Shown here: one piece after another, positions 1 to 37,316 of the stretch
Layout of the letters: each line of letters opens with the position of its first letter
Position numbering within the stretch: position 1 is the first letter of the stretch
Program-made: the position numbers and the translations under genes
Source: a virus
Taxonomy: Duplodnaviria; Heunggongvirae; Uroviricota; Caudoviricetes
Length of the DNA: 37,316 bases
Direction: 5' to 3' (one strand)
IMG/VR virus record: IMGVR_UViG_2537561977_000024
Notes under the pieces: model-generated
What the model was told of the DNA's origin: nothing
Seen by the model: the letters and a program-made list of their open reading frames with translations, nothing else
Database searches by the model: none

Positions 1-258
1 ATGCAAACCGTTATTTTTGGTCGTTCGGGTTGCCCTTACTGTGTGCGTGCAAAAGATCTGGCTGAGAAATTGAGCAATGAACGCGATGATTTTCAGTATC
101 AGTATGTAGATATTCGTGCGGAAGGGATCACTAAAGAAGATCTACAACAAAAGGCAGGTAAACCCGTAGAAACCGTGCCGCAGATTTTTGTCGATCAGCA
201 ACATATCGGCGGCTATACCGATTTTGCTGCATGGGTGAAAGAAAATCTGGACGCCTGA
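1..258 (+). CDS. grxA: glutaredoxin 1
   Basis: 85-aa ORF with CPYC redox motif; matches E. coli GrxA as recalled; followed by a terminator. Confidence 0.93.
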   Translation: MQTVIFGRSGCPYCVRAKDLAEKLSNERDDFQYQYVDIRAEGITKEDLQQKAGKPVETVPQIFVDQQHIGGYTDFAAWVKENLDA

Positions 259-267
259 TCGTCTGAC

Positions 268-300
268 AAGCCCTCGCGTTGAGGGCTTTACTGATTTTTT
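268..300 (+). terminator. rho-independent terminator downstream of grxA
   Basis: GC stem aagccctc/gagggctt with 5-nt loop, then T-run at 295-300. Confidence 0.55.
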
Positions 301-665
301 CTGTGCTGTGGTTTAAACAAACTACTGATAAATAAGAAACACAGTGCCCCCAGCGCACACCAGAACACCGCGCTTAGTAACCATGCCAGCTCTTGCCAGA
401 ATGAGCGCGTCGGTGAAAAAAACAGCCGCATAATGAGCATTGAACAGGGTGCCGCCAGCATTGCGCCAAATAGAGGTTTCAGGACTTCTCTACGCTGTGA
501 AAAGAAACTGGCAACTGCTCCAGGAAGAATGAAAAACAGCAAGCCGATTTCAGGATGCCCGGCAGCCCGAAAAGCGCCTTTCATGTGCGTCGCCAGAAAA
601 AGGCACACCACAATGAAGAGGACAAAACAGCAGATTGCCCCCGCCCAACGTTGTTTATGTTTCAC
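288..665 (-). CDS. ybjM: inner membrane protein YbjM
   Basis: 125-aa hydrophobic ORF in the conserved position between grxA and ybjL. Confidence 0.8.
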   Translation of the reverse strand: MKHKQRWAGAICCFVLFIVVCLFLATHMKGAFRAAGHPEIGLLFFILPGAVASFFSQRREVLKPLFGAMLAAPCSMLIMRLFFSPTRSFWQELAWLLSAVFWCALGALCFLFISSLFKPQHRKNQ

Positions 666-934
666 TCGTTCCTCCTGACACTGCGTCTATCGAACACATT
701 TTTCGCCAGTGTGGCGTTCAGTAAGATAAAGCCGCTTCGCATTCCATGCTAATATAGGCCAACGCAATTCATATAGCCGTTGATACCTAATGTGATTACA
801 CTAGTAAAATATATTGTTACTTTACTATCGTTTAGGTGCGCTGAATGAATCTGCGCCCTGAATTCTGGTAAAAAACATTATCGTAAATTACCATTTCTTT
901 CAACAGCTTACTAGTAAACAAGAAGTTAGCCTCC

Positions 935-2620
935 GTGAATATAAACGTCGCCGAATTGTTAAATGGGAATTACATTCTGTTATTATTTGTGGTCCTCGCG
1001 CTTGGGCTATGTCTCGGAAAGTTACGACTTGGTTCGATCCAACTGGGTAATTCCATTGGCGTTTTAGTCGTATCGCTGTTATTAGGCCAACAACATTTCA
1101 GCATTAACACCGATGCGCTTAATCTTGGCTTTATGCTGTTTATTTTCTGCGTCGGGGTCGAAGCCGGACCGAACTTTTTTTCCATTTTTTTTCGCGATGG
1201 GAAAAATTACCTAATGTTAGCACTGGTGATGGTTGGCAGTGCGCTGGTGATCGCCTTAGGGTTAGGTAAGCTGTTTGGCTGGGATATTGGCCTGACGGCC
1301 GGTATGTTAGCAGGCTCTATGACGTCGACACCGGTTCTGGTCGGTGCTGGCGATACACTGCGTCATTCCGGCATGGAAAGCAGGCAGCTCTCACTGGCAC
1401 TGGATAATCTGAGCCTCGGGTATGCCTTAACCTATTTAATCGGTCTGGTGAGTTTGATTGTTGGTGCGCGTTACTTGCCGAAATTGCAGCATCAGGACTT
1501 ACAGACCAGCGCCCAGCAAATCGCCCGCGAACGTGGCCTGGACACTGATGCCAACCGTAAGGTTTATTTACCGGTGATCCGCGCCTATCGCGTCGGCCCG
1601 GAGCTGGTGGCCTGGACCGACGGCAAAAATCTGCGTGAACTGGGTATTTATCGACAAACCGGCTGCTACATTGAACGTATTCGACGTAACGGGATTCTGG
1701 CAAATCCAGACGGTGATGCCGTGCTACAAATGGGCGATGAAATAGCGTTGGTAGGCTATCCCGACGCCCATGCCCGACTCGATCCCAGCTTCCGTAACGG
1801 TAAAGAAGTTTTCGATCGTGACCTTCTCGACATGCGTATCGTCACTGAAGAAGTGGTCGTTAAAAACCATAACGCTGTAGGTAAACGTCTCGCACAACTG
1901 AAGTTGACCGATCACGGTTGCTTCCTTAACCGCGTCATTCGTAGCCAGATTGAGATGCCGATAGATGACAACGTCGTGCTTAACAAAGGTGACGTTTTAC
2001 AAGTCAGCGGTGATGCCCGTCGCGTAAAAACCATCGCCGATCGCATCGGCTTTATCTCGATTCACAGCCAGGTCACTGACCTGCTGGCATTTTGCGCCTT
2101 CTTTGTTATTGGGCTGATGATCGGGATGATCACCTTCCAGTTCAGCACATTCAGTTTCGGCATGGGGAACGCTGCCGGGTTGTTATTCGCCGGAATTATG
2201 CTGGGCTTTATGCGTGCTAACCACCCGACCTTCGGTTACATTCCGCAAGGTGCATTAAGCATGGTGAAAGAGTTCGGCTTGATGGTGTTTATGGCAGGCG
2301 TTGGTCTGAGCGCCGGTAGCGGTATTAATAACGGCCTGGGCGCGATTGGCGGTCAGATGTTGATTGCCGGATTAATTGTCAGTCTTGTGCCCGTGGTTAT
2401 CTGTTTCTTGTTCGGTGCTTATGTATTGCGAATGAACCGCGCACTGTTGTTCGGCGCAATGATGGGCGCACGCACCTGCGCGCCGGCAATGGAGATCATC
2501 AGTGATACAGCTCGCAGTAACATCCCTGCGCTGGGCTATGCGGGCACCTACGCAATCGCCAACGTCCTGCTGACGCTGGCAGGGACAATCATCGTCATGG
2601 TATGGCCAGGATTAGGATAA
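935..2620 (+). CDS. ybjL: putative AAE-family transporter YbjL
   Basis: 561-aa ORF with two membrane domains flanking central soluble (TrkA-C-like) region; matches E. coli YbjL in length and N-terminus. Confidence 0.88.
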
Positions 2621-2732
2621 AACTGAAGTTGCCCTGAAAATGAAATTTTTTTGCACAACCGCAGAACTTTTCCGCAGGGCATCAGTCTTAATTAGTGCCA
2701 CTGCTTTTCTTTGATGTCCCCATTTTGTGGAG

Positions 2733-2776
2733 CCCATCAACCCCGCCATTTCGGTTCAAGGTTGATGGGTTTTTTG
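2733..2776 (+). terminator. hairpin plus T-run downstream of ybjL, probably the chromosomal side of the prophage junction
   Basis: 10-bp perfect stem cccatcaacc/ggttgatggg followed by ttttttgtt. Confidence 0.5.
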
Positions 2777-2855
2777 TTGCCTGAAATTTAAGCTGTTTAA
2801 AATCATGATGTTAGAAACACTGTTTTTTAACGATGGCGACAAAATGGCGGCAGCG

Positions 2856-3074
2856 TCAAAGAGAGAGCGCCACCTGTCCTGATTTCATTGGATGCGGCTG
2901 AACCGGATTTGACTCTTTTGGCGTTGCAATCGAACGAACAAAAGTTTCATGGGTAACAAAAGTATGGCTGCAGTTAATGTTCTGGCACTGGTTGTAACGC
3001 TCTTTGGTCAATGAAGATACCTGAAAACTGCTGCGAGTATGGGCGGCACTTCCACACAGTGGGCAAATCATCAT
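2856..3074 (-). CDS. ogr: Ogr-family zinc-finger late transcription activator
   Basis: CPLC...HxR...CxNxxC pattern like P2 Ogr / 186 B; start set at internal Met by comparison with the ~72-aa Ogr. Confidence 0.85.
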   Translation of the reverse strand: MMICPLCGSAAHTRSSFQVSSLTKERYNQCQNINCSHTFVTHETFVRSIATPKESNPVQPHPMKSGQVALSL

Positions 3075-3164
3075 TTTTCGAGTTCTCCCCATTTTTGCTA
3101 AATTCACAATAATGATACCGCATTATTCCATTTTGCAAACTTAAAAGTTCTCCATTGCGAAGAA

Positions 3165-4265
3165 TCATTCCATTTCGAAATCATCAATCCTCACTTCAAG
3201 CTCCAGACTGGTTGTAAAACCGTTATCGGGGCTGACGGTATGCGTCAGAGTCGTAATGGTCCATTCCGCATCATCTATCGGCTGTTTAAAGCCACTGACT
3301 TTCACTGGCATTTCCGTGTAGAGATCTGCCCGACCTTCAGCCAGTTGTAGCGAGAATGACGCAACGCCGCGTTGCAGGCGTTCCCACTGCATTTTCGCCG
3401 CCCGTTCGGCGTTGCTCCGGTTGGCATAGGTGCGATTAAGTACCAGCACGTTTTCATCTGTACCCACCAGGTAATCGCCCTGCTTCGCTTCCGGCTCTTT
3501 CTTCTGCTTCTTAGTCCTGCGCTTACGCTTCACCGTGGTGCTTTCATTCTTCGCGGGTTCGCGGGTATGCAACCAGCTGGCAATTACGCCCGTGTAGGCT
3601 CCGCGATCTGCCAGGGTAAAGCGGTGACTGTCGCCGTCCTTACGTGTGATAGTGATAACCGGTAGTGGTTTACCGCTGGCGCTTTTACTCTGTCCCTGCC
3701 GGATGAATAACAGATTGCCATTTTTCACCGACGCAATAGCACCGTACTGGCGCGCCAGCCGCATCAGAAAACTGCCGTCACTCTCATTGGTCTGGTCTAT
3801 ATGTTCCACGGGTTTATCTGACAGGTCTTTACCCAATGCCATCTTCAGTTTGTGCCGCACAGCTATTTCCTTCACCACTTCCCCGACGGTGGTCTTGTGC
3901 CACGACTTTTCACGGCGGGTATTCAGCGTTTCACGAAAATCAGCACTTCGCGCCCGGATAGTCAGGCGGTCCGGTGCGCCAGTGTGTTCAATCTCGTCCA
4001 CCGTGAATGCCCCTTTCGGGAAAAGCGGCTGCCCCTTCCAGCCCAGCGCCAGCGTAATAACCGCACCACGGCGCGGCAGCACGATTTTTCCGTCGGCGTC
4101 GTCCAGCTCCAGATCAAGCTGGTCCGCTTCAAAGCCCCGATTGTCCGTCAGCGTCAAACTCATCAGGCGGTTATCCAGCACAGTGGTGATATCCCTGCCC
4201 TCAATACTGATGCTGAATGCGGGAGTTTTGTTGCCTTTGTTAAGCAGTTCAGAGCTGAAATTCAT
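3165..4265 (-). CDS. D: P2 gpD-like tail protein
   Basis: 366-aa ORF in conserved position and order; length like P2 D. Confidence 0.85.
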   Translation of the reverse strand: MNFSSELLNKGNKTPAFSISIEGRDITTVLDNRLMSLTLTDNRGFEADQLDLELDDADGKIVLPRRGAVITLALGWKGQPLFPKGAFTVDEIEHTGAPDRLTIRARSADFRETLNTRREKSWHKTTVGEVVKEIAVRHKLKMALGKDLSDKPVEHIDQTNESDGSFLMRLARQYGAIASVKNGNLLFIRQGQSKSASGKPLPVITITRKDGDSHRFTLADRGAYTGVIASWLHTREPAKNESTTVKRKRRTKKQKKEPEAKQGDYLVGTDENVLVLNRTYANRSNAERAAKMQWERLQRGVASFSLQLAEGRADLYTEMPVKVSGFKQPIDDAEWTITTLTHTVSPDNGFTTSLELEVRIDDFEME

Positions 4266-4747
4266 GACAGCAGCCCTCCCACCGTTTTACTGATATCGCT
4301 TAAGGCAGACGTTGCTGTGTCCTGCAGATTATTCAGTTGCGCACTGAGATCACCGAATATATCGGACAGGGATTCATCCACCCGTTTGAGCGACAGGGTG
4401 AACTCAATCCGGCGCGGCCTACCGTCGCGGAAAAACTCCGTTTTAGTCTGATTCAGTCCCTCAATCACATACATGCCATAAATCGTGCCACTGCCTTCAA
4501 TCAGGGGCCATGCTTTCCCCTGTTCTGCCATCTGCTCCAGTGCCAGCAACGACAGCCTGCCACCTGTTATCTCCGGCATAAGAACACCGGAAAGCGTCAG
4601 CATGTCGTTGTCCGGTCCCAGAAACTGCGTGGACGGACGTCGGTTTACCCGGCTGTTTGCCGCATGTCGCCAGCTGCGTTGATACTGCAGCTCCTGATAC
4701 GGCACGGTGCGCAGCATAAACACGTACAATCCCAGCACCATCATCAT
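4262..4747 (-). CDS. U: P2 gpU-like tail protein
   Basis: 161-aa ORF overlapping D start by 4 bp; synteny. Confidence 0.85.
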   Translation of the reverse strand: MMMVLGLYVFMLRTVPYQELQYQRSWRHAANSRVNRRPSTQFLGPDNDMLTLSGVLMPEITGGRLSLLALEQMAEQGKAWPLIEGSGTIYGMYVIEGLNQTKTEFFRDGRPRRIEFTLSLKRVDESLSDIFGDLSAQLNNLQDTATSALSDISKTVGGLLS

Positions 4748-7700
4748 GCGTCGTATCCCCCCTGATCGCTGTAGTTACTCCTGGCTTTTGCCTTCAGCCT
4801 GCGTTCACGTTCATCAAGCTGGCGGGCCACCTCCCGCGCAATATCCTGCGCACTTTGTCCTGGCTGTGTCTGGATGATGATCTGCGTCGGTGCTTCAATC
4901 CGGTAAATGGGCGGCACAGTAGCTGCACGACTCACCATCGCTTCACCGCCTTTTGCGGGAAGCGCCAAAGGATGCAACGGTGGAAGCTCTGCTGGCGCGG
5001 CAGCAACACCCATCATTCCGGCGACAACGGCAGCCAGTGCAGCTGTATTTCTCCGGCTGGTCACGTTTGCCGGGCCGTTAACAATTTCCGGCCCGTTTTC
5101 ACCGACGATGCCAAACTGCCCGCGCGGGATATAGCCGCCGCTGTCATACATCCCCGCAAAGCCATATCCCCATGACGGAAAATCACCCGATGGCATCATC
5201 ACTTTACCGTCTGCATTCACCGTCGCAGGTTGCTGACGCGTCACGCTTTCCGGCAGTTTCGCCTTTGCAGCCTCTTTACTGACAATGCCGAGTTTCTCCA
5301 GCAACCAGGAAACGCCGGATTTCAGGGAGTCCAGCGGATGCATGACCATATTCAGCCCTTCTGCCAGTGCCTCCCCGAATCGTCGCCCCATTGCCGCTGC
5401 GCTCTGCAGTTCGGCAGAGGTCGACTTAACGGGCGTCAGCAGATCAGTAAACCAGCCCCACAGCGCCTGCACTTTGTCGCCAATCCACTGGAACACGGGC
5501 TTAAGCGGTTCGAACGCTGCACTGATGGGACCTGCCGCCGCTTTGAATCCTTCCACCACGCCACCGAGAAATGCGGTGATGGGTTGCCAGTATTTCCAGA
5601 CAACCAGCGCCACGCCCGCCAGTGCAGTAACCACAAGACCTATCGGACTGAGCAGAGCACCTAACAGACCAGATATGGCATACAGGGCAACGCGCAGCAT
5701 CGCCAGTGGACCAGATGCCAGTACTCGCAGCACCGTGCCTGCGGCGGCCAGTCCACCGCGCAGTACCGCCAGAGGATTCATAAACATCACAGCAACAGCA
5801 CGTAAACCGGATAATCCAGACCGCAAAAGTGCAACCGGCGCACCTGCTACAGTTTTCAGGACATTTTCCGTCAGTGATGCCGTGCGGCGCAAAGACGACA
5901 ACGGCGCAGTAAGTAAACCTGCGGCGTTGCCCGATGAAGCAAGCCCGCGTCGCAGCAGTGCCAGTGGCGCGCCAGCCAGCCAGGACAACGCGCTGCTGGT
6001 TCGAGTTACTGCTGCCGTAACGGAAGATAACGTTTTGATACCCAACACAGAGAATCCCAGACGGATCACTGCCAGCGGCCCCAGCACTGCAGCCAGCGCC
6101 ACCGCTAAGGTGCCGAGGCCCACGGTAACGGCAGCCACCACAGCGGCTACTTTCATCAGTGTGCCCGTCAGTTCCGGGTTAGCTTCCACCCAACGACGCG
6201 ACGCTCCCGTGACGCTTTTCACCATGTACAGAATATCCATCAGCGGCTGGCGCAGCGTTTCGCCCAGGCTGCTGAAGGTGTTCTGCGCTCCGGTTTTGAC
6301 CAGCAACCACTGCGCAGAAAGTGAGTCCTTGTTAATGTCGGATTCTTTCTGCATGGAGCCGAGCGCATCATTGCCCGCTGTCAGTTTTAACTGGCGCTGC
6401 AGTTCCGGCAGGTTGTTTGCCAGTTTCGCCGCGTCATCGCCAAACTCTTTACCAAACAACATGGTCATGGCAGACAGACGTTTATCCTGCGGCAGTGCGT
6501 TCACCTTCTCCAGTACGCGCTGGATAGTTCCCATCGCATCCTTCGTCATCTGCTTTTCAATCACTTCAGGGTTGAGTTTCAGCAGATTCATTCCTTCAAA
6601 GAAACTCTTGCTTTGCATGGTGGCAATAGACAATTCACGCACCATCGCGTTGGCTGCACTGGCTGCAACCTCCGGCGCAGCACCCAGTGTCAGGAAGGTG
6701 GAACCCAGCGCCGCCGCTTTACGATAATCCAGACGATCAGCCACACCGCCCAGGCGTTGCATGACATCAATGATGTCTGCCCCTTTCGACATGGCGTTAT
6801 CATCCAGATAGTTCAGCGCATCACCGAGCTGTTCAATATTGCGGGTAGGGATTTTGTAGAGCTGGGCGATTTTGCCCAGACTTTCTGACAGTTCATCCGC
6901 TGGCAGCTCAAAGGCTGTTGCCGCCTTTGCTGCCGTGCTGGCGAAGGCCAGCAGATCACGTTTCTGGTCTTCCCAGCTGTCGTCAGGGTTTGCGACGTTC
7001 ATGCGCGCACCACCTTCAACCAGTGCAGCGAAATCCACCGCACCGTTTTCCATCGGCAACTGTTCGCTGGCAGCCTTGATGGCATCCTGCATTTCATAAA
7101 AACGTGCAGTGCGGTTGCCATTATCGTCACGCAGACCATTGACCTGCTTTGCCACACCTTTCATGGCATCTTCCATGCTGGTATAGCTTTTTACTGCCGC
7201 CATCACTGGTGCGCCCATTGCCAGCCCTGCAGCCGTGGTGGTGGCTCCGGCACCTGCAATCCGATCCCTTACTTCAAGACGCCTGGCGTAAGCCCCTCGG
7301 GCGGCGTGCATTTTTCGCTGTTGCTCCCCGACACGTCGTAACCTCGCTTCCTGCTCAGAAAGCTGCCTGTTATAACGCATCGTTTCACGGGTAATGCGGG
7401 CCGTCGCACTGGCACCATCATTAGCTGAAATACCAGCACGATAAAGTTCTGCACGCACAAGCGCCGTCTGCTGCTGCAGCTTTTTCTGGCGTTCTTCCAG
7501 GCGCTGAACAGCCAGCCGTTGACGGCCCAGAGCAACAACCTGACGTTGCGAAGGCGGCCCCATCGCTCCCAGTTCCTGACTGAGCAAATTTGCACGCTGG
7601 CGGGCATAGCTCAGCCTGTCGCCTAATTTCTGATTTTCTGCCTGCAGCTTTCGGAAGCTGTCCAGACTGCTCCCGGCCTGATCAAGCTGCTTTATTGCAT

Positions 7701-7833
7701 CGCGGGATTTTTTGACAGCAGCAGCCAGTTCTCTTGAACTGGCCTGCGCAGATCGAAATGGGCGGGTGAGCTTGTCAACCGCATTAAGAATGACCTGCAG
7801 ACGCAGGTTATTGTCACTCATGGCTGGCCCCAC
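4744..7833 (-). CDS. T: tail tape measure protein
   Basis: 1029-aa Ala/Leu/Gly-rich ORF with coiled-coil N-region between E/E' and U. Confidence 0.9.
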   Translation of the reverse strand: MGPAMSDNNLRLQVILNAVDKLTRPFRSAQASSRELAAAVKKSRDAIKQLDQAGSSLDSFRKLQAENQKLGDRLSYARQRANLLSQELGAMGPPSQRQVVALGRQRLAVQRLEERQKKLQQQTALVRAELYRAGISANDGASATARITRETMRYNRQLSEQEARLRRVGEQQRKMHAARGAYARRLEVRDRIAGAGATTTAAGLAMGAPVMAAVKSYTSMEDAMKGVAKQVNGLRDDNGNRTARFYEMQDAIKAASEQLPMENGAVDFAALVEGGARMNVANPDDSWEDQKRDLLAFASTAAKAATAFELPADELSESLGKIAQLYKIPTRNIEQLGDALNYLDDNAMSKGADIIDVMQRLGGVADRLDYRKAAALGSTFLTLGAAPEVAASAANAMVRELSIATMQSKSFFEGMNLLKLNPEVIEKQMTKDAMGTIQRVLEKVNALPQDKRLSAMTMLFGKEFGDDAAKLANNLPELQRQLKLTAGNDALGSMQKESDINKDSLSAQWLLVKTGAQNTFSSLGETLRQPLMDILYMVKSVTGASRRWVEANPELTGTLMKVAAVVAAVTVGLGTLAVALAAVLGPLAVIRLGFSVLGIKTLSSVTAAVTRTSSALSWLAGAPLALLRRGLASSGNAAGLLTAPLSSLRRTASLTENVLKTVAGAPVALLRSGLSGLRAVAVMFMNPLAVLRGGLAAAGTVLRVLASGPLAMLRVALYAISGLLGALLSPIGLVVTALAGVALVVWKYWQPITAFLGGVVEGFKAAAGPISAAFEPLKPVFQWIGDKVQALWGWFTDLLTPVKSTSAELQSAAAMGRRFGEALAEGLNMVMHPLDSLKSGVSWLLEKLGIVSKEAAKAKLPESVTRQQPATVNADGKVMMPSGDFPSWGYGFAGMYDSGGYIPRGQFGIVGENGPEIVNGPANVTSRRNTAALAAVVAGMMGVAAAPAELPPLHPLALPAKGGEAMVSRAATVPPIYRIEAPTQIIIQTQPGQSAQDIAREVARQLDERERRLKAKARSNYSDQGGYDA

Positions 7834-8250
7834 TTCTCTGAATCGCTTTATACCGCCATTCCAGCACTTCGGTCAGCGGCATAACGTCAGTAACGGATGG
7901 CGGCCAGTGAAAGATGGTGGCGATATCAGCCACCAGATCGTCAACCGTCAGGCTGTCGGTAAACCGGCAAGCACCGACTTCTTCAACAAAAAAGTGACAA
8001 CCTCAACCGACATGGCAGTGAGATCTGCCGGGTCCATCTCTGCAATTTCCTGTGCAGTCAGTGCCGGACTGGAGATGCGGGGGATCACGGTCATCATCGC
8101 GTTCACATCCATATCCATAATGGCCTGCAGGCGTGTGCCGCGCAGCGCACCGGACTGCGGTTTACGCAGCACAATTTCGGTGATTTCTGTTTTACCGCGC
8201 TTGATGGGGGTATCCAGTTGAATAGTCTTTTCAGTCTGCTTATCGCTCAT
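7826..8250 (-). CDS. tail assembly chaperone E+E' fusion product made by -1 frameshift
   Basis: Shifting -1 at TTTTTTG continues the ORF to a TGA overlapping the T start codon, as in P2 E/E'. Confidence 0.6.
7948..8250 (-). CDS. E: tail assembly chaperone E
   Basis: 100-aa ORF upstream of T; ends just after slippery site. Confidence 0.8.
   Translation of the reverse strand: MSDKQTEKTIQLDTPIKRGKTEITEIVLRKPQSGALRGTRLQAIMDMDVNAMMTVIPRISSPALTAQEIAEMDPADLTAMSVEVVTFLLKKSVLAGLPTA
7987..7993 (-). promoter_or_regulatory. programmed -1 ribosomal frameshift slippery heptamer T6G
   Basis: minus-strand TTTTTTG inside codons ACT TTT TTG of gene E. Confidence 0.6.
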
Positions 8251-8304
8251 TTTGCTGTCCTGTAAATTGGGTTCTGGCGCGGTATCCCGCGCCGTTCAGA
8301 TACA

Positions 8305-8820
8305 TCAGAGGCCGAGGGCGTTACGGTGCGCTTCCATCAGGTCCACACCGTCCACAATTTCCACCATGTTGATAAGGTCCACTTCATAGAGCACCTCACC
8401 ATTTATAGTCAGCTTCGCGTAGCTGTTGGTACTGGTCACTTTGGTGGTGTTGCTTTCGCCCGTCTTCCACTCGCCGGAATCCACTTCTTTGTGACGTCCA
8501 CGCACCACAAGCTCCACGGCCTGCACTTCCCCGGTATCGTCACGCTGGATAGAGCCGGTAAAGCGCAACTGGATACCATCCACCGTGGCTTTGCCCATCT
8601 GCTTAAACAGCAGCAGTTCAGTACCACCAATGGAAAATTCCGTATCCAGTGCGCCGTCATCCAGCCCCAGATCCACATCCACTGCACCCGGCATTCCGCC
8701 GCCGCGATACTTCTCATATTTGCGGGTAAATTTCGGCAGCGTCAGCGACTCAACGATCCCCTGCCAGTTGTTCCCGTCATTAAACAGGTTCAGGTGTTTT
8801 AATTTGCGTGGTAAAGCCAT
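8305..8820 (-). CDS. FII: tail tube protein FII
   Basis: 171-aa ORF, same length class and position as P2 FII. Confidence 0.88.
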   Translation of the reverse strand: MALPRKLKHLNLFNDGNNWQGIVESLTLPKFTRKYEKYRGGGMPGAVDVDLGLDDGALDTEFSIGGTELLLFKQMGKATVDGIQLRFTGSIQRDDTGEVQAVELVVRGRHKEVDSGEWKTGESNTTKVTSTNSYAKLTINGEVLYEVDLINMVEIVDGVDLMEAHRNALGL

Positions 8821-8829
8821 GTTGTCCCC

Positions 8830-10002
8830 TTACGCGCTGACCTGGCTGGAGAAATTCACCAGGTACTGATCGGTGATGCGCTGACGCAGCATCAGGTTTT
8901 CAAGTGGCGGCACTGGCGTGTAGTCGTAGTCGATGGTGAGTTTTCCGGCTTTCAGCGTGTCTTTGTCGTTCACCGACTCATCCAGCCAGCAATCACCACC
9001 AATGAGATAGCCCTGACTGACCAGGCTGCGCATTTTGGCGCGGATACCCTCGATAATGTCGCGGGCCAGCGACGGATTCAGCGGTTTATCCACCGCCCAC
9101 ATGTGCGCTTCTGCCATCGTGTCCGTCAGCACCTGCGCCGTGCGGGTGTAGTTTTCGAAGGCAAAGAGCGGGTCATCACTCAGGCAGCGGGAACCCCAGA
9201 AGCGAAAACCGTCTTTGCGGATAAGGGTGGTGACGTCGTTCTGGTTCAGCAGTCCCGCATCGGTTGCCGGGTCCTGCAGATCCCAGAACACATCAGCAGA
9301 AATTCCGGTGACACCGTTAACGCCCACGTTGGACAGGCTTTTGTGCCATCCGGTCTGCTCGTCAATTTTGGCGCGCAGACCAAGCGCACGGGCGGTGGCA
9401 TAAGCCGTTGCTTCGGCATTCAGCACCGTGTCCCAGCCAGTAAAGTCGGGCCAGATCAGCATTCCTTCACGCTGACTGAAGTTTTCACGGTAAGTGATTG
9501 CTTCCTGCACCGTCTTGCAACCATACGCTGACAGGTAAGCAAATCCACGCAGGCTTTGCGCCACGCTCAGCAACTCAGTAGCTACCGCCTTCGTGTCGTG
9601 ACCTGGCACGCCGAGAATGCGCGGTTTAACGCCGAGCTGTGACTGGGCAGATAACAGGGCTTTCATGCCTGTTTTTTTACCTTCAGCGGTCACTGCTCCG
9701 ATGATATTGGTCGTGGTTTCTTCTTCCGTTTCACCCTGCGGCACACGCACAACAACGGTCACGGGTTTTGCCTGGTCAGCGATGGCATCCAGCGAACGAG
9801 CCAGCGTGCCTGACTCACCCGCTTTACCGCTGGCAGTCAGCACATCCGTGATCAGCACGGGTTTATTAAGAGGAAACATTTTTGCATCGGCATCATCGCC
9901 CGTGCAGACCATACCCACGATGGCGGTGCTCACCGTGGTAATGGATCGGGTGCCTTCGTTGACTTCAACAACGCGCACCCCGTGGTGGTAATCCTGAGCC
10001 AT
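8830..10002 (-). CDS. FI: contractile tail sheath protein FI
   Basis: 390-aa ORF, position and length like P2 FI. Confidence 0.9.
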
Positions 10003-10078
10003 AGTGGCGAACCTCCTGATTGGATTAGGCTTCGCCCTATGTTGAAGTGATTGTGCCTGACAAACAGCTAAGCGCAGT

Positions 10079-10096
10079 TGTACCGTTATTCACACA
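10079..10096. promoter_or_regulatory. TGT-N12-ACA late-promoter activator site (PF-like)
   Basis: TGTACCGTTATTCACACA ~85 bp upstream of FI start; same dyad motif recurs upstream of V and in O/P region. Confidence 0.5.
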
Positions 10097-10144
10097 AAAT
10101 GACGGTATTTGTCTGCTTTCAGGGATAATCAAAATAAAGCTGAT

Positions 10145-10711
10145 TCAGGGAGATTTATTGTTCTTATTTGCCGGAAATTTTCGATAAATGGTAGAAACGC
10201 CTACATCAAAAATCAGTGCAATACGCTGTCTTGATTCTCCGGCCTCGAGTAAACGCCCAATCTGTGCCCACTGTTCGCTGGTCAACTTAGGACGGCGTCC
10301 ACCTACTCTGCCTTTAGCACGAGCTGCAGCCAGCCCCGCCCTGGTACGTTCAACTATCAGTTCGCGTTCCATTTCAGCCAGGGCACCCATGACATGAAAA
10401 AAGAAACGGCCCATTGGGGTACTGGTATCAATACTGTCAGTCAGGCTTCGGAAATTCACGCCACGCTGGCGCAGCTCTTCTATCAGCGTAACAAGATGCC
10501 GCATACTGCGCCCCAGTCTGTCCAGCTTCCAGACAACCAGCGTGTCTCCTGCCGATAGTGTCCTGAGCAGCTTTTTCAGCCCCGGTCTGTCGGACTTGGT
10601 GCCACTGATTTTATCCTCAAAAATCCGCTCACATCCCGCACAGTTCAGTGCATTGCGTTGCAAATCGGTGTTCTGGTCATTTGTTGACACGCGTACATAG
10701 CCAATAAGCAT
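10145..10711 (-). CDS. Gin/Pin/Cin-family serine DNA invertase
   Basis: N-terminus MLIGYVRVSTNDQNTDLQRNAL... with catalytic Ser and C-terminal HTH; near-identical in pattern to Gin/Pin as recalled. Confidence 0.9.
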   Translation of the reverse strand: MLIGYVRVSTNDQNTDLQRNALNCAGCERIFEDKISGTKSDRPGLKKLLRTLSAGDTLVVWKLDRLGRSMRHLVTLIEELRQRGVNFRSLTDSIDTSTPMGRFFFHVMGALAEMERELIVERTRAGLAAARAKGRVGGRRPKLTSEQWAQIGRLLEAGESRQRIALIFDVGVSTIYRKFPANKNNKSP

Positions 10712-10738
10712 GATCATCCCCCTGAATAAAAACCGGAG

Positions 10739-11236
10739 ATGATGCCAGTTAGCCGTTATCTCTGCATTTTCATAAACGTTCGTTTGGGAGCAGGTGCTCC
10801 AGCTATCGGAATTCCGTTCTTCTGGCCGTCGTCGGCAATGCCGAATACTGTCATGACAGAATGGGCCGATATGGTGTTTTTGAAGTTCAATGGGGCGACG
10901 TTCTCAGCAGCGACATATCCGATACTGGCCCTGGTGCTCCCAGGCCTGACGTTGCCTGACGCTCGCGGCGAATTTCCACGTATCTGGGATGATGGGCGTG
11001 GCGTGGATAACGGGCGTGCATTGCTAAGTTCCCAGATCGCAACCAGCATTGGTCGTTACGTTGGGACCGATGGTAATACAGCTTTTATTGGTATCAATAA
11101 TACTGATACTACGGGTTCCGGATACGCCAGTTGGTCGAGAGTATCAGCAACAAGTACAGGGGTGTTTGGGCAAACAGAATACCAGGGGGTTCGTCCTCGT
11201 AATATCGCATTCAACTTTCTTGTAAGGGCTAAATAA
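10739..11236 (+). CDS. silent alternative tail-fibre C-terminal cassette (Sv'-like)
   Basis: ORF with tail-collar-like motif RGEFPRIWDDGRGVDNGR; opposite strand to H; begins at the left recombination site in frame with H. Confidence 0.65.
   Translation: MMPVSRYLCIFINVRLGAGAPAIGIPFFWPSSAMPNTVMTEWADMVFLKFNGATFSAATYPILALVLPGLTLPDARGEFPRIWDDGRGVDNGRALLSSQIATSIGRYVGTDGNTAFIGINNTDTTGSGYASWSRVSATSTGVFGQTEYQGVRPRNIAFNFLVRAK
10768..10791. repeat. gix-like invertase recombination site (left)
   Basis: Minus-strand TGCTCCCAAACGAACGTTTATGAA; inverted copy of site at 12592-12615; resembles gix/hix dyad. Confidence 0.6.
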
Positions 11237-12604
11237 TGAAACCAGTACTTGACGACAATGGACTGGCTACCTATGCCGGAAATATTCGCTGTTATTACTA
11301 CGATGAATTAACAGGTGAATACACTGGTTGGTCAGATGAATTTATTAATGTAGGTGTGAGCATGCCCGGAAATTCTACAGATATTGACCCAGGAGAAGAT
11401 ATATCGGGCAAAGTGTCAGTATTTAGCGGTGACGGATGGAATTGGCAGGAAGACCATCGAGGCAATACTGTCTATTCAACAGAAGAAGGAGCCGCCAGCG
11501 TAGTTGACTACATCGGTGAGATTAAAGAAGGATTTACCGCAATTGCGCCGGGAACAAAATACGATAAATGGGACGGGGAAAAGTGGGTAACGGATAGTGA
11601 GGCTCAGCACATAGCCGATGTTGCAACCGCCGAAGCGGAAAAACAGGCCAGAATTGACCAGGCCAATAACTACATTAACAGCAGACAATGGCCCGGCAAA
11701 GCCGCTTTAGGCCGCCTGAGTGACGCAGAAAAAGAGCAATATAATCTGTGGTTGGATTATCTCGATGCGCTGGAAGCCGTGGACACCTCCAGTGCACCAG
11801 ATATTAACTGGCCTACTCAGCCTGATAATCGGGAGCAGGCTGAGTAAATGCGGCGCCATCGTATAAATACCCCGACTCAACGTCATCAGGACAATTAACC
11901 CAAACCAACGAGGGGTGGAAACGCCCCTCCGGATCTACATCTACGGTTTCTTCAACGCGAAAGTTTTCTTTGCCTTCAATTTTTTAATTCTTGCCCATGT
12001 CATTTAATCACCACTCAATAATCACAATACCATTTTTACCAGAGCCGGATTTATTACTACTGTTAGCAGCAATCCCACCACCACCGCCCCCATAACCAGT
12101 CGCATCCAGACCCACCCCTGTAGATCCTCGGCCTCCGGGGCCGCCACCGTTGCCGCCGCAATTTGCCGAGTTGGCTGAACCGTCATCCCCCCAACCCAAC
12201 CCCTGATTAACATCTCCGCCAACACCGGCTCCCGACGAACCACCGGATGTTGATGTGCCGCCATACCCATACTGACCACCAGTCGCGGAGAGATAAGAAC
12301 CAAAAGAAGATGACCCACCGGATGCGCCATTACCTGTAGTTACGCCAGCACCAGCAGAGCCAACGGTTACCGTAACGCTTGAAACGTCTGTGAGATCGAG
12401 AAGCAATTTCGAATATCCGCCACCGCCGCCACCGCCCCCGCGCTTTGTTGTATCGGTAGTCGACCCGCCAGACGCTCCACCACCAATTACTGTCACCTGG
12501 CATTTTCGCCCTTGTTGGAGTGCCTCAGGAACGTTCCAGTTAGATACTCCAGGGGTGTTGAAAACAACTATGTTTTGCAGGCCAAAGGCCGATGCTCCTA
12601 AACC
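10780..12604. other. invertible tail-fibre DNA segment (G-segment-like), ~1.8 kb
   Basis: Bounded by inverted gix-like sites; adjacent invertase; two alternative fibre tips in opposite orientations. Confidence 0.6.
11236..11847 (+). CDS. tail fibre assembly chaperone (U'/G-like) for the silent cassette
   Basis: 203-aa ORF immediately after the Sv'-like cassette; position and length typical. Confidence 0.75.
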   Translation: MKPVLDDNGLATYAGNIRCYYYDELTGEYTGWSDEFINVGVSMPGNSTDIDPGEDISGKVSVFSGDGWNWQEDHRGNTVYSTEEGAASVVDYIGEIKEGFTAIAPGTKYDKWDGEKWVTDSEAQHIADVATAEAEKQARIDQANNYINSRQWPGKAALGRLSDAEKEQYNLWLDYLDALEAVDTSSAPDINWPTQPDNREQAE

Positions 12605-13654
12605 AAGGTATGCGAGAAGACCAGCTACATCCTTTCCACTCAAATTGGTAAGCGTATTGTCCAGCGGTTGTTTACCTGCCAGCGCATTAAGCATTGTCGT
12701 GGCAAAGTTCGGATCATTCCCCAGTGCCGCCGCCAGTTCGTTCAGTGTATCCAGTGCAGCAGGTGCAGAACCCACCATTCCTGCAATCGCCGATTTCACA
12801 AAAGCCGTAGTGGCAATCTGTGTATTGTTGACCGACTGCGCCGCCGTGGGGGCTGTTGGCGTTCCGGTGAGTGCCGGACTCGACAACGGTGCTTTTAGTG
12901 CCAGCGCATTGTTAATGGTGGTACTGAAATTCGGATCATTGTTAATGGCTGCGGCTATTTCTTTCAGCGTGTCCAGCGTGGCTGGCGCACCATTAATAAG
13001 GGCCGTCAGTGCCGCCTGTACAAACGCAGTGGTCGCAACCTGCGTGGTATTATTCCCCGCCGCTGGCGTTGGCGCTTTGGGGGTTCCGGTAAATGTCGGG
13101 CTGGCTTTTGGCGCGTACTGTGAATGCGGGTCCGGTGCGGCAAGATGTTTTGCCATCTGATCATCCGCGTACACCTTCAGCTCCAGTGCCTTGTCATCCA
13201 CATACTTGCGGGTTGCCAGCACTACAGCAGGGTCGATTTTCAGGGTGATATTGTCCGTGCTGCTGGTAATCAGCACCATGCGCACGGTCTGAGTGCGCCC
13301 GCTACCTTCAGCCAGTTGCGGCTTATAGCTTTCCGGGCAGTTGCCTACGGCAATCAATGCCCCGGACTCATCAAACAGACCCACTTCACGTATCCACCAA
13401 CCACCCTCATTTTCAGGGATCACCTGTTCAGCAATAATCTGGCTGCTGTTCTGCGGGTCGATATAAAGCATATTCAGCGCAGCCCGGCGTTTCTCATTTA
13501 CCAGTGCCGTCTGCTTTGCGTCCGGCGTCGGCAATGCTCCGCCGCCATCGCCCACCGCCATATGGGTAATTTTTAGCGGCACACCGAGCGCGGCGGCGCT
13601 GGCAAGTTTCGCCGCGCCAATATCCGTCAGCAGGGTATAAAATTTTGTGCTCAT
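12008..13654 (-). CDS. H: tail fibre protein H with glycine-rich C-terminal tip
   Basis: N-terminus MSTKFYTLLTDIGAAKLA... like P2 gpH; C-terminal ~195 aa after the recombination site is Gly/Ser-rich. Confidence 0.85.
   Translation of the reverse strand: MSTKFYTLLTDIGAAKLASAAALGVPLKITHMAVGDGGGALPTPDAKQTALVNEKRRAALNMLYIDPQNSSQIIAEQVIPENEGGWWIREVGLFDESGALIAVGNCPESYKPQLAEGSGRTQTVRMVLITSSTDNITLKIDPAVVLATRKYVDDKALELKVYADDQMAKHLAAPDPHSQYAPKASPTFTGTPKAPTPAAGNNTTQVATTAFVQAALTALINGAPATLDTLKEIAAAINNDPNFSTTINNALALKAPLSSPALTGTPTAPTAAQSVNNTQIATTAFVKSAIAGMVGSAPAALDTLNELAAALGNDPNFATTMLNALAGKQPLDNTLTNLSGKDVAGLLAYLGLGASAFGLQNIVVFNTPGVSNWNVPEALQQGRKCQVTVIGGGASGGSTTDTTKRGGGGGGGGYSKLLLDLTDVSSVTVTVGSAGAGVTTGNGASGGSSSFGSYLSATGGQYGYGGTSTSGGSSGAGVGGDVNQGLGWGDDGSANSANCGGNGGGPGGRGSTGVGLDATGYGGGGGGIAANSSNKSGSGKNGIVIIEW
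12592..12615. repeat. gix-like invertase recombination site (right), inside H coding sequence
   Basis: TGCTCCTAAACCAAGGTATGCGAG; inverted relative to 10768-10791; encodes LGLGA in H matching RLGAGA at the other site. Confidence 0.6.
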
Positions 13655-14256
13655 GGATTCACTCTCATTGTGTCAATAACATGGACCGCCCCGCCTTCAT
13701 GCGCGGTGCCGCCGGAAATAATTGTTTCGTTGATATACGGATAGATCGTGATTTCTTCGCCAAGATAACTGGCGGCTCCCACCCAATGCGGACCGCTGGT
13801 CTGCAGATTGATGGACATGCCGATCATGTGACGGCTACATGGTTTGGCATCGCTTATCAGTCGCTCAAGTTCCAGATAGGTATCTTCAGTGATGCCCTGG
13901 TCCTGCACACCAATGTCCAGACGAAACGTGCCCGGTGTTTCTCCGGTCTGCCACCACTCAATAATGCGGATCAGGAAGCCGAACGGCTCCACCACCCGCC
14001 GTACGGCACTGGTGGTTCCTTTGTGCTGATGAATATAAAAAGCATCCTTCACTACCTGGCGTTTGACGCTTTCTGTCCAGCCCTCGTCCCAGCGATCCAC
14101 AGAGAACGCCCAGGCGAGATAAGGCAGGAAACTGACCGGACAGGTTGCCGGATTCCACAAGTCACGCAGTGACACCTGCAGATCAGAAATCCCGCTACAG
14201 GTTTGCGCCAGTCGGCGCTCCAGTGGCGTTGAACCCGGTGGCAGCAGACTATTCAT
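13651..14256 (-). CDS. I: baseplate assembly protein I
   Basis: N-terminus and WNP...LPYLAWAFSVDRWDE motif like P2 gpI. Confidence 0.85.
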   Translation of the reverse strand: MNSLLPPGSTPLERRLAQTCSGISDLQVSLRDLWNPATCPVSFLPYLAWAFSVDRWDEGWTESVKRQVVKDAFYIHQHKGTTSAVRRVVEPFGFLIRIIEWWQTGETPGTFRLDIGVQDQGITEDTYLELERLISDAKPCSRHMIGMSINLQTSGPHWVGAASYLGEEITIYPYINETIISGGTAHEGGAVHVIDTMRVNP

Positions 14257-15157
14257 CCGTTCCCCCGTTGGTCACGCTCCACTGAGTACATGATGCCGCC
14301 TGCGTTTTGTTCAGGACCACATCAGCCAGCGGTGAAGCCAGCTCCACACGTTGAACACCCTCAACATGCAGCGCGGCAAAAATAGCACTACGGCGAATAT
14401 CCCGACCGAGCCGCGTCTGACTGGCGATGTACCTCTGCAGGCTGACTTTTGCCGCTGCCATTACCGGCTCTGCTTCCGGTCCCGGATAAAGAAAAATGGT
14501 AGCTTCCACACGGTACGGGATGATTTCTGCGCTGCGAACCGTCAGACGGTCAGCCACCGGGCGGACGTTCTCACTGTTCAGGGCTTTCTCCACCACATCC
14601 AGCAAGTCTTTTTCTGCTGTTCCGTCGCCTTCACGACTCAGGACAGTCAGTACCACCTCTGCAGGTGCCGGACTGGTTGCACTGGCATCCGCCACCCGAC
14701 CGTCGGCGCTTCGGGCATGAAATTCATAAGCGGCAGTTGGCCCCGCAACAGAAAGCCCTTCAAAGGCTGCAGGCACACGCAGGCGTAACGCTTCATCGCT
14801 TTCCATCACAGCCGCAACGGGTGGCACAGCGTCATTATCAGCAGGCGTCACCGTCAGGCGTTTCACGTTGTAGTTGGCAGCGAGCTGGTCAAGATCGCCG
14901 CCCATCGCGTAAGCCACCATCACAGCCTGCGCGGCTTCGTTAATGCGCTGGCGCAGAAGCAACTCACGGTAAGCGTTCTCCTGCAGCAATTTGGTGACGG
15001 GTTCAGATTCCAGTTCCAGCGTGCGGATCACGGCTTCCTGCTCATCTTTCGGATGAAGCACAACAAATTCGGCCTTGCGTTCGGCAAGCAGCGTCTCAAA
15101 GTCCGGCACATCGACAATCTGCGGCGCAGGCAACTGCGAAAGGTCAATCACTGCCAT
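14249..15157 (-). CDS. J: baseplate protein J
   Basis: Begins MAVIDLSQLPAP like P2 gpJ (ORF track start 15196 trimmed to this Met). Confidence 0.85.
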   Translation of the reverse strand: MAVIDLSQLPAPQIVDVPDFETLLAERKAEFVVLHPKDEQEAVIRTLELESEPVTKLLQENAYRELLLRQRINEAAQAVMVAYAMGGDLDQLAANYNVKRLTVTPADNDAVPPVAAVMESDEALRLRVPAAFEGLSVAGPTAAYEFHARSADGRVADASATSPAPAEVVLTVLSREGDGTAEKDLLDVVEKALNSENVRPVADRLTVRSAEIIPYRVEATIFLYPGPEAEPVMAAAKVSLQRYIASQTRLGRDIRRSAIFAALHVEGVQRVELASPLADVVLNKTQAASCTQWSVTNGGTDE

Positions 15158-15503
15158 TCTCTGCTCCTGTTGATACGGAAAGGGAAACAGGCACACCGTT
15201 ATTACGCCGCCCGGTCAGCCCCACCACCATTGAACCGTCAAAATTGCTTTTAATGGTGATGGAATCCAGCGTCAGCCGTGGCTCCCAGCGACTCAGCGCC
15301 ACATACACTGCCGACATGACCTGCAGGCGTAATGCCGGATTTTGTGGCTGGTCTATCAGTGTCGACAGCAGGGAACCATATTCACGACGGGCAATGCGGC
15401 AACCCTGCGGTGTCAGTAGAATGTCCCGCACCGACTGACGCAGATGGTCAATATCAGTAATGGCTTTACCGCTGGTATTGTTCATCCCGATATAAAGCGT
15501 CAT
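15144..15503 (-). CDS. W: baseplate wedge protein W
   Basis: 119-aa ORF, motif REYGSLL..IDQPQ like P2 gpW. Confidence 0.85.
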   Translation of the reverse strand: MTLYIGMNNTSGKAITDIDHLRQSVRDILLTPQGCRIARREYGSLLSTLIDQPQNPALRLQVMSAVYVALSRWEPRLTLDSITIKSNFDGSMVVGLTGRRNNGVPVSLSVSTGAENGSD

Positions 15504-16078
15504 ACCGGGCCTCCGGTTGTATCGCCGCCTTTCAGGACGCCAGTATGCTGATGCGCATCAACCACGATCCCGTTAGAACTCATCGCTCCGCCGCCCTGGG
15601 TAACGCCACCATTGATCACCACTTCGCTGTTAATGCGCGTGCGGTCAGCCTCCAGTACAAACTCACTGGTTTTCATGGTGATGTTGTCAGCGGCCTCAAT
15701 GACCATTGATTTGATGCCCCTGACATACCAGCGCCCGGTGGCGGGTTCGTATTCAAACCAGCCACCGTCAGGATGTTCTGTCACGCAGGCGTCCGCCGAC
15801 GTCGACGGTGGTGCGAACTGATTCGAATAGACAGCGGGCAGCGCAAAGGCGGTTTCCAGATTGCCGCCCAGACTCAGCAGCACCACCTGCTCACCTTCCG
15901 ATGGTCGCCACCATGTGCGGGCATTCCCGGCACGCAGCGTCAGCCAGCTGATCCAGTTGGTTTCAAGCTCGCCCGTTTTCACCCGGCAAAGCCAGTTTTC
16001 CCTGTCCACTTCGGTGACTACCCCAGTGCGGATCAGGTTGGTGATAAGGCGCATGATTTCGGTTAATTGTGCGTTCAT
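15500..16078 (-). CDS. V: baseplate spike protein V
   Basis: 192-aa ORF with P2 gpV-like N-terminus and TWWxPSxGEQV motif. Confidence 0.85.
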   Translation of the reverse strand: MNAQLTEIMRLITNLIRTGVVTEVDRENWLCRVKTGELETNWISWLTLRAGNARTWWRPSEGEQVVLLSLGGNLETAFALPAVYSNQFAPPSTSADACVTEHPDGGWFEYEPATGRWYVRGIKSMVIEAADNITMKTSEFVLEADRTRINSEVVINGGVTQGGGAMSSNGIVVDAHQHTGVLKGGDTTGGPV

Positions 16079-16124
16079 AGGGAAAGGTTGCCATCAGGGG
16101 AAGAAAGGCGGCAGTGCTGCAACT

Positions 16125-16142
16125 TGTATCAGTGCTGATACA
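16125..16142. promoter_or_regulatory. TGT-N12-ACA late-promoter activator site (PV-like)
   Basis: Perfect dyad TGTATCAGTGCTGATACA in the S-V intergenic gap. Confidence 0.5.
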
Positions 16143-16146
16143 AAGA

Positions 16147-16593
16147 TCACCCCGCCAGCCATTGCAGAATCATGTCGCTGGTCATTGCCTCAACATCATC
16201 ATTTACACCCAGCAGGCGGCGCTCTGCGTAACGGACCTCCGGTCCTTTGCGACTGACGCGATCACGCAGGCCGTAATGGTGAACACGGGCAATACGCTGC
16301 ACCTTGCCTTCAAACTGTACGCTGGCAGAGTCGGCGCTGGCGGCAGTTTTCAGGTATTTTGTGGTGCGCAGCTTTGCAAACATCTGACGTTTGATGCGGC
16401 CTTTTTTGCTGCGTGCTGTTACCCTGCGCGGTTCATAACTGCTGCCATCTGGATTGCGCTGCATCCTGATATTCTGCTGCTGTGTCCGGCGCAGTTCCTG
16501 CGCCAGCTGGCGCATCATGCGGCTTCTCGTGGCTGGTTCCAGATTCGCCAGCAAGGCACTCAGCCAGTCGTCCACCTTCTGCAGTTCAGCCAC
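16147..16593 (-). CDS. S: tail completion protein S
   Basis: 148-aa ORF; synteny and length like P2 S. Confidence 0.8.
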   Translation of the reverse strand: MAELQKVDDWLSALLANLEPATRSRMMRQLAQELRRTQQQNIRMQRNPDGSSYEPRRVTARSKKGRIKRQMFAKLRTTKYLKTAASADSASVQFEGKVQRIARVHHYGLRDRVSRKGPEVRYAERRLLGVNDDVEAMTSDMILQWLAG

Positions 16594-17038
16594 GTTTCAC
16601 CGTCCACATTTCTTCAGGTTCATCGGGTTCTGCTACAGCTTCAACGCTCGACACACTGCCGTCAGTACTGACCAGCACACGTTCCGTCAGTTGCAGGTTA
16701 AGGCTGATATCACAGACATCGTTGCGCAAAATATCCACCTCAAAGGTGAATAGCTTTTCCCGTAACGCCGGGTTATTGATGGCATCGGGCTGGTTATCCC
16801 GAAGCCACAGTAAAACCGGGGCCATCAGCAGATTCTGGTCGCCGCTGAAATCCTCTATCACCACGTTCAGGGTATAGCGGTACTCCCATGACATGGAGCT
16901 GGCCCCCGTGGCAACCAGCGAACCGTTATCCACAAACAGATGCAGTTTGTCCGGGTTATTGCGGACATAAGGCACCGCTTTATTGAGGGCGTGGCGCAGG
17001 GATTGTGGTTTATTCACTGTTTCGCTCCTGACACGCAA
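16586..17038 (-). CDS. R: tail completion protein R
   Basis: 150-aa ORF; synteny and length like P2 R. Confidence 0.8.
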   Translation of the reverse strand: MRVRSETVNKPQSLRHALNKAVPYVRNNPDKLHLFVDNGSLVATGASSMSWEYRYTLNVVIEDFSGDQNLLMAPVLLWLRDNQPDAINNPALREKLFTFEVDILRNDVCDISLNLQLTERVLVSTDGSVSSVEAVAEPDEPEEMWTVKRG

Positions 17039-17270
17039 TAATCATGTCCACTTTGTCTGCACAGACCGCCCAGGCGGCCTCCGTTTCATCCAGCAACGCG
17101 TTCAGGTCACCGTTAGTGCGCGGCGCTGCCTGCCCCAGCCGACACGGCGTCACTCGCGGACAACCACTGACGGTAAGCTGCACCTCGGGTGAGTGTGGGG
17201 CGTTCCCGCAACCGGATAATGTCAGCAGGCAAAGGAGTATCAGCCCAGCGGCGTAAATCCTCGTTCTCAC
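17010..17270 (-). CDS. lysC: Rz1-like outer-membrane spanin lipoprotein (LysC)
   Basis: Signal peptide ending in lipobox LSGC; overlaps lysB 3' end in another frame. Confidence 0.65.
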   Translation of the reverse strand: MRTRIYAAGLILLCLLTLSGCGNAPHSPEVQLTVSGCPRVTPCRLGQAAPRTNGDLNALLDETEAAWAVCADKVDMIIACQERNSE

Positions 17271-17541
17271 GTTTCAGTTCCTCAATCCGGTGTTGTCGTT
17301 GTCTCAGCAGTACACTGGTCTGTTCTGCTTCGGCATAGAGCCGCGCCTGCTCCCGGTTATTGGTTTCAGTCAGAATGGACAGGCTGATAAGCTGGCTGTT
17401 GCTCTTTGCCAGTGCCTGGCTTTTGCTCCGAAGCTCGTCTGCCTGCGTGCTGATGGTCTGGCTGGCATCAGCCAGCCGCCACGTCTGCCAGCCCAGCGCC
17501 GCCAGTAATAACGCCAGCACAACCAGCAGCAACCGGTTCAT
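17113..17541 (-). CDS. lysB: Rz-like inner-membrane spanin (LysB)
   Basis: N-terminal TM helix then coiled-coil region; position after lysA. Confidence 0.7.
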   Translation of the reverse strand: MNRLLLVVLALLLAALGWQTWRLADASQTISTQADELRSKSQALAKSNSQLISLSILTETNNREQARLYAEAEQTSVLLRQRQHRIEELKRENEDLRRWADTPLPADIIRLRERPTLTRGAAYRQWLSASDAVSAGAGSAAH

Positions 17542-17915
17542 GCTGCTACCTGTTGCGCCATCTGATTACGGATCATCCAGAAGGCAATAACGGTCAGCAG
17601 ATAAAAGACCAGGGTAATAGCCCACCCCGTCCAGGCGAAACTTACGACAATCAGCAATCGCATCACCCAGCTGATAAATACGTTTTCTTTTCGGGTAATG
17701 GTCTTCAGCAAAGATGCCCTCAACTCCTGCCAGAGCGGGCCGTTCTTAATTAACGCAGCCAGTGCTACCGGAATTACCGCCCATGTCAGCAGACAGGCTA
17801 CCCAGACACCGGACGCTGCCAGTACCGGAAAAATCCCCTGTGGATACACCATTGCTGCGATCAACAGCGCCATCCATAACATCAGAAACAGCCCGCTGAT
17901 TACTTTCTTTTTCAT
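17538..17915 (-). CDS. lysA: LysA-like multi-pass membrane lysis regulator
   Basis: Start set at MKKKV with GGGAG SD 9 nt upstream, 1 nt after K stop; ORF track extends it to 17987. Confidence 0.6.
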   Translation of the reverse strand: MKKKVISGLFLMLWMALLIAAMVYPQGIFPVLAASGVWVACLLTWAVIPVALAALIKNGPLWQELRASLLKTITRKENVFISWVMRLLIVVSFAWTGWAITLVFYLLTVIAFWMIRNQMAQQVAA

Positions 17916-17916
17916 T

Positions 17917-18429
17917 TCAGTTTGCTCCCTGTAAGCACCAGGCCATCTCCCGCGCACGGCGGTTATCCAGCCCCTGATTAAAAACACCTTTCACATAAAC
18001 CCAGCGCGGCAACTGTCGGCACGCATCCGCCCAGCGCCGCTGATTGAGTAATTTCACCAGTGTGGAACTGCAGGCATTGCCCGTTCCCACGTTGAAGGCA
18101 AACGACACCGCAGCGTCATACACCTTCTGCGGCGGCTGTTGCTTCACACACCTTTCCAGCGCCCGCTCCACACGCAGCACGTTGGAGATCAGCCCTTCTG
18201 CTGCCTGTCGCTCCGTAATGGTTTTGCCGGGAATGACGCCCGACGTATTACCAATGCCGTCGGTCCAGACACCCGCGCTGCACTGATACGGCTGCAGACG
18301 ACAGCCTTCGTAATCAGCAATCAGTTTCAGCCCCTCCACGGAGGAGTGAAGCTGCTGAAAACCCGGCAGCGTGGCAGCAATAGCCAGCACGGCCCCGACA
18401 AGGCAGCGTTTAACGATTGATGGATTCAT
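17917..18429 (-). CDS. K: lysozyme-type endolysin with N-terminal SAR (signal-anchor-release) segment
   Basis: T4-lysozyme-like motifs (EG..L.AY, NVGTGN) preceded by weakly hydrophobic N-terminal helix, like P21 R. Confidence 0.85.
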   Translation of the reverse strand: MNPSIVKRCLVGAVLAIAATLPGFQQLHSSVEGLKLIADYEGCRLQPYQCSAGVWTDGIGNTSGVIPGKTITERQAAEGLISNVLRVERALERCVKQQPPQKVYDAAVSFAFNVGTGNACSSTLVKLLNQRRWADACRQLPRWVYVKGVFNQGLDNRRAREMAWCLQGAN

Positions 18430-18625
18430 AGTCCTCCCGCGAGATCTGCCCGTCGCGCAGAAGCTGGTAGGCTTTGTGTTTGTAGTACCAGTTGATAGCC
18501 AGCATCAGTACACCAATCATCAGGCCGCCCAGCGTTGAGGCATCCTTGATGGACAAATCGCCCAGCCAGGCCAGCACGACGGCGATGCAATACGTGATAA
18601 AGGCGCTGATTCGCTCAAGCGTCAT
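18410..18625 (-). CDS. Y: holin (pinholin-like, two TM helices)
   Basis: 71-aa ORF with two hydrophobic helices and charged C-terminus immediately upstream of endolysin. Confidence 0.7.
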   Translation of the reverse strand: MTLERISAFITYCIAVVLAWLGDLSIKDASTLGGLMIGVLMLAINWYYKHKAYQLLRDGQISREDYESINR

Positions 18626-18628
18626 AAT

Positions 18629-18832
18629 TCAGTCCCATAGCTGGACGGTCTGCACGGTGGTGGTTGTCAGAATGTCCGGCAGCTCCACCTGCAGCCCGTG
18701 AGGTAAAAAGGGGCCGTATTCGGCAAGCCCCGGATTTGCCTTCAGTACCTGCTCCGTGACACCCTGCGTGCGCCCGTAATGACGCCAGCAAAGCGCGTCC
18801 ACCGTGTCATACTGATGCGCACGCACTTTCAT
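18629..18832 (-). CDS. X: tail protein X
   Basis: 67-aa ORF, same size and position as P2 gpX. Confidence 0.8.
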   Translation of the reverse strand: MKVRAHQYDTVDALCWRHYGRTQGVTEQVLKANPGLAEYGPFLPHGLQVELPDILTTTTVQTVQLWD

Positions 18833-19296
18833 CAGATAAGCTCCACTGTGCAGTGCGGCGCATCCTGCACCCGGCTGATGGCCCAGCGGGCGTCACGCCA
18901 CAAATCACCGCTTGCTTCCGCCAGTTCCTCGCCCCGCTTCACACCGGACGCCGTGGCGTCATAGTCCTGATAACGCTCGTTGAGCATGGCGCGTGCCCAG
19001 CAGTAAACCGCGTTGAAATAGTGCTGAATGCGCTCACTTTTCCCGTCCAGCAGTTCCGCCGGAACCTCAGCCAGCGACGCATACCCCAGCATCTGCTGAC
19101 GTCTGCGAAACTCATACAACTCAGCGTTGACCTCCGAAATTGCCGACAGGGCAACCTGCTTTAAACGCGGCTGCGTCACCGTGCCGTCAGTGCGCATGAC
19201 ACTGCGAAACTCCGACAGGTCCACATCAGGCCAGAACGGCGTATTTCTGATGATTTCCGCCTGTTCCGGTGCCTGTTCTGGCGCAACAAACTTCAT
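18832..19296 (-). CDS. L: capsid completion protein L
   Basis: Start set at MKFVAPEQ with AGGAGA SD; C-terminal WRD.RWA..R.Q motif like P2 gpL. Confidence 0.8.
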   Translation of the reverse strand: MKFVAPEQAPEQAEIIRNTPFWPDVDLSEFRSVMRTDGTVTQPRLKQVALSAISEVNAELYEFRRRQQMLGYASLAEVPAELLDGKSERIQHYFNAVYCWARAMLNERYQDYDATASGVKRGEELAEASGDLWRDARWAISRVQDAPHCTVELI

Positions 19297-19391
19297 GCTG
19301 CTTTCTCCTGAAATAGAGGGCGGTGGACGGGGTTTTGATGTGGCAGTGCCTTTCGCCACCCCGTGCCGCCTGTGCGCGGGGGCACGTTCTG

Positions 19392-20042
19392 TCAGCGGCT
19401 GTCATTGCGCAGTCTGCGCTCCAGCTGCTGTTTGTCTTTTTTCACGCCACAGCGGGGATCGAGCTGTAACGCATGGTTGAGATGATTAAGGGCGGAAGCC
19501 GGGTTGCTTTCACTCAGGACAGCGCCAATCGCTTTATGCAGACGCGCCCGTGACTGGTCCGGCATATCCAGACCGTCTGTCAGCTCCAGCGTCTGCAGCA
19601 ACAGATCGGCATCAAAGCCGGTGGCGGCAAGCATTGCGCTCTGCGCGGCGTCTGCCATTTCCTCTGCCAGCACGGTCTGCACGTTGCGGTTACCCAGCGG
19701 CATCACCCAGCCATGACGCAGGGCATGACGCCCAATCTCCAGCGCCCCGGCATAATCTCCGGCATCAATGCGCCACAGCATCACGTACATCAGCACGTCA
19801 TCCTGTTGAGCGCCTCCGGCAGCCAGGACGCCCTCCGCCCAGGCGGCATATTTCGGCAGCAGCTCCACCTTGATTTCCGCTTTTTTCACCGTGGACTGAA
19901 CGCCCTTGAGACGGCGGCGGTCTTCCGCCAGTTGCAGCAGCATCAGGTCATAGCCCGACGCGTGGCGAACACTGCCGCCCTCGCGGGCGGCCTGTTCAGC
20001 CTGAACACGCAGGCGATGCTGCCGTGCGGGACTCAGGCTCAT
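19392..20042 (-). CDS. M: terminase endonuclease (small) subunit M
   Basis: 216-aa ORF; synteny between N and L. Confidence 0.8.
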   Translation of the reverse strand: MSLSPARQHRLRVQAEQAAREGGSVRHASGYDLMLLQLAEDRRRLKGVQSTVKKAEIKVELLPKYAAWAEGVLAAGGAQQDDVLMYVMLWRIDAGDYAGALEIGRHALRHGWVMPLGNRNVQTVLAEEMADAAQSAMLAATGFDADLLLQTLELTDGLDMPDQSRARLHKAIGAVLSESNPASALNHLNHALQLDPRCGVKKDKQQLERRLRNDSR

Positions 20043-20045
20043 GGA

Positions 20046-21104
20046 TTACGCTCCGGTTTCTGCTGCGGCGGCGCTGAAGTCGCCAATCTGGATGTTTTCC
20101 ACCAGTGCGGCGCAGCGGTAGTCCTCAACCACATAGGCTTCGTTAACGGATTCAAAATTTTCAATCCGGTCACGTTTCGGGTTGTCGATAACTGAACGGC
20201 GGCGGGTATCTTCCTGCCAGTAGATGGACAGGTTATCCAGACGGGTGATCAGCAGCGCATTCGGCGGGAAGAACGGCGCACGCACGGCCTGCAGGCCCCC
20301 CATGCGCTTCTGACTGATGATCATATCGGCAGCCAGTTTTTCACTGTTTTCCTGCTCTTTGTTGACCAGCGGGAAATACTTGTCAGACAGCAGTTCACGG
20401 CCGCAAATCACCACCAGATCGTCATCGTCCTGGTAGACCACGTCGATAAGCTCATTGACGGCATCCATCACCACGGCGTCCAGGTTGGCATATTCGCCAC
20501 CTTTCCCGACTTTCACCGCGCCCGGTGTGGTTTCACCGCCCGTGGTGGTGCTGCCCATGACATGATCCGGTGCATCCTCACGGATTTTCTGCAGCCAGCC
20601 TTTGTTCACATCCTGCAGCAGCGGGTTTTCACTACGGTTGGAGGTTTTCGCACGCTTCAAGCCGTTAAAGCCGATCATGATGCGGTCCAGTGCCTGACGT
20701 TTCACGATGGCGTCACGGATACGCACCTGGAAATCCTGAAACTTCGCCCACAGGTCCAGCTTCGCGTAGGTCAGCACCGTGTCAAAGTTGGTCTGCTCGC
20801 ATTTATATTCCACATCGACCATCAGCGTCGGATCGACAGGTTCACGCTCTTTCGCGGTGGTGTCAGTGGTTCCGGCAATGGTGCTGCCAACACCCAGCCC
20901 CAGCAGCTGACCGGACTGCTCAGTCACTGGCGTGACGTTAATCAGCGTCAGGAAAGCGGCGGACTGCTGGATCTGGTCTTCCAGCGTCTGCTGCACAGAC
21001 GGCTCCACAGTGAATTTGCTGGACAGTTCTTCAACTGCCACACCGTTCAGACGCGCCAGCTGCTGCAGGTAAGCGTTAAAAGCAAAGCGGGTATTCTTCT
21101 TCAT
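20046..21104 (-). CDS. N: major capsid protein N
   Basis: 352-aa ORF; length and position like P2 gpN. Confidence 0.9.
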   Translation of the reverse strand: MKKNTRFAFNAYLQQLARLNGVAVEELSSKFTVEPSVQQTLEDQIQQSAAFLTLINVTPVTEQSGQLLGLGVGSTIAGTTDTTAKEREPVDPTLMVDVEYKCEQTNFDTVLTYAKLDLWAKFQDFQVRIRDAIVKRQALDRIMIGFNGLKRAKTSNRSENPLLQDVNKGWLQKIREDAPDHVMGSTTTGGETTPGAVKVGKGGEYANLDAVVMDAVNELIDVVYQDDDDLVVICGRELLSDKYFPLVNKEQENSEKLAADMIISQKRMGGLQAVRAPFFPPNALLITRLDNLSIYWQEDTRRRSVIDNPKRDRIENFESVNEAYVVEDYRCAALVENIQIGDFSAAAAETGA

Positions 21105-21120
21105 CGGGTTTTGTGCTCCA

Positions 21121-21953
21121 TCAGCAATTGGTCAGAGTGTCAGCGGGGGCGTTACCGCCTGTTGCACGCTGGCGGTAGTCCTGGCGGCTGTCTTCATGAC
21201 TCAGCTTGTCCACCAGTTCGTTAAAGGCGGTTTGCTGTGCCTGCAGGGCAGTCTCCAGCTCAGACAGGCGTTCTTCCTGCTCAGACAGGGATTTTTCGGT
21301 GCGTGCGCTCAGATTCTGCTGCTCAGTGGCGACCAGCTCCACGGCCTTATGCACATCAGAGAACCGGGCGTCATCGGACTGCTCTTTTTGGTAAACAGCG
21401 CCGTGACGCGGGCAAACAGGGACGGTTTGTCGTCCTGGATTTCTTCCAGTTCGATCACCGTTTCCTCTGCAGCGGTAAAGAGATTGGCAGGATTCTGCTT
21501 GCGGTTTGCCAGCGGGTTATGGGCTGCACTGGCGCTGAATGTCAGCATTTCCGTACCCAGACTGGCAGGGTCATCAGTGGCAGCCAGGCCGACCAGGTAG
21601 GCTTTGCCCGTATCAGCGAACTTCGGGCTGACTTCCATAGAGGTGAATAATTTCTGGCCTTTTTTCACCAGTTCCACCAGGGACTCCGTTGGCTCAACGT
21701 CGGCATACAGCGCCATCTTGCCTGCCAGCGGACCTTCCGTGATTTCTTCAGCAAACAGCGCCGTCACCTTGCCGTAGCGGTTAAAGGTGCTGTCCGGCAG
21801 ATAAGACTTGATGTGCTCAAGGTTAATCAGCGCGGTATACACCGCCGGGTTGTAGCTGGCTGCCATCTGTTCCAGCCATTCACGCTGGATTTCGCGTCCG
21901 TCGGTGGTGGCACCTTCCACCCCGATGCGAAAACGCTTTGCTTTCACTGTCAT
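21121..21953 (-). pseudogene. O: capsid scaffold gene O interrupted by a single-base frameshift
   Basis: Two ORF pieces (21309..21953 and 21121..21354) in different frames; joining at the A5 run 21385-21389 restores a ~278-aa gpO-like protein. Confidence 0.75.
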
Positions 21954-22031
21954 GAGCCGTGCTCCGTTAGAAAAAACTTACTGGAGCCTTATGGTTGCGG
22001 TGATGGGGGCAGTGAAACAATGCGCGGTATT

Positions 22032-22049
22032 TGTACCGACAACCACACA
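22032..22049. promoter_or_regulatory. TGT-N12-ACA late-promoter activator site in divergent O/P region
   Basis: TGTACCGACAACCACACA, close in sequence to the site upstream of FI. Confidence 0.5.
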
Positions 22050-22095
22050 AACCGCAGGCGGGGAAAGCCTTCATTCAAGGCTGTAGGTTTGTGCC

Positions 22096-23862
22096 ATGAA
22101 CACCACACTGACACCCGCAGATCTCGATCCCCGTCGGCAGGCCATGCTGCTGTACTTTCAGGGATACCGCGTCGCCCGCATTGCTGAAATGCTGGGCGAG
22201 AAAGTTGCAACCGTTCACAGCTGGAAAAAACGCGACAAGTGGGGTGACTATGGGCCGCTGGATCAGATGCAGCTCACCACCGCCGCACGCTACTGCCAGC
22301 TCATCATGAAGGAGCACAAAGAAGGGAAAGATTTCAAAGAGATTGACCTGCTGGCGCGCCAGTCTGAGCGCCACGCGCGGATCGGCAAGTTTAACAATGG
22401 CGGCAACGAAGCCGACTTAAACCCTAACGTCGCCAACCGCAACAAAGGCCCACGCCGTCAGCCTGAAAAGAATGTTTTCACCGATGAACAGATTGAGAAG
22501 CTGGAAGAAATCTTCCATTCCTCCATGTTCAACTACCAGCGCCACTGGTGGGAAGCCGGAAAAACCAACCGCATCCGCAACCTGCTGAAGTCACGCCAGA
22601 TCGGCGCGACCTTCTATTTTGCCCGTGAAGCCCTGATTGACGCCCTGCTGACCGGACGTAACCAGATTTTCCTTTCCGCCAGTAAGGCACAGGCCCACGT
22701 CTTTAAGCAGTACATCATCGACTTTGCCAAAGAAGTGGAGGTGGAGCTGAAAGGCGATCCGATGGTGCTTCCTAACGGGGCCACGCTTTACTTCCTCGGC
22801 ACCAATGCCCGCACTGCCCAGAGTTACCACGGCAACCTGTATCTGGATGAATATTTCTGGATACCAAAATTCCAGGAACTGCGCAAAGTGGCTTCCGGTA
22901 TGGCTATTCACAAGAAATGGCGACAGACCTATTTTTCCACGCCATCCAGCCTGACACACAGTGCTTATCCGTTCTGGTCCGGTGCACTGTTCAACCGTGG
23001 GCGCAACAAAGCCGATAAGGTGGACATCGACCTGTCCCACAGCAATCTGGCCCCCGGCCTGCTGTGCGCAGACGGGCAATACCGCCAGATAGTCACCGTG
23101 GAAGATGCGGTGCGCGGCGGCTGTAACCTGTTCGACCTCGACCAGCTACGCATGGAGTACAGCCCGGACGAATACCAGAACCTGCTGATGTGCGAGTTTG
23201 TGGACGATCTCGCGTCCGTGTTTCCGCTCAGCGAGCTGCAGGCGTGCATGGTGGACAGTTGGGAAGTCTGGACCGACTTTCATGCACTGGCGCTGCGCCC
23301 GTTTGGCTGGCGCGAAGTGTGGATCGGTTATGACCCGGCAAAAGGTACGCAAAACGGCGACAGCGCCGGATGCGTGGTGGTGGCACCGCCAGCCGTGCCG
23401 GGTGGTAAGTTCCGCATTCTTGAGCGTCACCAGTGGCGCGGGATGGACTTCCGCGCCCAGGCTGACGCCATCAAAAAACTTACCGAACAGTACAACGTGA
23501 CTTATATCGGTATCGACTCAACCGGCGTTGGTCACGGGGTTTACGAGAACGTGAAAGCGTTCTTTCCTGCCGTCCGGGAGTTTGTCTACAACCCCAACGT
23601 TAAAAACGCCCTGGTACTCAAGGCCTACGACATTATCAGCCACCGCCGTCTGGAGTTTGACGCCGGACACACCGACATTGCGCAGTCATTTATGGCAATC
23701 CGTCGCGCCACCACCGCCAGTGGCAACCGCCCGACCTATGAAGCCAGCCGCAGCGAAGAAGCCAGCCACGCCGATCTGGCATGGGCAACGATGCACGCAC
23801 TGTTTAACGAACCGCTGCAGGGCGAATCCGCCAATACCAGCAATATTGTGGAGATTTTTTGA
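22096..23862 (+). CDS. P: terminase large (ATPase) subunit P
   Basis: 588-aa ORF beginning MNTTLTPADLDPRRQAMLLYFQGYRVA like P2 gpP. Confidence 0.9.
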   Translation: MNTTLTPADLDPRRQAMLLYFQGYRVARIAEMLGEKVATVHSWKKRDKWGDYGPLDQMQLTTAARYCQLIMKEHKEGKDFKEIDLLARQSERHARIGKFNNGGNEADLNPNVANRNKGPRRQPEKNVFTDEQIEKLEEIFHSSMFNYQRHWWEAGKTNRIRNLLKSRQIGATFYFAREALIDALLTGRNQIFLSASKAQAHVFKQYIIDFAKEVEVELKGDPMVLPNGATLYFLGTNARTAQSYHGNLYLDEYFWIPKFQELRKVASGMAIHKKWRQTYFSTPSSLTHSAYPFWSGALFNRGRNKADKVDIDLSHSNLAPGLLCADGQYRQIVTVEDAVRGGCNLFDLDQLRMEYSPDEYQNLLMCEFVDDLASVFPLSELQACMVDSWEVWTDFHALALRPFGWREVWIGYDPAKGTQNGDSAGCVVVAPPAVPGGKFRILERHQWRGMDFRAQADAIKKLTEQYNVTYIGIDSTGVGHGVYENVKAFFPAVREFVYNPNVKNALVLKAYDIISHRRLEFDAGHTDIAQSFMAIRRATTASGNRPTYEASRSEEASHADLAWATMHALFNEPLQGESANTSNIVEIF

Positions 23863-24899
23863 TGGGAAAGAGTAAGAAGAACCGAGCTGCGGCGACGAAA
23901 CAGATCCAGCTTAAAAGTCAAACTACAGCCGAAGCATTCAGCTTCGGCGATCCCGTTCCTGTTCTGGACCGCCGTGAACTGCTGGACTATGTGGAATGCG
24001 TACAGATGGACCGTTGGTATGAGCCGCCCGTCAGCTTTGACGGACTGGCGCGCACCTTCCGCGCCGCCGTGCATCACAGTTCCCCGATTGCAGTAAAGTG
24101 CAACATTCTGACCAGTACCTATATCCCTCATCCGCTGCTCAGCCAGCAGGCTTTTTCGCGTTTTGTGCAGGACTATCTGGTATTTGGTAACGCCTACCTG
24201 GAGAAACGCACGAACCGATTCGGTGAAGTTATCGCCCTTGAGCCTGCCCTGGCAAAATACACCCGACGTGGATTAGACCTGGATACCTACTGGTTTGTGC
24301 AATACGGCATGACAACGCAACCGTATCAGTTCACGAAAGGCAGCATTTTTCACCTGATGGAACCGGATATCAACCAGGAGATCTACGGCCTGCCCGGTTA
24401 TCTTTCTGCCATTCCGTCAGCCCTGCTCAACGAGTCCGCCACGCTGTTCCGTCGAAAGTATTACATTAACGGCAGTCATGCAGGCTTCATCATGTACATG
24501 ACCGACGCCGCGCAGAACCAGGAGGATGTAAACAACCTCCGTAACGCGATGAAAAGCGCCAAAGGACCAGGTAACTTCCGCAATCTGTTTATGTACTCGC
24601 CTAACGGCAAAAAGGACGGACTTCAGATCATCCCATTGTCAGAAGTCGCGGCGAAGGATGAGTTTCTGAATATCAAAAATGTCAGCCGCGATGACATGAT
24701 GGCAGTGCACCGTGTGCCACCGCAAATGATGGGGATTATGCCGAATAATGTTGGGGGGTTTGGGGATGTGGAGAAGGCAAGCCGTGTATTCGTCCGAAAT
24801 GAGCTAATGCCACTACAAAAGCGATTACAGGAGATGAATGATTGGCTTGGCAAGGAGGCGATACGGTTTGATACCTACTCGCTAGATATAGCCCCATAA
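23859..24899 (+). CDS. Q: portal protein Q
   Basis: 346-aa ORF overlapping P stop; length like P2 gpQ. Confidence 0.9.
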   Translation: MMGKSKKNRAAATKQIQLKSQTTAEAFSFGDPVPVLDRRELLDYVECVQMDRWYEPPVSFDGLARTFRAAVHHSSPIAVKCNILTSTYIPHPLLSQQAFSRFVQDYLVFGNAYLEKRTNRFGEVIALEPALAKYTRRGLDLDTYWFVQYGMTTQPYQFTKGSIFHLMEPDINQEIYGLPGYLSAIPSALLNESATLFRRKYYINGSHAGFIMYMTDAAQNQEDVNNLRNAMKSAKGPGNFRNLFMYSPNGKKDGLQIIPLSEVAAKDEFLNIKNVSRDDMMAVHRVPPQMMGIMPNNVGGFGDVEKASRVFVRNELMPLQKRLQEMNDWLGKEAIRFDTYSLDIAP

Positions 24900-24903
24900 T
24901 AAG

Positions 24904-24930
24904 AAAAGCCACCGTTTGGTGGCTTTTCTT
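24904..24930. terminator. bidirectional hairpin terminator between Q and the cargo operon
   Basis: aaaagccacc-gttt-ggtggctttt between convergent genes. Confidence 0.6.
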
Positions 24931-24933
24931 CAT

Positions 24934-25674
24934 TTACTCAATAGGTTCAAACTCATCTTGAGGAATCAGCGTCGATTGACAGGCTTGGCTTAGTACCCCT
25001 GATAATTTACATAATAACCGATAGTTATGAGGAGCATCATCGCTAATCTTTTCGACCGTTAAAGTGATTGATTTTGGATCATCCAATAACATCTTCTTGA
25101 TGTCATTACTTAAATACCTAGGGCAGTAACCAACGATTTCAGCTGGTTTATCTGCACGAACGACAACAGCATCCCCATCGTATTCATTTTGAAGATCCAA
25201 GCAAAGACGCAAAATTTGCCCCGGTTTCAATTCAGATACACGAGCATTAGCTAAGCTATTCAAGTAACCAAGTCCATGTAAGAAGAAAAAATGCTCAAAG
25301 TTACCATCAGAATCAAAATCAATTTTTTTGAAAATCTGCAGCTGATCAGTGCTTCGTAAGCCTCCCGAGCGAGCAAGAATATCGATAGGATTTACCTTAT
25401 CTTCTTCAAATCCAAGCCATTTAATGAAACTCGGATACTCTGGACGTCTCGGTGATAAAAGGCGATTTTTAAAAAGAGGAAACAATTCTTCCGATACATA
25501 AGTTTCACGAACATCACTCATGCCGCTAAACTTTGTAAATTTAGAAGATTTAAGAGCACCTTTGGTATACCTGAAAACATACCCCGATTTGCGCTCTTGC
25601 AAGTTACCAACAACATGCCAGTCTCTGGTATCTGGTGCCTGCCATGCGACGTAAACGGAGTTTGTATTAGTCAT
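24934..25674 (-). CDS. HipS-like N-domain fused to C-terminal HIRAN-like domain
   Basis: N-terminal VGNL..FRY...LFPLFKNRLLSP resembles HipA N-subdomain; C-terminal LRLCLDLQNEYDGDAVVVRA...VGYCPRYLS..IKKMLL fits HIRAN consensus; start overlaps kinase stop (ATGA). Confidence 0.6.
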   Translation of the reverse strand: MTNTNSVYVAWQAPDTRDWHVVGNLQERKSGYVFRYTKGALKSSKFTKFSGMSDVRETYVSEELFPLFKNRLLSPRRPEYPSFIKWLGFEEDKVNPIDILARSGGLRSTDQLQIFKKIDFDSDGNFEHFFFLHGLGYLNSLANARVSELKPGQILRLCLDLQNEYDGDAVVVRADKPAEIVGYCPRYLSNDIKKMLLDDPKSITLTVEKISDDAPHNYRLLCKLSGVLSQACQSTLIPQDEFEPIE

Positions 25675-26585
25675 TCTAGTAACCTTCTGCGATTTTCCAT
25701 TACCATTAACGTTGCAAATCTACGTGCACTGTCGGATATACACGATGAAGGCACTTGGTTAAACACATCTGTAATGGAATCTTCTGTTAAAACGCTCAAC
25801 TTACCTAACCAATGGTCGCGAGCGGCAACTCTCCCTTCAACTGCATGTTGAAATGCTTCAACAGTCAGCAAGGGCTTTTTATCAGTTTTTGCTTTGAATA
25901 GCTCAGAGCGAGCTTTTCTTACAAAACATGGGATTTGTCGATTTTTATCTTTAGTATTAAGCCGTTCGTTACGCTCATCATCTAACATCTCCCTTCCTAA
26001 ACTAGCGGCATGATCGTATGTTGGACACAAAAACTGCTCACCAGTTTCATTGTTAAGCATGATTGCCCAATTTTCATGGTGGCGATCTTGATTACTCACA
26101 AGTGCATCGAGCATCAAATATCCACAAAATACATCTGCTGCATTTAGCCCGGTTAGATCATATACACTCGGAGGAGGCTTGATAGATTCCCTATCTAAAC
26201 AACCCAAGACCCTTGTGACAGTGTGTTCTCTGACCCTTACCGGCTTTTCCCCGGCTTGTAAAGGCCCAGGATAATCGAATGTCGAACTGTGAAGCACTTC
26301 ATTTCCCATTACCATCCGGAAACCAGATGGAATGATATTCTGAGTCACCACACCGAATCGACCATTGTATCGCGCCAAATCATAGCTAGCATGTGGAATG
26401 TTAAGCAAATGACATAACTCAGCAGCACACTTTTCAGACCAATGCTCGCCAGTACCTGGCCTAGAGTACTTAAACAACTGCAAATTTACAGTGTCATCGG
26501 AGAAATAGAACCAAAACTTCTCTTTGGTTCCTAACTGTTCAAGATCGTTAGCTACGGGGCTAAGCTCTACCAATTGGTATGGCAT
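25671..26585 (-). CDS. HipA-family Ser/Thr kinase core (HipT-like, lacks HipA N-subdomain)
   Basis: Gly-rich loop LGTKEKF at residues 18-24, catalytic VSNQDRHHENW (D167), PTYDHAAS (D191), with HipA-like spacing. Confidence 0.7.
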   Translation of the reverse strand: MPYQLVELSPVANDLEQLGTKEKFWFYFSDDTVNLQLFKYSRPGTGEHWSEKCAAELCHLLNIPHASYDLARYNGRFGVVTQNIIPSGFRMVMGNEVLHSSTFDYPGPLQAGEKPVRVREHTVTRVLGCLDRESIKPPPSVYDLTGLNAADVFCGYLMLDALVSNQDRHHENWAIMLNNETGEQFLCPTYDHAASLGREMLDDERNERLNTKDKNRQIPCFVRKARSELFKAKTDKKPLLTVEAFQHAVEGRVAARDHWLGKLSVLTEDSITDVFNQVPSSCISDSARRFATLMVMENRRRLLE

Positions 26586-26679
26586 CTGACATCCCTGTTT
26601 AGCGGATTATGAATAAGTTAGGTTCCATTTTATCCAAACATTGTCAAATACCCTAAGATTTATTAGATGATAGAGCGAT

Positions 26680-26697
26680 ACTGTATGTATGTCCAGC
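26680..26697. promoter_or_regulatory. possible LexA box upstream of kinase operon
   Basis: ACTGTATGTATGTCCAGC: CTG-N10-CAG with one canonical CTGTAT half-site; ~100 bp upstream of 26585 start. Confidence 0.3.
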
Positions 26698-26737
26698 AAT
26701 CAAATCAATATATAACTCTTATATGGCTTAACGCGCG

Positions 26738-26756
26738 CTCGTATCCCCGCCACGCC
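26738..26756 (-). other. candidate cos cohesive-end site
   Basis: Minus-strand GGCGTGGCGGGGATACGAG resembles P2/186 cos 19-mers as recalled (first 13 nt match the 186 form). Confidence 0.4.
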
Positions 26757-27142
26757 TGCCCGCTTTATGTAGTGGTTTTCATGCACTTGCATGACATAAA
26801 CAAAAGCCCGCCATTCCTGGCGGGCCTCAACTAAAACGATCTTCAAACGATCATGCGAATTCATGCGGCATAGACATGCATTGTTGCTTTATCGATCTTT
26901 TCTTACTTCAAGTGAGTCCTTATGGCCTCCTGTCCACCTTGCGCTGCGCGTTCCCCCTGCCTCCCTTTGTCATAACTTAGATTTAATCCTCATAAATCAA
27001 GAGGTACTACACAAAGTACCAACTCACAACACTCAACAAACAGCCAATAATGAGCATAATACTAACTTGACTACTCCATAAAAAAATACGTAAACTACAT
27101 TCATCAACAGTATTTCTCTAAAAAAGACGGGGTCACAATTCA

Positions 27143-27623
27143 ATGGCTACTACCAACTGTATTACTGTACTTACTGCTCGTGGTTTAACAGAGATTTTGA
27201 ACACAGGGGGAAGCCAAGCATGGAGACTTGACGCCAGCCATGCAGCTAAGCACGAATATTTAGTTTGTGTACAAAATTCGAGAAAGGACTGGGGATCACA
27301 AGAAGCAAAACATCATCATGCTTTTATGATCGGTCGAATCTCGGGAGTAAGCAGGGCTCCAGAAAACCCTAAACGCTGGATCATAAACATCAATTCTTAT
27401 GCTGAAATTGACATCCCAGGACAATGGGATGGCAATCGGAATCCCGTTTCTTATCGCAACCTCAAAGACATTGGCATTGAGGCTGACAAGTTGGAATTTA
27501 AAGCTCTTCCCAAATTAACCCCGACTAATTCGATTGTCGATCAAGCGGGTGATGAGTACGAAGAAGAAGAAGAAAATGTAGTTAAGCCGTTAACACTTCA
27601 GGAGGCAAAAGCAGGGCTAGCCC
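27143..27623 (+). CDS. hypothetical protein, 3' end replaced by IS insertion
   Basis: ORF after 550-bp AT-rich region; acidic DEYEEEEEN linker; reading frame runs into IS left end at 27624; original C-terminus continues after IS at 28927. Confidence 0.5.
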
Positions 27624-28917
27624 CTGAGGGATCCCCAGAAAATTTAGTAAACCATTATCATATTGGTATACCGTTGCTGTAGAACTTTCAGCCCTGCGTC
27701 AAGTGACAGTGTGTTTAGTATGAGTGGAGAATGTCGAATCACATTCTCCGCCAGTTTTAATAACGAGATGACTCGCCTGTGCTTCACTGTATTTGCCTGA
27801 TATTTATGATGTATCCCTTTGTTTTCCAGGCTGAAACCGCTTAACCACATAATGATACTGGCTAATGTTGCGATCAGACTCAATACCGTGACCCGCCCGG
27901 ATGAATGACTGGCACCAAACCGTAGTCCAAATCCCCAGCGAGGATTTTTTTCATCCCTGAAATTTTGCTCAATTTGCATTCTACGGCTGTATAATTTCAT
28001 TACCTGTTTTGGCGAGAACTCAGTACTGTTTGTGAAAATAAACCATGGTGATTTCCCGGCAGTACGAGCTTTAGCCGTCACCGATGGTCTGGTTGCTCTT
28101 TCCTTCGAGCGTTTAAATCTACGACCTTTAGGCTTACTTTTATAAAGATAAAAATGCCCTTCATGTTGTGCATTTTTATCTCGACCCAGCAGGCCTTCAC
28201 CTAAATAAATTGCTGTCGTTGATGCTTTTGTGCCTGAGTCCGACACCTTTTCCCAGCCATTACCAACATTGTAATAATGATTGCCCAGTACCCGGCAAAT
28301 ATAGGTCCAGCCACGGGAGCGGAGCTGTTGGAACCATCGCCCCTGAAAACCGGCATCTGTAATAACAATGACATCAGTCCCGGGGGAAAAGCACTCAGCA
28401 AGCGATTCCAGAAAACGCTCATGTACATCTGCATTCGCTGTCTGTGATGATGGAACGACACAACTCATCAACGGTAAAGAACGCCCGTCACATGCCAGGC
28501 TTGCCCGCAAAAGCTGAAAACGAGAGGCATGATAAGCACTCCAGTCAATGAGTATCACAACACGAGACATTCCCCGCGTAATCTTTTGGGTAATTCGCTG
28601 AAAAATGGTGGAAACCTCATTTTGCAAATGTCGATTCCCCAACAGTCGATCCACCCGCTTTATTTTGTTTTTAACTGATGCCGTACCGGTTAAATGACGC
28701 CCGATACTGGTAAGTGTGAGGGAAGCGCCATTTATTACAGCATTAGTTGCGTCAATCAGTGATTTTTGACGGTAAAGATGCAAAGGGGCCAGTATGTTGT
28801 TAAGGAAATTTTGGCATAATGAACGTGCAGGCATAGTGGTGATCTCCTTGAAATTGTTAGCACAATCAATTAGATCACATCTCACTATGCCTGTCTTGTT
28901 TTCTGGGGATTCCTCAG
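27624..28917. mobile_element. IS10-like insertion sequence (IS4 family)
   Basis: Terminal inverted repeats CTGAGGGATCCCCAGAAAA / CTGAGGAATCCCCAGAAAA; flanked by direct repeat GGCTAGCCC (27615-27623 and 28919-28927). Confidence 0.8.
27644..28834 (-). CDS. IS10-type DDE transposase
   Basis: Motifs KRVDRLLGNRHL, TDAGF, YSRRMQIEQNFRDEK align with IS10 transposase as recalled; start set at MPARS. Confidence 0.85.
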   Translation of the reverse strand: MPARSLCQNFLNNILAPLHLYRQKSLIDATNAVINGASLTLTSIGRHLTGTASVKNKIKRVDRLLGNRHLQNEVSTIFQRITQKITRGMSRVVILIDWSAYHASRFQLLRASLACDGRSLPLMSCVVPSSQTANADVHERFLESLAECFSPGTDVIVITDAGFQGRWFQQLRSRGWTYICRVLGNHYYNVGNGWEKVSDSGTKASTTAIYLGEGLLGRDKNAQHEGHFYLYKSKPKGRRFKRSKERATRPSVTAKARTAGKSPWFIFTNSTEFSPKQVMKLYSRRMQIEQNFRDEKNPRWGFGLRFGASHSSGRVTVLSLIATLASIIMWLSGFSLENKGIHHKYQANTVKHRRVISLLKLAENVIRHSPLILNTLSLDAGLKVLQQRYTNMIMVY

Positions 28918-29243
28918 GGGCTAGCCCTATACTTTGGTGTTAATGAAGAAAATATTCAAATAACTATACAAGGTTAAGGCTTTTAAACCGGCATAAGTGG
29001 CCATTACTTTTCGTTCGAAGTGGCGCTTCCGGTCTAACAAGCATCTAATAGGATTTTCGTATCTATCACAAATCCCAAAAGGTAATTTGCAGCCCATCAT
29101 ACGTAGCAAAACTAACGTTCGGTTAAATCTGAGCGGAAGTGAAAATAATGGTTACTGTATTTTACCCCATGACTAATGCCCCACTAAACTAGTTGTTCAA
29201 CGTTGCTGACGTCAGAAGCAAGTTCAGACGCCAGCAACGTTTC

Positions 29244-29477
29244 TTAATGCAGCCAGCTGTCGTCTTCCCACACCTTCTGCATAATTTTCATCACTTGTTT
29301 TCTTTCTTCGTCCAGTTGCAGTCCGGTCAGTTCCACACCATTAGAGCTACCTTTACGGATACGAATTACCGCTTTGGGATACAGGGGGCGCAGATTGCGG
29401 TAAAGCTCGGATTCAAGGGCGTCCAGGGTAGACTGGCTAATTTTCTGCTCTTTATCGATCATTATTTCAATGCGCAT
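29244..29477 (-). CDS. DinI-family protein (186 Tum C-domain-like)
   Basis: MRIEIMIDK...ALESEL...KIMQKVWEDDSWL parallels DinI; GAGGTGA SD before this Met; ORF track extends to 29549 without SD. Confidence 0.75.
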   Translation of the reverse strand: MRIEIMIDKEQKISQSTLDALESELYRNLRPLYPKAVIRIRKGSSNGVELTGLQLDEERKQVMKIMQKVWEDDSWLH

Positions 29478-29716
29478 AAAAGTCACCTCAACTGATGACA
29501 TCCATTGAGCGGCTGTATTCGTGGATTCTGATCTTTGCCATGAGTTCATCAGTCAATTCAGAAACCCACTGCAGGGCCAGCCCCTTCTCTTCATCACTAC
29601 ACTCACTAGCCGCTACAAGCTTAAGAAAAAATCAATGCGCTGGAGCTTCAAAGACTCCAAAAAATAGTCCTGCATTTTTCCTCCTATGACACCACAAGCA
29701 ACACTGTATGCATAAC

Positions 29717-29736
29717 CACTGTTTATATTTACAGTA
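29717..29736. promoter_or_regulatory. LexA box (SOS operator)
   Basis: CACTGTTTATATTTACAGTA, near-consensus CTGT-N8-ACAG, ~240 bp upstream of DinI-like gene. Confidence 0.65.
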
Positions 29737-29827
29737 TATAATAATCTTACTGATGTAAAACGTTTTTTACATTCATCAGCATGATATGCTTGGTATTATT
29801 AAGAGCACGAATTGTTAGCCCGCGGAA

Positions 29828-32242
29828 TTAATACAGGTTCCGCCACTTATCATCTTCCCGCAAACGCTGGTTCCGATAGAAGATACGCAGGCCTGCTCCT
29901 GACGGAATACTGCCGCCGCGAAGGAGTAAATCGACCTCTTTCTCGCTACCATCAAATCCTCTGGACTTCAGCTCATAGACGAGCTGCAGTCGCTGATGGT
30001 CTGTAATTCGCTGTTTGTAGTCTTTACGCCGTTTCGGTTTAACCAGGCGTAACCTTGCTGCCAGTTCCCGGCGCTCTTTTTTGCTCATACTGTGCAGGTA
30101 ATCGTGCAACTCATTGTCATCCATGCGAGTAATGTCCGTTCTAGTGTCCCCATCAGCTGATTTATCTTTCTCCTGTTGGTTCAAATTTTCAGCAAGGGGA
30201 CAGTTATTGCCACGAGTCCAAGGGGCGCAAGCGCCCTGGTCGGCTGCCGCCTCCTGAACGTCAACGGCTTTACGAACCATTTTCCACTTCACTGCATGAG
30301 TGCAGATCTTGCCCTCTGCAATAGGTGACCAGATGCCATAAATACGAATGCCGTGATCGCCATAGGCGGTCGGCTCTTCGTTGATTTCATAAGCGGTTCT
30401 GATGAGGTGATATTTACGGGGAACCAGTACGCCGCCCTGCTTCATGATGTAGGTGGCAAAACAACCAGCATCAGCAGCAGCCAGGATGGCATCAAGGCGC
30501 GGGTTATCCAGTACCGGCGCACCTGCTTTTTTGTCCCCCTGTTGCCTTGCCGCCTGACCAGCCAGCAATCGCAGTTCACGGTAAGCCTGACGCCCCGGAA
30601 TGCCAAAGAAGCGGAATTGCTGAACACGATGCAAAGACGCCCAGGCGTTCACGTATTCAGCGTTATCACGCAGAGATTTACCCGTTTCCTTGCTGATCTC
30701 GCCAGCCAGACCACGCCCGTCAATGTTCTTACTGATGTATTTCGCTATGTAGCTTGTCGGCGTTCCTTTGCGCGGGTTAATCAGCTCAGACTTAAAGCGC
30801 GGCCCCGTGTTATTGCCCAGCTCCTCGCGGTCTTCACGGATAGCAAACTTACGCAACAATGCAGTAATGGCGCGGCGGTCTTTTTTGCGCATGAAACACA
30901 ACAGGTGCCAGTGAACTGTGCCGTCGTGATGCGGCTCAGCCACCCGCACGCCATACCAGCGCAACCCGGCTTTGTGCATCGCCTTACGAAATGCAGCAAA
31001 CATACCGACCAGATAATCGCTGCTTTGTCTTACCGTCGCATTTGTCCAGGTCGGGTTGGGCCTGCCGTTATTTAGCGTGGAATGGAAACGTGACGGACAG
31101 GTGATGGTGTAGAAAACGGCGCAGTCACCGCGCATTTCCGCGATAAGCTCCAGACCTTTAACACAGGCCATCATCTCATTGCGGCGATGCGCAGGGTTGC
31201 TGCTGCTGGCGTTTACCACATCCTCCATGTCCAGCGTGTCGCCGTCTTCGTTCACCAGTTCATGAGAACGGAAAAACTCCAGCGACTTACGGCGCTGCTC
31301 ACGTTTATGCAACACGGCTTCATAGCTGACATAGGGAGATGCTTTTTTGCTGACAAGGCAGACAGCACGCAACTGCTCTTCCCGCCATTCGCAACGCATC
31401 TTCCATAATTTCCGATACCACCAGTCGGCGCACAACATACGCGCCAGCGAACCCGGAATGAGTTCATAGGGCACGGGTTTACGGCGGTTTCTTTTCCGAC
31501 GGAGTTGCTCAAACGCAGGCGGGATTACATCCAGACGCAGGGTTTCCGCTGCCACCCTTTCCCATGTATTGCGGATTTCTTCTGGCTTAACGTCATCGGT
31601 GGCATACAAATCGCCACAAGCGGCATCAAGGCACATACTCATATGCGCAGCTACCAGGGTGGACAGGCGTTTCACCTGATCCTGACTCATTTCAGGCAGG
31701 ATCAGCAGGCCGTCCAGCCCTTCATGGCTTGCCATAAAGCGAAAAGATGCAGATAGCTGACTGTCGCGTACATGCTCCAGTCGTTCCAGACATGGCTTAA
31801 TCGTCTCACGTAAATAGCGGGAATAAGCCTTTGGCCTGCCAAGGCTGCTGAAGTATTCAATACGTTGCATCAGCGGCTTGCTGATATGGGAAGGCTGGGC
31901 GTTGACGTCCGCCAGAATGACCATATCCGGATTAAAACGCTGCTGCTCATGCACCAGCTTTGCCCGACTAATGAGCTTATCCTGTTCCATTTCGCGCTGG
32001 ACAGGATCACGGGATTCATTAAAGAAATAACGCTCCCAGACCTGATCACTCAGCGCCTCACGGCGCAGCTGTTCCTGCTCGTTATCGGCAGCGTACAGAG
32101 TGATCAGGTTTGAAAGCGTAGAAACCGGCGCAACTTCCACCGGGTCCAGATAAGGGTTAATGGCCTTTTTCGGGCTGTTCCATGAGAACGATGCGGCAGC
32201 TTCGTTAAAGCCGCAGCAGTTGTTCATATCGGCATGACTCAT
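29828..32242 (-). CDS. A: rolling-circle replication initiator A
   Basis: 804-aa ORF in position of P2/186 gene A; start coupled to dam stop. Confidence 0.88.
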
Positions 32243-33096
32243 GCACGTACTCCGTACACGGCAGAACTATCCACGCCACGCGAATAATCAAATCCCACCC
32301 AGCAGCGCGGCCCGGAAACAGCAATGATTTCTGTTGCTGATTTACCCTCGCCAGCTGCCACACCGATGCTGCGTTTTGCCTTGATGTAGTGGTGAGTAAA
32401 ATTGCGATACAGCGAACGGATCAGGGATGTGTCACTGTTAGAAACAATGACCGGATGTCCTTCTGATGACCGATGTTCAAGAACAGATGCCAGGTGATAC
32501 TGGTCATCTTCAGTGAAGCCGTCAGTGTGATAGCCGGAAAACGTACCGTCATACGGCGGATCGCAATACACCACATCCCCCGCCTTCAACATCGCCAGCG
32601 TTTCATCAAAGCTGGCGCAGATAAACGTTGCTCGCTGGGCCTTTTCTGCAAATGCGCGAATTTCTTTTTCAGGGAAATACGGATTTTTATAATTACCGTA
32701 GGGAATGTTGAAATGCCCGCTCTTGTTATAGCGACATAAACCACGGTAACCGTGACGATTGAGATACAGGAAATATACCGCTTTCATGAAATCAGTAATT
32801 TCAGTGGAGTAATTAAACTCCTGCCTTATGTTGTAATAAGCCACCTCCCTGTTTGCGATCTCAAATAAAACTCTGGCGCGAGATATAAACGATTCACAAT
32901 CAGCGGCAACCTTTTTATAGAGGTTGATTAAATCAGGATTAATATCCGCAACCAGATAGCTGGGGTAATCCGTCTCCATCATCACAGCACAGGAACCCGC
33001 GAAAGGTTCAACCAGTCGCGGGCCAGCAGGAAGGTGTTTTTTCAGTTCGGACATAATGGCGGTTTTATTTCCCGCCCATTTCAGGATAGTGCTCAT
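32239..33096 (-). CDS. dam: Dam-like N6-adenine DNA methyltransferase
   Basis: LKWAGNK N-terminus, FAGS, DPPY motifs align with E. coli Dam; start set at [11 protein letters not shown]. Confidence 0.85.
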
Positions 33097-33320
33097 ACAG
33101 CACCTCCGTTGTAATGTTTGCCTTTCAGCTCTGCGATTTCCTGGCAGGTAATGCAAAGCTGCACTCCCGGAATGGCGCGGCGTCGTGCTGGCGGAATTGG
33201 CGCTTCACATTCAATACAAAGCACGCGAGACACGCCCGGTGTTTTGGCACGGGCAGCACGAATATGGCGCTGGCGTTCTTCTTCAACGCGCTGCTGTACG
33301 AGATCCATTGCATCAGCCAT
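33093..33320 (-). CDS. TraR/DksA-family C4 zinc-finger protein
   Basis: CIECEAPIP...CITCQ four-Cys pattern in 75-aa ORF. Confidence 0.7.
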   Translation of the reverse strand: MADAMDLVQQRVEEERQRHIRAARAKTPGVSRVLCIECEAPIPPARRRAIPGVQLCITCQEIAELKGKHYNGGAV

Positions 33321-33559
33321 TAGTGGATCTCCTGCGCTTCGTTCTGGATTGCTTCAGCAGTTACACGCAGTAGTTCTGCCGCTTCGACGTGGTTTAGCTG
33401 GCGGGATGTGATATGACACGCCAGGCTATCAAGGCGAGCTGCCATTGCTTCTGCCCTTGCCCGGCGTTCTTCCAGACGAGCCTCTGTCAGTAAAATATTA
33501 AGCCCTACGTCATCCGGTCCGGTTTTAGTCGTGAGGGTTTCAATATTACGCATAATCAA
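33320..33559 (-). CDS. hypothetical early-operon protein
   Basis: 79-aa ORF, stop overlaps next start (TAATG). Confidence 0.45.
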   Translation of the reverse strand: MIMRNIETLTTKTGPDDVGLNILLTEARLEERRARAEAMAARLDSLACHITSRQLNHVEAAELLRVTAEAIQNEAQEIH

Positions 33560-33620
33560 TTCTCCTGAATTTAGATAAAGGGATGCCCGGCGGGTTTACG
33601 CCATTAATTTCATTAGTTGG

Positions 33621-33962
33621 TTAATTCGGCATGGTTAGCCGTCTGGGAAATAAGCTCACCACTGCACGAAAATGATTCATTGCTTTAATCAGCTCCCGCT
33701 TTTCGTCAGTGGTCAGCTCATTAATGCTGATGCTATGACGTTCAGCTGGAATTTTTGCCATAAAGAATATGGCAGCCAGTGCCCGTTTATTTTGTTCATT
33801 ATTGATATCCCGTGGATCACGCATATCTTTAATAAACCGCTCAAGCTCTGACTCAATATTCAGGCCAAAAACTTTCGCCCTTAACTCCGCAATGTGATTA
33901 AGTCCATTCAGGCGTTCACCGGGGCTTAATGGAACAGTTGCTGCAGCGCCATTAATTGCCAT
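33621..33962 (-). CDS. hypothetical early-operon protein
   Basis: 113-aa ORF in early operon. Confidence 0.45.
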   Translation of the reverse strand: MAINGAAATVPLSPGERLNGLNHIAELRAKVFGLNIESELERFIKDMRDPRDINNEQNKRALAAIFFMAKIPAERHSISINELTTDEKRELIKAMNHFRAVVSLFPRRLTMPN

Positions 33963-33984
33963 ACTTCATATCCCCCAAACGCAG

Positions 33985-34209
33985 CTATCGTTCTTTGTTC
34001 TTACGGTAACGCTCAAGAGGAGATACATTTTTTCGTATCGTCTCTTTAACCTGCTCTCCCCGTAAAAACGTCCCATCCTTTAACGTGAAAAAGTAACTGC
34101 CATCGCCCGACAATGACGGATAGCAACAGAGCAAATCATCTTCAGGTACTGAATAACTCTCCCCTCTGTAACGAAACTGATAAACCACTTCACTTTCTGC
34201 CGCATACAT
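33985..34209 (-). CDS. hypothetical small early protein (fil/dhr position)
   Basis: 74-aa ORF; overlaps alternative-frame ORF 34080..34409, so assignment uncertain. Confidence 0.3.
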   Translation of the reverse strand: MYAAESEVVYQFRYRGESYSVPEDDLLCCYPSLSGDGSYFFTLKDGTFLRGEQVKETIRKNVSPLERYRKNKER

Positions 34210-34383
34210 TTGGACTTTCTCCGTTTCCTCGTGGTCAATTCAGACAGCAATTCATCTTGTGAATGACATGGATGCCAGCGTTTTCCATCCTCACCCGTGA
34301 TCCAGCCGTGACCGTAGTGCATTGCCGGACTTTGTTTTACCAGCAGCGATGCAAATGATGGTTCTTTCGTAAGCATAAGCACC

Positions 34384-34902
34384 TCACAGCAAACCGAATG
34401 AAGCACCAAGACCAGTCATGGTATCAACTGCACTCGCCATCGCAGGATTAGCCTGTAAACGGGCCTGCAATGAAACAGCAGCCAGCGCCATCAGTCGTGT
34501 AACAGAGTTAATGCTGCTGATCGCATCACGACGGCCTGCACTGGTTTTTACATCGCCAGAAACCGCACCTGCCGCGACACGTCCTATCTCTGCAGTTGCA
34601 CTCATGACGTAATGCGGCAGTTTCTCTTTTGCTACCTCATTAATCGGTACACATGGCAGGCAGTGAATCTGTGCCAGAAAACCATCTACCAGCGTTGAAT
34701 CTTCAGTCAGATCGGTAAGCAACCAAATTTCTGGTGCGGTTAATAAATGAGGTTGAGCTGGGTTCAGTTTGTTCCGCAGAATCTGCACATTCATGCCTGC
34801 ACGTTCTGCCAGTTGCACCAGATTGTGGCGCAGTGCGAATGCACGACAGGCTTCATCAAAATGTGGATGTTTGGAAACTTGGTAATCAAACATGGTTTTC
34901 AA
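34384..34902 (-). CDS. cII: 186 CII-like lysogeny establishment activator
   Basis: 172-aa ORF with [24 protein letters not shown], second gene of rightward early operon. Confidence 0.6.
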
Positions 34903-34957
34903 CTCCGAACTTATCGCAAAATCGAACTCAGCGTCTTATTGCGAAAATAGACGTCTA

Positions 34958-35161
34958 TTAAGCAGACAAAGCATCAACAGTCAGAACAGCCAGGTTAATC
35001 ATTACCTTTTCACGTTTTTTGTCTTTACGAAGACGATGACGAGGTAGTCGGCCATCAGCCAACATGTCGTTAATCGTATCAATAGAAAGGCCAGTCAGTT
35101 CGCTATAACGTTCGATTGTGACATGTGGTGTATTCAGAGTAATTGAAATGTTAGGTGTCAT
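34958..35161 (-). CDS. apl: Apl/Cox-type excisionase-repressor
   Basis: 67-aa HTH protein, first gene divergent from cI. Confidence 0.6.
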
Positions 35162-35306
35162 AAGGCAACATTCCTTCTAGATATGGCTTGTGGCGAGCCG
35201 TTGTTTGTCGTGATTAGTAGTGAAGGCTCCAAAAGAACACTTCCGGTTCAACTTTAAGATCGCTTTTGGAATCTATCAACGAATTTTGGATTTCTTTGGA
35301 GGACTT

Positions 35307-35876
35307 GTGGATTTCAATAGCGGCGGTAAGAAAGCCATAGAACGTTTAGTTGAAGCATATGGGTTCGGTACCCGTCAGGCTCTCTGTGATCATTTAGGTG
35401 TTTCTAAGAGCACCATGGCAACGCGCTATATGCGTGATATTTTTCCAGCAGATTGGGTAATCCAGTGCGCCCTTGAAACGGGCACCTCGCTTAATTGGCT
35501 AACAACAGGGCATGGTTCAAAGCAAGCATCAGCAAATACAAATACTATGGAAGTTGCTAAATATGTATTATCTGATGGGGCCTTATGTGAAGACGGTTTT
35601 TATATTTTCGATAGGGAATTTCTACCGTCGGCATTCAAGAATATTTTTGCAATCACAGATAATAATTCTGAATTTATTTGTGATAAGGAATTTGATGATA
35701 TACGTGATGGTAAATGGGTAATAAGTATTGATGGCGAAATAACGATCCGTGACATTACTCGTTTACCCGGTGGAAGAATCTTCGTCGAGGGTGGAAACAG
35801 AGCCTTCGAATGCAAGATAGAAGACATTGAAATAATTGGTAAAATTATAAGTTTAACAGTCAAGTATGTTAAATAG
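35307..35876 (+). CDS. cI: 186 CI-like immunity repressor
   Basis: [10 protein letters not shown]...[15 protein letters not shown] matches 186 CI pattern; start ambiguous (ORF opens at GTG 35220; GTG 35307 with GGAGGA SD gives 186-like length). Confidence 0.7.
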
Positions 35877-35892
35877 TACCGGGAGGAAAACT

Positions 35893-36084
35893 ATGCTTGG
35901 TAAGGTATTTTTTGTGGTTTTGTCATGTTCTTTGTTATTAAACCCACTAACTACCTATGCTAGAAATTATCCCTGTTCAGGGAAAAAGGGAGGTGTTTCT
36001 CACTGTACCTCAGATGGCAAATTTGTTTGCAATGATGGAACTATTAGTAAATCCAAAAAAATCTGTACTAAAAACTCACGATAA
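35893..36084 (+). CDS. small secreted cysteine-rich protein (putative lysogenic conversion gene)
   Basis: GGGAGG SD, 23-aa signal peptide [23 protein letters not shown], ~40-aa mature part with 4 Cys and many Lys. Confidence 0.5.
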
Positions 36085-36272
36085 CTTTTGCTTTTATATC
36101 TGCGCCTAAAATAAAAATGAGCCGCAGGTTAACCGCAAAAATTACATGCTCACATAGCAAAAAGAATAGCCAACTTAATTATGGCTTCAGTGAGATGTAT
36201 GGTCGTAGGATTTCATACATTGACACTGGTTATACATACAGTGAAAATGCTCTCTACTGGAGGGCATTTTTT

Positions 36273-37316
36273 ATGGCAGTACGAAAACTAACCACAGGGA
36301 AATGGCTTTGCGAATGTTACCCCGCCGGACGCAGCGGGCGTCGCGTGCGTAAACAGTTCGCTACCAAAGGCGAAGCATTAGCTTTTGAGCGTCACACGAT
36401 GGAGGAGGCAGAAGCTAAGCCTTGGCTTGGTGAATCGGTAGACCGTCGAACTCTACAGGATATCGTTGAACTCTGGTTCAAACTGCACGGCAAATCCCTG
36501 ACCGCTGGCGAGCATGTTTACGACAAGTTGATACTGATGGTCGATGCTCTCGGAAATCCCCTCGCCACCGATCTAACATCCAAAATGTTCGCGCACTATC
36601 GCGATAAGCGCCTGACGGGTGAAATCTACTTCAGCGAAAAATGGAAGAAAGGAGCCAGCCCGGTAACTATCAATCTGGAGCAAAGCTATCTGAGTGGGGT
36701 CTTTAGCGAGTTAGCCCGACTCGGTGAATGGACAGCACCAAATCCACTGGAGAACATGCGTAAATTCACCATTGCCGAAAAAGAAATGGCCTGGCTGACA
36801 CATGAACAAATCACAGAGCTTCTGTTCGACTGTCAACGCCAAAGCCCCCTGCTCGCTCTTGTCGTCAAAATCTGCTTGAGCACCGGAGCACGTTGGCGCG
36901 AAGCTGTGAACCTGACACGTTCTCAGGTCACGAAATACCGAATCACATTTGTCAGAACTAAGGGCAAAAAAAACCGCAGCATTCCGATCAGCAAAGAGCT
37001 GTATGAGGAAATTGTTGCCCTAGACGGCTTCAAATTATTTACTGACTGCTACTTCCAGTTTTTAGCCGTGATGGATAGAACCTCGATCGTACTACCACGC
37101 GGGCAACTTACCCACGTTCTACGCCATACGTTCGCAGCACATTTTATGATGTCCGGCGGGAACATTCTTGCTTTGCAAAAAATCCTGGGCCACCACGATA
37201 TAAAAATGACTATGCGCTATGCACATCTTGCCCCTGATCACCTTGAAACAGCACTGCGTTTCAATCCATTAGCCACACTTTCCACTAAAGCAACGAACCT
37301 TGAAGCAAACAGCTAA
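36273..37316 (+). CDS. int: P2/186-family tyrosine integrase
   Basis: ARW, HxLRH and RY catalytic motifs; start set at MAVRKL with GGAGGG SD. Confidence 0.9.
   Translation: MAVRKLTTGKWLCECYPAGRSGRRVRKQFATKGEALAFERHTMEEAEAKPWLGESVDRRTLQDIVELWFKLHGKSLTAGEHVYDKLILMVDALGNPLATDLTSKMFAHYRDKRLTGEIYFSEKWKKGASPVTINLEQSYLSGVFSELARLGEWTAPNPLENMRKFTIAEKEMAWLTHEQITELLFDCQRQSPLLALVVKICLSTGARWREAVNLTRSQVTKYRITFVRTKGKKNRSIPISKELYEEIVALDGFKLFTDCYFQFLAVMDRTSIVLPRGQLTHVLRHTFAAHFMMSGGNILALQKILGHHDIKMTMRYAHLAPDHLETALRFNPLATLSTKATNLEANS

What the first reader, a model, noticed from the sequence alone, without database searches (positions are those of the whole stretch)
7826..8250. Conserved E/E' programmed -1 frameshift
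The slippery heptamer TTTTTTG lies near the end of E, and the -1 frame continues to a stop that overlaps the tape-measure start codon. This is the standard tail-chaperone arrangement and confirms correct frame assignment in this region.
Basis: partly seen in the sequence, partly recalled or inferred. Interest (0 to 1): 0.2.

Follow-up and report, generated by a model that had tools for sequence, protein, structure and literature searches.

The report
P2-type tail chaperone E/E' frameshift

Summary
A 100-codon gene (8250..7948) lies between the tail-tube gene and the tape-measure gene and matches Pfam Phage_TAC_7. It carries T TTT TTG at 7993..7987, phased X XXY YYZ, 14 codons before its stop. 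The -1 frame opens 4 codons upstream of the site and runs 58 codons to TGA 7816..7814. That stop lies inside ATGAGTGA, where ATG 7821..7819 starts the tape-measure gene, the same junction type as in P2 (ATGAGTAA). The predicted 145-aa fusion aligns without gaps through the junction to P2 gpE+E' (48% identity, E 6.5e-52). Its -1 part matches Pfam Phage_P2_GpE (E 3.6e-18). An in-phase slippery heptamer followed by a 52-74 codon -1 frame is present in all 18 annotated phage and plasmid loci examined (17 Peduoviridae, one Vhmlvirus). It is also in 79 of 80 IMG/VR relatives, and about 1000 E. coli genomes carry the locus. Substitutions downstream favour third positions of the -1 frame. No conserved stimulatory RNA structure was found, as reported for P2. 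Already known; low interest.

The parts
7948..8250 (-). Gene E: tail assembly chaperone gpE, 100 aa, the zero-frame product
   Evidence: ORF. Pfam PF10109 Phage_TAC_7, E 1e-18, residues 9-88. Lies between the tube and tape-measure genes.
7987..7993 (-). Slippery heptamer T TTT TTG, phased X XXY YYZ in the E frame (codons 86-88: ACT TTT TTG)
   Evidence: offset 257, third codon position. Same heptamer and phase in P2. Sixteen of the other 18 annotated loci carry TTTTTTG; the rest have TTTTTTT, TTTTTTC or GGGAAAG. TTTTTTG in 78 and TTTTTTA in 1 of 79 IMG/VR relatives.
7814..7990 (-). E' : -1 frame extension of 58 codons from the re-read TTT (7990..7988) to stop TGA 7816..7814
   Evidence: Pfam PF06528 Phage_P2_GpE, E 3.6e-18, on fusion residues 107-142. 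Third-position substitution bias and 60-91% aa identity in this frame against 29-71% in the other frames.
7814..8250 (-). Whole E+E' coding span; predicted fusion protein of 145 aa with junction ...VVTF|FVEEVG...
   Evidence: Gapless alignment to P2 gpE+E' (142 aa), 48.2% identity, E 6.5e-52.
8003..8005 (-). Last stop (TGA) of the -1 frame upstream of the slip site. With the E stop (7950..7948) it bounds a 52-nt window in which a -1 shift can give the fusion.
7814..7933 (-). The 39-codon GTG-started ORF that PGAP and some phage records annotate separately as 'GpE family phage tail protein'. Here it is read as the 3' part of E', not as an independent gene.
   Evidence: Annotations. It is the first possible start codon in the frame and has no Shine-Dalgarno match in the 20 nt upstream. 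The VDDL codons upstream of it are conserved.
4744..7821 (-). Gene T, tail tape-measure protein (1025 aa from ATG 7821). Its first 8 nt overlap the end of E' (ATGAGTGA).
   Evidence: Pfam PF10145 PhageMin_Tail. Same 8-nt overlap annotated in P2, L-413C and Wphi.
8305..8820 (-). Tail tube gene (P2 FII homologue), immediately upstream of E
   Evidence: Pfam PF04985 Phage_tube, E 6e-60.
8830..10002 (-). Tail sheath gene (P2 FI homologue)
   Evidence: Pfam Phage_sheath_1, Phage_sheath_1C and Gp18_domIII_N.
3165..4747 (-). gpU (4747..4262) and gpD (4265..3165) homologues, completing the FETUD-type operon
   Evidence: Pfam Phage_P2_GpU, E 8.6e-45, and Phage_GPD, E 9.8e-27.

Best explanation
This is the programmed -1 ribosomal frameshift site of the tail-chaperone gene pair E/E' of a P2-like (Peduoviridae, Elveevirus/Felsduovirus-type) prophage of E. 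coli.

Most ribosomes translate E (8250..7948) to its stop and make gpE, 100 aa. A minority pause with tRNA-Phe and tRNA-Leu on TTT TTG (7992..7987). Both tRNAs slip back one base onto T TTT TT, and decoding continues in the -1 frame for 57 more codons to TGA 7816..7814. This gives gpE+E', 145 aa.

By analogy with P2 gpE/gpE+E' and lambda gpG/gpGT, the shared N-terminal part binds and coats the tape-measure protein encoded just downstream. The frameshift-only C-terminal domain recruits the tube protein. The fixed low shift frequency sets the ratio of the two chaperones, and neither ends up in the virion.

Shown here: the anatomy, the phase, the homology of both parts, selection on the -1 frame, and conservation of the site. 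Inferred: that slippage occurs, its frequency, and the chaperone roles.
For: - The heptamer is in X XXY YYZ phase, 14 codons before the E stop.
- The -1 frame opens only 4 codons upstream and runs 62 codons in all. It has no start codon before GTG 7933, and that GTG has no SD.
- The -1 product matches Pfam Phage_P2_GpE (E 3.6e-18) and E matches Phage_TAC_7 (E 1e-18).
- The fusion aligns gaplessly across the junction to P2 gpE+E' (E 6.5e-52). The P2 record annotates a -1 frameshift at the equivalent base.
- All 18 annotated relatives, from Escherichia, Klebsiella, Salmonella, Yersinia, Burkholderia, Ralstonia, Stenotrophomonas, Vibrio, Mannheimia, Acidovorax and Pseudomonas hosts, carry an in-phase slippery heptamer followed by a 52-74 codon -1 ORF. 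One of them has the non-homopolymeric GGGAAAG.
- tblastn finds the two halves in two frames in nearly all of the 416 phage records that match.
- Beyond the E stop, substitutions are biased to -1 frame third positions: 4/2/13 against ST15phi14.1, 6/1/11 against RE-2010 and 15/9/23 against L-413C.
- Gene order is sheath, tube, E/E', T, U, D.
- PMC3091744 states that in P2 the -1 shift at TTTTTTG yields the 91-aa E and the 142-aa E+E' (citing Christie 2002 and Xu 2004). PMC5009743 describes the lambda G/GT chaperone mechanism.
Against: There is no direct evidence of frameshifting for this prophage: no protein, ribosome-profiling or reporter data. No significant stimulatory RNA structure lies downstream (z -1.1 for 131 nt; z -0.9 for the local hairpin), and there is no Rfam match. 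This is also the reported situation in P2 (PMC3091744). Gene-calling pipelines annotate E' as a separate small gene.
Confidence: 0.93

Rival explanations
1. E' is an independent small gene, translated from its own start codon (GTG 7933) into a 39-aa protein as database annotations show. The heptamer would then be incidental.
For: PGAP and several phage records annotate a separate 120-nt CDS named 'GpE family phage tail protein'. The Pfam GpE model starts at that residue.
Against: - No Shine-Dalgarno match lies upstream of the GTG (GCCTGACGGTTGACGATCTG).
- The 19 codons between the slip site and the GTG are open.
- The conserved VDDL/VEDx motif lies upstream of the GTG.
- The heptamer is retained in phase in every lineage examined.
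- Several relatives have no equivalent start codon and are annotated as joins.
- P2 E' is reported to be made only as an extension of E (PMC3091744, citing Christie 2002).
Confidence: 0.03
2. The shift is made at the RNA level. RNA polymerase slips on the T6 run and adds one U to a fraction of transcripts, which are then translated normally into E+E'.
For: The site is a homopolymer run in most lineages: T6 here, T7 in ST15phi14.1 and Smp131. One relative (L019) has an extra T in its DNA, which shows that the run is prone to length change.
Against: - A run of 6 is shorter than the runs of about 9 typically used for efficient bacterial transcriptional slippage (own knowledge of the field).
- The heptamer keeps X XXY YYZ phase in all 18 annotated loci and in 79 of 79 IMG/VR relatives with a separate E ORF. 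Transcriptional slippage does not require any phase.
- The Mannheimia phage uses GGGAAAG, a classical tandem-slippage site with no long run.
Confidence: 0.035
3. Chance: an accidental heptamer and an accidental open -1 frame with no second product.
For: TTTTTTG occurs 18 times in the window, and 6% of -1 frame positions in real genes are open for 58 codons or more.
Against: The -1 translation has a Pfam hit at E 3.6e-18. The site is conserved across genera. The -1 frame shows a purifying-selection signature.
Confidence: 0.005

Closest known systems
Bacteriophage P2 genes E and E+E' (FETUD tail operon; Christie et al. 2002, J Bacteriol 184:6522, cited in PMC3091744)
   Same: - Same heptamer TTTTTTG in the same phase.
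- Same 58-codon -1 extension.
- Same 8-nt ATGAGTxA overlap with gene T.
- Same flanking genes (FI, FII upstream; T, U, D downstream).
- The fusion is 48% identical and gapless through the junction.
   Different: - E is 100 aa rather than 91 aa: 3 extra N-terminal residues and a longer, unrelated zero-frame tail after the slip site.
- About 52% of residues differ.
- This prophage belongs to the Elveevirus/Felsduovirus-like branch, 98% DNA identity to Escherichia phage 500465-1 and Klebsiella phage KP12 and 97% to Cartapus, not to Peduovirus.
Escherichia phage Cartapus / 500465-1, Klebsiella phage KP12, and the prophage present in about 18% of complete E. coli genomes
   Same: 95-99% DNA identity over the whole E/E'/T junction. 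The heptamer and the -1 frame are identical.
   Different: Those records annotate E' as a separate 39-aa CDS rather than as a ribosomal-slippage join.
Phage lambda gpG / gpGT tail assembly chaperones (Levin 1993; Xu, Hendrix, Duda 2004, 2013, 2014; summarised in PMC5009743)
   Same: Two proteins share an N-terminus through a -1 frameshift near the 3' end of a small gene located between the major tail (tube) gene and the tape-measure gene. The chaperone mechanism is inferred to be the same.
   Different: - No detectable sequence similarity. Lack of similarity between P2 and lambda tail proteins is reported in the literature (own recollection of the Christie 2002 abstract).
- Lambda uses G GGA AAG.
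- Lambda has a non-contractile tail.
E. coli dnaX gamma/tau -1 frameshift
   Same: Tandem -1 slippage on an X XXY YYZ heptamer in an enterobacterial host.
   Different: dnaX depends on an upstream SD-like element and a strong downstream stem-loop. Here no significant downstream structure was found, and only an untested SD-like GAGG lies 7 nt upstream.

Membership tests
P2-type gpE / gpE+E' tail assembly chaperone pair (Peduoviridae) | Small gene located between the tail tube gene and the tape-measure gene of a contractile-tail cluster | tested here: met
   Order is sheath 10002..8830, tube 8820..8305, E 8250..7948, T 7821..4744, U, D, each with the matching Pfam family. P2 has the same order.
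P2-type gpE / gpE+E' tail assembly chaperone pair (Peduoviridae) | Zero-frame product homologous to gpE (Pfam PF10109 Phage_TAC_7) | tested here: met
   E 1e-18, 67.5 bits against a cut-off of 25, covering profile positions 1-78 of 79.
P2-type gpE / gpE+E' tail assembly chaperone pair (Peduoviridae) | -1 frame extension homologous to E' (Pfam PF06528 Phage_P2_GpE) | tested here: met
   E 3.6e-18, 65.2 bits against a cut-off of 23, on residues 107-142 of the predicted fusion. 60% aa identity to P2-type E' (L-413C, Wphi) in the part that lies only in the -1 frame.
P2-type gpE / gpE+E' tail assembly chaperone pair (Peduoviridae) | Slippery heptamer (TTTTTTG in P2) phased X XXY YYZ inside the overlap of the two frames, near the 3' end of E | tested here: met
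   7993..7987, in phase. It lies inside the 52-nt overlap window 8002..7951. P2 is identical.
P2-type gpE / gpE+E' tail assembly chaperone pair (Peduoviridae) | E' frame lacks its own credible translation initiation site | tested here: met
   The first start codon in the frame is GTG 7933, 19 codons after the slip site, with no SD-like sequence in the 20 nt upstream.
P2-type gpE / gpE+E' tail assembly chaperone pair (Peduoviridae) | The E+E' fusion is actually produced, at about 10% in P2, and both products are essential for tail assembly | not testable with these tools
   This needs reporter fusions, mass spectrometry or genetics. It is reported for P2 only (Christie 2002, cited in PMC3091744; the 10% figure is from my recollection of that abstract).
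General dsDNA-phage tail assembly chaperone frameshift (Xu, Hendrix, Duda 2004; lambda G/GT type) | Two overlapping ORFs between the major tail gene and the tape-measure gene, joined by a conserved programmed frameshift | tested here: met
   The mechanism is described in PMC5009743.
Frameshift sites with a 3' stimulatory RNA structure (dnaX / IS-element type) | Stable, conserved stem-loop or pseudoknot 5-9 nt downstream of the heptamer | tested here: not met
   - The 131-nt fold has z -1.1.
- The local hairpin GUCGGU..ACCGAC, 8 nt downstream, gives -9.6 kcal/mol with z -0.9.
- It is not conserved in P2, KS14, Smp131 and others.
- There is no Rfam hit.

The most novel reading that the evidence does not exclude
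The Elveevirus/Felsduovirus branch may tune its E:E+E' ratio with its own stimulators, which have not been described for P2. One candidate is an SD-like GAGG(U) 7 nt upstream of the heptamer. The other is a hairpin (GUCGGU..ACCGAC) 8 nt downstream that shows one U-A to C-G swap in ST15phi14.1 and L019. Related to this, the T8 variant L019, in which E and E' form one ORF, could be a viable natural phage that makes only the fusion by standard decoding.
Probability: 0.12. Interest if true: 0.25.

Novelty: already known. Interest (0 to 1): 0.07.

Why it matters
Its value is mainly for annotation. It confirms the frames of the tail cluster in this window. It also shows that the common database annotation of E' as a free-standing 39-aa 'GpE family' gene is biologically incomplete, because the true product is a 145-aa slippage fusion. 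It adds no new biology: the site, its phase, its products and its role were established for P2 in 2002 and generalised to tailed phages in 2004.

Tried and rejected
- Downstream stimulatory RNA structure. Folding of 7880-8010(-) and of the 37-nt segment after the heptamer gave energies within the shuffle distribution. Per-locus folds in 18 relatives showed no common structure. Rejected as a conserved element.
- Rfam scan of 7600-8400 at E <= 1 found nothing.
- PDB sequence search with the 145-aa fusion at E <= 1 found nothing, so no structural argument could be made.
- Christie et al. 2002 (PMC135442) is not held in the library. It is cited only through PMC3091744 and from memory.
- Independent initiation of E', transcriptional slippage and chance were all considered and rejected as the main explanation (see rival explanations).
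- My first P2 fusion construct dropped one Phe and produced a spurious 1-residue gap. This was corrected.
- A gix/hix-type crossover sequence from memory was searched in the window to explain the inverted tail-fibre cassette. No match was found with up to 3 mismatches. An inverted-repeat search of 10000-14000 found nothing convincing.

Full report
**Observation.**
The feature lies on the minus strand. A 100-codon ORF runs from ATG 8250 to TGA 7950..7948. Inside it, TTTTTTG occupies 7993..7987 at offset 257 of the ORF. The zero frame therefore reads ACT TTT TTG, the canonical X XXY YYZ phase, after codon 86 and 14 codons before the stop.

Reading from the slipped A-site codon (TTT, 7990..7988), the -1 frame stays open for 58 codons and ends at TGA 7816..7814. 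In this frame the previous stop is TGA 8005..8003, only four codons before the site. The first possible start codon is GTG 7933, 19 codons after the site, with no Shine-Dalgarno-like sequence upstream.

The tape-measure gene starts at ATG 7821..7819, so the junction is ATGAGTGA with an 8-nt overlap. The E' stop begins 2 nt after the ATG rather than sharing bases with it.

**More than chance?**
The heptamer by itself is not rare: 18 copies on the two strands of the window. In-phase XXXYYYZ heptamers occur at only 11 of 4997 codon positions in the window's well-supported genes. Only 6.2% of -1 frame positions in those genes remain open for 58 codons or more, with a median of 11.

The decisive evidence is homology. 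The zero-frame product matches Pfam Phage_TAC_7 (E 1e-18). The -1 frame part of the predicted 145-aa fusion matches Pfam Phage_P2_GpE (E 3.6e-18, residues 107-142).

**Context.**
The flanking genes are:
- tail sheath, 10002..8830
- tail tube, 8820..8305
- tape measure, 7821..4744
- gpU, 4747..4262
- gpD, 4265..3165

Each carries the corresponding P2-type Pfam family. This is the order of the P2 FETUD operon. The window is a P2-like prophage inserted next to grxA-ybjM-ybjL of E. coli. Over this region it is 98% identical to Escherichia phage 500465-1 and Klebsiella phage KP12, and 97% identical to Escherichia phage Cartapus (Peduoviridae, Elveevirus). The E/E'/T junction is present in 996 of 5426 complete E. 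coli genomes (977 with at least 80% of the query covered), mostly at 95-99% identity.

**Comparison with P2 and relatives.**
In the P2 record, E (91 aa) and E+E' (142 aa) are annotated with a -1 frameshift at the G of the same heptamer, which is in the same phase. T starts 8 nt before the E+E' stop (ATGAGTAA). The window's fusion aligns to P2 gpE+E' without gaps through the junction: VVTFFVEEVGA against VVGFFVAELGA, 48.2% identity over 141 aa, E 6.5e-52.

tblastn of the fusion finds 416 phage records, and nearly all of those listed match in two pieces, that is in two frames. I examined 18 annotated loci:
- 16 are Peduoviridae phages.
- One is the Vhmlvirus Vibrio phage vB_VpaM_MAR.
- One is an E. 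coli plasmid-borne copy.
- Their hosts are Escherichia, Klebsiella, Salmonella, Yersinia, Burkholderia, Ralstonia, Stenotrophomonas, Vibrio, Mannheimia, Acidovorax and Pseudomonas.
- Every one has an in-phase slippery heptamer near the end of E, followed by a -1 ORF of 52-74 codons.
- The heptamer is TTTTTTG in most. It is TTTTTTT in Smp131, TTTTTTC in vB_VpaM_MAR and GGGAAAG in the Mannheimia phage.

Among 80 IMG/VR relatives, 78 carry TTTTTTG and one carries TTTTTTA, all with the 100 + 58 codon layout.

The E' core motif V[DE]D..AD[IV]A..FHW.P...L.E...WR..A..RS is conserved family-wide. Beyond the E stop, nucleotide differences from relatives are biased to third positions of the -1 frame: 4/2/13 against ST15phi14.1, 6/1/11 against RE-2010 and 15/9/23 against L-413C. 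Amino-acid identity is 60-91% in that frame, against 29-71% in the other two. The -1 frame is therefore a protein-coding frame under purifying selection that has no start of its own.

**Mechanism.**
The best explanation is tandem -1 ribosomal slippage of the P- and A-site tRNAs from TTT TTG to T TTT TT. It would yield mostly gpE and a minority of gpE+E'. PMC3091744 summarises the P2 case: the -1 shift at TTTTTTG gives E of 91 aa and E+E' of 142 aa, with no downstream RNA structure in P2 or in KS5, KS14 and KL3. PMC5009743 summarises the lambda G/GT model:
- The shared N-terminal part coats the tape-measure protein.
- The frameshift-only domain binds the tube protein and initiates its polymerisation.
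- The ratio of the two products is critical.
- Neither product is in the virion.

That frameshifting occurs here, and at what frequency, is inferred and not shown.

**Stimulators.**
No significant structure lies downstream. The 131-nt fold has z -1.1. A local hairpin GUCGGU..ACCGAC sits 8 nt downstream, at -9.6 kcal/mol and z -0.9. It shows one U-A to C-G swap in ST15phi14.1 and L019 but is absent in P2, KS14, Smp131 and others. There is no Rfam match. An SD-like GAGG or AAGG lies 7 nt upstream of the heptamer in the enterobacterial, Ralstonia and Acidovorax members. It coincides with the conserved residues [EK]-V-V, so it cannot be separated from coding constraint here.

**Rivals.**
- Independent initiation of a 39-aa E' at GTG 7933, as PGAP and some phage records annotate. 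This is disfavoured by the missing SD, by the conserved codons upstream of the GTG, and by the universally retained in-phase heptamer.
- Transcriptional slippage on the T6 run. This is disfavoured by the strict phase conservation and by the non-homopolymeric GGGAAAG variant.
- Chance. This is excluded.

**Verdict.**
The feature is a textbook, already-known element. The only practical point is that the usual automated annotation splits E' off as a separate small gene.

Noticed in passing
L019:748-755 (IMGVR_UViG_2734481921_000002): A relative with 79% aa identity has T8 at the slip site where its closest annotated relative (ST15-OXA48phi14.1, L007) has T7. E and E' therefore form one uninterrupted ORF encoding exactly the predicted fusion. 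This is either a homopolymer sequencing error or a natural fused variant.
   Followed up: partly
window 7814-7933 (-): RefSeq/PGAP, across about 1000 E. coli genomes, and several phage records annotate E' as a separate 39-aa GTG-started 'GpE family phage tail protein' rather than as a ribosomal-slippage join. No SD precedes that GTG.
   Followed up: yes
window 8001-8004 (-), 7 nt upstream of the heptamer: An SD-like GAGG(T) sits 7 nt 5' of T TTT TTG. The same (A/G)AGG is at that spacing in P2, L-413C, Wphi, 186, RE-2010, ST15phi14.1, RsoM1USA and Alfacinha3, but not in KS14, Smp131, vB_VpaM_MAR or SEN5. It is confounded with the conserved residues [EK]-V-V.
   Followed up: partly
window 7956-7979 (-): A hairpin GUCGGU(N12)ACCGAC lies 8 nt downstream of the heptamer. 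It shows a U-A to C-G swap in ST15phi14.1 and L019 and a G-C to G-U change in one IMG/VR relative. It is not more stable than shuffles (z -0.9) and is not conserved in P2-type phages.
   Followed up: partly
window 10145-11847: A serine invertase (Resolvase + HTH_7, 10717..10145, minus strand) sits next to a plus-strand cassette. The cassette holds a 165-aa ORF with no Pfam match (10739-11236) and a tail-fibre assembly protein (Caudo_TAP, 11236-11847). It is oriented opposite to the tail-fibre gene 13654..12008. This looks like an invertible host-range segment of the Mu G / P1 C type. No gix-like site or clear inverted repeat was found.
   Followed up: partly
window 12008-13654 (-): The tail-fibre protein has a P2-type N-terminal collar domain (Phage_tail_fib) and a C-terminal glycine-rich domain (Gly_rich_2). 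No tail-fibre assembly gene follows it on the same strand.
   Followed up: no
window 24934-26585 (-): Two overlapping genes beside the portal gene encode a HIRAN-domain protein (246 aa) and a HipA_C-like protein (304 aa). They match both components of the PADLOC candidate defence system PDC-M03 (B: E 6.8e-93; A: E 2.1e-122). This may be cargo in a P2-type defence hotspot; the hotspot reading is from my own knowledge and was not tested.
   Followed up: partly
window 27644-28885 (-): A DDE_Tnp_1 transposase (413 aa) lies inside the prophage, between the defence-like cargo and replication gene A (29828-32242). This suggests an IS insertion. A 179-aa ORF with no family match lies at 27143-27682.
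   Followed up: no
window 1-2700 and 35220-37316: The left end of the window is E. coli chromosome (grxA, ybjM, ybjL; 100% identical to several strains). The prophage runs from about 2.7 kb to the right end, where a CI-type repressor (35220-35876) and an integrase ORF that reaches the window end (36117-37316) lie. No tRNA gene is in the window.
   Followed up: partly
L013 (Mannheimia phage vB_MhM_2256AP1) and L011, L012: Some relatives use other heptamers at the homologous position: GGGAAAG (the lambda G/GT type), TTTTTTT and TTTTTTC. The slip-site sequence is therefore replaceable while its phase and position are kept.
   Followed up: yes

Follow-up and report, generated by a model that had tools for sequence, protein, structure and literature searches.

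At this locus a small recombinase gene lies beside H, a P2-type tail-fibre gene, in a window of 37,316 nt (the whole stretch of DNA analysed), and the glycine-rich end of H was taken in the first-pass annotation for a low-complexity tip that has no dedicated chaperone and may fold unaided or with help from the host. The question is therefore what the recombinase exchanges, and whether one of the two resulting fibres is made without an assembly factor of its own. Taken as a whole, the locus is very probably a host-range switch of the Gin/Cin/Pin type in a P2-like E. coli prophage, in which a small gene after H encodes the putative chaperone of the tip. Since tail-fibre switching by inversion is textbook material, the switch contributes little by itself; our verdict is that it is of a known kind, and that the single-domain variant of the putative chaperone is undescribed. 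Feature coordinates are collected in Table 1.

Table 1. Features of the invertible tail-fibre locus, in window coordinates.
Feature	Position	Strand	Evidence or remark
Gin-family serine DNA invertase	10145..10717	-	Pfam, PHROG, Mu Gin match, catalytic motif
gix-like site L	10767-10792	.	TTTTCATAAACG-TT-CGTTTGGGAGCA; core TT at 10779-10780
Invertible segment, 1,824 bp	10781..12604	.	In-silico inversion and naturally flipped loci
Silent alternative tip, 151 aa past the junction	10781..11236	+	Listed ORF begins at 10739, upstream of site L
Silent 203-aa tail-fibre assembly chaperone	11236..11847	+	Pfam Caudo_TAP, E = 4e-34; PHROG tail fiber assembly, E = 3e-73
Putative mini-chaperone gene, 63 codons if intact, disrupted here	11813..12003	-	Homology to Pam3 gp25 N-terminal domain
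Expressed variable tip of H, residues 351-548	12008..12604	-	TNF-like and glycine-rich (polyglycine) receptor-binding domain
gix-like site R, within gene H	12593-12618	.	Reverse complement TTCTCGCATACC-TT-GGTTTAGGAGCA; core at 12605-12606
Constant part of P2-type tail-fibre gene H, residues 1-350	12605..13654	-	Pfam Phage_tail_fib N-terminal domain, E = 4e-65

Invertase and invertible segment

The recombinase ORF, 190 aa as listed, was assigned by domain and structure matches, and carries the domain order of Gin, Hin, Cin and Pin, with a Resolvase-type catalytic domain (Pfam Resolvase, E = 2e-53) and a C-terminal helix-turn-helix (HTH_7, E = 6e-16). It was matched to the PHROG family 'DNA invertase' (E = 2e-101) and to the Mu Gin structures 3UJ3/4M6F (E = 1e-92, residues 3-185 aligned to 1-183), against only E = 2e-34 for gamma-delta resolvase, and the motif of the N-terminal catalytic serine, YVRVSTNDQ, is seen in its translation; its earlier description as a Gin/Pin-type gene is thus borne out. 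Because homologues are 188 aa long and the Gin alignment begins only at residue 3, the true start is probably at 10711. Gin-type invertases need a Fis-bound recombinational enhancer, usually located in the 5' part of the invertase gene; Fis sites are highly degenerate, and here that part is coding sequence. The enzyme is presumably active in this strain. A promoter scan of 10000-13800 returned promoters no more often than expected from shuffled sequence.

The segment, put earlier at about 1.8 kb, measures 1,824 bp between the cores. Fusions at the junction are in frame both ways (...AYL-GLGASAFG... and ...AYL-RLGAGAP...), as had been foreseen, and inversion in silico produced a 501-aa protein, H', whose exact sequence is present in public E. 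coli assemblies. Exact database entries for H' were found on 7 contigs, and for the H of the window (548 aa) on 3; residues 1-350 are the same sequence in both isoforms. At the DNA level, two relatives (L074 and L076), 99.9% identical, have window positions 10776-12606 in the inverted orientation while the flanks on either side are colinear, and a third (L077) has the orientation of the window, the flipped and unflipped isomers coming from different samples and not from one population or culture. The expected inverted isomer therefore occurs naturally, and the proposed exchange of two different tips with unequal accessory genes is confirmed by flipped H' and flipped DNA alike. A megablast search with the entire invertible segment gave 3 weak partial matches among complete RefSeq E. 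coli genomes, from which both cassettes are essentially absent, and blastn under 'distant' settings with 11850-12600 gave no match among 5,426 complete E. coli genomes.

Crossover sites

The two sites, 26 bp each, are inverted, with identical TT cores and 19/26 positions alike, and have the 12-2-12 layout of the Mu gix sites. Site R codes for ...AYLGLGA... in H, and in Mu the left gix site is found at the corresponding NLGL motif of protein S. The earlier proposal of gix-like sites bounding the segment, one of them inside H, stands. The sites, only 73% alike, were not listed by a generic inverted-repeat finder, and the 12-nt core by itself is no rarer in the window than expected by chance (2 found, 1.39 expected), so that their validity rests on relatives and on the natural isomers. 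Homology to a backbone relative (L001), 99.7-99.8% identical on both sides, ends at 10790 in site L and resumes at 12595 in site R, with nothing in common in between; for Gly-tip modules of unrelated P2-like and Mu-like backbones, homology stops at 12609-12617, in site R; and on the site L side the natural inverted isomers have their breakpoint within 10776-10792. Position, reading frame and natural isomers together validate both sites. Multiple inversions through an extra site are seen in one EPEC P2-like prophage; a third crossover site was sought here in 9900-13800, with none at one mismatch or fewer.

Expressed and silent cassettes

The expressed tip (198 aa, 30.8% Gly, 12.6% Ser) was matched over residues 367-548 to Pfam Gly_rich_2 (PF21722; 41.9 bits, cut-off 24.3 bits), and its predicted structure (pLDDT 93.5) has the fibre fold of cyanophage Pam3, a TNF-like beta-sandwich running into a stacked glycine-rich lattice. 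The composition first described (about 195 aa, rich in Gly and Ser) is thus correct, but the label of low complexity is not: on the model, the tip is a well-folded TNF-like/glycine-rich domain of the known Pam3 type and not a disordered low-complexity stretch. A tblastn search with the tip against 50,697 phage records gave no match, a result that the low-complexity filter may have blunted.

The silent cassette had been read as a conventional tail-collar tip with a 203-aa chaperone. The tip is supported by a PHROG tail fiber / tail collar fiber protein match (E = 1e-41), while the Pfam Collar match itself is weak and below the cut-off (E = 1.3e-3); the chaperone is a Caudo_TAP member (PF02413, 118 bits, cut-off 22.1 bits). 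In the flipped loci L074 and L076, this tip forms the C-terminus of H', and the 203-aa chaperone gene follows directly.

The proposed mechanism is that the invertase would recombine the inverted 26-bp sites at their TT cores, so that the segment flips and the last third of H is exchanged together with its assembly-factor gene. In the orientation of the window, the constant part of H carries the 198-aa Pam3-type tip and is followed by the 63-codon gene; in the flipped orientation it carries the 151-aa conventional tip and is followed by the 203-aa Caudo_TAP chaperone. The two tips would be expected to bind different receptors, for which LPS is a candidate, by analogy with Pam3-like fibres in phages of Klebsiella (PMC12671077).

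A small gene downstream of the glycine-rich tip

From the stop of H (12008) to the end of the chaperone gene (11847) there are 160 bp, with a 20-codon ORF at 12003-11941. These figures are as first counted, but the ORF itself is, by comparison with related loci, the frameshifted stump of a conserved 63-codon gene, which begins 4 nt past the stop of H and shares its last 35 nt with the convergent chaperone gene. A terminator scan (10000-13800) placed one hairpin, between the convergent genes, within the most conserved codons of the small gene. Among 62 independent Gly-tip loci, a homologous ORF is present in 37 on the same strand, starting 0-92 nt past the stop of the tip gene, with no match on the opposite strand in the 62. 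This unequal pairing recurs in other Mu-like prophages, where the glycine-rich cassette and its small ORF occupy the silent position.

The 63-aa protein has no family in Pfam or NCBIfam, and a single non-significant PHROG match to a family of unknown function (E = 0.22). Searching with its single sequence gave just 6 matches, and a profile built from ORFs downstream of glycine-rich tips was required to find the family, which comprises 2,963 cluster representatives at E ≤ 0.001 (about 3,000 clusters at 50% identity). The longer homologues have, in addition, a C-terminal domain of chaperone type (Phage_tail_APC or DUF4376). Forms with only the N-domain, 53-70 aa long and 45-90% identical, recur across several lineages of enterobacteria and also occur in a Pseudomonas phage.

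In the Pam3 chaperone gp25, an N-terminal beta-sandwich binds the fibre tip and C-terminal helices trimerise (PMC9608196). The 63-codon product corresponds to that fibre-tip-binding beta-sandwich; since it ends at residue 63 and its model consists of strands only, lacking the helical trimerisation domain, it is an N-domain-only relative of gp25 and not a full member of the type.

Does the tip have a chaperone?

Homology to one solved complex suggests that the small protein may act as the chaperone of the tip. The opposite idea, a low-complexity tip with no dedicated chaperone that folds by itself or through host factors, draws on the bare 20-codon ORF that follows H in the window and on the want of a curated family for the 63-aa protein, but is very improbable in view of the predicted Pam3 fold, the intact 63-codon gene in all other copies examined, of which the ORF is the 5' end, the homology of that gene to the fibre-binding domain of gp25, and its synteny with glycine-rich tips across phyla. 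The apparent lack of a dedicated chaperone is thus an artefact, due to one nucleotide deleted in this copy; nor is unaided or host-dependent folding supported, the tip being a Pam3-type domain that a conserved 63-aa homologue of the fibre-binding domain of gp25 normally follows. With the trimerising domain of gp25 missing, the 63-aa protein might nevertheless have another role, such as that of an accessory bound to the tip. That it is no folding chaperone, and is instead a structural accessory or adaptor bound to the tip, or the remnant of a longer chaperone cut by the convergent gene, would fit its lack of the helical domain, the 35-nt overlap, and the report that some Tfa proteins stay in mature virions (PMC9608196), but appears unlikely, because the domain kept is precisely the one in contact with the fibre in the solved Pam3 structure (PMC9608196) and because N-domain-only forms recur in several lineages, which argues for selection on the short form and against recent truncation.

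On the preferred chaperone reading, a wider proposal can be made tentatively, with rather more doubt than confidence: among tail-fibre chaperones that stand alone, the 55-66-aa proteins encoded after glycine-rich tips in enterobacteria may be the smallest, and the Gly-tip unit may be a plug-in cassette. To our knowledge, a trimerising helical domain is present in every characterised Tfa-type chaperone. If the proposal is true, a single beta-sandwich folds a TNF-like/polyglycine tip without such a domain, and the unit of Gly-tip and mini-chaperone moves, cut exactly at the gix site, among P2-like, Mu-like and other myovirus backbones.

The frameshift in this copy

On the coding strand, the run at 11980-11985 is A6 and not A7, which yields the 20-codon ORF and an out-of-frame remainder. 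The gene is intact (A7) in seven related loci, and A6 was found solely in the window and in the 100% identical contig ADUP01000041.1 of E. coli LT-68, which represent one assembly. This change would be either a homopolymer error in the assembly or a lesion that leaves the prophage unable to assemble the tip that it now displays; with the gene broken, the tip may fail to function in this copy, or may do without the gene.

We hold it about evenly balanced whether the frameshift is a sequencing or assembly homopolymer error, the true prophage having an intact mini-chaperone and a functional Gly-tip orientation. The lone difference from the unflipped relative L077 over 6,334 nt (0 mismatches, 1 gap) is one base in the A-run, and A6 is confined to that one assembly, which we take to be from the pyrosequencing era and hence prone to homopolymer errors (a literature search on the sequencing method of strain LT-68 gave nothing useful). 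However, A7 tracts also slip in vivo, and no indel other than that in the A-run separates the window from L074 over 10.6 kb, so the assembly is not generally error-ridden here. A real mutation, which we consider plausible at a little short of an even chance, would lock the lysogen for now into an unassemblable tip, the prophage being in decay or reliant on flipping; A6 is the sequence as given, and no in-frame start rescues more than about 30 C-terminal residues, but the compared region is essentially that of the intact relatives (5 mismatches to L074 in the same 10.6 kb), which argues against long decay. The same data fit both. We give little weight to programmed slippage at the A6 run, since the A-tract is unconserved: homologues read ...IEKFEDEE... 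or are without the segment. Speculatively, an A7 tract near the 5' end could provide a second, slipped-strand on/off layer over the inversion.

Implications

A glycine-rich tip that is temptingly misread as low complexity is corrected here to a defined receptor-binding fold with a helper gene of its own. The large domain family without a curated model marks the partner gene of Gly_rich_2 tips, and its use would improve phage annotation, with the warning that short genes behind fibre genes easily go missing through homopolymer errors or overlap with convergent genes. A compact module of tip and 63-aa helper with a natural splice point would be attractive for retargeting phages or tailocins.

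Comparison with known systems

The closest parallel is the Mu G segment with Gin (also P1 Cin and e14 Pin), where, as here, a small serine invertase adjoins a segment bounded by two inverted 26-bp sites centred on AAACC-NN-GGTTT, one of the sites falls within the tail-fibre gene, at an (N/Y)LGL motif, and the flip swaps the fibre C-terminus and the assembly gene together. At 1.8 kb the present segment falls short of the roughly 3 kb of Mu, and it sits on a P2-like and not a Mu-like backbone; its cassettes are structurally unrelated and unequal, whereas the two Mu pairs, S/U and S'/U', are alike in kind. Inversions in P2-like prophages have been shown in EPEC E2348/69 (PMC4272514).

The tip fold type was solved in cyanophage Pam3, as fibre gp24 with chaperone gp25 (PDB 7YPX; PMC9608196). 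There the chaperone is 162 aa long with a helical trimerisation domain, whereas the E. coli protein is 63 aa and beta-sandwich only, and the Pam3 fibre is fixed and minimal, whereas in E. coli the tip is joined to a long H shaft of P2 type, as one of two invertible options. Other polyglycine receptor-binding domains are those of the phage S16/T2-type gp38 adhesin, mycobacteriophage Bxb1 gp33/gp29, and the ALK/LTK glycine-rich domain. As with Mu TfaU and the lambda-type Caudo_TAP assembly proteins, which are modular with a tip-specific N-terminal domain and include the silent 203-aa protein as a true member, the small gene is placed directly after the fibre gene.

Invertible tail-fibre segment

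The P2 late tail operon is read right to left through baseplate genes V/W/J/I, fibre gene H, sheath, tube and tape measure, and the P2-type ogr gene comes after the ybjL-ybjM-grxA chromosomal flank, at the prophage junction. The contig ADUP01000041.1 of E. coli LT-68 is 100% identical to the window over 6236-16847 (10.6 kb), and this assembly is the window's probable source.

Features of the tail-fibre switch and its surroundings
Feature	Coordinates	Strand	Description
ybjL, ybjM, grxA	1-3100		left flank of the window; ordinary E. coli chromosome
Small serine recombinase ORF	10145-10717	-	Resolvase and HTH_7 domains
Tail-fibre tip ORF	10739-11236	opposite to H	
gix-like site	10767-10792		26 bp, Mu-gix layout
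Caudo_TAP chaperone	11236-11847	opposite to H	203 aa
Gene H	12008-13654	-	548 aa; P2-type N-terminal domain, C-terminal Pfam Gly_rich_2
gix-like site, inverted	12593-12618		26 bp, Mu-gix layout

Over its full length, the recombinase ORF is closely homologous to Mu Gin (E 1e-92). Its start as listed lies two codons upstream of the start in 188-aa homologues and in Gin, which makes the second ATG, at 10711, the probable true start. Both gix-like sites consist of 12 nt, a 2-nt core and 12 nt, with the centre AAACS-TT-SGTTT; in the Mu genome, one gix site reads TTATCCAAAACC-TC-GGTTTACAGGAA and the other is its inverted partner. Since the 12-nt centre by itself is no rarer than chance (2 found versus 1.39 expected), the sites were checked through the inversion and its products.

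Flipping 10781-12604 in silico produced an in-frame H of 501 aa (junction AYL-RLGAGAP), with the 203-aa chaperone directly after it. In a public protein collection, the exact 501-aa form was present on 7 contigs (named 'putative variable tail fiber protein' by one source), and the 548-aa form of the window on 3. Isomer contigs were retrieved via the chaperone gene; in L074 (GCA_012769395.1) and L076, at 99.9% identity, window 10776-12606 is inverted and the flanks are colinear, and L077 has the same orientation as the window. At the breakpoints the alignments overlap (10776-10792 and 12593-12606), and these overlaps take in both TT cores. L001, a backbone relative whose cassettes differ, matches the window at 99.7-99.8% identity as far as 10790 and again from 12595 on, and shares nothing in between. 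Inversion of the segment is real, and the first-pass annotation of an invertase-driven segment with both orientations in frame is borne out by the exact flipped protein and the two inverted contigs: recombination by the invertase at the TT cores turns the segment over, swapping tip and helper gene. For P2-like prophages in EPEC, fibre-segment inversion has been demonstrated experimentally (PMC4272514).

Across 5,426 complete RefSeq E. coli genomes, both cassettes (10795-12590) are almost absent (3 weak partial matches), and the invertase and H constant region beside the segment match about 1,900 of those genomes; this cassette pair is rare.

Glycine-rich tip

The 198-aa tip of H (Gly 30.8%, Ser 12.6%), initially read as low-complexity, is a folded, known domain: besides its Pfam assignment, an AlphaFold2 model built from an alignment of 115 homologues has a pLDDT of 93.5 and a pTM of 0.89, and its sequence profile matches chain 7ypx_A of the cyanophage Pam3 structure (E 1.8e-8). 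The Pam3 tip comprises a TNF-like domain and then a glycine-rich lattice, with variable distal loops proposed to bind receptor (PMC9608196), and the Pam3-like fibre of one Klebsiella phage recognises LPS (PMC12671077).

The N-terminal shafts to which close tip homologues (82-97% identity) are joined, always at the junction ...LGLGASAFGLQ..., fall into at least four unrelated types: that of this P2-like H and those of another P2-like phage, at mutS, of a Mu-like phage (gp45-48 baseplate) and of a myovirus whose baseplate genes are Phage_Wedge1/Pam3_gp18. Over 11652-12617, the tip, the 63-codon gene described below and the final ~65 codons of the convergent chaperone are 89-97% identical to loci L003, L006 and L007, which belong to phages whose baseplates are unrelated (P2-like at mutS, Mu-like and Phage_Wedge1 type). 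Homology to these loci ends exactly at the gix-like site; the crossover site thus doubles as a splice point for horizontal cassette exchange.

Frameshifted putative helper gene

In all these shaft contexts, a 63-codon ORF begins 4 nt past the tip stop, and its end enters the 3' end of the convergent Caudo_TAP gene; its product is MTWARIKKIEGKENFRVEETVDVDPEGRFHPSLVWVNCPDDVESGYLYDGAAFTQPAPDYQAE. The window has the same DNA minus one A, with A6 at 11980-11985 (coding strand; T6 on the plus strand) versus A7, giving a 20-codon ORF (12003-11941), with the other 56 codons shifted out of that frame. A7 is found in seven related loci (L003, L006, L007, L074, L076, L077 and L078), A6 in none but the window and the LT-68 contig identical to it, and the missing A is the sole difference between the window and L077 across 6,334 nt. 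The helper gene of the glycine-rich state is broken in this copy, and A6 is either an assembly or homopolymer sequencing error or a real, very recent slip mutation. The most striking claim of the first-pass annotation, a tip with no dedicated chaperone and just a 20-codon ORF behind it, is explained away by the folded known tip and this frameshifted gene, intact in seven loci. A terminator-like hairpin (GAGGGG...CCCCTC, 11910-11929, minus strand), a possible bidirectional terminator, lies between the convergent genes but falls within the most conserved codons of the small gene (PEGRFHPS).

Putative mini-chaperone family

The 63-aa protein has no family in Pfam or NCBIfam, and its PHROGs match is non-significant. 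An HMM from seven homologues was run on six-frame translations of all fetched loci, and all matches were on the same strand as the fibre, directly downstream of the glycine-rich tip. For a cleaner count, 64 loci were recovered through the tip alone, 62 with at least 250 nt downstream; a homologous ORF starts 0-92 nt past the tip stop in 37 of the 62, three others have same-strand matches farther downstream, and no match was found on the other strand. An exhaustive profile search returned 2,963 cluster representatives, 847 of them at E <= 1e-10, and among the matches listed, members are 55-195 aa long with the domain N-terminal. Hosts include Enterobacteriaceae, Pseudomonas, Rhizobium, Acetobacteraceae and Pectinatus, together with uncultured viral contigs, and the 63-aa protein itself is on 86 contigs (draft and metagenome data).

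Longer members carry an extra C-terminal Phage_tail_APC or DUF4376 domain, both chaperone-type tails. Loci L011, L012, L014, L027, L039, L051 and L068 have the N-domain with Phage_tail_APC, with DUF4376, or without a C-terminal domain. That the N-domain occurs with two or more kinds of C-terminal domain, or with none, suggests shuffling of domains in this class of chaperones. A profile built from 82 members matches the 7YPX chain labelled 'tail fiber chaperone' (E 1.8e-13). The trimerising helices of the Pam3 chaperone are residues 64-162 (PMC9608196), so the E. coli 63-aa protein is the gripping domain alone, without those helices.

Proposed switch and comparison with known systems

In one state, H carries the Pam3-type tip, followed by the putative mini-chaperone gene, and in the other a conventional tip, followed by the Caudo_TAP chaperone. 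Expression would be driven from the P2 late operon, the 63-aa protein would bind the nascent tip like the N-domain of the Pam3 chaperone gp25, and the two tips would recognise different receptors. Mu-like prophages have the same unequal cassette pairing, in their case with a silent glycine-rich cassette, so this architecture recurs and is no isolated case. Locus L082 (GCA_039605535.1, 3365-4820) is a Mu-like prophage with a silent glycine-rich cassette and a 66-aa ORF; no resolvase-family gene was called beside this cassette, where the sole ORF is 128 aa long and matches nothing in Pfam, and its switch may be orphaned or trans-acting.

In the literature that could be searched, no description was found of an invertible cassette that pairs a Pam3-type tip with a single-domain chaperone. 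The switch is another member of a well-known kind. In Mu, the left gix lies within the fibre gene at an NLGL motif, and the site inside H encodes AYLGLGA at the equivalent place. Current understanding is not overturned; what the analysis defines is a compact and portable module of tip plus helper.

Follow-up and report, generated by a model that had tools for sequence, protein, structure and literature searches.

The question raised by this locus is by which route an infected cell is opened, as two overlapping genes of a lysis cassette had been read in a preliminary description as a signal-anchor-release (SAR)-type endolysin paired with a small, pinholin-like holin of two helices, with LysA, Rz-like and embedded Rz1-like genes behind them. 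The window, by which we mean the whole stretch of DNA analysed (37,316 nucleotides), possesses in the interval 17917–18625 two minus-strand ORFs, and these are the ones described before, a 71-aa holin upstream of a 170-aa endolysin. The two ORFs share a mutual overlap of 20 nt, and the ATG of lysA is placed 1 nt past the endolysin stop. The gene structure, the family memberships, the conservation of motifs and the gene order given below were all observed directly, and the cassette is made up of the following genes:

18410–18625, minus strand: holin, 71 aa, ATG start
17917–18429, minus strand: endolysin, 170 aa, ATG start
17538–17915, minus strand: LysA, 125 aa, ATG start
17113–17541, minus strand: LysB (i-spanin, Rz-like), 142 aa
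17010–17270, minus strand: LysC (o-spanin, Rz1-like lipoprotein), 86 aa, GTG start

On the same strand, the cassette is preceded at its 5′ side by the genes for the major capsid protein N, the terminase M, the head completion protein L (PF05926) and the tail protein X (PF05489), and is followed, 3′ of lysC, by the tail completion genes R (PF06891) and S. The late-operon order seen here, X-hol-lys-lysA-lysB-lysC-R-S, is the order found in the P2 and Fels-2 records. Because a CI-type repressor and an integrase are encoded at the right end of the window and a host permease gene is located at its left end, the window was recognised as an integrated P2-family prophage. The cassette forms the lysis module of its late operon, the prophage being a Fels-2-like member of the P2 family (Peduoviridae) resident in E. 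coli. Scanning of positions 15400–22200 revealed three promoter-like sites, a number equal to the chance expectation (mean 3.0), and 12 terminator-like sites, about twice the shuffled mean of 5.9 and all of them weak (3–4 G-C pairs); this outcome fits a single late operon. No tRNA or tmRNA was found in the window by ARAGORN, and the ssrA-adjacent setting of the closest record in the phage collection therefore does not apply here.

Matches to the 1.9-kb cassette were detected in 1039 of 5426 complete E. coli genomes (about one in five), 775 of the matching genomes possessing at least 80% of its length. Most of these matches are 95–99% identical to the query, with the best reaching 99.7%, and the names given by PGAP to the genes in the E. 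coli copies are ‘HP1 family phage holin’, ‘lysozyme’, ‘DNZ54_00345 family protein’, LysB and LysC. Furthermore, the cassette is present in 33 phage records at 96–98% identity, including vB_EcoM-813R9, Klebsiella phage KP12 (clone 3) and 4LV2017, and diverged versions of it occur in Fels-2 and SopEΦ. The arrangement is already known from the paper on KP12 (PMC9902359), from the record of phage Midge and from experiments with HP1 (PMC7312051), and represents an ordinary lysis module. To judge by the strong family match obtained for every one of them, the lysis genes are not chance ORFs.

The endolysin matched PF00959, the profile of the GH24 phage lysozyme domain, with 137.3 bits against a cut-off of 22.3 (E 4.6e-40). 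Its best solved relative was the SAR endolysin Lyz of P1 (1XJT, E 7.5e-26, aligned from residue 13; 1XJU, 9e-25), and the SAR endolysin R21 (3HDE/3HDF; E 1e-17 for 3HDE) was also among the top solved relatives. Sequence identities of 36.6% with the P1-type Lyz and of 62% with the ‘SAR endolysin’ of phage Midge are observed. No similarity with the P2 endolysin K was seen (E 0.18), and the search against NCBIfam yielded only matches to GTA/SpmX lysozymes, far below the threshold. An AlphaFold2 model obtained from 17 close relatives had a mean pLDDT of 43 and was unusable, the alignment being too shallow and consisting of near-identical homologues only. The argument that follows concerns two parts of the protein:

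18346–18429, minus strand: N-terminal extension, residues 1–28, delimited with relatives aligned on the catalytic Glu
18262–18309, minus strand: catalytic and regulatory motif E41-G-C43-x6-C50-x5-T56, placed by sequence and by alignment to 1XJT

The globular domain carries E41-G-C43-RLQPYQ-C50-SAGVW-T56, in which the triad pattern E-x8-(D/C)-x5-T is present with Cys in the middle (E41, C50 and T56), and this triad aligns to the EGC...C...WT motif of P1 Lyz. The catalytic triad of P1 Lyz consists of Glu42, Cys51 and Thr57, and E41, C43, C50 and T56 of the endolysin are the equivalents of E42, C44, C51 and T57 of Lyz. Cys44 of Lyz cages Cys51 in the membrane-tethered form of the enzyme, and once the enzyme has been released the cage is resolved by Cys13, which lies in the SAR domain and is the counterpart of C9 in the present protein. 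The likeness to P1 Lyz comprises the GH24 fold family, basic residues at the N-terminus ahead of an uncharged hydrophobic stretch that contains one Cys, the E-x-C-x6-C-x5-T motif and approx. 37% identity across the catalytic domain; in contrast to Lyz, the endolysin has no counterpart of the insertion of about 12 aa near residue 117. With P1 Lyz as the best solved relative, and with its regulatory cysteines and catalytic triad reproduced, the earlier assignment to the SAR type gained ground, and the prediction of a SAR-type GH24 muramidase of the P1 Lyz subtype is supported.

The endolysin starts with M-N-P-S-I-V-K7-R8-C9-LVGAVLAIAATL-P22-G23-F24-QQLHSS, after which the globular domain begins. 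Its extension is composed of the basic pair K7-R8, Cys9 (codon 18403–18405), the hydrophobic core C9–L21 and then P22-G23-F24. The weakly hydrophobic segment formerly noticed in front of the lysozyme domain, RCLVGAVLAIAATLPGF (residues 8–24), was recovered by hydropathy as one short N-terminal span. Since cytoplasmic relatives devoid of the extension start at the equivalent of S29/S30, with sequences such as ‘M-K-I-S-x-x-G-I-x-L-I-K-x-F-E-G-C’, residues 1–28 are considered to be an add-on module.

Compared with P1 Lyz, the anchor is shorter and less rich in Gly/Ala: the uncharged stretch after K7-R8 has 19 residues (9–27) versus 24 in Lyz and 24 in R21, and the fraction of Gly/Ala/Ser/Thr (GAST) in the N-terminal segment is 0.37 versus 0.50 in Lyz and 0.62 in R21. 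The anchor Cys is positioned at +1 from the basic pair here, and at +9 in Lyz. The hydrophobic core comprises 13–16 aa and is ended by Pro22-Gly23. With the values of the Hessa scale, the sums for the endolysin were −1.30 (13-mer), +1.35 (16-mer) and +5.52 (best 19-mer), and the references, compared over 19-mers only, gave +0.46 (P1 Lyz) and +0.78 (R21). Hydropathy of the segment is equivocal, as it would be weakly anchoring like a SAR domain and yet is short enough for the h-region of a signal peptide; basic residues and a charge-free segment are there, though in a shorter and weaker form than in validated SAR endolysins.

A clearer indication comes from the cysteines. R8, C9 and C50 are invariant in 17 relatives of 79–98% identity, and C43 is present in 16 of the 17. 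For a wider comparison, representatives of 50%-identity clusters were used, and anchored N-termini accompanied by a catalytic Cys were counted (n = 15 distinct). The caging Cys at E+2 was found in all 15 distinct anchored relatives versus 18 of 37 without the extension (Fisher p = 3e-4), and each of the 15 has exactly one Cys located 1–7 residues past the last N-terminal basic residue. This conserved Cys sits in the cytoplasm-proximal half of the anchor, the remainder of which is unconserved in the 15 relatives. Because the N-terminal Cys and the caging Cys co-occur in every anchored relative, the N-terminus is likely to be retained rather than cleaved. Conservation of Cys9 speaks against a signal peptide, because a residue that is to be discarded need not be conserved or co-vary with a Cys adjacent to the active site; it argues for an uncleaved N-terminus, i.e. 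for a SAR segment with disulfide switching.

These considerations presuppose that translation begins at the upstream ATG. If the internal GTG were the start instead (157/158 aa), as in the public annotations of Fels-2 and vB_EcoM-813R9, the product would be a cytoplasmic enzyme let out by a canonical holin, an explanation to which we give hardly any credence. The internal GTG is preceded only by a weak GGGG, whereas GGGAGG is found 3 nt before the ATG; the 13 codons upstream of the GTG, including those for K-R-C, are kept in relatives down to approx. 55% identity, Midge included, and are also open and conserved 5′ of the annotated endolysin start of Fels-2; moreover, a product started at the GTG would open mid-way through the hydrophobic stretch. 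With GGGAGG in front of it and 13 conserved codons behind it, the upstream ATG is considered to be the real start. Another possible explanation, which accepts this start, is that the segment serves as a normal Sec signal peptide and is cleaved off, the enzyme then being a soluble periplasmic lysozyme under some other control. The basic n-region, the 13-aa h-region and the Pro-Gly helix breaker behind it would suit such a peptide, and by composition alone the segment is like a signal-peptide h-region; A16-I17-A18↓A19 and L27-H28-S29↓S30 are compatible with the −3/−1 rule; the N-terminus of the homologous HP1 Lys is a signal peptide according to SignalP (PMC7312051); and a precedent exists in T4 RI, the supposed SAR domain of which turned out to be misassigned (PMC8385771). 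We nevertheless hold cleavage to be improbable, as Cys9 would be located in the discarded part and yet is invariant in N-termini that are otherwise unconserved, and the oxidised enzyme would remain caged without it. Furthermore, the internal A-I-A motif is also found in P1 Lyz, where a fusion of the SAR domain to PhoA was cleaved inefficiently and released mainly as the uncleaved precursor (PMC8385771), and in relatives the −1 equivalent of the only candidate site behind the core, L27-H28-S29↓S30, is occupied by T, I or V, so that no site is conserved. It should be noted that the −3/−1 scan was made by hand, is too weak to decide on cleavage and served only to show that the site is not conserved. 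A prediction of a soluble helix would not discriminate against the SAR type either, because the released SAR domain of P1 Lyz joins the soluble fold. Very unlikely, in our opinion, is also a mechanism in which the short anchor, a 13-aa core right after K-R-C and ended by Pro, acts as a transient, signal-peptide-like segment and not as a bilayer-spanning SAR helix, the C43–C50 cage being the main restraint and LysA, as a releasin or anti-releasin, governing release or activation in place of depolarisation alone. The uncharged anchor stretch of phage Midge has only 14 residues, and if such a short-anchor subfamily were unlike P1 Lyz, the sequence features that define SAR domains would be refined; nothing seen requires this. 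The retained, disulfide-switched SAR anchor is accordingly the reading kept in what follows.

The second component, the holin, was matched to PF16080 (HP1 holin family) with 36.7 bits against a cut-off of 28.8, over profile positions 3–54 of 56, and to phrog_20 (holin; E 1.9e-26); no NCBIfam model matched it. Two hydrophobic spans (residues 6–22 and 29–48) were seen by hydropathy, followed by K49/K51 and a C-terminal tail of mixed charge, and from the positive-inside rule the topology would be N-in/C-in (class II). The gene has a single start codon and no dual-start antiholin motif. Phage Cartapus encodes the same protein (100% identity), and the copies of Fels-2, SopEPhi and RE2010 share 80% identity with the present holin. 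Its alignment with HP1 Hol by BLASTP was insignificant (E 0.64), the link being made via the Pfam profile only, and the E value of 0.003 with the P2 holin Y, obtained in a 15-sequence subject set, is not taken as similarity. By BLASTP no alignment was produced with S21 (the S21 sequence used being 100% identical to the phage 21 record), and the score to PF04971, the P21 holin S family, was 23.2 bits, under the cut-off of 26. For the first transmembrane domain (TMD1) of the holin, the Hessa scale gave −0.56 over 17 aa at a GAST fraction of 0.35, versus +8.55 over 22 aa and 0.55 for TMD1 of S21; TMD1 of the holin is more hydrophobic than TMD2 and is not a weakly hydrophobic, releasable (SAR-like) TMD1. 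The pinholin-like character proposed earlier for the 71-aa protein was hence confirmed as to its two spans, to which the HP1 holin family can be added, but not as to the P21 S family threshold or an S21-like TMD1. A weakly hydrophobic TMD1 is a trait of the S21 mechanism and is not necessarily shared by all pinholins.

Experiments have established HP1 Hol, the type protein of PF16080, as a pinholin that is lethal without lysis or leakage of beta-galactosidase, is needed for phage release and has a Sec-dependent SAR endolysin as its partner (PMC7312051). From membership in this family we infer that the present holin is a pinholin. It could also be that the endolysin is of the SAR type and the 71-aa protein a canonical large-hole holin, or that timing and release are effected mainly via LysA, which we find unlikely, albeit worth serious consideration. 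In P1 the partners of the SAR endolysin include, besides a pinholin, two canonical holins, LydA and LydC (PMC9025707), in Mu the release of the SAR protein can depend on a membrane protein that is not a holin (PMC9239132), TMD1 of the holin is strongly hydrophobic, unlike that of S21, and the holin scores below the threshold of the S21 family. The pinholin is nevertheless favoured by the assignment to the same Pfam family as HP1 Hol, a protein that was lethal to cells with neither lysis nor leakage of beta-galactosidase, by the small class II architecture and by the repeated occurrence, seen in HP1, APSE-3, Midge and Fels-2, of an HP1-family holin together with a SAR-type lysozyme. An HP1-type holin with a Lyz-type Cys-SAR lysozyme is an old and recurrent module in Peduoviridae.

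HP1, also a member of Peduoviridae, shares with the present locus the PF16080 holin, the order of holin then lysozyme, the overlap of the two genes and the missing dual-start motif, and HP1 Lys has KK, Cys11 in an uncharged N-terminal stretch of 16 residues and E-G-C-x6-C; the endolysins are, however, only 34% identical, and HP1 is without LysA and has a different late-gene context. P1 differs in gene arrangement, with LydA and LydB genes unlinked to lyz and LydD in the lyz operon, whereas here the endolysin lies beside its holin in a P2-type cassette. Phage 21 resembles the locus in having a 71-aa class II holin with two TMDs directly 5′ of a GH24 SAR endolysin, with a spanin pair after them; in contrast, R21 has Asp in place of Cys and no cysteine of regulatory function, S21 combines a dual start with a weakly hydrophobic TMD1, and the spanins of phage 21 are embedded, whereas those described here are overlapped. 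The cassette of phage Midge is related, with an endolysin 62% and a holin 29% identical, and is annotated in its record as ‘holin class II / SAR endolysin / putative antiholin / i-spanin / o-spanin’. Closest are the Felsduovirus-like cassettes of Fels-2, SopEPhi, Cartapus and KP12 clone 3, with the same genes in the same order, holins 80–100% and endolysins 91–99% identical and allelic differences only. In the paper on KP12, the approx. 97%-identical KP12.peg.316-320 are presented as a cassette of the P2 type whose spanins are of the overlapped class, and KP12.peg.319 as a predicted Lyz-like SAR endolysin with a TM-score of 0.83 to 1XJT (PMC9902359).

The remaining genes of the cassette are those of the P2 type. 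LysA has four hydrophobic spans by hydropathy and matched NF038378 (126 bits) and phrog_162 (E 4.3e-43), with PF28015 (LysA) matching on fused homologues, and a natural allele exists in which endolysin and LysA form one protein of 296 aa; LysA is only weakly similar to P2 LysA (E 0.017) and occupies the same slot in the operon. Its homologue in Midge is annotated as ‘putative antiholin’, and in the Fels-2 reference record, which also has the endolysin start annotated internally, LysA is split into two small ORFs. We regard LysA as a putative lysis-timing, antiholin-like membrane protein. LysB matched the TIGR03495 equivalog (167.7 bits, above 92.75) and phrog_89, shares 33% identity with P2 LysB and is an i-spanin with an N-terminal TMD (residues 4–20) and a periplasmic domain. 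LysC matched the NF038368 equivalog (123.2 bits) and PF23793, shares 44% identity with P2 LysC and is an o-spanin with the lipobox L18-S19-G20-C21 and Gly at +2. The lysC gene is in the +1 frame, preceded by GAGGA 8 nt upstream of its start, with 158 nt within lysB and 103 nt past the lysB stop, and its last 8 nt are shared with the start of gene R. LysA and an Rz/Rz1-like pair thus do follow the endolysin, as the preliminary description had it, but LysC is overlapped and not embedded in the manner of lambda. The ‘overlapped’ class of spanins was defined for P2 (PMC6139136), and the two-component spanin found here is of this P2-type architecture. With P2 the locus further shares the position of the cassette between X and R, the LysB and LysC proteins and a LysA-like protein; in contrast to P2, the places of the holin Y (93 aa) and the endolysin K are taken here by an HP1-type holin unrelated to Y and by a Lyz-type SAR lysozyme.

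Taken as a whole, we think it probable, with good confidence, that the cassette works by the SAR-endolysin pathway together with the holin, LysA and the spanin. By homology to P1 Lyz, HP1 Hol/Lys and P2, from which we draw the membrane tether, the absence of cleavage, the isomerisation of the disulfide, the size of the pinholes and the role of LysA, lysis would proceed as follows. The 170-aa lysozyme would be exported by Sec and, its N-terminal segment not being cleaved, would stay attached to the inner membrane by this segment, with K7-R8 in the cytoplasm and C9–F24 in the bilayer, and would be kept inactive by a disulfide that locks the catalytic Cys50 to Cys43. The 71-aa class II holin of the HP1 family would meanwhile build up until it triggers and depolarises the membrane, probably via small pinholes, with LysA as a four-helix membrane protein modulating the timing. 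Upon depolarisation, the weak anchor would exit the bilayer, and the thiol of Cys9 may then attack the cage and form C9–C43; Cys50, thus freed, would complete the E41/C50/T56 active site, and the wall would be degraded. In the last step, the LysB/LysC spanin would disrupt the outer membrane.

Beyond the arrangement already known, we add the explicit Lyz-type cysteine logic predicted for C9/C43/C50, its co-occurrence in 15 of 15 relatives and the unusually short anchor of the subfamily. The significance of this is small beyond the quality of annotations. In practical terms, several public records mis-start the endolysin and thereby drop the basic residues and Cys9, and in two phage records LysC is annotated in a truncated form with its lipobox lost; because of these mis-starts and truncations, the export signals that define the mechanism are hidden. 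For the P2 family, the cassette represents a textbook swap of modules in the lysis region, in which Y/K were exchanged and LysA/B/C were kept.

A fused allele, in which the endolysin and LysA form one protein of 296 aa, is present in many public assemblies. A single fusion cluster (P0012) alone accounts for 48 blocks indexed in the contig collection, from which 24 contigs were read, and there are dozens of further singleton clusters, complete genomes among them. The allele is represented by the following feature:

L010 (a fusion-bearing locus), 3001-3891: endolysin-LysA fusion, 296 aa

The fusion originates from the deletion of one G from CCTGGTG close to the 3' end of the endolysin gene (equivalent to approx. 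17938-17940 in the window), a frameshift by which the final seven endolysin residues, including Cys165, are lost and reading continues into lysA. The remainder of the cassette appears intact in these assemblies, and the product is predicted to be a permanently tethered lysozyme.

Among the representative endolysin homologues (P0163-P0262), the E-x-C-x6-C cysteine pair was also found in approximately half of the cytoplasmic GH24 relatives devoid of the N-terminal extension; possession of the 'caging' Cys thus does not set exported enzymes apart, and this residue may be older than the acquisition of the SAR anchor.

Outside the lysis cassette, the P2 accessory-gene hotspot adjoining the portal gene is occupied by a candidate two-gene anti-phage system, PDC-M03, assigned by sequence similarity, which is itself adjoined by a transposase-domain ORF, probably an insertion sequence within the prophage:

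24934-26585, minus strand (within): PDC-M03 gene A, 304 aa, HipA_C-like (PDLC04344, E 2e-122)
24934-26585, minus strand (within): PDC-M03 gene B, 246 aa, HIRAN domain (PDLC04347, E 7e-93)
27644-28885, minus strand: transposase-domain ORF (DDE_Tnp_1, E 2e-20)

Within the phage collection, the record nearest to the window (CP019275.1, 37.4 kb) is labelled as an E. coli 'plasmid'. It carries the chromosomal genes recN, bamE, smpB and ssrA along with many frameshifted genes, so that the label is probably wrong and the contig a piece of chromosome or prophage. Unlike this ssrA-bearing record, the window contains no tmRNA gene, and its flank also differs, with a permease at 935-2620.

LysA (17538-17915, minus strand) is named 'endolysin' both by PHROG 162 and by the P2 RefSeq record. 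The protein, however, is a membrane protein with four helices in its hydropathy profile and lacks an enzymatic domain (the Pfam search gave no match); the label is an annotation carry-over. In the Fels-2 record, LysA is divided into two ORFs and LysC is annotated as a longer protein, while in the records of 813R9 and KP12 LysC is given as 56-57 aa, with neither signal peptide nor lipobox. The endolysin starts at an internal GTG in the public records of Fels-2 (NC_010463; 2730-3206 of locus L006) and 813R9 (2518-2991 of locus L001), which removes residues M1-G12/A13 and hence K7, R8 and Cys9. Export signals are thus masked in public records by the mis-assigned starts of both endolysin and LysC.

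Follow-up and report, generated by a model that had tools for sequence, protein, structure and literature searches.

An apparent split of the capsid scaffold gene O in a P2-like prophage of Escherichia coli LT-68 and its probable origin in an under-called homopolymer

The prophage and its gene order

The window, by which we mean the whole stretch of 37,316 nucleotides that was analysed, comes from the draft contig ADUP01000041.1 of E. coli LT-68 (GCA_000188815.2). It contains a P2-like (Peduoviridae) prophage of about 34 kb, which is integrated beside ybjL. The left host flank is short, with grxA, ybjM and ybjL at positions 1-2620, and the proteins that these genes encode are 100% identical to those of E. 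coli. The order of the head genes, with M, N and O on the minus strand and P and Q on the plus strand, is the one found in P2, and gene O is located between the divergent genes P and N. The coordinates of these genes and of the other features discussed below are collected in Table 1.

Table 1. Features of the window. Positions are those of the whole stretch; strands are given where assigned.
Feature	Position	Strand	Remarks
ogr	2859-3074		left end of the prophage; tail and head genes come next
Recombinase gene (resolvase/invertase family)	10145-10717	-	adjoins the invertible segment
Tail-fibre segment	~10776-12606		invertible
T6 run	11980..11985		7 bases in L031; intergenic, within the invertible tail-fibre segment
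lysC (Rz1-like spanin)	16983-17228	-	early stop
M	19392..20042	-	
N	20046..21104	-	major capsid protein
O	21121..21953	-	gpO capsid scaffolding protein / prohead serine protease, from PF05929 and gene position; two frames as deposited
Downstream ORF of O	21121..21354	-	77 aa from GTG; C-terminal scaffolding domain, about P2 residues 205-284
Upstream ORF of O	21309..21953	-	214 aa; gpO residues 1-190 (protease domain and linker), after which 24 out-of-frame residues lead to a stop
A5 homopolymer	21385..21389	-	ACC AAA AAG AGC; frame change after residue 190; relatives have A6, ACC AAA AAA GAG
P	22096..23862	+	terminase; divergent from O
Q	23862..24899	+	portal
Cargo pair	24934-26585	-	246-aa HIRAN-domain protein and 304-aa protein
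A7 run	27080..27086		A8 in L040; intergenic; A6 or A7 in more distant sister prophages
176-aa gene	27143..		3' end lost to ISEc60
ISEc60	27624-28917		IS4-like, 1294 bp
62-aa gene	29488-29675	-	flanked by gene A and the DinI-like gene
Second contraction	29626..29631	-	6 bases vs 7; the conserved 62-aa gene (29675..29488) is left with 20 codons before a stop
Third contraction	29763..29768		T6 vs T7 in L042; in the intergenic stretch that separates gene A from the 62-aa gene
Integrase	36273-37316		right end of the prophage

The remaining late genes are full length and devoid of internal stops, the only exception being a C-terminal stop in lysC, and a search for independent decay lesions in the other late genes found none. 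The full length of these genes fits a functional phage, and apart from the split in gene O the prophage is otherwise intact. In comparison with the lysC of the relative L005, the one in the window ends 10 codons early (...QERNSE, then the stop). This stop results from a substitution common to near-identical sister prophages and so looks like natural variation.

Three other parts of the prophage may be noted. Firstly, ISEc60 has inserted in the cargo region, where it is flanked by a palindromic 10-bp duplication, GGGCTAGCCC; it is 100% identical to other E. coli copies, and the 176-aa gene next to it loses its last ~17 codons. The sister prophages L016 and L023 do not have this insertion, which is common to the clone-mates described below, whose contigs break at both junctions. 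Secondly, two cargo genes separate the portal gene Q from the DinI-like gene, and both have matches in PDC-M03, a candidate defence system of PADLOC (E = 7e-93 for M03B and 2e-122 for M03A). They sit at a known P2 hotspot position, and in other relatives the same spot carries different cargo (TIR, AIPR, RES, reverse transcriptase). Thirdly, the tail-fibre segment is invertible: the same 1.8 kb lies the opposite way round in the clone-mate L031, and short crossover sequences overlap at both of its ends. At the same ybjL site, three other E. coli strains (L022, L024 and L029) carry remnants with large internal deletions, which begin inside or behind O/X and reach gene U or ogr.

Gene O as deposited and its relation to P2 gpO

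In the deposited sequence, gene O is spread over two reading frames. The upstream ORF (frame 1 of 21953..21121, with its ATG at 21953) begins with MTVKAK, and the part of it that is in frame ends with ...ALFTKK, at a run of five A on the coding strand that reads T5 on the plus strand (...ggactgctc TTTTT ggtaaac...). When the gpO of an intact relative was used as a tblastn query, its residues 1-190 were found in frame -1 with 98.4% identity and its residues 189-277 in frame -3 with 97.8% identity. A DNA alignment with two relatives contained a sole one-base gap, which falls in the A run, with A5 in the window vs A6 in the relatives.

Both fragments match the PF05929 (Phage_GPO) profile above its Pfam gathering score of 33.6, the first over profile positions 2-188 (E = 2.5e-92, 309.7 bits) and the second over positions 198-268 (E = 8e-10, 39.2 bits). 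The addition of one A yields a gpO of 277 aa, which also scores above this cut-off and matches positions 2-268 in one stretch (E = 3.7e-113, 378 bits). A continuous protease-scaffold ORF is absent from the deposited sequence and present in the clone-mates, as it is after the addition of one A. The split is real in the deposited sequence, far beyond chance. The initial annotation had identified the gene as a P2-type gpO, and this identity is borne out by PF05929 on both fragments and by the P2-like gene position. It had also placed the frame change at the A5 run, where the coordinates, the tblastn frames and the gap in the alignment all locate it, and its proposal that one more A would give a continuous gpO-like ORF holds, with a product of 277 aa and a single profile match.

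Aligned end to end, the repaired protein and P2 gpO share 45% identity. In P2, residues 1-141 of gpO form the prohead protease, with S107 as the catalytic residue, the S107A mutant being protease-deficient, and residues 195-284 form an internal scaffolding domain, described as "absolutely required" if P2 procapsids are to assemble (PMC7552001). We observed that S107 of P2 (in YTSME) aligns with Ser105 (in FTSME), which is kept in the 214-aa ORF. The two proteins also share the domain order, from protease through linker to a coiled C-terminal scaffold, the C-terminal ...TNC motif and the position of the gene between divergent P and N. They differ in length, 284 aa in P2 vs 277 aa in the repaired protein, and in the deposited sequence the frame is lost after residue 190, which corresponds to K193 of P2. 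Closer relatives are found among Wadgaonvirus-type E. coli P2-like prophages (Escherichia phage 500465-1 and the clone-mates L040 and L038), with 99.6-99.7% DNA identity across O, but these have A6 and a single ORF of 834 nt, whereas the window has A5 and 833 nt. Judged from its sequence, and leaving the broken frame aside, gene O belongs to the GPO family as an ordinary representative, with nothing new about it.

The A run in relatives and clone-mates

The initial annotation had called for a comparison with the O genes of related prophages, and had considered that the two-ORF arrangement might be kept in functional relatives. We carried out this comparison and observed that it is not so: the relatives have A6 and an intact O, and essentially all of them have one ORF of 277 aa. 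Indeed, the run is six bases long in all the relatives that were fetched, except for the error-rich assemblies L003 and L004. In the whole collection, the exact 214-aa product is confined to one contig, ADUP01000041.1 of E. coli LT-68 (protein EFZ57856.1). Among complete E. coli genomes carrying the 81-bp stretch, an exact A5 match was found in 1/806, that of FLI21, in a count by identity band that covers exact matches, the rows listed and the fetched loci, "A5 plus one substitution" and A6 being otherwise inseparable in it; the other E. coli genomes among the matches listed have one base more than A5. An exact scan of the GTDB species representative genomes for the A5 24-mer gave 0 matches, and in IMG/VR this 24-mer is present in one contig only (UViG 2744054627_000009).

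Outside LT-68, A5 is therefore encountered only in visibly error-prone assemblies. The FLI21 prophage is located at a different site (ssrA), so that the A5 event there is independent, and within the same 40 kb two further genes, that of the portal protein and ypjA, carry the annotation "frameshifted". The IMG/VR contig has ~26 homopolymer deletions in 8 kb. Since A5 recurs in FLI21 and in this error-rich contig, the A6 run is a recurrent miscall site. The LT-68 contig resembles these two cases of homopolymer consensus error in that A6 has become A5 at the same run, with frameshifts or contractions nearby, but it is much cleaner than the error-rich assembly L003. In the sister prophage L023 (CP065611.1), at the equivalent of window positions 20876-20881, three substitutions and a one-base deletion are clustered in gene N, and N is uncalled there; this cluster reflects a local error or else a lesion of that genome.

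The closest comparison is provided by the clone-mates, independent assemblies from other samples that have the same ISEc60 insertion junctions and that were retrieved via neighbouring proteins. Look-ups with gpD, N and A led to the LT-68 contig or to clone-mates, the 347-aa form of the integrase led to sister prophages and not to the LT-68 contig, and its long ORF form matched short metagenome contigs only. L040 (Logan SRR13627092) covers window positions 13046-27648 in 14,605 nt and reaches 25 nt into ISEc60 at the same junction. Aligned with the window, it shows 1 substitution and 2 gaps, one in the O run (6 vs 5) and one in the run at 27080 (8 vs 7); its gpO has 277 aa, and its gene O is identical to that of the window except for the A run. 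On the other side of the insertion, L042 (GCA_018229165.1) covers positions 28925-37316 (8,392 nt) and ends at the other IS junction, with 0 substitutions and 2 gaps, both of them in homopolymers (29626-29631 and 29763-29768, each 7 vs 6). In L031 (GCA_012769395.1) one further run, at 11980-11985, has 7 bases vs 6 in the window, and the LT-68 contig is matched at 100% identity by L034 (Logan SRR2994196) along 17,377 nt, comprising tail genes and host flank. The Logan contig of SRR040460, a run that may be the LT-68 read set, agrees with LT-68 everywhere but at one homopolymer. Over the 42.2 kb compared with the clone-mates there are in total 2 substitutions and 5 indels, every indel being the loss of one base from an A/T run in LT-68, with 0 expansions.

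In the LT-68 host flank outside the window (L033, 19646-20599), potH, which encodes 317 aa in other strains, is also in two pieces, of 223 and 86 aa. Both pieces lie in one frame, suggesting an in-frame stop, and since the potH split is also present in the independent Logan contig L034 it appears to be a true mutation of this clone, unlike the gpO split.

We also examined how the contractions are distributed with respect to run length. Runs of A or T of 4 nt (0/270) and 5 nt (0/84) were never contracted in LT-68, whereas contraction affected 1/38 of those of 6 nt, 3/10 of those of 7 nt and 1/3 of those of 8 nt; among G/C runs of 4-6 nt there was none (0/149). The discrepancies thus amount to ~1 per 8 kb and are found only in A/T runs of at least 6 bases. 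Two of the other short alleles are rare or absent elsewhere: that at 29626-29631 has an exact match in only 2 of ~1101 E. coli genomes, and that at 29763-29768 in 0/1060. The 62-aa gene that the former interrupts is intact in L042 and in ~1100 E. coli genomes.

Origin of the split and its meaning

The indels outnumber the substitutions, all of them are losses, they are restricted to long A/T runs and their frequency climbs steeply as the runs become longer; such a pattern is the signature of homopolymer under-calling. We infer that the LT-68 discrepancies are base-calling errors and not mutations. On the basis of these sequence comparisons, the gpO split is probably an assembly artefact, with a probability that we put at roughly 0.85, the true gene being a continuous ORF of 277 codons. 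One A of the A6 run would have been under-called in the LT-68 draft, which we take to be a 2010-era pyrosequencing draft, so as to produce the apparent two ORFs, and at least four further A/T runs, 6-8 bases long, would have been under-called in this region as well. The real gene O would then most probably be continuous and the prophage not disabled at this point. An error is favoured because A5 is private to LT-68 while the clone-mates have A6, and because it comes with more one-base A/T contractions and few substitutions. Two observations have to be set against it. The 17.4 kb of the LT-68 contig that are identical to L034 indicate an error rate that is moderate and not pervasive, and real slippage mutations likewise favour long homopolymers. 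The initial annotation had left the choice between a homopolymer sequencing error and an inactivating mutation; the first of these is favoured by the private A5 and the A6 of the clone-mates, and the second now seems unlikely.

This second reading deserves nevertheless to be considered. Replication slippage in the A6 run of LT-68 would have produced a true one-base deletion, cutting gpO after residue 190; the protease domain and the linker would be kept, the whole C-terminal scaffolding domain would be gone, procapsids could not assemble and the prophage would be head-defective. Such an event has some plausibility: the frame change stands in the deposited sequence, homopolymers are natural slippage hot spots, the prophage also took the ISEc60 insertion, and prophages at the same locus decay elsewhere, L022, L024 and L029 having large late-gene deletions. 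Moreover, the break comes just before the P2 domain 195-284 that is needed for procapsid assembly (PMC7552001). However, A5 is private to one assembly, and A6 is found in the clone-mates that share the IS junctions. The A5 run is also accompanied by four other one-base A/T contractions, with only 2 substitutions in 42 kb. In mutation accumulation experiments with E. coli, substitutions still outnumber indels several-fold even in mismatch-repair mutators, in which bases are gained (+1) as well as lost (-1). The ratio of indels to substitutions in LT-68 and their single direction are therefore unexpected from mutation, even in a mismatch-repair mutator. As the other occurrences of A5 are all in error-rich assemblies, we consider a genuine deletion to be improbable, although it is the more serious of the two alternatives.

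Still less can be said for a real A5 that is tolerated, either by a -1 slippage on C-AAA-AAG (tRNA-Lys moving from AAG to AAA) or because the two domains work as separate polypeptides, which we regard as very improbable. Read from the sequence, a -1 shift at AAA-AAG would give the exact wild-type T-K-K-E-Q, A-AAG motifs are shift-prone in E. coli, and the break coincides with a domain boundary. In this respect the site resembles programmed -1 sites such as A-AAA-AAG in dnaX and those of phage tail chaperone genes (E/E+E' in P2), which have the same AAA-AAG lysine pair at the frame-restoring point. Contrary to those sites, it has neither conserved two ORFs nor a stimulatory structure nor a full slippery heptamer: the relatives have one ORF, C-AAA-AAG is only a partial heptamer and not a canonical X-XXY-YYZ, the downstream 90 nt are less stable than shuffled controls (-23.6 kcal/mol vs a shuffle mean of -29.2, z = +1.7), and no Shine-Dalgarno-like stimulator is visible upstream. 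A programmed -1 frameshift was rejected on the grounds that the arrangement is not conserved and that there is no stimulator. In addition, the scaffold is required in stoichiometric amounts, for which slippage at the percent level would be insufficient, and separate synthesis of the C-terminal domain meets the difficulty that the downstream ORF lacks a convincing ribosome-binding site.

If the deletion were true after all, it would represent ordinary prophage decay, with loss of the scaffolding domain needed for P2 procapsid assembly. With an under-called A run as the favoured origin of the split, the finding is mainly a matter of quality control: in the LT-68 draft (ADUP01), long A/T homopolymers are under-called about once in every 8 kb, and genes that are "frameshifted" at A/T runs of at least 6 bases in this draft should consequently not be taken as biology before the reads have been checked. 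This caution covers gpO as well as the 62-aa gene of the early region, and to name the prophage defective from its gpO would probably be wrong.

Follow-up and report, generated by a model that had tools for sequence, protein, structure and literature searches.

The interval 24900-29830 is the 4.9-kb gap between gpQ and gpA of a P2/186-like prophage, lying within the 37,316-nt stretch of DNA that we analysed (the window; Table 1). The window also encodes 186-type CI, CII and integrase; the phage is 186/Fels-2-like and belongs to the P2 family, and its portal type occurs in 1248 of 5426 complete E. coli genomes. Everything that a first-pass annotation had listed here is present: a kinase/HIRAN operon, a cos site, an AT-rich, gene-poor stretch, an unknown gene, an IS element and a LexA-box/DinI module. 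We resolved the interval into five pieces, namely slot 1, the cos core, slot 2, the IS element and an SOS operon.

Table 1 Features of the gpQ-gpA interval and its flanks (positions in the window).
Feature	Position	Strand	Description
Portal gene Q (186 W homologue)	23859..24899	+	Pfam Phage_portal 7e-19; conserved left flank
Cargo slot 1 (Q to cos)	24900..26728	.	Left end of packaged genome
Hairpin	24901..24930	.	Inverted repeat I6; perfect 13-bp stem, 100% complementary; T/A-run flanks
hipN-like gene	24934..25674	-	N-terminal HipS-like, C-terminal HIRAN; putative antitoxin/sensor
hipI-like gene	25671..26585	-	Short HipA-family Ser/Thr kinase, 304 aa; putative toxin/effector
Candidate hipIN promoter	26667..26695	-	Sigma-70-like TGGACA-17-TATCAT; 10/12 consensus matches; best of region
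Conserved cos core	26729..26880	.	152 bp; parts the two slots
Cohesive-end sequence (cos)	26738-26756	.	19 nt; reverse complement GGCGTGGCGGGGATACGAG
Terminator in cos core	26803-26828	-	11 pairs, 7 G-C
Cargo slot 2 (cos to SOS operon)	26881..29243	.	old/tin and orf97 position
p176, 5' part (codons 1-160)	27143..27623	+	176-aa gene, cut by IS at codon 160
Target-site duplication	27614..27623 (left); 28918-28927 (right)	.	GGGCTAGCCC, 10 bp; single copy in empty site of prophage L001
ISEc60-like IS4-family element	27624..28917	-	1294 bp; imperfect terminal inverted repeats CTGAGGGATCCCCAGAAAA / CTGAGGAATCCCCAGAAAA (inverted repeat I1)
IS transposase	27644-28834	-	396 aa; Pfam DDE_Tnp_1 2e-20; NCBIfam IS4 family transposase 1e-107
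Hairpin	29199..29241	.	Inverted repeat I3; 19-bp arms, 89% complementary; just 3' of DinI-like gene
Phage-186-type SOS operon	29244-29827	-	LexA box, Tum-N homologue, DinI-like Tum-C homologue
DinI-like gene	29244..29477	-	77 aa; Pfam DinI 1.4e-22
Tum-N homologue	29488..29675	-	62-aa gene; PHROG 698 at 7e-37
LexA box	29719..29734	.	CTGTTTATATTTACAG; over likely -10 of SOS-operon promoter (TTTACA ... TATACT, - strand)
Replication initiator gene A	29828..32242	-	Pfam Phage_GPA 1.8e-127; conserved right flank

As the annotation had proposed, the interval is more AT-rich than its flanks (GC 0.424 versus 0.530 in the remainder of the window). Sliding GC placed the minimum among same-size segments of the whole sequence in the 4931 bp from 24901, and values across the interval ranged from 0.38 to 0.47. 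One stretch, 26586-27142 (557 bp, GC 0.408), is poor in ORFs. At the left edge, the hairpin abutting Q is a bidirectional terminator common to the convergent Q and hipN genes, and its location corresponds to tW of 186. Rfam BSnc120 was also scored at this hairpin and disregarded at 36 bits versus a gathering score of 114.

Two cargo slots and a conserved backbone

Alignment to P2-like prophages bore out the expectation of conserved flanks and differing content among near-identical E. coli prophages. Across four E. coli prophages and Salmonella phage RE-2010, identity breakpoints fell at ~24872/26729 and 26880/29234-29246. For slot 1, identity to other prophages drops near 24823-24872 and returns at 26729-26732; alternative contents are a three-gene STAS-like cassette in prophage L003 and an AIPR gene in RE-2010 and prophage L007. 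Slot 2, some 1.06 kb long prior to the IS insertion, holds a Mrr-like restriction endonuclease and an ASCH protein in L002 and a 289-aa hypothetical protein in L004; in RE-2010 the sequence there is different again and apparently without genes. The cos core is present in L002, L003, L004 and RE-2010 regardless of neighbouring cargo. The reverse complement of its cohesive-end sequence, GGCGTGGCGGGGATACGAG, agrees with phage 186's 19-nt cos in 16 of 19 positions, the sequence beside cos is also similar to the right end of 186, and the terminator within the core sits at the location of 186 t95b.

The two slots assort independently among genomes. Among the 5426 complete E. coli genomes, 21 carry the slot 1 cassette (hipIN) and 8 carry the slot 2 gene (p176); 5 of the p176 carriers also have hipIN and 3 do not.

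The SOS operon is backbone, the counterpart of 186 p95-tum, and not exchangeable cargo. The 586-bp module was found in 1125 of the 5426 genomes, against 1248 with the portal type (~90%). Its DinI-like product shares 40% identity with Tum residues 71-145 (E 1e-23) and aligns to positions 71-148 of the 151-position PHROG 189 profile, and the Tum-N homologue aligns locally with Tum residues 6-41 at a score of 57 (shuffles 21 +/- 3.9, with 0 of 2000 reaching 57). The LexA box is the one perfect CTGT-N8-ACAG in the window, a pattern that appears at least once in 36 of 100 shuffles and so is not unusual by chance, but it sits where the 186 p95 promoter has its LexA site. The hairpin following the DinI-like gene is probably the operon's terminator, in the t95a position as in 186, and is partly conserved even in L004, which is without DinI. 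Tum is the 186 antirepressor, and the p95-tum operon inactivates CI of the 186 type when DNA is damaged.

The Tum-N gene has lost one nucleotide from an A run (29626-29631), which shifts the frame and brings a stop after 20 codons; the gene is intact in L001 (WP_052912896.1). Like a second 1-nt deletion, this frameshift falls in a homopolymer run, and both may be sequencing errors.

The first-pass annotation had treated the whole gap as a single cargo island with no core P2/186 gene, whereas the cos site and the SOS operon are core functions and the cargo falls into two slots. The uniformly low GC and the compositional minimum favour one horizontally acquired AT-rich island, yet the SOS module has a GC of 0.428 despite being conserved, so low GC is no guide to what is cargo and what is backbone. 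Against such an island stand the cos core (GC 0.51) that divides the interval, the independent assortment on its two sides, the prevalence of the SOS module in portal-type genomes together with its homologue in phage 186, and an IS that arrived later with its own target duplication; we regard a single island as very improbable. For the LexA-box/DinI module, which had been counted as cargo, the finding was the one that the annotation itself had named as contrary evidence, a conserved position with a core function. To call every gene a defence or conversion candidate was likewise an overreach, as one encodes a transposase, whose element disrupts the unknown gene. Taking architecture and identifications jointly, we consider it quite probable that the interval is a cos-proximal accessory hotspot in which two cargo slots flank a fixed cos core, followed by the SOS operon.

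The hipIN cassette and the interrupted p176 gene

The slot 1 operon is both the hipIN module, described as HipI plus HipN (HipS-like plus HIRAN) by Gerdes, Baerentsen and Brodersen (2021, mBio, PMC8262856), and the PADLOC candidate PDC-M03. Its two ORFs overlap by 4 nt. In the defence-system search this pair matched that catalogued defence candidate, the kinase hitting PDC-M03A at 2.1e-122 and the HIRAN protein matching at 7e-93; p176 had no PADLOC match. The kinase scored below the Pfam HipA_C threshold (20.7 versus 30.5 bits), and HipA_C is recorded for many homologues; the family profile reached the CtkA kinase 3akj (E 0.002), and the motifs GTKEKFWF, QDRHHENW and YDHAASLGRE are invariant. 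A structure model of HipN matched both HipS and HIRAN. The kinase gene starts 82 bp downstream of the candidate promoter, in a region where the number of such sites does not exceed that in shuffles. No HTH or HipB gene lies beside hipIN in the window. hipI and hipN co-travel in P2-like, Mu-like and integrase-borne elements, and hipIN is also found in 14-kb Vibrio elements.

The anatomy, the slot boundaries, the genome counts, the empty site and the assignments of domains and folds are shown here; toxin-antitoxin behaviour, HIRAN sensing, a kinase target and an anti-phage phenotype for hipIN, and a function for p176, are inferred. [quoted passage not shown] The HIRAN fold is one that binds 3' ends of DNA; in HipN it would most likely either detect the DNA ends or replication intermediates that an infecting phage presents, or autoregulate the operon. 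The kinase, if freed, would phosphorylate an essential translation factor, comparable to HipA and HipT with aminoacyl-tRNA synthetases, and the infection would be aborted. Because we found no experimental test of hipIN or PDC-M03 in the searchable literature, defence is only a candidate function, and we put the chances that hipIN protects against phages at about even.

hipIN could instead be a plain toxin-antitoxin module for addiction or persistence, which keeps the prophage stable or makes the lysogen more tolerant of antibiotics, with HIRAN as a DNA-binding autoregulator replacing the missing HipB repressor. HipA-family modules are classically tied to persistence and to the stability of plasmids or prophages, and HipN has been presented solely as a putative antitoxin whose HIRAN 'may bind DNA' (Gerdes 2021, PMC8262856); the lack of an adjoining HTH or HipB gene in the window and of a defence experiment in the searchable literature points the same way. 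However, the cassette occupies defence-rich variable hotspots in the unrelated elements named above, PADLOC took it up as a defence candidate, and its rarity (21 of 1248 prophages of the lineage) better suits fast-turnover defence cargo than maintenance. We thus judge a purely non-defensive module unlikely, and addiction and defence are not mutually exclusive.

For p176, benefit to the mobile element appears at least as likely as host defence, judging from its relatives' contexts. No Pfam family matched it. It is predicted to adopt a PUA-like (EVE/YTH/ASCH) fold, a kind that reads modified nucleic acid; the protein also contains a disordered, acidic linker and, towards its C-terminus, a helix-strand motif that is conserved. 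Homologues lie inside a Pseudomonas ICE/conjugative transfer operon, between TraC and TraU, and in a small integrase-borne element, and relatives at 28% identity occur in 348-kb Brevundimonas jumbo phages; the transfer-operon and jumbo-phage contexts do not match a simple host-defence role. These contexts, the acidic linker, the lack of a PADLOC match and the lack of any nuclease or other effector domain (no nuclease/NTPase domain is fused or adjacent) would suit a factor serving the element, for example an anti-restriction or modification-associated protein binding modified or single-stranded nucleic acid at entry or establishment. Its position in slot 2, the site of old, tin, the 186 orf97 exclusion gene and restriction enzymes, speaks against such a factor, as do PUA-like domains being typical sensors of type IV restriction enzymes, and we propose it tentatively, as somewhat doubtful.

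The IS inserted later, in a separate event that left its own target duplication. The element, 99.7% identical to an ISEc60-annotated copy in E. coli CFSAN029787, transposed into the palindromic GGGCTAGCCC target, replacing the last 16 residues of p176, a change that probably inactivates the protein. A p176-IS fusion ORF of 179 aa now ends at 27682, the original final 16 codons and stop lie at 28927-28977, and the intact empty-site allele in L001 is 99.8% identical. Another, independent ISEc60 copy has GGGGTAGCCC on either side.

Comparison with known systems

The SOS operon resembles that of 186 in lying immediately downstream of gene A, in a LexA box overlapping its promoter, in a terminator before cos and in a 186-type CI in the same prophage. 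Tum is a single 146-aa protein in 186, whereas here and in RE-2010 it is represented by two ORFs (62 and 77 aa). No homologue of 186 orf97 is present here, and slot 1 is empty in 186, where the portal stop lies ~177 bp from cos.

The description of the IS as IS10-like holds for its family (IS4) and features: a DDE transposase, terminal inverted repeats, a symmetric target and flanking direct duplications. The repeats start CTGAGGGATCCCC and resemble the IS10 ends. The IS10 target duplication is 9 bp; here it reads 10 bp, with 9 possible, and the RefSeq name is ISEc60, not IS10.

Compared with PUA-like modified-base readers (EVE, YTH, ASCH) and the type IV restriction enzymes that employ them (VcaM4I, PD-T4-3, McrB N-domains), p176 adds the acidic linker and the C-terminal motif, and neither a Pfam family nor the ASCH protein in slot 2 of L002 is detectably related to it in sequence. 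HipBST has a separate HipB repressor and a HipS without HIRAN, and HipBA a full-length kinase, both unlike the pair here. hipIN modules (PMC8262856) share with it a short core kinase without HipA N-subdomain 1 followed by a HipS-like plus HIRAN gene, the absence of HipB and the retained kinase catalytic motifs.

That this is a known P2 variable hotspot at the old/tin position, as the first-pass annotation had held, is confirmed by Rousset et al. (2022, Cell Host Microbe, PMC9122126), who counted 1,650 gene arrangements among 18,150 gpA-gpQ loci adjoining cos and placed P2 old and tin in the gpQ-gpA hotspot; neither has a homologue in the interval here. The hotspot being already published, this case is an ordinary, known one, with two reasonable experimental leads, the hipIN candidate and the IS-broken p176. 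In the same study (PMC9122126), Table S5A pairs WP_001146828 with WP_000185756 or WP_000185757, the RefSeq accessions of the kinase/HIRAN pair in the near-identical prophages L001, L002 and L004, and Table S6 includes a 'HIRAN-kinase' system. That survey regards the locus as a single interval, with DinI and the 62-aa gene among the hotspot's contents, whereas here cos splits the interval into two slots that assort independently, and the DinI/62-aa pair acts as conserved backbone. The flanking genes, the adjacency to cos, the high turnover of content and the short systems of one to three genes are alike in both.

Two cargo slots divided at cos

The interval 24900-29830 of this P2/186-like prophage is flanked by Pfam matches to Phage_portal (gene Q) and Phage_GPA (gene A), and P2-family markers, namely a P2-type terminase, capsid, GPD tail gene, 186-type CI/CII and integrase, occur in the window or its relatives. 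The first-pass annotation had read the interval as one AT-rich cargo island at the P2 variable hotspot, and several parts of that description are borne out. Annotation, Pfam, repeat and LexA-box searches recovered all the features it had named. Sliding-window GC placed the minimum of the whole sequence in the 4931-bp window from 24901 (0.424 for the island vs 0.530 for the remaining window). The position is that of the P2-like gpQ-gpA, cos-proximal hotspot: cos lies inside the interval with flanks like the 186 genome ends, and the genes found between conserved flanks vary among Salmonella phage RE-2010 and four E. coli loci. This hotspot beside cos holds 1,650 arrangements in 18,150 loci and is enriched in anti-phage systems (Rousset 2022, PMC9122126).

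The unity of the island did not hold. Aligning the window with four E. coli prophages and RE-2010 resolved five pieces instead. In loci carrying other cargo, identity was lost just past Q (near 24823-24872), returned at 26729-26732, persisted to 26879-26880, was lost again and resumed at 29234-29246. These breakpoints define a 152-bp core that is conserved whatever flanks it on each side. The core includes the 19-nt cohesive-end sequence, whose reverse complement reads GGCGTGGCGGGGATACGAG in the window and GGCGTGGCGGGGAAAGCAT in phage 186, and the sequence on the right-end side of cos resembles the 186 right end. A gene-free stretch had also been proposed here: 557 ORF-poor base pairs are indeed present, but they are a composite of three segments. 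The conserved cos core lies between the sequence upstream of hipIN, inherited together with that kinase/HIRAN operon, and the sequence upstream of the 176-aa gene p176, inherited together with p176. Small ORFs at 26700-26864, 26863-27081 and 28927-29109 were rejected as genes, having no family matches and no annotation in relatives.

Features of the prophage in and around the Q-A interval
Feature	Position	Strand	Remarks
Permease gene	935-2620	+	Asp-Al_Ex/TrkA_C; host-like in appearance; near left end
Portal gene Q	23859-24899	+	Phage_portal
Slot 1	24900-26728		Elsewhere: three-gene STAS-like cassette (one prophage); AIPR abortive-infection gene (RE-2010)
hipN	24934-25674	-	Overlaps hipI
hipI	25671-26585	-	Kinase
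ORF-poor stretch	26586-27142		557 bp, GC 0.408
Conserved core	26729-26880		152 bp
cos	26738-26756		19 nt
Strong terminator	26803-26828		Position equivalent to 186 t95b
Slot 2	26881-29243		Elsewhere: Mrr-type restriction endonuclease + ASCH protein (one prophage); 289-aa hypothetical (another)
p176 ORF	starts 27143	+	Cut by the IS
Decamer GGGCTAGCCC	27614-27623 / 28918-28927		Perfect palindrome
IS	27624-28917		ISEc60-like
Hairpin	29199-29241		Closes the SOS operon
DinI-like gene	29244-29477		77 aa
Tum-N gene	29488-29675	-	62 aa
LexA box	29719-29734		Putative LexA site
Replication gene A	29828-32242	-	Phage_GPA, 1.8e-127
D12-class N6-adenine DNA methyltransferase	32239-33156	-	Pfam 1.2e-76
CII	34384-34902		CP76
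CI repressor, 186-type	35220-35876		Phage_CI_repr + Phage_CI_C
Integrase	36117-37316	+	Runs to the window's last base, at right end

Phage 186 has ~177 bp between its portal gene and cos, so slot 1 is empty there; its accessory genes, tum and orf97, are all on the A side. The host-like permease at the left and the integrase at the last base suggest that the window is almost exactly one prophage. A tRNA scan of the window returned no tRNA genes. The only Rfam match was sub-threshold, to the Brucella sRNA BSnc120 at 24846-24948 (+) (36.4 bits vs a gathering score of 114); it overlies the Q/hipN terminator hairpin together with the last part of Q and is most likely a chance, terminator-driven match.

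A census of 5426 complete E. coli genomes found this portal type in 1248. Among these portal-bearing genomes, hipIN occurs in 21, all at least 99% identical, and p176 in 8. Five genomes carry both and three carry p176 without hipIN, so the two slots assort independently. None of the 5426 genomes matched the whole query at a coverage of at least 80%; the best matches were 99.8% identical and lacked exactly the IS.

A kinase/HIRAN operon beside the portal gene

The idea that the island holds defence candidates found backing in slot 1, where a PADLOC search of the island returned the kinase/HIRAN pair as candidate system PDC-M03 (component A, 2.1e-122; component B, 6.8e-93). The kinase, HipI, has 304 aa, leaving no room for HipA N-subdomain 1. 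Its motifs GTKEKFWF, QDRHHENW and YDHAASLGRE are invariant across 19 diverse homologues, and the family profile matches the HipA-like kinase CtkA (E 0.002); the query kinase scores below threshold for Pfam HipA_C, a domain recorded for many homologues. Judged by sequence, HipI is thus a putative HipA-homologous core kinase that lacks N-subdomain 1 and keeps the catalytic motifs, and the hipIN architecture has been published as a bioinformatic family (Gerdes et al. 2021, PMC8262856). Its partner HipN carries a Pfam HIRAN domain at residues 127-228, and structural comparison of models supports a two-domain, HipS-like plus HIRAN make-up. Direct PDB sequence searches with HipI and HipN gave nothing significant, nor did the HipN profile against PDB; the domains of HipN, like those of p176, were resolved only by fold comparison.

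The operon is bicistronic, with 152 bp from the kinase start to cos, and no ORF in that space has an HTH match that would mark a HipB-type gene. In the Stutzerimonas relatives (L020-L022) there is sometimes an HTH_3 gene upstream, as well as a PhdYeFM antitoxin gene.

The two genes remain linked, their reading frames overlapping, across several element types. The pair always adjoins the portal gene in the P2-like prophages of Salmonella and other Enterobacteriaceae, and in a Vibrio parahaemolyticus Mu-like prophage (L019, 4082-5735) it sits directly beside the Mu F and portal genes, placing hipIN next to head-morphogenesis genes in an unrelated phage type too. It also occurs in the Stutzerimonas integrase-borne elements and, as more distant relatives, in 14-kb Vibrio elements. 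One E. coli prophage, L004 (SW071614; 1-1200, 5048-5236), is decayed: its portal gene is truncated and fused beside a VgrG/Pvc8-like pseudogene and its DinI-like gene is missing, with hipIN and the 62-aa gene intact.

The published table of arrangements at the P2 hotspot includes the RefSeq accessions of this kinase and HIRAN pair, and the authors also list a 'HIRAN-kinase' in a Vibrio prophage hotspot; the pair is absent from the systems that were cloned and tested in that study (Rousset 2022, PMC9122126). Our literature search found no experimental work on PDC-M03 or the HipI-HipN pair, including on toxicity or neutralisation. hipIN is therefore a candidate for anti-phage protection, one that is compact, widely mobile and joins a HipA-type kinase to a DNA-end-binding domain.

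How it might act we infer entirely from analogy with HipBST and from the known binding of 3' ends by HIRAN domains (PMC8262856). [quoted passage not shown]

An interrupted PUA-like candidate in slot 2

Slot 2 holds p176, cut by an insertion sequence of 1294 bp with imperfect 19-nt terminal repeats. It had been labelled 'IS10-like', which is fair at the family level: the 396-aa transposase matches the IS4 family (NCBIfam 1e-107), and a DDE transposase, terminal inverted repeats, a target-site duplication and an existing empty site are all found. The element is a known one, 99.7% identical to a copy annotated ISEc60. Excising it together with one GGGCTAGCCC copy gives a 176-aa ORF identical to WP_000246368.1 of E. 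coli 21AR0133.

Because a second ISEc60 copy matched past the IS ends, GGGCTAGCCC could have been part of the terminal repeat. We rejected this: that independent copy (L008) has a different decamer, GGGGTAGCCC, on both flanks, and the empty site contains GGGCTAGCCC once. The element thus appears to duplicate 10 bp (possibly 9) of a near-palindromic target. The two decamers are near-identical, and their recurrence at independent insertions suggests marked target-site specificity for ISEc60.

The insertion swaps out the last 16 residues of p176, including the nearly invariant G164, V165 and I172, and from its sequence p176 is probably inactive in the window. Searches detect 74 members of the family, none of them named. 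p176 itself gave no matches in Pfam, NCBIfam or PADLOC, and a direct PDB sequence search nothing significant. Pfam returned nothing for any of the 47 family members scanned, EVE, YTH and ASCH profiles included, and hhalign found no relation between the family and the ASCH protein that occupies slot 2 in another E. coli prophage, L002 (probability 0.1%). In the family alignment a ~120-aa domain and a C-terminal motif, PLTxxEAKAGLAxxFGVxxxDIxITIxG, are conserved, and an acidic linker varies. Among aromatic residues, candidates for a cage that would bind a modified base, W27, F61, W95 and Y104 are invariant, W50 and Y86 nearly so. Fold prediction on P0001, a relative 99% identical to restored p176, suggests a PUA-like beta-barrel, a likeness at fold level only.

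Homologues occur in very different surroundings. One lies in a small integrase-borne element. Another, of 215 aa (L012/L013, 6001-6648; Pseudomonas oryzihabitans and a metagenome), sits in a conjugative transfer operon, with TraC/thioredoxin on one side and DUF1525/TraU on the other, an unusual setting for a defence gene. Distant homologues in two 348-kb Brevundimonas jumbo phages (ON529853.1, 42368-42826; ON529851.1, 104912-105370) align across 95% of the protein at 28% identity (E 2e-13). On the predicted fold, p176 is probably a nucleic-acid-binding, and probably modified-base-binding, accessory protein of mobile elements, and the transfer-operon and jumbo-phage contexts make us lean slightly towards its serving the element rather than defending the host.

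The D12-class methyltransferase gene lies immediately upstream of gene A and overlaps it. Phage DNA may thus be methylated by the phage's own enzyme, and that could matter for the role of p176 as a putative PUA-like reader.

A combined reading would make hipIN a DNA-end-triggered abortive-infection kinase and p176 the founder of an undescribed family of stand-alone PUA-like nucleic-acid readers, common to P2-like prophages, small integrative elements, ICE transfer operons and jumbo phages and acting for the mobile element; we regard it as unlikely that both halves hold. On that reading, HIRAN would capture the free 3' DNA ends of an incoming or replicating phage, the HipS-like clamp would leave HipI, and the p176 family might, for example, counter restriction that depends on DNA modification.

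The SOS module and the comparison with phage 186 and published hotspots

The LexA/DinI module had been counted among the exchangeable cargo. Its distribution argues against this: the 586-bp LexA/Tum-N/DinI segment is present in 1125 genomes (1079 at a coverage of at least 80%) against 1248 with the portal, and its layout is 186-like, which makes it backbone. With a prevalence of ~90% in the portal lineage, and a 186-type CI, CII and an integrase encoded in the window, it is probably the phage's SOS-induction circuit. This backbone is itself AT-rich (GC 0.428), so composition alone misleads.

The order in phage 186 runs from gene A through the LexA-repressed promoter p95, tum, the first of two terminators, orf97 and the other terminator to cos; Tum is a 146-aa CI antirepressor whose C-terminal half is DinI-like. 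The SOS layout of the window matches this order. On its - strand a -10-like TATACT lies under a perfect LexA box. In intact form the 62-aa ORF aligns to Tum residues 6-41 with a Smith-Waterman score of 57 (shuffled controls, 21 +/- 3.9; 0/2000 reached 57), a similarity that BLASTP of the 62-aa protein against the Tum N-terminus left undetected; the 77-aa DinI-like ORF is 40% identical to Tum residues 71-145. Both halves of Tum thus have homologues here, as two ORFs, the N-terminal one frameshifted. The two-ORF arrangement is also annotated in RE-2010 and many E. coli genomes.

Comparison with 99%-identical E. coli prophages shows two 1-nt deletions in the window: one in an A run (29626-29631) of the Tum-N gene, which then stops after 20 codons, and one in a T run (29763-29768). 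Both lie in homopolymers and could be artefacts of sequencing; if they are genuine, the prophage may be impaired in SOS induction or have lost it. With p176 broken by the IS and Tum-N apparently frameshifted, this copy appears damaged and is a poor start for slot 2 or induction experiments. Intact alleles exist, for instance in E. coli 21AR0133.

p176 stands for a 176-aa family without a Pfam model, with a predicted reader fold and a presence in mobile elements of very different kinds. Analyses of the hotspot do better to treat it as two slots, one on each side of cos, and to exclude LexA/Tum-N/DinI as backbone; this would sharpen hotspot-based mining for defence genes. Set against known systems, the SOS operon belongs to textbook knowledge of phage 186; published tables and PADLOC already cover the hotspot, its cos adjacency and the two proteins, kinase and HIRAN; and our dissection adds little to the hotspot as a phenomenon. 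What it adds is a cleaner anatomy, in which cos splits two slots and the SOS module belongs to the backbone, model-based structural confirmation of both HipN domains, the finding that this copy appears damaged, and a predicted fold for the unannotated p176 family.

What the first reader, a model, noticed from the sequence alone, without database searches (positions are those of the whole stretch)
24934..26585. Split HipA-like kinase with a HipS-like domain fused to HIRAN, in the portal-proximal cargo slot
Two translationally coupled minus-strand genes (ATGA overlap at 25671-25674) sit between portal gene Q and the cos-like site, in DNA that looks more AT-rich than the phage backbone. The upstream gene (304 aa) has HipA kinase-core signatures in the right spacing: Gly-rich loop LGTKEKF (res 18-24), catalytic VSNQDRHHENW (D167) and YDHAAS (D191). 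It lacks the ~110-aa N-subdomain of full-length HipA. The downstream gene (246 aa) starts with a segment resembling that missing subdomain (VGNL..FRY..LFPLFKNRLLSP versus HipA VGEL..FKY..FNFFDNLLP) and ends in a HIRAN-like domain, a fold known to bind ssDNA 3' ends. Relative to HipBST the order is permuted (kinase first), no HipB-like HTH gene is present, and the HipS-like part carries a DNA-end sensor. Inference: a kinase toxin restrained by the HipS-like domain and released when HIRAN senses phage DNA ends or replication intermediates, i.e. a prophage-borne abortive-infection/defence module. Split HipA homologues with accessory domains have been catalogued bioinformatically, but I am not aware of experimental work on this architecture.
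Basis: partly seen in the sequence, partly recalled or inferred. Interest (0 to 1): 0.85.

Follow-up and report, generated by a model that had tools for sequence, protein, structure and literature searches.

The report
Prophage hipIN kinase–HIRAN cassette
This is an intact copy of the already catalogued but experimentally untested "hipIN" gene pair (a HipA-type protein kinase plus a partner that joins a kinase-blocking HipS-like domain to a DNA-end-binding HIRAN domain), carried as accessory cargo in the known defence hotspot of a P2-like E. coli prophage.

Summary

It is not new. Gerdes et al. 2021 named this architecture hipIN and proposed the same model: HIRAN senses phage DNA ends, the kinase is activated, and infection aborts. 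PADLOC models it as candidate system PDC-M03. Rousset et al. 2022 list these exact proteins in the P2 gpA-gpQ hotspot table. I found no experimental test of hipIN. The anatomy is confirmed, the defence mechanism remains a plausible inference, and the finding is a reasonable experimental target of moderate interest.

The parts
25671..26585 (-). hipI: 304-aa HipA-family Ser/Thr kinase core without N-subdomain-1 (RefSeq WP_001146828.1)
   Evidence: ORF. PADLOC PDC-M03A E=2e-122. Pfam HipA_C E=3.6e-4, below threshold. AF2 model pLDDT 85. Foldseek hits: CtkA 1e-9, HipA 7e-7, HipT 9e-5. Family profile vs PDB: CtkA E=6e-4. phrog_8728.
26514..26534 (-). Gly-rich (ATP-binding) loop LGTKEKF, residues 18-24, close to the N-terminus
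   Evidence: L18, G19, T20, K21, E22, K23 and F24 are invariant in 28 homologues. The position near the N-terminus is as described for HipI kinases.
26067..26099 (-). Catalytic motif VSNQDRHHENW (D167, N172)
   Evidence: Invariant N165-W173. It aligns with HipA 'GATDGHAKNF' (D309) in hhalign and with CtkA 'GNFDRHNGNW'.
26001..26018 (-). Mg-binding motif YDHAAS (D191)
   Evidence: Invariant Y190-S195. It aligns with HipA 'YDIIS' (D332) and with CtkA 'FDCGS'.
25671..25674 (-). ATGA stop/start overlap of hipI and hipN (translational coupling)
   Evidence: Sequence. An overlap of 4-14 nt is kept in all 6 homologous cassettes examined.
24934..25674 (-). hipN: 246-aa HipS-like + HIRAN protein (RefSeq WP_000185756.1)
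   Evidence: ORF. PADLOC PDC-M03B E=7e-93. AF2 model pLDDT 86.8, pTM 0.81. phrog_8026.
25330..25674 (-). HipS-like domain of HipN (about residues 1-115)
24991..25296 (-). HIRAN domain of HipN (residues 127-228)
26667..26695 (-). Promoter-like site TGGACA-17-TATCAT upstream of hipI
   Evidence: 10 of 12 consensus matches, the best in the region. This is a consensus match only. The number of such sites in the region is not above the shuffle expectation.
24901..24930 (.). 13-bp bidirectional terminator hairpin between the stop codons of Q and hipN
   Evidence: Free energy -20.4 and -21.0 kcal/mol on the two strands, z about -7. It occupies the position of the annotated tQ terminator of P2.
26738..26756 (-). 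cos-like 19-mer GGCGTGGCGGGGATACGAG
   Evidence: 14/19 match to P2 cos. 43 bp at 81% identity to the P2 right end. Identical and 152-153 bp upstream of hipI in E. coli and Klebsiella copies. Function as cos is inferred, not shown.
23859..24899 (+). Portal gene Q of the P2/186-like prophage (left boundary of the slot)
   Evidence: ORF. RefSeq annotation 'phage portal protein' in the identical locus. Similarity to the 3' end of P2 Q.

Best explanation
The two genes are a hipIN module, carried as non-essential cargo in the gpA-gpQ (cos-proximal) defence hotspot of a P2/186-like prophage.

Shown: HipI is a HipA-family kinase core with all catalytic residues intact but without HipA's N-subdomain-1. 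HipN supplies that missing subdomain as a HipS-like fold and carries a HIRAN domain. The genes overlap, are co-conserved and move together.

Inferred from the known 3'-end binding of HLTF HIRAN and from the conserved N-x-Y-D motif: the HIRAN domain binds free DNA 3' ends or ssDNA that appear during infection by another phage, such as linear genome ends, replication or recombination intermediates, or degraded host DNA. This binding relieves the inhibition.

Inferred from HipA (GltX) and HipT (TrpS): the active kinase phosphorylates an essential translation factor, probably an aminoacyl-tRNA synthetase. Growth stops and the infection aborts. The lysogen population and the resident prophage are thereby protected.
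For: Identity of the parts. Published description of exactly this architecture and hypothesis: PMC8262856. HipS neutralises HipT by occupying the N-subdomain-1 position and blocking the Gly-rich loop: PMC10627512. Defence context: the interval between gpA and gpQ is the experimentally validated P2 defence hotspot (PMC9122126), and these exact proteins are listed there. The neighbouring sub-slot holds SIR2+HerA in another strain, and Table S5 rows list DarT/Macro or Mrr_cat genes in the same locus. Mobility as an autonomous two-gene unit: a Klebsiella P2-like prophage, an E. coli island, V. cholerae, Pseudomonas and Shewanella islands, and PM2-like Vibrio prophages. Both genes are functional: dN/dS is 0.04-0.05 and the gene overlap is kept in 6 of 6 cassettes. 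Its own promoter-like site and terminator are present. The family is large, with 314 clusters at E<=1e-30.
Against: No experiment on hipIN was found. A distantly related fused kinase (pFR108, 'Exonuclease + HipA') from the same P2 hotspot appears in Rousset's table of 'additional tested systems' (S2B), not among the validated ones. In full-length HipA the same N-subdomain is part of an active enzyme, so the HipS-like domain need not be inhibitory. No residue equivalent to the inhibitory Trp65 of HipS could be mapped here. The prophage's own replication and packaging also make DNA ends, and no self-protection mechanism is evident. The kinase substrate is unknown, and the closest solved structure is CtkA, not an aaRS-targeting HipA. 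In V. cholerae the pair sits among ordinary chromosomal genes, so not every copy lies in a defence island.
Confidence: 0.5

Rival explanations
1. It is an addiction or stabilisation toxin-antitoxin module. HipI is a toxin and HipN a conventional antitoxin. The pair's main effect is to stabilise the prophage or island that carries it, or to induce persistence. The HIRAN domain replaces HipB's DNA binding for tethering or autoregulation and is not an infection sensor.
For: HipBA and HipBST are classical type II TA systems. The cassette is found on many mobile elements. There is no separate DNA-binding regulator, so HIRAN is the only DNA-binding part.
Against: HIRAN is known as a DNA-end binder, not a sequence-specific binder (literature cited), which is poorly suited to operator binding. 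The V. cholerae copy sits among chromosomal housekeeping-type genes. Fused HipL forms, with kinase, HipS-like and HIRAN in one chain, cannot work through a labile antitoxin. The position in a validated defence hotspot favours defence.
Confidence: 0.2
2. HipN is a targeting or activating subunit, not an inhibitor. The HipS-like domain completes the kinase as N-subdomain-1 does in HipA. HIRAN recruits the holoenzyme to DNA ends, where it phosphorylates DNA-end-bound phage or host proteins (SSB, recombinases, terminase, replication proteins). This would block phage replication without killing the cell, or modulate repair and SOS.
For: In HipA the N-subdomain is part of the active enzyme, and HipS plus HipT together reproduce the HipA fold. 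The HipS-like domain is even more conserved than HIRAN (72% vs 59% mean column identity), as expected for an obligate partner. Fused HipL forms exist. A different ssDNA-activated bacterial immune kinase (CapK) shows that direct DNA activation of a kinase occurs.
Confidence: 0.15
3. It is a phage-benefit regulator with no role in defence. The kinase pair adjusts host physiology or the prophage's own lysis-lysogeny, replication or packaging. This would resemble kinase modules that control prophage activation, with the position next to cos reflecting a role at the phage's own DNA ends.
For: The cos-like site is conserved 152-153 bp from hipI in E. coli and Klebsiella. A prophage kinase-phosphatase module (KKP) controls both lysogeny and defence (abstract).
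Against: The cassette is absent from P2 itself and from most P2-like prophages: P2 has only 186 bp at this position, and 21 of 5426 E. coli genomes carry this allele. It also occurs away from any cos site or phage. So it has no core phage role.
Confidence: 0.1
4. It is a decaying or non-functional remnant.
For: Pfam and NCBIfam kinase hits are weak.
Against: Both genes are full length. All catalytic residues are invariant. dN/dS is 0.04-0.05. The models are confident.
Confidence: 0.02

Closest known systems
[quoted passage not shown]
   Same: A short kinase (279-321 aa in that paper, 304 aa here) lacks N-subdomain-1 and has its Gly-rich loop at the N-terminus. [quoted passage not shown] There is no HTH partner. 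The same abortive-infection hypothesis was proposed.
   Different: Nothing architectural differs. Only 14 hipIN modules were in their tree. I could not confirm that this E. coli allele was among them, nor place it in their phylogeny. The prophage context next to cos was not discussed there.
PADLOC-DB v2 phage defence candidate PDC-M03 (A + B)
   Same: Both proteins match the PDC-M03A and PDC-M03B models end to end (E=2e-122 and 7e-93), and the genes are adjacent.
   Different: PDC is a 'candidate' label. I found no validation data.
HipBST of E. coli O127:H6 and Legionella pneumophila
   Different: HipBST has three genes in the order B-S-T with an HTH protein, HipB. Here there are two genes, kinase first, no HipB, and the HipS-like part is fused to HIRAN. 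HipI is closer in structure to CtkA than to HipT.
HipL kinases, including the P2-hotspot 'Exonuclease + HipA' system pFR108 of Rousset et al. 2022
   Same: The domains come in the same order: kinase core followed by a HipS-like domain (then HIRAN in HipL as described by Gerdes et al. 2021; the stored pFR108 sequence is cut before that point). pFR108 comes from the same P2 hotspot.
   Different: HipL is a single polypeptide, and pFR108 has an added DEDD-type exonuclease gene. It is only distantly related in sequence (pairwise E=9e-9 over the catalytic segment). pFR108 is listed among 'additional tested systems', not among validated ones.
P2 old / tin and other cargo of the P2 gpA-gpQ hotspot
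   Same: It is non-essential, AT-rich, independently transcribed cargo next to cos in P2-like prophages. The hotspot holds many validated anti-phage systems.
   Different: In P2, old and tin lie on the gpA side of cos. hipIN lies on the Q side, between the Q terminator and cos, where P2 has only 186 bp. The proteins are unrelated.

Membership tests
hipIN (HipI/HipN, Gerdes et al. 2021) | Short HipA-homologous kinase lacking N-subdomain-1, with the Gly-rich loop near the N-terminus | tested here: met
   304 aa with the loop at residues 18-24. The model matches the HipA, HipT and CtkA kinase cores. No N-subdomain is present in the chain.
hipIN (HipI/HipN, Gerdes et al. 2021) | Conserved core kinase motifs (Gly-rich loop, catalytic motif, Mg-binding motif, activation loop) | tested here: met
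   G19-F24, N165-W173 (D167, N172) and Y190-S195 (D191) are invariant in 28 homologues. They are in register with HipA D309 and D332. The activation loop was not mapped separately.
hipIN (HipI/HipN, Gerdes et al. 2021) | [quoted passage not shown] | tested here: met
hipIN (HipI/HipN, Gerdes et al. 2021) | Phylogenetic placement of the kinase in the HipI subclades of main clade XI | not tested
   The reference HipI sequences (Table S1 of PMC8262856) were not available as text.
hipIN (HipI/HipN, Gerdes et al. 2021) | Toxin/antitoxin behaviour (kinase toxic, HipN neutralises it) | not testable with these tools
   This needs expression experiments. It was not demonstrated for any hipIN in the literature I searched.
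PADLOC PDC-M03 | Adjacent genes matching the PDC-M03A and PDC-M03B HMMs | tested here: met
   E=2.1e-122 (residues 2-304) and E=6.8e-93 (residues 1-244).
HipBST tripartite TA | Three genes, hipB (HTH), hipS and hipT, in that order | tested here: not met
   No HTH gene is present. The ORFs upstream have no Pfam hit. The kinase gene comes first, and the HipS-like part is fused to HIRAN.
Canonical HipBA type II TA | Full-length HipA (about 440 aa, N-subdomain-1 in cis) with the HipB repressor | tested here: not met
   The kinase is 304 aa and lacks the N-subdomain. There is no HipB. NCBIfam HipA-family models are not matched.
HIRAN domain (PF08797) | Profile match above the curated threshold, and the HIRAN fold | tested here: met
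HIRAN domain (PF08797) | A functional DNA 3'-end binding pocket | tested here: inconclusive
   In the N-x-Y-D-x-x-A motif, N163, D166 and A169 are invariant, and the motif aligns with 'NQYDDNA' of lp_0118. The mapping to the HLTF pocket residues is by motif register and my own knowledge. No binding assay was possible.
Cargo of the P2 gpA-gpQ defence hotspot (Rousset et al. 2022) | Located between replication gene A and portal gene Q of a P2-like prophage | tested here: met
   Q is at 23859-24899 and gpA at 29828-32242. The RefSeq context agrees. WP_001146828 and WP_000185756 are listed in Table S5.
Cargo of the P2 gpA-gpQ defence hotspot (Rousset et al. 2022) | Demonstrated anti-phage activity | not testable with these tools
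   hipIN is not among the validated or tested systems in Table S2.

The most novel reading that the evidence does not exclude
hipIN is a true abortive-infection system in which a HIRAN domain acts as an innate sensor of free DNA 3' ends and directly de-represses a HipA-family kinase. This would be the first kinase-toxin immunity switched by DNA-end recognition, and the first assigned function for a bacterial HIRAN domain. In P2-like phages it occupies a separate cargo sub-slot on the Q side of cos that varies independently of the old/tin side.
Probability: 0.35. Interest if true: 0.7.

Novelty: already known. Interest (0 to 1): 0.4.

Why it matters
HipA-family kinases are best known from persistence research. 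Whether their many split and fused relatives are immune effectors is open. hipIN offers a simple two-protein system for testing whether a eukaryote-type DNA-end reader (HIRAN, as in the DNA-repair helicases HLTF and Rad5) serves as an infection sensor coupled to a translation-blocking kinase. This copy is a convenient E. coli starting point: it is intact, has its own putative promoter and terminator, and sits in a hotspot where native-promoter cloning has worked for other systems. The idea itself is already in the literature, so the value lies in the experiment, not in the discovery.

Tried and rejected
- Single-sequence searches of both proteins against PDB gave only noise or a weak CtkA hit.
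- NCBIfam gave no usable hit for either protein.
- A profile of the HipS-like domain alone found only gamma-crystallin noise in PDB sequences. A profile of the HIRAN part found only lp_0118 at E=0.87. Fold comparison was therefore needed.
- hhalign of the family profiles against single-sequence E. coli HipA gave the expected register but no significance (probability about 1%). I use it only for residue correspondence.
- Megablast found no copy in the phage genome collection. tblastn found only distant Vibrio and Clostridioides relatives.
- Several literature hits for 'HIRAN' were the surname Hirano.
- The CapK/CapS DNA-damage-activated kinase belongs to the anti-sigma-factor kinase family. I rejected it as a relative and keep it only as a functional analogy.
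- pFR108 of Rousset et al. looked like a direct test of this system. It is a distantly related fused kinase with an exonuclease partner, so its listing among 'additional tested systems' says little about hipIN.
- I looked for a HipB-like gene among the small upstream ORFs and in the Klebsiella copy. None has an HTH or any Pfam hit.
- The terminator scan missed the Q/hipN hairpin. Direct folding confirmed it.

Full report
**Observation**

The window is an E. coli chromosomal segment. It carries a P2/186-like prophage beside ybjL.
- On the minus strand, a 304-aa ORF (25671..26585) and a 246-aa ORF (24934..25674) overlap by ATGA.
- They lie in DNA of 39-43% GC, against 54-60% for the phage late genes.
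- Portal gene Q ends at 24899.
- A 13-bp hairpin at 24901-24930 (free energy about -20 to -21 kcal/mol on both strands, z about -7) separates the converging stop codons of Q and the 246-aa gene. It occupies the place of P2's annotated terminator tQ.
- A promoter-like site (TGGACA-17-TATCAT, 26695-26667) lies upstream of the 304-aa gene.
- A cos-like 19-mer lies at 26738-26756. Its flank is similar to the P2 right end.

In P2 itself only 186 bp separate Q from cos, and old and tin lie on the other side of cos.

**What the proteins are**

Sequence profiles alone are uneven.
- HIRAN passes Pfam's threshold (51.3 vs 24.7 bits).
- HipA_C (20.7 vs 30.5 bits) and Couple_hipA (16.3 vs 22.5 bits) do not.
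- NCBIfam gives nothing useful.

I built family alignments from database homologues and predicted both structures (pLDDT 85 and 86.8).

The kinase:
- The model matches CtkA (E=1e-9), E. coli and Shewanella HipA, and HipT of Legionella and E. coli.
- The family profile finds CtkA in PDB sequences at E=6e-4.
- The Gly-rich loop (G19-F24), the catalytic segment (N165-W173, with D167 and N172) and the Mg-binding segment (Y190-S195, with D191) are invariant in 28 homologues that go down to 57% identity.
- These segments align in register with HipA D309 and D332.
- The chain has no counterpart of HipA's N-subdomain-1.

The partner:
- Couple_hipA is the best Pfam family for 15 of 16 family members, always below threshold.
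- In the HIRAN motif Q-N-x-Y-D-x-x-A, N163, D166 and A169 are invariant.

**Evidence that the pair is a functional, mobile unit**
- dN/dS between the E. coli copy and a Klebsiella copy at 87-90% identity is 0.04-0.05 for both genes.
- A 4-14 nt gene overlap is kept in all six cassettes examined.
- The same kinase-then-HIRAN pair, without any conserved third gene or HTH gene, occurs in many settings:
  - the same slot of a Klebsiella P2-like prophage
  - an E. coli island with an archaeo-eukaryotic-type (AEP) primase
  - among ordinary genes in V. cholerae
  - next to integrase or resolvase genes in Pseudomonas and Shewanella
  - PM2-like (Vinavirales) prophages of Vibrio cyclitrophicus
- A full-library profile search finds 314 clusters (at 50% identity) at E<=1e-30, and most of the 150 best hits span both domains.
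- In E. coli, 21 of 5426 complete genomes carry this allele at 99% identity or more, all on chromosomes. The three loci I opened all show the portal-adjacent position.
- The other side of cos varies independently. It holds a 179-aa unknown ORF here, and a SIR2 + HerA pair in strain 89-3156.

**Comparison with what is known**

Gerdes, Baerentsen and Brodersen (2021, PMC8262856) described this architecture and called it hipIN. HipI is a short kinase lacking N-subdomain-1. [quoted passage not shown] They proposed that HIRAN recognises the DNA ends of invading phages or of replication intermediates, and that this activates the kinase and causes abortive infection.

PADLOC-DB models the pair as phage defence candidate PDC-M03, and both proteins match end to end. 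Rousset et al. (2022, PMC9122126) defined the gpA-gpQ interval as the P2 defence hotspot. Their Table S5 lists WP_001146828 and WP_000185756, the very proteins of this window, in that hotspot. Their Table S6 shows a 'HIRAN-kinase' pair in a Vibrio prophage hotspot. A 2025 paper notes HipA + HIRAN clusters next to diDNase genes in Gram-positive bacteria and says the link remains to be investigated.

I found no paper that tests hipIN, HipN or PDC-M03 experimentally. The library does not cover all journals, so this is not proof of absence.

**Mechanism**

Shown here:
- the domain identities
- the intact catalytic residues
- the coupling and co-mobility of the two genes
- the hotspot location

Inferred:
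1. HipN's HipS-like domain docks on HipI where HipA has N-subdomain-1, and holds the Gly-rich loop out. This is by analogy with HipS-HipT, where HipS is the antitoxin and inserts Trp65 near the active site.
2. HIRAN binds free 3' ends or ssDNA and relieves the inhibition.
3. The kinase then phosphorylates an essential translation factor, as HipA does with GltX and HipT with TrpS.

Fused HipL forms exist, with kinase, HipS-like and HIRAN in one chain. This argues for an allosteric switch and against a labile antitoxin.

Open points:
- No equivalent of Trp65 could be mapped.
- The substrate is unknown.
- The prophage's own replication and packaging make DNA ends too.
- A distant fused relative from the same hotspot (pFR108) is listed among 'additional tested systems', not among validated ones.

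Rivals are a plain addiction TA, a DNA-end-targeted kinase in which HipN activates the enzyme, and a phage-benefit regulator. A decayed remnant is excluded.

**Verdict**

The functional interpretation is plausible but untested, and it matches a hypothesis published in 2021. The finding is already known as a catalogued candidate, so I score interest at 0.4. It is a good, well-defined experimental target but not a discovery.

Noticed in passing
window 27624-28917: An IS4-family insertion sequence (transposase 27644..28885 on the minus strand; NCBIfam IS4 family, 360 bits) lies in the gpA-side part of the hotspot. Otherwise identical prophages (L017, L001) lack it. About 10 bp of target is duplicated. 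It replaces the last codons of the neighbouring 179-aa ORF.
   Followed up: partly
window 27143-27682 (+): A 179-aa ORF of unknown function (phrog_37247; no Pfam or PADLOC hit) occupies the cos-to-gpA sub-slot. In strain 89-3156 the same position holds a SIR2_2 + HerA(DUF87) pair (L016 7248-10147). The ORF may therefore be another defence candidate.
   Followed up: partly
window 26738-26756; L014 7831-7849; L016 and L017 6805-6823: The cos-like 19-mer GGCGTGGCGGGGATACGAG is identical in E. coli and Klebsiella prophages that carry hipIN, and always lies 152-153 bp upstream of the hipI start. It differs from P2 cos in 5 of 19 positions, four of them in the last 7. The cargo lies on the Q side of cos, where P2 has only 186 bp. 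The hotspot therefore has two independently varying sides.
   Followed up: partly
window 10145-11847: A serine invertase gene (10145..10717 on the minus strand; Resolvase + HTH_7) lies next to plus-strand tail-fibre and tail-fibre-assembly cassettes (10739..11847), downstream of tail-fibre gene 12008..13654. This looks like an invertible host-range segment.
   Followed up: no
L018 (Vibrio phage 10N.222.46.E12_PE001) 11590-13304: A HipA_C + HIRAN gene pair (37% identical kinase) sits next to the integrase of 14-kb PM2-like (Vinavirales) temperate phages of Vibrio cyclitrophicus. The same cassette type is therefore cargo of tailless phages as well.
   Followed up: partly
L004-L006 (E. coli, 71% identical hipIN variant) 6001-7663: A second E. 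coli hipIN allele lies outside P2 prophages. It sits between a two-partner-secretion/haemolysin-type operon and, in L005 (gene not called in L004 and L006), an AEP-primase gene, which suggests a different island or satellite carrier.
   Followed up: no
window 32239-33156 (-): A D12-class N6-adenine DNA methyltransferase gene lies in the early region of the prophage, directly upstream of replication gene A.
   Followed up: no

Follow-up and report, generated by a model that had tools for sequence, protein, structure and literature searches.

A prophage gene interrupted by ISEc60 in the cos-proximal slot of a P2-like element encodes a candidate stand-alone PUA-like reader of modified bases or nucleotides

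The EVE/YTH/ASCH fold reads modified bases or nucleotides. In Metis, a PUA-like pocket senses m6dAMP released by phage-induced genome degradation (10.1101/2025.11.05.686725), and the PUA-like pocket of PUA-Cal-HAD likewise senses m6dAMP (10.64898/2026.01.15.699771). The combination of DUF3427 with HNH is the architecture of modification-dependent restriction enzymes (PMC6765204).

In the record of phage P2, old and tin are located between cosR and gpA/orf91 and are transcribed away from cos; according to the P2 annotation, the old-tin transcript starts about 150 bp from cosR. These two genes form the lysogenic-conversion operon of P2 and have a documented phage-exclusion phenotype. The gpA–gpQ interval is a defence hotspot of P2-like phages (Rousset et al., 2022, PMC9122126).

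Here we describe a gene from this interval of a P2/186-like prophage. The window, that is, the whole analyzed stretch of 37,316 nt, carries the features listed in Table 1, as well as tail and capsid genes, a Dam-like methylase, a 186-type CI repressor and an integrase. It is very likely that the gene is real, that it has been disrupted by an insertion sequence (IS), that it constitutes an independent module in the old/tin slot, and that its product has a PUA-like fold.

Table 1. Coordinates of the main features of the window, counted from its first nucleotide.
Feature	Position	Strand	Remarks
Host genes ybjM and ybjL	288–2620
Terminase gpP	22096–23862
Portal gpQ	23859–24899
HipA-like kinase (304 aa) and HIRAN protein (246 aa)	24934–26585	opposite to the target gene	PADLOC candidate PDC-M03
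Homologue of the 19-nt cohesive end (cos)	26738–26756		reverse complement GGCGTGGCGGGGATACGAG; homology to P2
Three clustered sigma-70-like promoter matches	27023–27096	+	candidate; 47–120 bp upstream of the ATG
Present chimeric ORF	27143–27682	+	179 aa: 160 native codons and 19 IS-encoded codons
5' part of the disrupted gene	27143–27623	+	codons 1–160 and the first base of codon 161
(GAA)5 tract	27560–27574	+	poly-Glu run of the linker, within the acidic stretch DEYEEEEEN
Target-site duplication, left copy	27614–27623		10 bp, GGGCTAGCCC
ISEc60 (IS4 family), 1294 bp	27624–28917	minus	19-bp imperfect terminal inverted repeats
IS-encoded tail of the chimeric ORF	27624–27682	+	19 codons, PEGSPENLVNHYHIGIPLL, and stop
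ISEc60 transposase gene	27644–28834 (RefSeq copies) or 27644–28885 (first GTG)	minus
Target-site duplication, right copy	28918–28927		10 bp, GGGCTAGCCC
Displaced 3' end of the gene	28928–28977	+	rest of codon 161 to stop, LYFGVNEENIQITIQG and stop
gpA	29828–32242	minus

The gpA–gpQ interval of the window has a low G+C content, 38–47%, compared to 51–61% in the phage core. The gene lies between cos and the gpA region and is transcribed away from cos, which separates it, on the gpA side, from the HipA-like/HIRAN pair on the gpQ side. The 557-bp stretch upstream of the gene, which the preliminary description called a long AT-rich promoter-like region, does contain candidate promoter matches (e.g., TTGACT–18–TAAACT at 27067–27096), the consensus scan being weak, with nine matches found vs. 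5.6 expected; it also contains the prophage cos, which that description had missed. The position of the candidate promoter corresponds to that of the cos-proximal old-tin promoter of P2. The assignment of cos follows from an alignment to the P2 record, where positions 26744–26786 match the reverse complement of the P2 cos region, and the block containing it (26723–26880) is kept in 94 P2-like phage records; a cos sequence of phage 186, used as a query, had no match at three or fewer mismatches.

A plus-strand ORF with the C-terminus replaced by an IS had been proposed from the sequence, and IS-free alleles prove this reading. Deletion of positions 27624–28927, comprising the IS and one copy of the repeat, yields a single ORF of 176 aa, not of 177 aa as had been suggested, with the stop codon ending at 28977; it terminates with ...AKAGLA-LYFGVNEENIQITIQG-stop, i.e., ...AKAGLALYFGVNEENIQITIQG-stop. 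As had also been noted, the element is situated 16 codons before the original stop, and the original tail can be read after it: these 16 native codons are displaced, and the current product carries 19 IS-encoded residues, PEGSPENLVNHYHIGIPLL, in their place. The part upstream of the element encodes the N-domain (residues ~1–121), an acidic linker (~122–148), and the first half of the C-terminal module, PLTLQEAKAGLA. The acidic stretch reported earlier is indeed present and includes the (GAA)n tract, the length of which varies among E. coli alleles (E4–E6).

Comparison with IS-free alleles, which had been recommended, agrees completely with the reconstruction. Of 5,426 complete E. coli genomes, eight contain the reconstructed 664-bp sequence at full length, junction included, with 99.5–100% identity; these eight chromosomes are identical across the junction, and removal of the IS recreates the intact allele base for base. 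Intact alleles are carried, e.g., by E. coli A41 (NZ_CP028735.1, 3791092–3791622) and CFSAN061772. The IS-free alleles carry the intact 176-aa ORF (RefSeq WP_000246368.1, annotated as “hypothetical protein”), which excludes the possibility that this region is non-coding in IS-free relatives. The dN/dS ratio relative to the orthologue from an Enterobacter hormaechei prophage is 0.096, the proteins being 88% identical; the gene is under purifying selection (dN/dS 0.10). The full-length IS-free alleles and this ratio show that the ORF is more than a chance reading frame. Moreover, phrog_37247 matches the protein from end to end (E 6e-94).

The element had been described as IS10-like. Its ends are indeed of this kind, but its identity is ISEc60, and the duplication is 10 bp rather than the 9 bp of IS10. 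The terminal inverted repeats, CTGAGGGATCCCCAGAAAA and CTGAGGAATCCCCAGAAAA, match at 18 of 19 positions; the two copies of GGGCTAGCCC form a perfect direct repeat; the transposase belongs to Pfam DDE_Tnp_1 and to the NCBIfam IS4 transposase family (E 1e-107); and the element is 100% identical over 1294 bp to annotated E. coli copies of ISEc60. Hence the transposase, repeats, duplication and identity all correspond to ISEc60. Duplications of the form GG-N6-CC, also of 10 bp, were observed at three other ISEc60 copies. The terminal repeats of IS10 begin with CTGAG..ATCCCC, like those of ISEc60. ISEc60 shares with IS10/IS4-family insertions the DDE transposase, terminal repeats and a symmetric target site, whereas its length of 1294 bp and 10-bp GG-N6-CC duplication set it apart from IS10 with its 9-bp duplication. 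The insertion is recent and strain-private: a query spanning the gene–IS junction found no match across the junction in 5,426 complete genomes. As the IS is identical to other copies and the duplication is perfect, the insertion appears to be evolutionarily very young.

No Pfam, NCBIfam or PADLOC model matches the reconstructed protein, in line with the earlier statement that its family could not be assigned from the sequence. Profile and structure-based homology searches with the reconstructed protein, also proposed earlier, revealed a large family and a PUA-like fold. Among 1.84 billion representatives, 1,004 clusters were found at E ≤ 1e-3 and 309 at E ≤ 1e-30, the family size of more than 1,000 clusters being counted at 50% identity. 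Nearly all clusters are 160–190 aa long and span the whole profile. A profile search against PDB sequences gave no match, and a Pfam search at E ≤ 10 over 133 diverse members, which are 29–56% identical to the E. coli allele, yielded no recurrent weak family, and specifically no EVE, YTH, ASCH, PUA or DUF3850. In a literature search, using the accession and stand-alone defence genes of the EVE/PUA kind, we found no description of this family.

Proteins of the family consist of three parts, a N-domain of about 120 residues, a linker of 5–43 residues, usually acidic (mean charge –3.5), and a highly conserved C-terminal module of 28 residues, a helix plus a strand, with the consensus LTxxEAKxGLAxxFGVxxxxIxITIxG. 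Near-invariant residues of the N-domain are T11, G23, W27, N45, F61, R78, A87, W95, R99, P101 and Y104. Conservation reaches at least 90% for N45, P101, the aromatic W27, F61, W95 and Y104, and the basic R78 and R99, the aromatic and basic residues being candidates for a ligand pocket. Outside the conserved segments, the family diverges to about 30% identity. In the first half of the module A155 and L159 are invariant and K156, G158 and A160 near-invariant; in the set of 133 diverse members, A155, K156 and I172 keep a conservation of at least 90%. In the dominant architecture among more than 600 relatives, the module is flush at the C-terminus, as it is in essentially all members. A search with the module alone (99 candidates) did not find a second family carrying it and returned only “proteins” of 27–72 aa; at five loci checked for two of these, they are mis-called C-terminal pieces of intact family genes. 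Frequent pseudogenization, considered in view of the short annotated fragments, was rejected, as the ORFs are intact in the DNA.

These data bear on the consequences of the insertion. The chimeric product retains native residues 1–160 and loses residues 161–176, including G164, V165, I170 and I172, all conserved at 90% or more in the family and still encoded in the displaced 3' end. Thus, the earlier suggestion that the gene is possibly inactivated or altered was reasonable, the IS having removed the most conserved half of the C-terminal module. As the lost segment is among the most conserved and the module is flush at the C-terminus, the chimeric allele is most likely a loss of function, at best a hypomorph. 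The barrel should still be translatable, because transcription from the native promoter enters the IS antisense to the transposase gene; in the proposed scheme the reader barrel would still be made and the output module destroyed, so that residual ligand binding would be possible. It could also be argued that the 179-aa chimera is still functional, or has acquired a new function, so that the gene is altered rather than inactivated. Indeed, the chimera keeps its whole barrel and linker as well as 12 residues at the start of the module, among them A155, K156, G158, L159 and A160, and N-domain-only and fusion relatives exist, so a truncated product might keep some activity. Still, we consider a functional chimera unlikely, given the strong conservation of the lost residues, with I172 kept at 90% or more even in 133 sequences that share 29–56% identity with the E. 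coli allele, and the terminal position of the module in the dominant architecture mentioned above.

The predicted structure links the N-domain to known readers. AlphaFold2 models had a mean pLDDT of 85.1 with 42 sequences and 90.9 with 133 sequences, and consist of a beta-barrel (residues 1–121), a low-confidence linker, and a C-terminal helix (152–163) with a tail at pLDDT 83–94. High pLDDT beyond a disordered tether suggests docking, and the C-terminal module is probably docked on the barrel. The barrel has a PUA-like pseudo-barrel beta fold with flanking helices. The values for the fold matches are 7.4 for the EVE protein PH1033, 6.9 for the EVE-HNH enzyme VcaM4I, 5.5–6.9 for YTH domains, 6.5 for DrmA, 6.3 for the 5hmC-specific PD-T4-3, 6.2 for ASCH, 5.7 for THYN1, and 4.8–5.2 for the N-domains of McrB. 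The best Foldseek matches were ASCH, YTH and PD-T4-3, in weak agreement, and a fold search of BFVD was uninformative. With moderate confidence, residues ~1–121 can be assigned to PUA-like beta-barrels of the EVE/YTH/ASCH kind, this model-based assignment being internally consistent.

In Pfam and NCBIfam scans, the 176-aa protein shows no nuclease or other enzymatic domain; the same is true of more than 95% of the relatives listed. Rare relatives carry additional domains: in P0204 the N-domain is combined with DUF3427 and HNH_2, and a second one fuses it to AbiTii, an abortive-infection domain. In a further relative, P0222, a MazE/AbrB DNA-binding domain replaces the C-terminal module. As a second profile search, with the N-domain, gave only standard, unnamed members of about 170 aa among the best 120, this census of fusions rests on three proteins. 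With a mean net charge of about –0.6, the N-domain is not basic, which suits the binding of a small ligand or a flipped base more than avid coating of DNA.

The genomic contexts of the family are diverse. In P2-like prophages, the intact gene keeps its gpA-side position beside five different gpQ-side cargos: the HIRAN protein and kinase (in at least three E. coli genomes); a PIN_12 protein; a pair of 233-aa and 271-aa proteins with DUF7946; in Klebsiella, an AAA_21/SMC_N ATPase with a 224-aa protein; and in Enterobacter, three genes encoding proteins of 279, 214 and 268 aa. Outside prophages, the family is found above all on small plasmids, with 193 PLSDB records, 163 of which are predicted to be mobilizable; the plasmids listed are mostly 4.4–6.4 kb. 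They include the Acinetobacter pRAY/pABLAC2 family, with the gene just downstream of mobA, and enterobacterial ColE1-like plasmids, where the gene is downstream of mob genes. The copy in the pRAY family has been called only “hypothetical” (PMC6160057). Other carriers are a chromosomal islet of Pectobacterium, an ICE of Pseudomonas oryzihabitans with the gene among transfer genes, other integrase-linked elements, and lytic jumbo phages of Brevundimonas. Clustering of flanking ORFs at 42 loci revealed no conserved neighbour. One neighbour recurs, a Sel1-like repeat protein of about 195 aa with the start codon 4–5 nt after the stop codon of the family gene; it is confined to one clade of enterobacterial plasmids and absent from the window.

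The gene is therefore a self-contained module, independent of the HipA-like/HIRAN pair (PDC-M03). It might be supposed to encode a third component of that system, since, in the window as in at least three E. coli genomes, the three genes are neighbours. However, cos lies between them, and hence they occupy opposite ends of the packaged genome, on opposite strands; the gene is found with four other gpQ-side cargos, and on plasmids with none; and the kinase/HIRAN pair occurs with other gpA-side genes, e.g., Mrr_cat (Rousset et al., Table S5, PMC9122126). Obligate co-occurrence with the A and B genes of PDC-M03 was not observed, and the gene has no PADLOC match. All this makes a common system highly improbable.

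The fusions of the N-domain, the sensing of m6dAMP by PUA-like pockets, the hotspot position and the mobile-element carriers position the family within bacterial conflicts with mobile elements. The preliminary description regarded the gene as a hotspot candidate for single-gene defence or host modulation, and it holds as a candidate, being located in the old-tin slot of the gpA–gpQ hotspot with no conserved partner. In the mechanism we propose, the protein would be expressed from a prophage, plasmid or ICE and act in conflicts between mobile elements as a reader without an effector: the barrel would bind either a modified mononucleotide or a nucleic acid at a modified base; the output would come from the tethered C-terminal module, through self-association, release or partner binding; and the outcome would be exclusion of other phages. 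We put forward this role only tentatively, at somewhat less than an even chance. Several points argue against phage exclusion. Neither an annotation nor, in the literature searched, an experiment connects any family member with phage resistance, and PADLOC-DB, Pfam and NCBIfam give no match; there is neither a recognizable effector nor a conserved partner gene that would supply one; and the N-domain is not basic. In a variant of the proposal, a one-protein defence, ligand binding may free the C-terminal module, which itself would be the effector. For the complete statement, combining the gene, its disruption by the IS, the reader fold, the phage-exclusion role and the inactivation, the chances are about even.

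The carriers, which include lytic jumbo phages, tiny mobilizable plasmids and an ICE with the copy among its transfer genes, fit equally well with a role in anti-defence or establishment that serves the element itself. The stand-alone reader may then derive from a defence sensor domain and work as a decoy or sponge: it may mask modified bases on the DNA of the element from type IV restriction enzymes with related readers, or sequester a modified-nucleotide alarm signal, e.g., m6dAMP, which PUA-like pockets of Metis and PUA-Cal-HAD bind, thereby blinding these systems. This is consistent with the lack of an effector domain and of a conserved partner, and with carriers that must invade new hosts, as the 163 of 193 mobilizable plasmids, the ICE and the lytic phages do; moreover, the N-domain is the putative sensor of the HNH and AbiTii fusions, with which a free copy could thus compete. 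Nevertheless, the prophage copy occupies the slot of exclusion genes expressed in lysogens, and a sponge for m6dAMP would be of no obvious benefit to temperate P2-like phages and small plasmids, because they are not known to degrade host DNA. The plasmid copies are downstream of mobA (pRAY-type) or of mob genes (ColE1-like), and in the usual plasmid layout, with oriT at its customary place, DNA downstream of mob would enter the recipient last. Anti-defence genes, in contrast, cluster in the leading region (PMC11541004). On balance, a decoy or sponge seems to us rather unlikely, and phage exclusion by an effector-less reader is retained as the working proposal.

A third possibility is that the protein is a ligand-responsive regulator or maintenance factor, with the barrel sensing a cue and the module dimerizing or binding DNA; it may control copy number, transfer or induction of its own element rather than act on rival elements. 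P0222, with its DNA-binding domain in place of the module, can be interpreted in this way, as can the constant gpA-side location, whichever of the five gpQ-side cargos lies across cos, and the near-constant presence on very small plasmids with few genes, including the Rep-less pRAY (PMC6160057). A role in pRAY replication may also be considered, as pRAY is Rep-less; the same publication is silent on whether the family gene lies in the replicating deletion derivative of pRAY (PMC6160057). On the other hand, the 28-residue module matches no known DNA-binding family in Pfam scans, the protein is not basic, and no conserved neighbouring target genes or operators were found at the 42 loci. The carrier backbones, namely P2-like prophages, ColE1-like and pRAY plasmids, an ICE and jumbo phages, are very diverse, which argues against a backbone-specific regulatory role. 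Regulation thus appears improbable compared to phage exclusion by a reader.

The local event, an IS knocking out a cargo gene of a prophage, is ordinary; the gene that was hit is more informative. It belongs to a large nameless family of more than 1,000 clusters without a Pfam, NCBIfam or PADLOC model, and its members recur as single genes next to cos in the hotspot of P2-like prophages, on small plasmids that are common in the clinic (Acinetobacter pRAY, enterobacterial ColE1-like) and in ICEs. The family joins a PUA-like reader fold to an unusual, highly conserved mini-module on a tether and lacks an effector. A free-standing reader of this kind could serve either as a minimal defence protein or as a decoy in counter-defence, and either outcome would extend the use of modified-nucleotide sensing in conflicts between bacteria and mobile elements; if it is a decoy, a widespread anti-defence family would reside within a “defence” hotspot. 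The gene is a reasonable experimental candidate, its function being predicted computationally, and the natural IS allele supplies a C-terminal truncation that can be compared with the intact one.

Compared to the old-tin cassette of P2, the gene has the same slot, from cos to the DinI/orf91–gpA region, and the same orientation, and both are small and of low G+C content; at the same time, its product has no sequence similarity to Old, Tin or Orf91 by BLAST and hhalign, the hhalign probability for Orf91 (DUF3850) being 0.4%. The EVE, YTH and ASCH readers, such as PH1033, YTHDC1, the ASCH domain of TRIP4 and THYN1, show no profile relationship to the family and have no tethered 28-residue C-terminal module, which the family has. 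The sensor fold of type IV enzymes, i.e., VcaM4I, PD-T4-3 with its GIY-YIG domain, McrB, and DUF3427/PUA-HNH proteins (PMC6765204), matches the barrel; in such enzymes a nuclease is joined to the reader or is its partner, whereas the protein studied here has neither a nuclease nor a conserved partner, the rare P0204 being the only such case in the family. The sensors of Metis and PUA-Cal-HAD are covalently linked to an NADase or phosphoesterase effector and are accompanied by partner enzymes, both absent here, and their motifs, VWWGWWxKxxExxP and TPxYY, differ from those of the family. Still, MisA of Metis and PUA-Cal-HAD have, like the protein described here, an N-terminal PUA-like domain in a mobile-element or defence context of E. 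coli, and their pockets set a precedent for reading a free modified nucleotide rather than a polymer.

The family is hidden by an annotation artefact: in many NCBI assemblies only a C-terminal piece of 59–62 aa is annotated, its start being called at an internal TTG (LEFKALP...), while the DNA of these loci (L064–L069, about 3653–4189) contains the intact full-length ORF of 177–178 aa. Two copies (L047 and L048) share a single contig of 20 kb (NZ_RCMB01000012.1) that is assigned to the archaeon Candidatus Nitrosotalea, whereas most other members are proteobacterial; these two could reflect contamination or a mobile element.

Among otherwise near-identical alleles the poly-Glu run of the linker is polymorphic, with 4, 5 or 6 Glu. 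The duplications flanking ISEc60, the element interrupting the cargo gene, are 10 bp long and match GG-N6-CC in all four copies examined (27614–27623 and 28918–28927 in the window; L058–L060 elsewhere), which suggests a symmetric target preference of this element.

On ColE1-like plasmids of enterobacteria, a gene for a Sel1-like repeat protein of approximately 195 aa, annotated as TPR, begins 4–5 nt after the homologue, which suggests a two-gene operon restricted to this plasmid clade. A close homologue of the Sel1-like partner is found in about 23 plasmid records.

Coordinates of the features discussed in the window and in plasmid loci
Feature	Locus	Position	Strand	Remark
(GAA)5 tract	window	27560–27574		codes for the poly-Glu stretch in the linker
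Prophage cos site	window	26738–26756		inside conserved block 26723–26880
HipA-like kinase (304 aa) and HIRAN/Couple_hipA protein (246 aa)	window	24934–26585	-	PADLOC match
Gin/Cin-like serine invertase, tail-fibre assembly gene, 165-aa ORF	window	10145–11847		invertase: Resolvase and HTH_7; ORF unassigned
Dam-like N6-adenine methyltransferase	window	32239–33156	-	
Homologue with Sel1-like partner	L055	1156–1746		
Homologue with Sel1-like partner	L061	3816–4406		
Homologue with Sel1-like partner	L063	1615–2199		
Homologue with Sel1-like partner	L019	3160–3747		

Elsewhere in the prophage, the invertase gene adjoins the tail-fibre assembly gene and the unassigned ORF; together they probably make up an inversion switch for the tail fibre, and hence host range, located where P2 has its Z/fun region. 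The methyltransferase gene lies directly upstream of gpA, as it does in related prophages carrying the cargo gene; it may be relevant if the cargo-gene product, a putative reader, recognises m6A, or the association may be a coincidence.

The region before the cargo gene, termed promoter-like in the preliminary description, also contains cos and its conserved flank. The gpA–gpQ hotspot is divided by cos into a gpQ-side and a gpA-side slot, varying independently. On the gpQ side of cos, an Enterobacter hormaechei P2-like prophage (L003, 3125–5443) has three unannotated genes (279, 214 and 268 aa), which may be equivalent to a system of "three hypothetical proteins" validated by Rousset et al. 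(2022). The kinase and HIRAN genes of the window, likewise placed between gpQ and cos, match components A and B of the PADLOC candidate system PDC-M03 (E-values 2e-122 and 7e-93, respectively), and a "HIRAN-kinase" system is listed in the supplementary tables of the same study (Rousset et al., 2022; PMC9122126).

Follow-up and report, generated by a model that had tools for sequence, protein, structure and literature searches.

The CI immunity repressor of phage 186 is not cleavable by RecA. The tum gene of this phage is located after the replication gene A and beneath promoter p95, which is annotated with a −35 hexamer TTCACA, an 18-nt spacer, and a −10 hexamer TACTGT that constitutes the first half of a LexA box. 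The operon continues with orf97. The 186 Tum protein (146 aa) is a single fused polypeptide. As cited in PMC3121763, Shearwin et al. (1998) describe direct binding to CI and a block on operator binding for this fused protein only. Lemire et al. (2011) commented that 186 Tum looks like an antirepressor fused to DinI (PMC3121763). In Fels-2 and PSP3 the tum gene is split in two by a stop codon (PMC3121763; Bunny et al., 2002, as cited there), and the upstream gene of PSP3 encodes the antirepressor according to a personal communication reported in PMC3121763. The GenBank entry for PSP3 describes tumA as like the 5′ end of 186 tum and connected with UV induction of the prophage, and tumB as like dinI and the 3′ end of 186 tum, whereas the Fels-2 record refers its DinI-like gene to PSP3 TumB.

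The Gifsy prophages possess LexA-controlled operons, dinI-gfoA and dinI-gftA, which also pair a DinI homolog with a small antirepressor of a non-cleavable repressor. However, dinI is the first gene in these operons, so that the order is reversed, and the antirepressors and repressors belong to unrelated families (PMC3121763). Non-polar deletions of dinI in Gifsy prophages exert no clear effect on induction (PMC3121763). More recently, in-frame Δtum and lexA(Ind−) mutants of Escherichia coli HS carrying the DuoHS prophage were described (Ortiz de Ora et al., Nat Microbiol 2025; PMC12055606). Both mutants failed to lyse and produced no viral foci after treatment with mitomycin C (PMC12055606).

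The DNA under study, termed the window, is a 37,316-nucleotide stretch from a tailed phage record of the Caudoviricetes. The locus that is described here very probably is the SOS induction operon (tumA-tumB) of a P2-like prophage of the Fels-2/DuoHS type which is integrated between ybjL and rcdA. The split tum operon of Fels-2/PSP3/DuoHS-type P2-like prophages is an already known system, nothing in the locus is surprising for a specialist, and there is little new biology. The identities of the genes, their homology, the conservation of the LexA box, and the frameshift in tumA together with its rarity are established in the present analysis; the requirement for both tum and cleavable LexA in mitomycin C induction was shown by others in a 97% identical homolog. 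A miscall in one homopolymer is enough to disguise a familiar gene as a puzzling leader.

Organization of the Operon and Its Promoter

The operon region shares 88–96% identity with numerous P2-like phages and prophages from Escherichia, Klebsiella, and Salmonella. The features at the head of the operon are as follows:

29828..32242, minus strand, replication endonuclease gene A (804 aa; Pfam Phage_GPA, E = 1.8e-127)
29763..29768, minus strand, A6 run just 5′ of the −35 hexamer (A7 in an otherwise identical contig and in other relatives)
29754..29759, minus strand, putative −35 hexamer TTTACA of a p95-type promoter (read from the sequence and by analogy with the annotated 186 p95)
29717..29736, minus strand, LexA (SOS) box TACTGTAAATATAAACAGTG (sequence match and conservation)

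The operon starts ~70 nt past the gene A stop codon, as it does in 186, PSP3, and Fels-2, and the gene order matches that of the relatives whose loci were fetched. The position of tumA after the replication gene and beneath a promoter that is overlapped by a LexA box is common to 13 homologs. A reading of the locus made earlier from the sequence only had recognized it as a counterpart of the phage 186 SOS (p95-tum) module, which is correct; the module is located just downstream of gene A in a P2/186-like prophage, with a LexA box over the promoter. Fels-2 (STM2728/STM2726.1) and PSP3 (tumA/tumB) share with the window a small antirepressor gene and then a DinI-like gene after gene A, with a LexA box upstream. 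The resemblance to 186 comprises the position after gene A, the LexA box over a TACTGT −10 hexamer, a 186-type CI, and the homology of the N-terminal and C-terminal halves of Tum to TumA and TumB, respectively. In contrast, the two halves are joined in one polypeptide in 186, the CI proteins are only 33% identical, and the window has no homolog of orf97.

The LexA box contains a perfect CTGT-N8-ACAG core and agrees with the consensus TACTGTATATATATACAGTA at 17 of 20 positions. As noted in the sequence-only reading, this near-consensus box lies upstream of the minus-strand DinI-like gene. It is the single LexA-box-like site in the 37-kb window, where 0.27 sites are expected by chance (dinucleotide-preserving shuffles, one mismatch allowed). 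The box is invariant among close relatives of the window, and a box of the form TACTGT-N8-ACAGT is located 36–66 nt 5′ of the tumA start in every homolog examined, including PSP3, 186, and distant phages of the Cronobacter type and of Yersinia. In the window the distance to the tumA ATG is 59 nt.

The putative −10 hexamer TACTGT, as in 186 p95, is formed by the first six bases of the LexA box, and is separated from the −35 hexamer by 17 nt. A generic sigma-70 promoter scan found no promoter at the locus, because the putative −10 sequence matches at only 3 of 6 positions. The assignment of a p95-type promoter in the window is putative and is based on analogy with 186. Similarly, LexA binding and damage-inducible transcription are expected in the window by analogy with DuoHS, in which the box is identical and the lexA(Ind−) mutation blocks induction.

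A 62-Codon Gene in Place of the Supposed Leader

The interval between the LexA box and the DinI-like gene had been regarded as a ~240-bp leader that contains only tiny ORFs. The features in this interval are:

29680..29685, minus strand, Shine-Dalgarno sequence AGGAGG of tumA (read from the sequence)
29488..29675, minus strand, tumA/tum antirepressor gene (alignments to 813R9, Cartapus, REL606, 21AR0133, and the sister contig described below)
29626..29631, minus strand, T6 run at the frameshift site (T7 in relatives, run GATTTTTTTCTT)
29613..29675, minus strand, 20-codon ORF (tumA codons 1–18, two out-of-frame codons, and a stop codon)

The description is true of the letters of the window: the 20-codon ORF with its AGGAGG Shine-Dalgarno sequence is present as reported, and is followed by ~115 nt without a long ORF before the GAGGTGA motif. 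However, the interval is not a leader, but a 62-codon gene that is frameshifted at a T6 run which is T7 in relatives. The space is filled by an intact 62-aa ORF in all relatives examined, among them 813R9, Cartapus, REL606, 21AR0133, Fels-2, E. coli HS, SopEPhi, and Klebsiella and Yersinia phages. The gene is 188 nt in length in the window compared to 189 nt (62 aa) in the relatives, and its frame is broken after codon 18. The proposed small leader peptide is the truncated head of tumA.

Across the Enterobacterales, both the length and the sequence of the 62-aa protein are conserved, with 484 matches among clusters formed at 90% identity. A profile of the family yielded 88 matches among 1.84 billion representatives (50% identity), almost all of which are stand-alone proteins of 45–100 aa. 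Variation in the gene is concentrated at third codon positions: the numbers of variable sites at positions 1, 2, and 3 are 12, 8, and 32, respectively, and variable codons with synonymous changes only (24) outnumber those with an amino acid change (15). The conservation of the protein across the Enterobacterales and the weighting of variation toward the third position indicate that tumA is a real protein-coding gene under purifying selection.

These data bear on the possibility of a true leader, either untranslated or coding for a peptide, which regulates translation of the DinI-like gene, for example via the 20-aa peptide. The strong ribosome binding site of the 20-codon ORF and a weak hairpin over the tumB ribosome binding site could be viewed in this light, but the ORF is the head of a 62-aa gene that is conserved at the protein level across genera, the stop codon of the 20-aa ORF is not conserved elsewhere with T7 found in 33 of 34 loci, and the hairpin is no more stable than shuffled sequence (z = −0.66). 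The likelihood of a genuine leader is close to nil.

The TumA protein is acidic and an AlphaFold2 model predicts a confident two-helix hairpin (pLDDT 90.6). A Foldseek search of the PDB with this model returned no match at E ≤ 0.001, but only generic helical hairpins. RefSeq, PHROGs, and Pfam still list the 62-aa family under "hypothetical protein" or "unknown function." As the antirepressor family is unnamed in databases and the DinI-like neighbor draws the label "Tum" or "SOS modulator," annotators tend to credit the wrong gene.

Homology of TumA with 186 Tum

The comparisons below indicate that the 62-aa protein and the N-terminal, non-DinI half of 186 Tum are homologs, and that the protein groups with PSP3 TumA and Fels-2 STM2728. 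BLASTP produced no alignment between the 62-aa protein and 186 Tum. Smith-Waterman comparison of the two proteins gave an ungapped alignment of residues 6–41 with a score of 57, compared to 21.3 ± 3.9 for shuffled sequences, none of which reached 57 in 2,000 trials. The 62-aa protein is assigned to phrog_698 (7e-37), and residues 7–44 of 186 Tum matched this profile in the same register with an E value of 2.4e-5. Two further profiles, phrog_8554 and phrog_1993, were matched by both the 62-aa protein and 186 Tum. When the profile of the 62-aa family was searched against the 1.84 billion representatives, no fused Tum-like protein (~146 aa) was recovered at E ≤ 0.001. Thus, the relationship with 186 Tum is supported by the pairwise comparison and the PHROG matches, and not by this search.

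Fels-2 STM2728 shares 98.4% identity with the 62-aa query from 813R9. In contrast, PSP3 TumA (60 aa) belongs to another PHROG, phrog_1993, and displays weak pairwise similarity to the 62-aa protein (z = 2.8); the two are connected via 186 Tum and the shared profiles.

The DinI-Like Protein TumB

The second gene of the operon and the structure that follows it are:

29244..29477, minus strand, tumB, DinI-like gene (77 aa; Pfam PF06183)
29198..29241, minus strand, strong hairpin directly past the tumB stop codon, no U tract (−27.8 kcal/mol, z = −5.3)

The ORF of the DinI family spans 101 aa when counted from its first ATG at position 29549, in agreement with the earlier reading, and 77 aa from the methionine at 29477 that is preceded by a ribosome binding site, rather than the 78 aa that had been counted. 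The ribosome binding site GAGGTGA overlaps the tumA stop codon and the tumB ATG is 10 nt past that stop. The earlier identification of a DinI family gene with a good ribosome binding site was correct: TumB matched Pfam PF06183 (DinI) with an E value of 1.4e-22 and 80.2 bits against a cut-off of 24.2 bits over profile positions 1–63 of 63, as well as phrog_189 (2.9e-29). The expected relatedness to both Tum and DinI also emerged in alignments. TumB is 40% identical to residues 71–145 of 186 Tum (E = 1e-23) and aligned over its full length with the solved structure of E. coli DinI, 1GHH (E = 2.7e-6; residues 1–75 with 1–77), such that the C-terminal ...WEDDSW of TumB coincides with the acidic C-terminal helix of DinI (...WESADDW). 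The protein differs from that of DuoHS and REL606 at one residue. On these sequence criteria, TumB clearly is a member of the DinI family. It is distinguished from E. coli DinI in being phage-borne and in being encoded by the second gene of an antirepressor operon.

Genes of the tumA type also occur without a downstream DinI-like gene. Four examples were observed, with positions given in fetched-locus coordinates:

3651-3839, tumA-type gene in E. coli CM129856
3651-3839, tumA-type gene in E. coli CP076282
501-713, tumA-type gene in phage ESSI2_ev015
477-659, tumA-type gene in Yersinia phage vB_YenM_06.16-2

A LexA box is present 5′ of the gene at least in the two phages, ESSI2_ev015 and vB_YenM_06.16-2. 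The existence of tumA-type genes without the DinI-like gene implies that the DinI partner is dispensable for the architecture of the module.

The hairpin at 29198..29241 is located where 186 has its partial terminator t95a, and may function similarly by analogy. Separately, a hairpin over the tumA stop codon and the tumB ribosome binding site was flagged as terminator-like, but was dropped as a coupling element based on its z value of −0.66 against shuffled sequence.

Deletion of the tumA Homolog in DuoHS

The DuoHS prophage resembles that in the window in its integration site between rcdA and ybjL, gene order, and identical LexA box. The genes tum (ECHS_RS04495) and the DinI-like ECHS_RS04500 are paired as in the window, and the proteins are near-identical: TumA matches at 60 of 62 residues once the window gene is repaired, TumB matches at 76 of 77 residues, and CI is 91% identical. 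The two prophages differ in that DuoHS has T7 in tum where the window has T6, carries other cargo downstream of tumB, and is without the ISEc60 insertion that is present in the window.

The extent of the DuoHS deletion was traced with the published primers. Primers NHR24 and NHR28 (PMC12055606, Supplementary file 3) map to the ATG and TGA, respectively, of the 62-aa ORF in the HS genome. The Δtum deletion joins the ATG (24620) and TGA (24806-24808) of ECHS_RS04495, and leaves the DinI-like gene (24819-25052) and its ribosome binding site intact. Because the removal of exactly this ORF abolished induction while the DinI-like gene was intact, the antirepressor in the window is, by analogy with DuoHS, the product of the "leader" gene tumA, and the DinI-like gene alone would be insufficient.

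The sequence-only reading instead had considered the DinI-like ORF as the antirepressor, in an unusually compact form that inactivates CI. This proposal draws on the DinI-like nature of the C-terminal half of 186 Tum and on the placement of the gene under a LexA-controlled promoter. However, it conflicts with the loss of DuoHS induction on deletion of the upstream 62-aa ORF alone with the DinI-like gene and its ribosome binding site retained, with the antirepressor activity reported for the upstream gene of PSP3 (PMC3121763), and with the prophages and phages that keep tumA and the LexA box without a DinI gene. A compact DinI-like antirepressor is very improbable. The role falls instead to the 62-aa upstream gene, as both its homology with the N-terminal half of Tum and the DuoHS deletion (PMC12055606) indicate. 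Among the three options that had been put forward, decay of an N-terminal domain came nearest. Nevertheless, the domain is encoded by a gene of its own, as is the case in Fels-2 and PSP3 (PMC3121763), and this gene is short of one T in the window and intact in an otherwise identical contig.

The Missing T in tumA

The window is one T short of the run GATTTTTTTCTT, which shifts the frame after codon 18 and leads to a stop after 20 codons. Seven Ts are present in 33 of the 34 fetched loci with the site. Among 1,100 complete E. coli records, about 1,097 (~99.7%) have T7, compared to 2 (~0.2%) with T6. The only complete E. coli genome with T6 that was identified is that of strain ET734 in which PGAP annotates tumA as a frameshifted pseudogene. 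The ET734 locus also contains a frameshifted gene A within 150 bp (fetched locus 2026-3833), which points to homopolymer problems in the ET734 assembly as well.

The exact gene A protein of the window was found on one public contig, DAEAOT010000027.1 (GCA_018229165.1). In comparison with positions 28925-35742 of the window, this contig showed no mismatches in 6,820 bp; the differences are T7 instead of T6 in tumA, which is intact on the contig, and A7 instead of A6 just 5′ of the −35 hexamer. The contig ends at the IS element boundary, as might be expected if a strain carrying this insertion had been assembled from short reads. In comparison with the prophage of 21AR0133, which is 97–98% identical, the well-aligned regions contain three indels, all of them one-base homopolymer deletions in the window: the two in the T and A runs above and a change from T6 to T5 in gpO, described below. 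The runs that are shortened comprise 2 of 7 seven-base runs, 1 of 24 six-base runs, and none of 62 five-base runs. Deletion-only homopolymer differences that depend on run length and are not accompanied by substitutions are typical of miscalls in long-read or flow-chemistry sequencing.

Because an otherwise identical contig differs only at two 7-base homopolymers and has the intact gene, the missing T probably is an artifact of homopolymer assembly, with the limit that the sister contig may derive from a different isolate of the same clone and that homopolymers also are real mutation hotspots. The source assembly of the window appears to contain homopolymer errors.

It is conceivable, but doubtful, that the one-base deletion is real. 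In that event tumA would be a fresh pseudogene, SOS inducibility would be lost while an SOS-inducible DinI-like gene is kept, and the change would represent a step in the domestication or decay of the prophage. Homopolymers are natural hotspots for indels, the same T6 allele occurs as an annotated pseudogene in ET734, and other lesions are evident in the same prophage, namely an ISEc60 insertion ~316 bp downstream of tumB and a frameshift in the scaffold gene gpO. Against a real deletion, the comparison with the 6,820-bp identical contig revealed only two one-base shortenings of 7-mers and no substitutions, each of the three indels found in comparison with 21AR0133 is a deletion in a run of at least six bases and such deletions are commoner in longer runs, which is the signature of homopolymer under-calling, and the intact allele is found in about 99.7% of the E. 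coli copies. If the deletion were real, the lysogen is predicted to be SOS-blind and not to respond to DNA damage; if gpO also were broken, the prophage would be unable to build capsids.

The T7 tract alternatively might be a slippage-prone, phase-variable element in which T6 confers a heritable and reversible induction-off state with continued expression of the DinI-like gene. The strict conservation of T7 at the DNA level and the independent appearance of T6 in two prophage backgrounds, those of the window and ET734, are compatible with this proposal, under which both T6 alleles would be genuine. However, T7 encodes Phe-Phe in a conserved helix so that the protein explains the conservation, only about 0.2% of copies have T6 and their assemblies show other homopolymer frameshifts, and a seven-base run is short for efficient slippage. 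Phase variation at this site is most unlikely.

A change from T6 to T5 at about position 21385 divides the capsid scaffold gene gpO (window 21121-21953) into two ORFs, one of 214 aa and one of 77 aa. The protein is 277 aa in length in nearly all of the relatives that were fetched, with shorter calls in a few partly deleted prophages. The gpO frameshift involves the same kind of homopolymer shortening as tumA, so that it reflects either a fault in the assembly or a second loss-of-function mutation. Look-ups with the terminase and with the HipA-domain protein did not find the gpO-bearing contig of the sister assembly.

The CI Repressor and a Model for Induction

The repressor gene is located beyond gene A on the opposite strand:

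35307..35876, plus strand, 186-type CI immunity repressor (189 aa; similarity to 186 CI), presumed target of TumA

The protein is 33% identical to 186 CI over 175 residues (E = 8e-38), which upholds the earlier description of the immunity repressor as 186 CI-like, and is 91% identical to the CI protein of DuoHS. In the proposed model, the p95-type promoter (TTTACA, 17 nt, TACTGT) beneath the single LexA box would be silent until DNA damage triggers cleavage of LexA, whereupon the tumA-tumB transcript would be produced. By analogy with 186 Tum, TumA would bind the non-cleavable 186-type CI and prevent it from binding the operators. The release of CI from the operators would then allow the prophage to switch to lytic growth. 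TumB would be an accessory DinI-like modulator that is insufficient for induction. Both the binding of CI by a split TumA and the role of TumB are inferred.

In phages whose TumA proteins are 98–100% identical, the N-terminal domains of CI are 70–78% identical to that of the window, whereas the C-terminal domains are only 26–42% identical. As one TumA is associated with many CI variants that share mainly the DNA-binding domain, the pattern hints that this N-terminal domain may be the target of TumA. The sequences also suggest that cross-induction between prophages which share near-identical TumA proteins may be possible.

Neighboring Features in the Window

An ISEc60 element (IS4-like) with 30-nt terminal inverted repeats is located at 27613-28928, ~316 bp downstream of tumB. 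The element cuts the 3′ end of a plus-strand hypothetical gene that starts at 27143 and is intact in 21AR0133 (176 aa). An insertion of ISEc60 at this site was found in no complete E. coli genome of the collection. Positions 24934-26585 encode two proteins, one with a HipA domain (304 aa) and one with a HIRAN domain (246 aa), that correspond to the PADLOC candidate defense system PDC-M03A/B (E = 2e-122 and 7e-93, respectively). These genes are situated in a variable cargo region between the portal gene and tumB, and the same spot in relatives is occupied by retrons, SIR2, GmrSD, AAA-type, and other genes.
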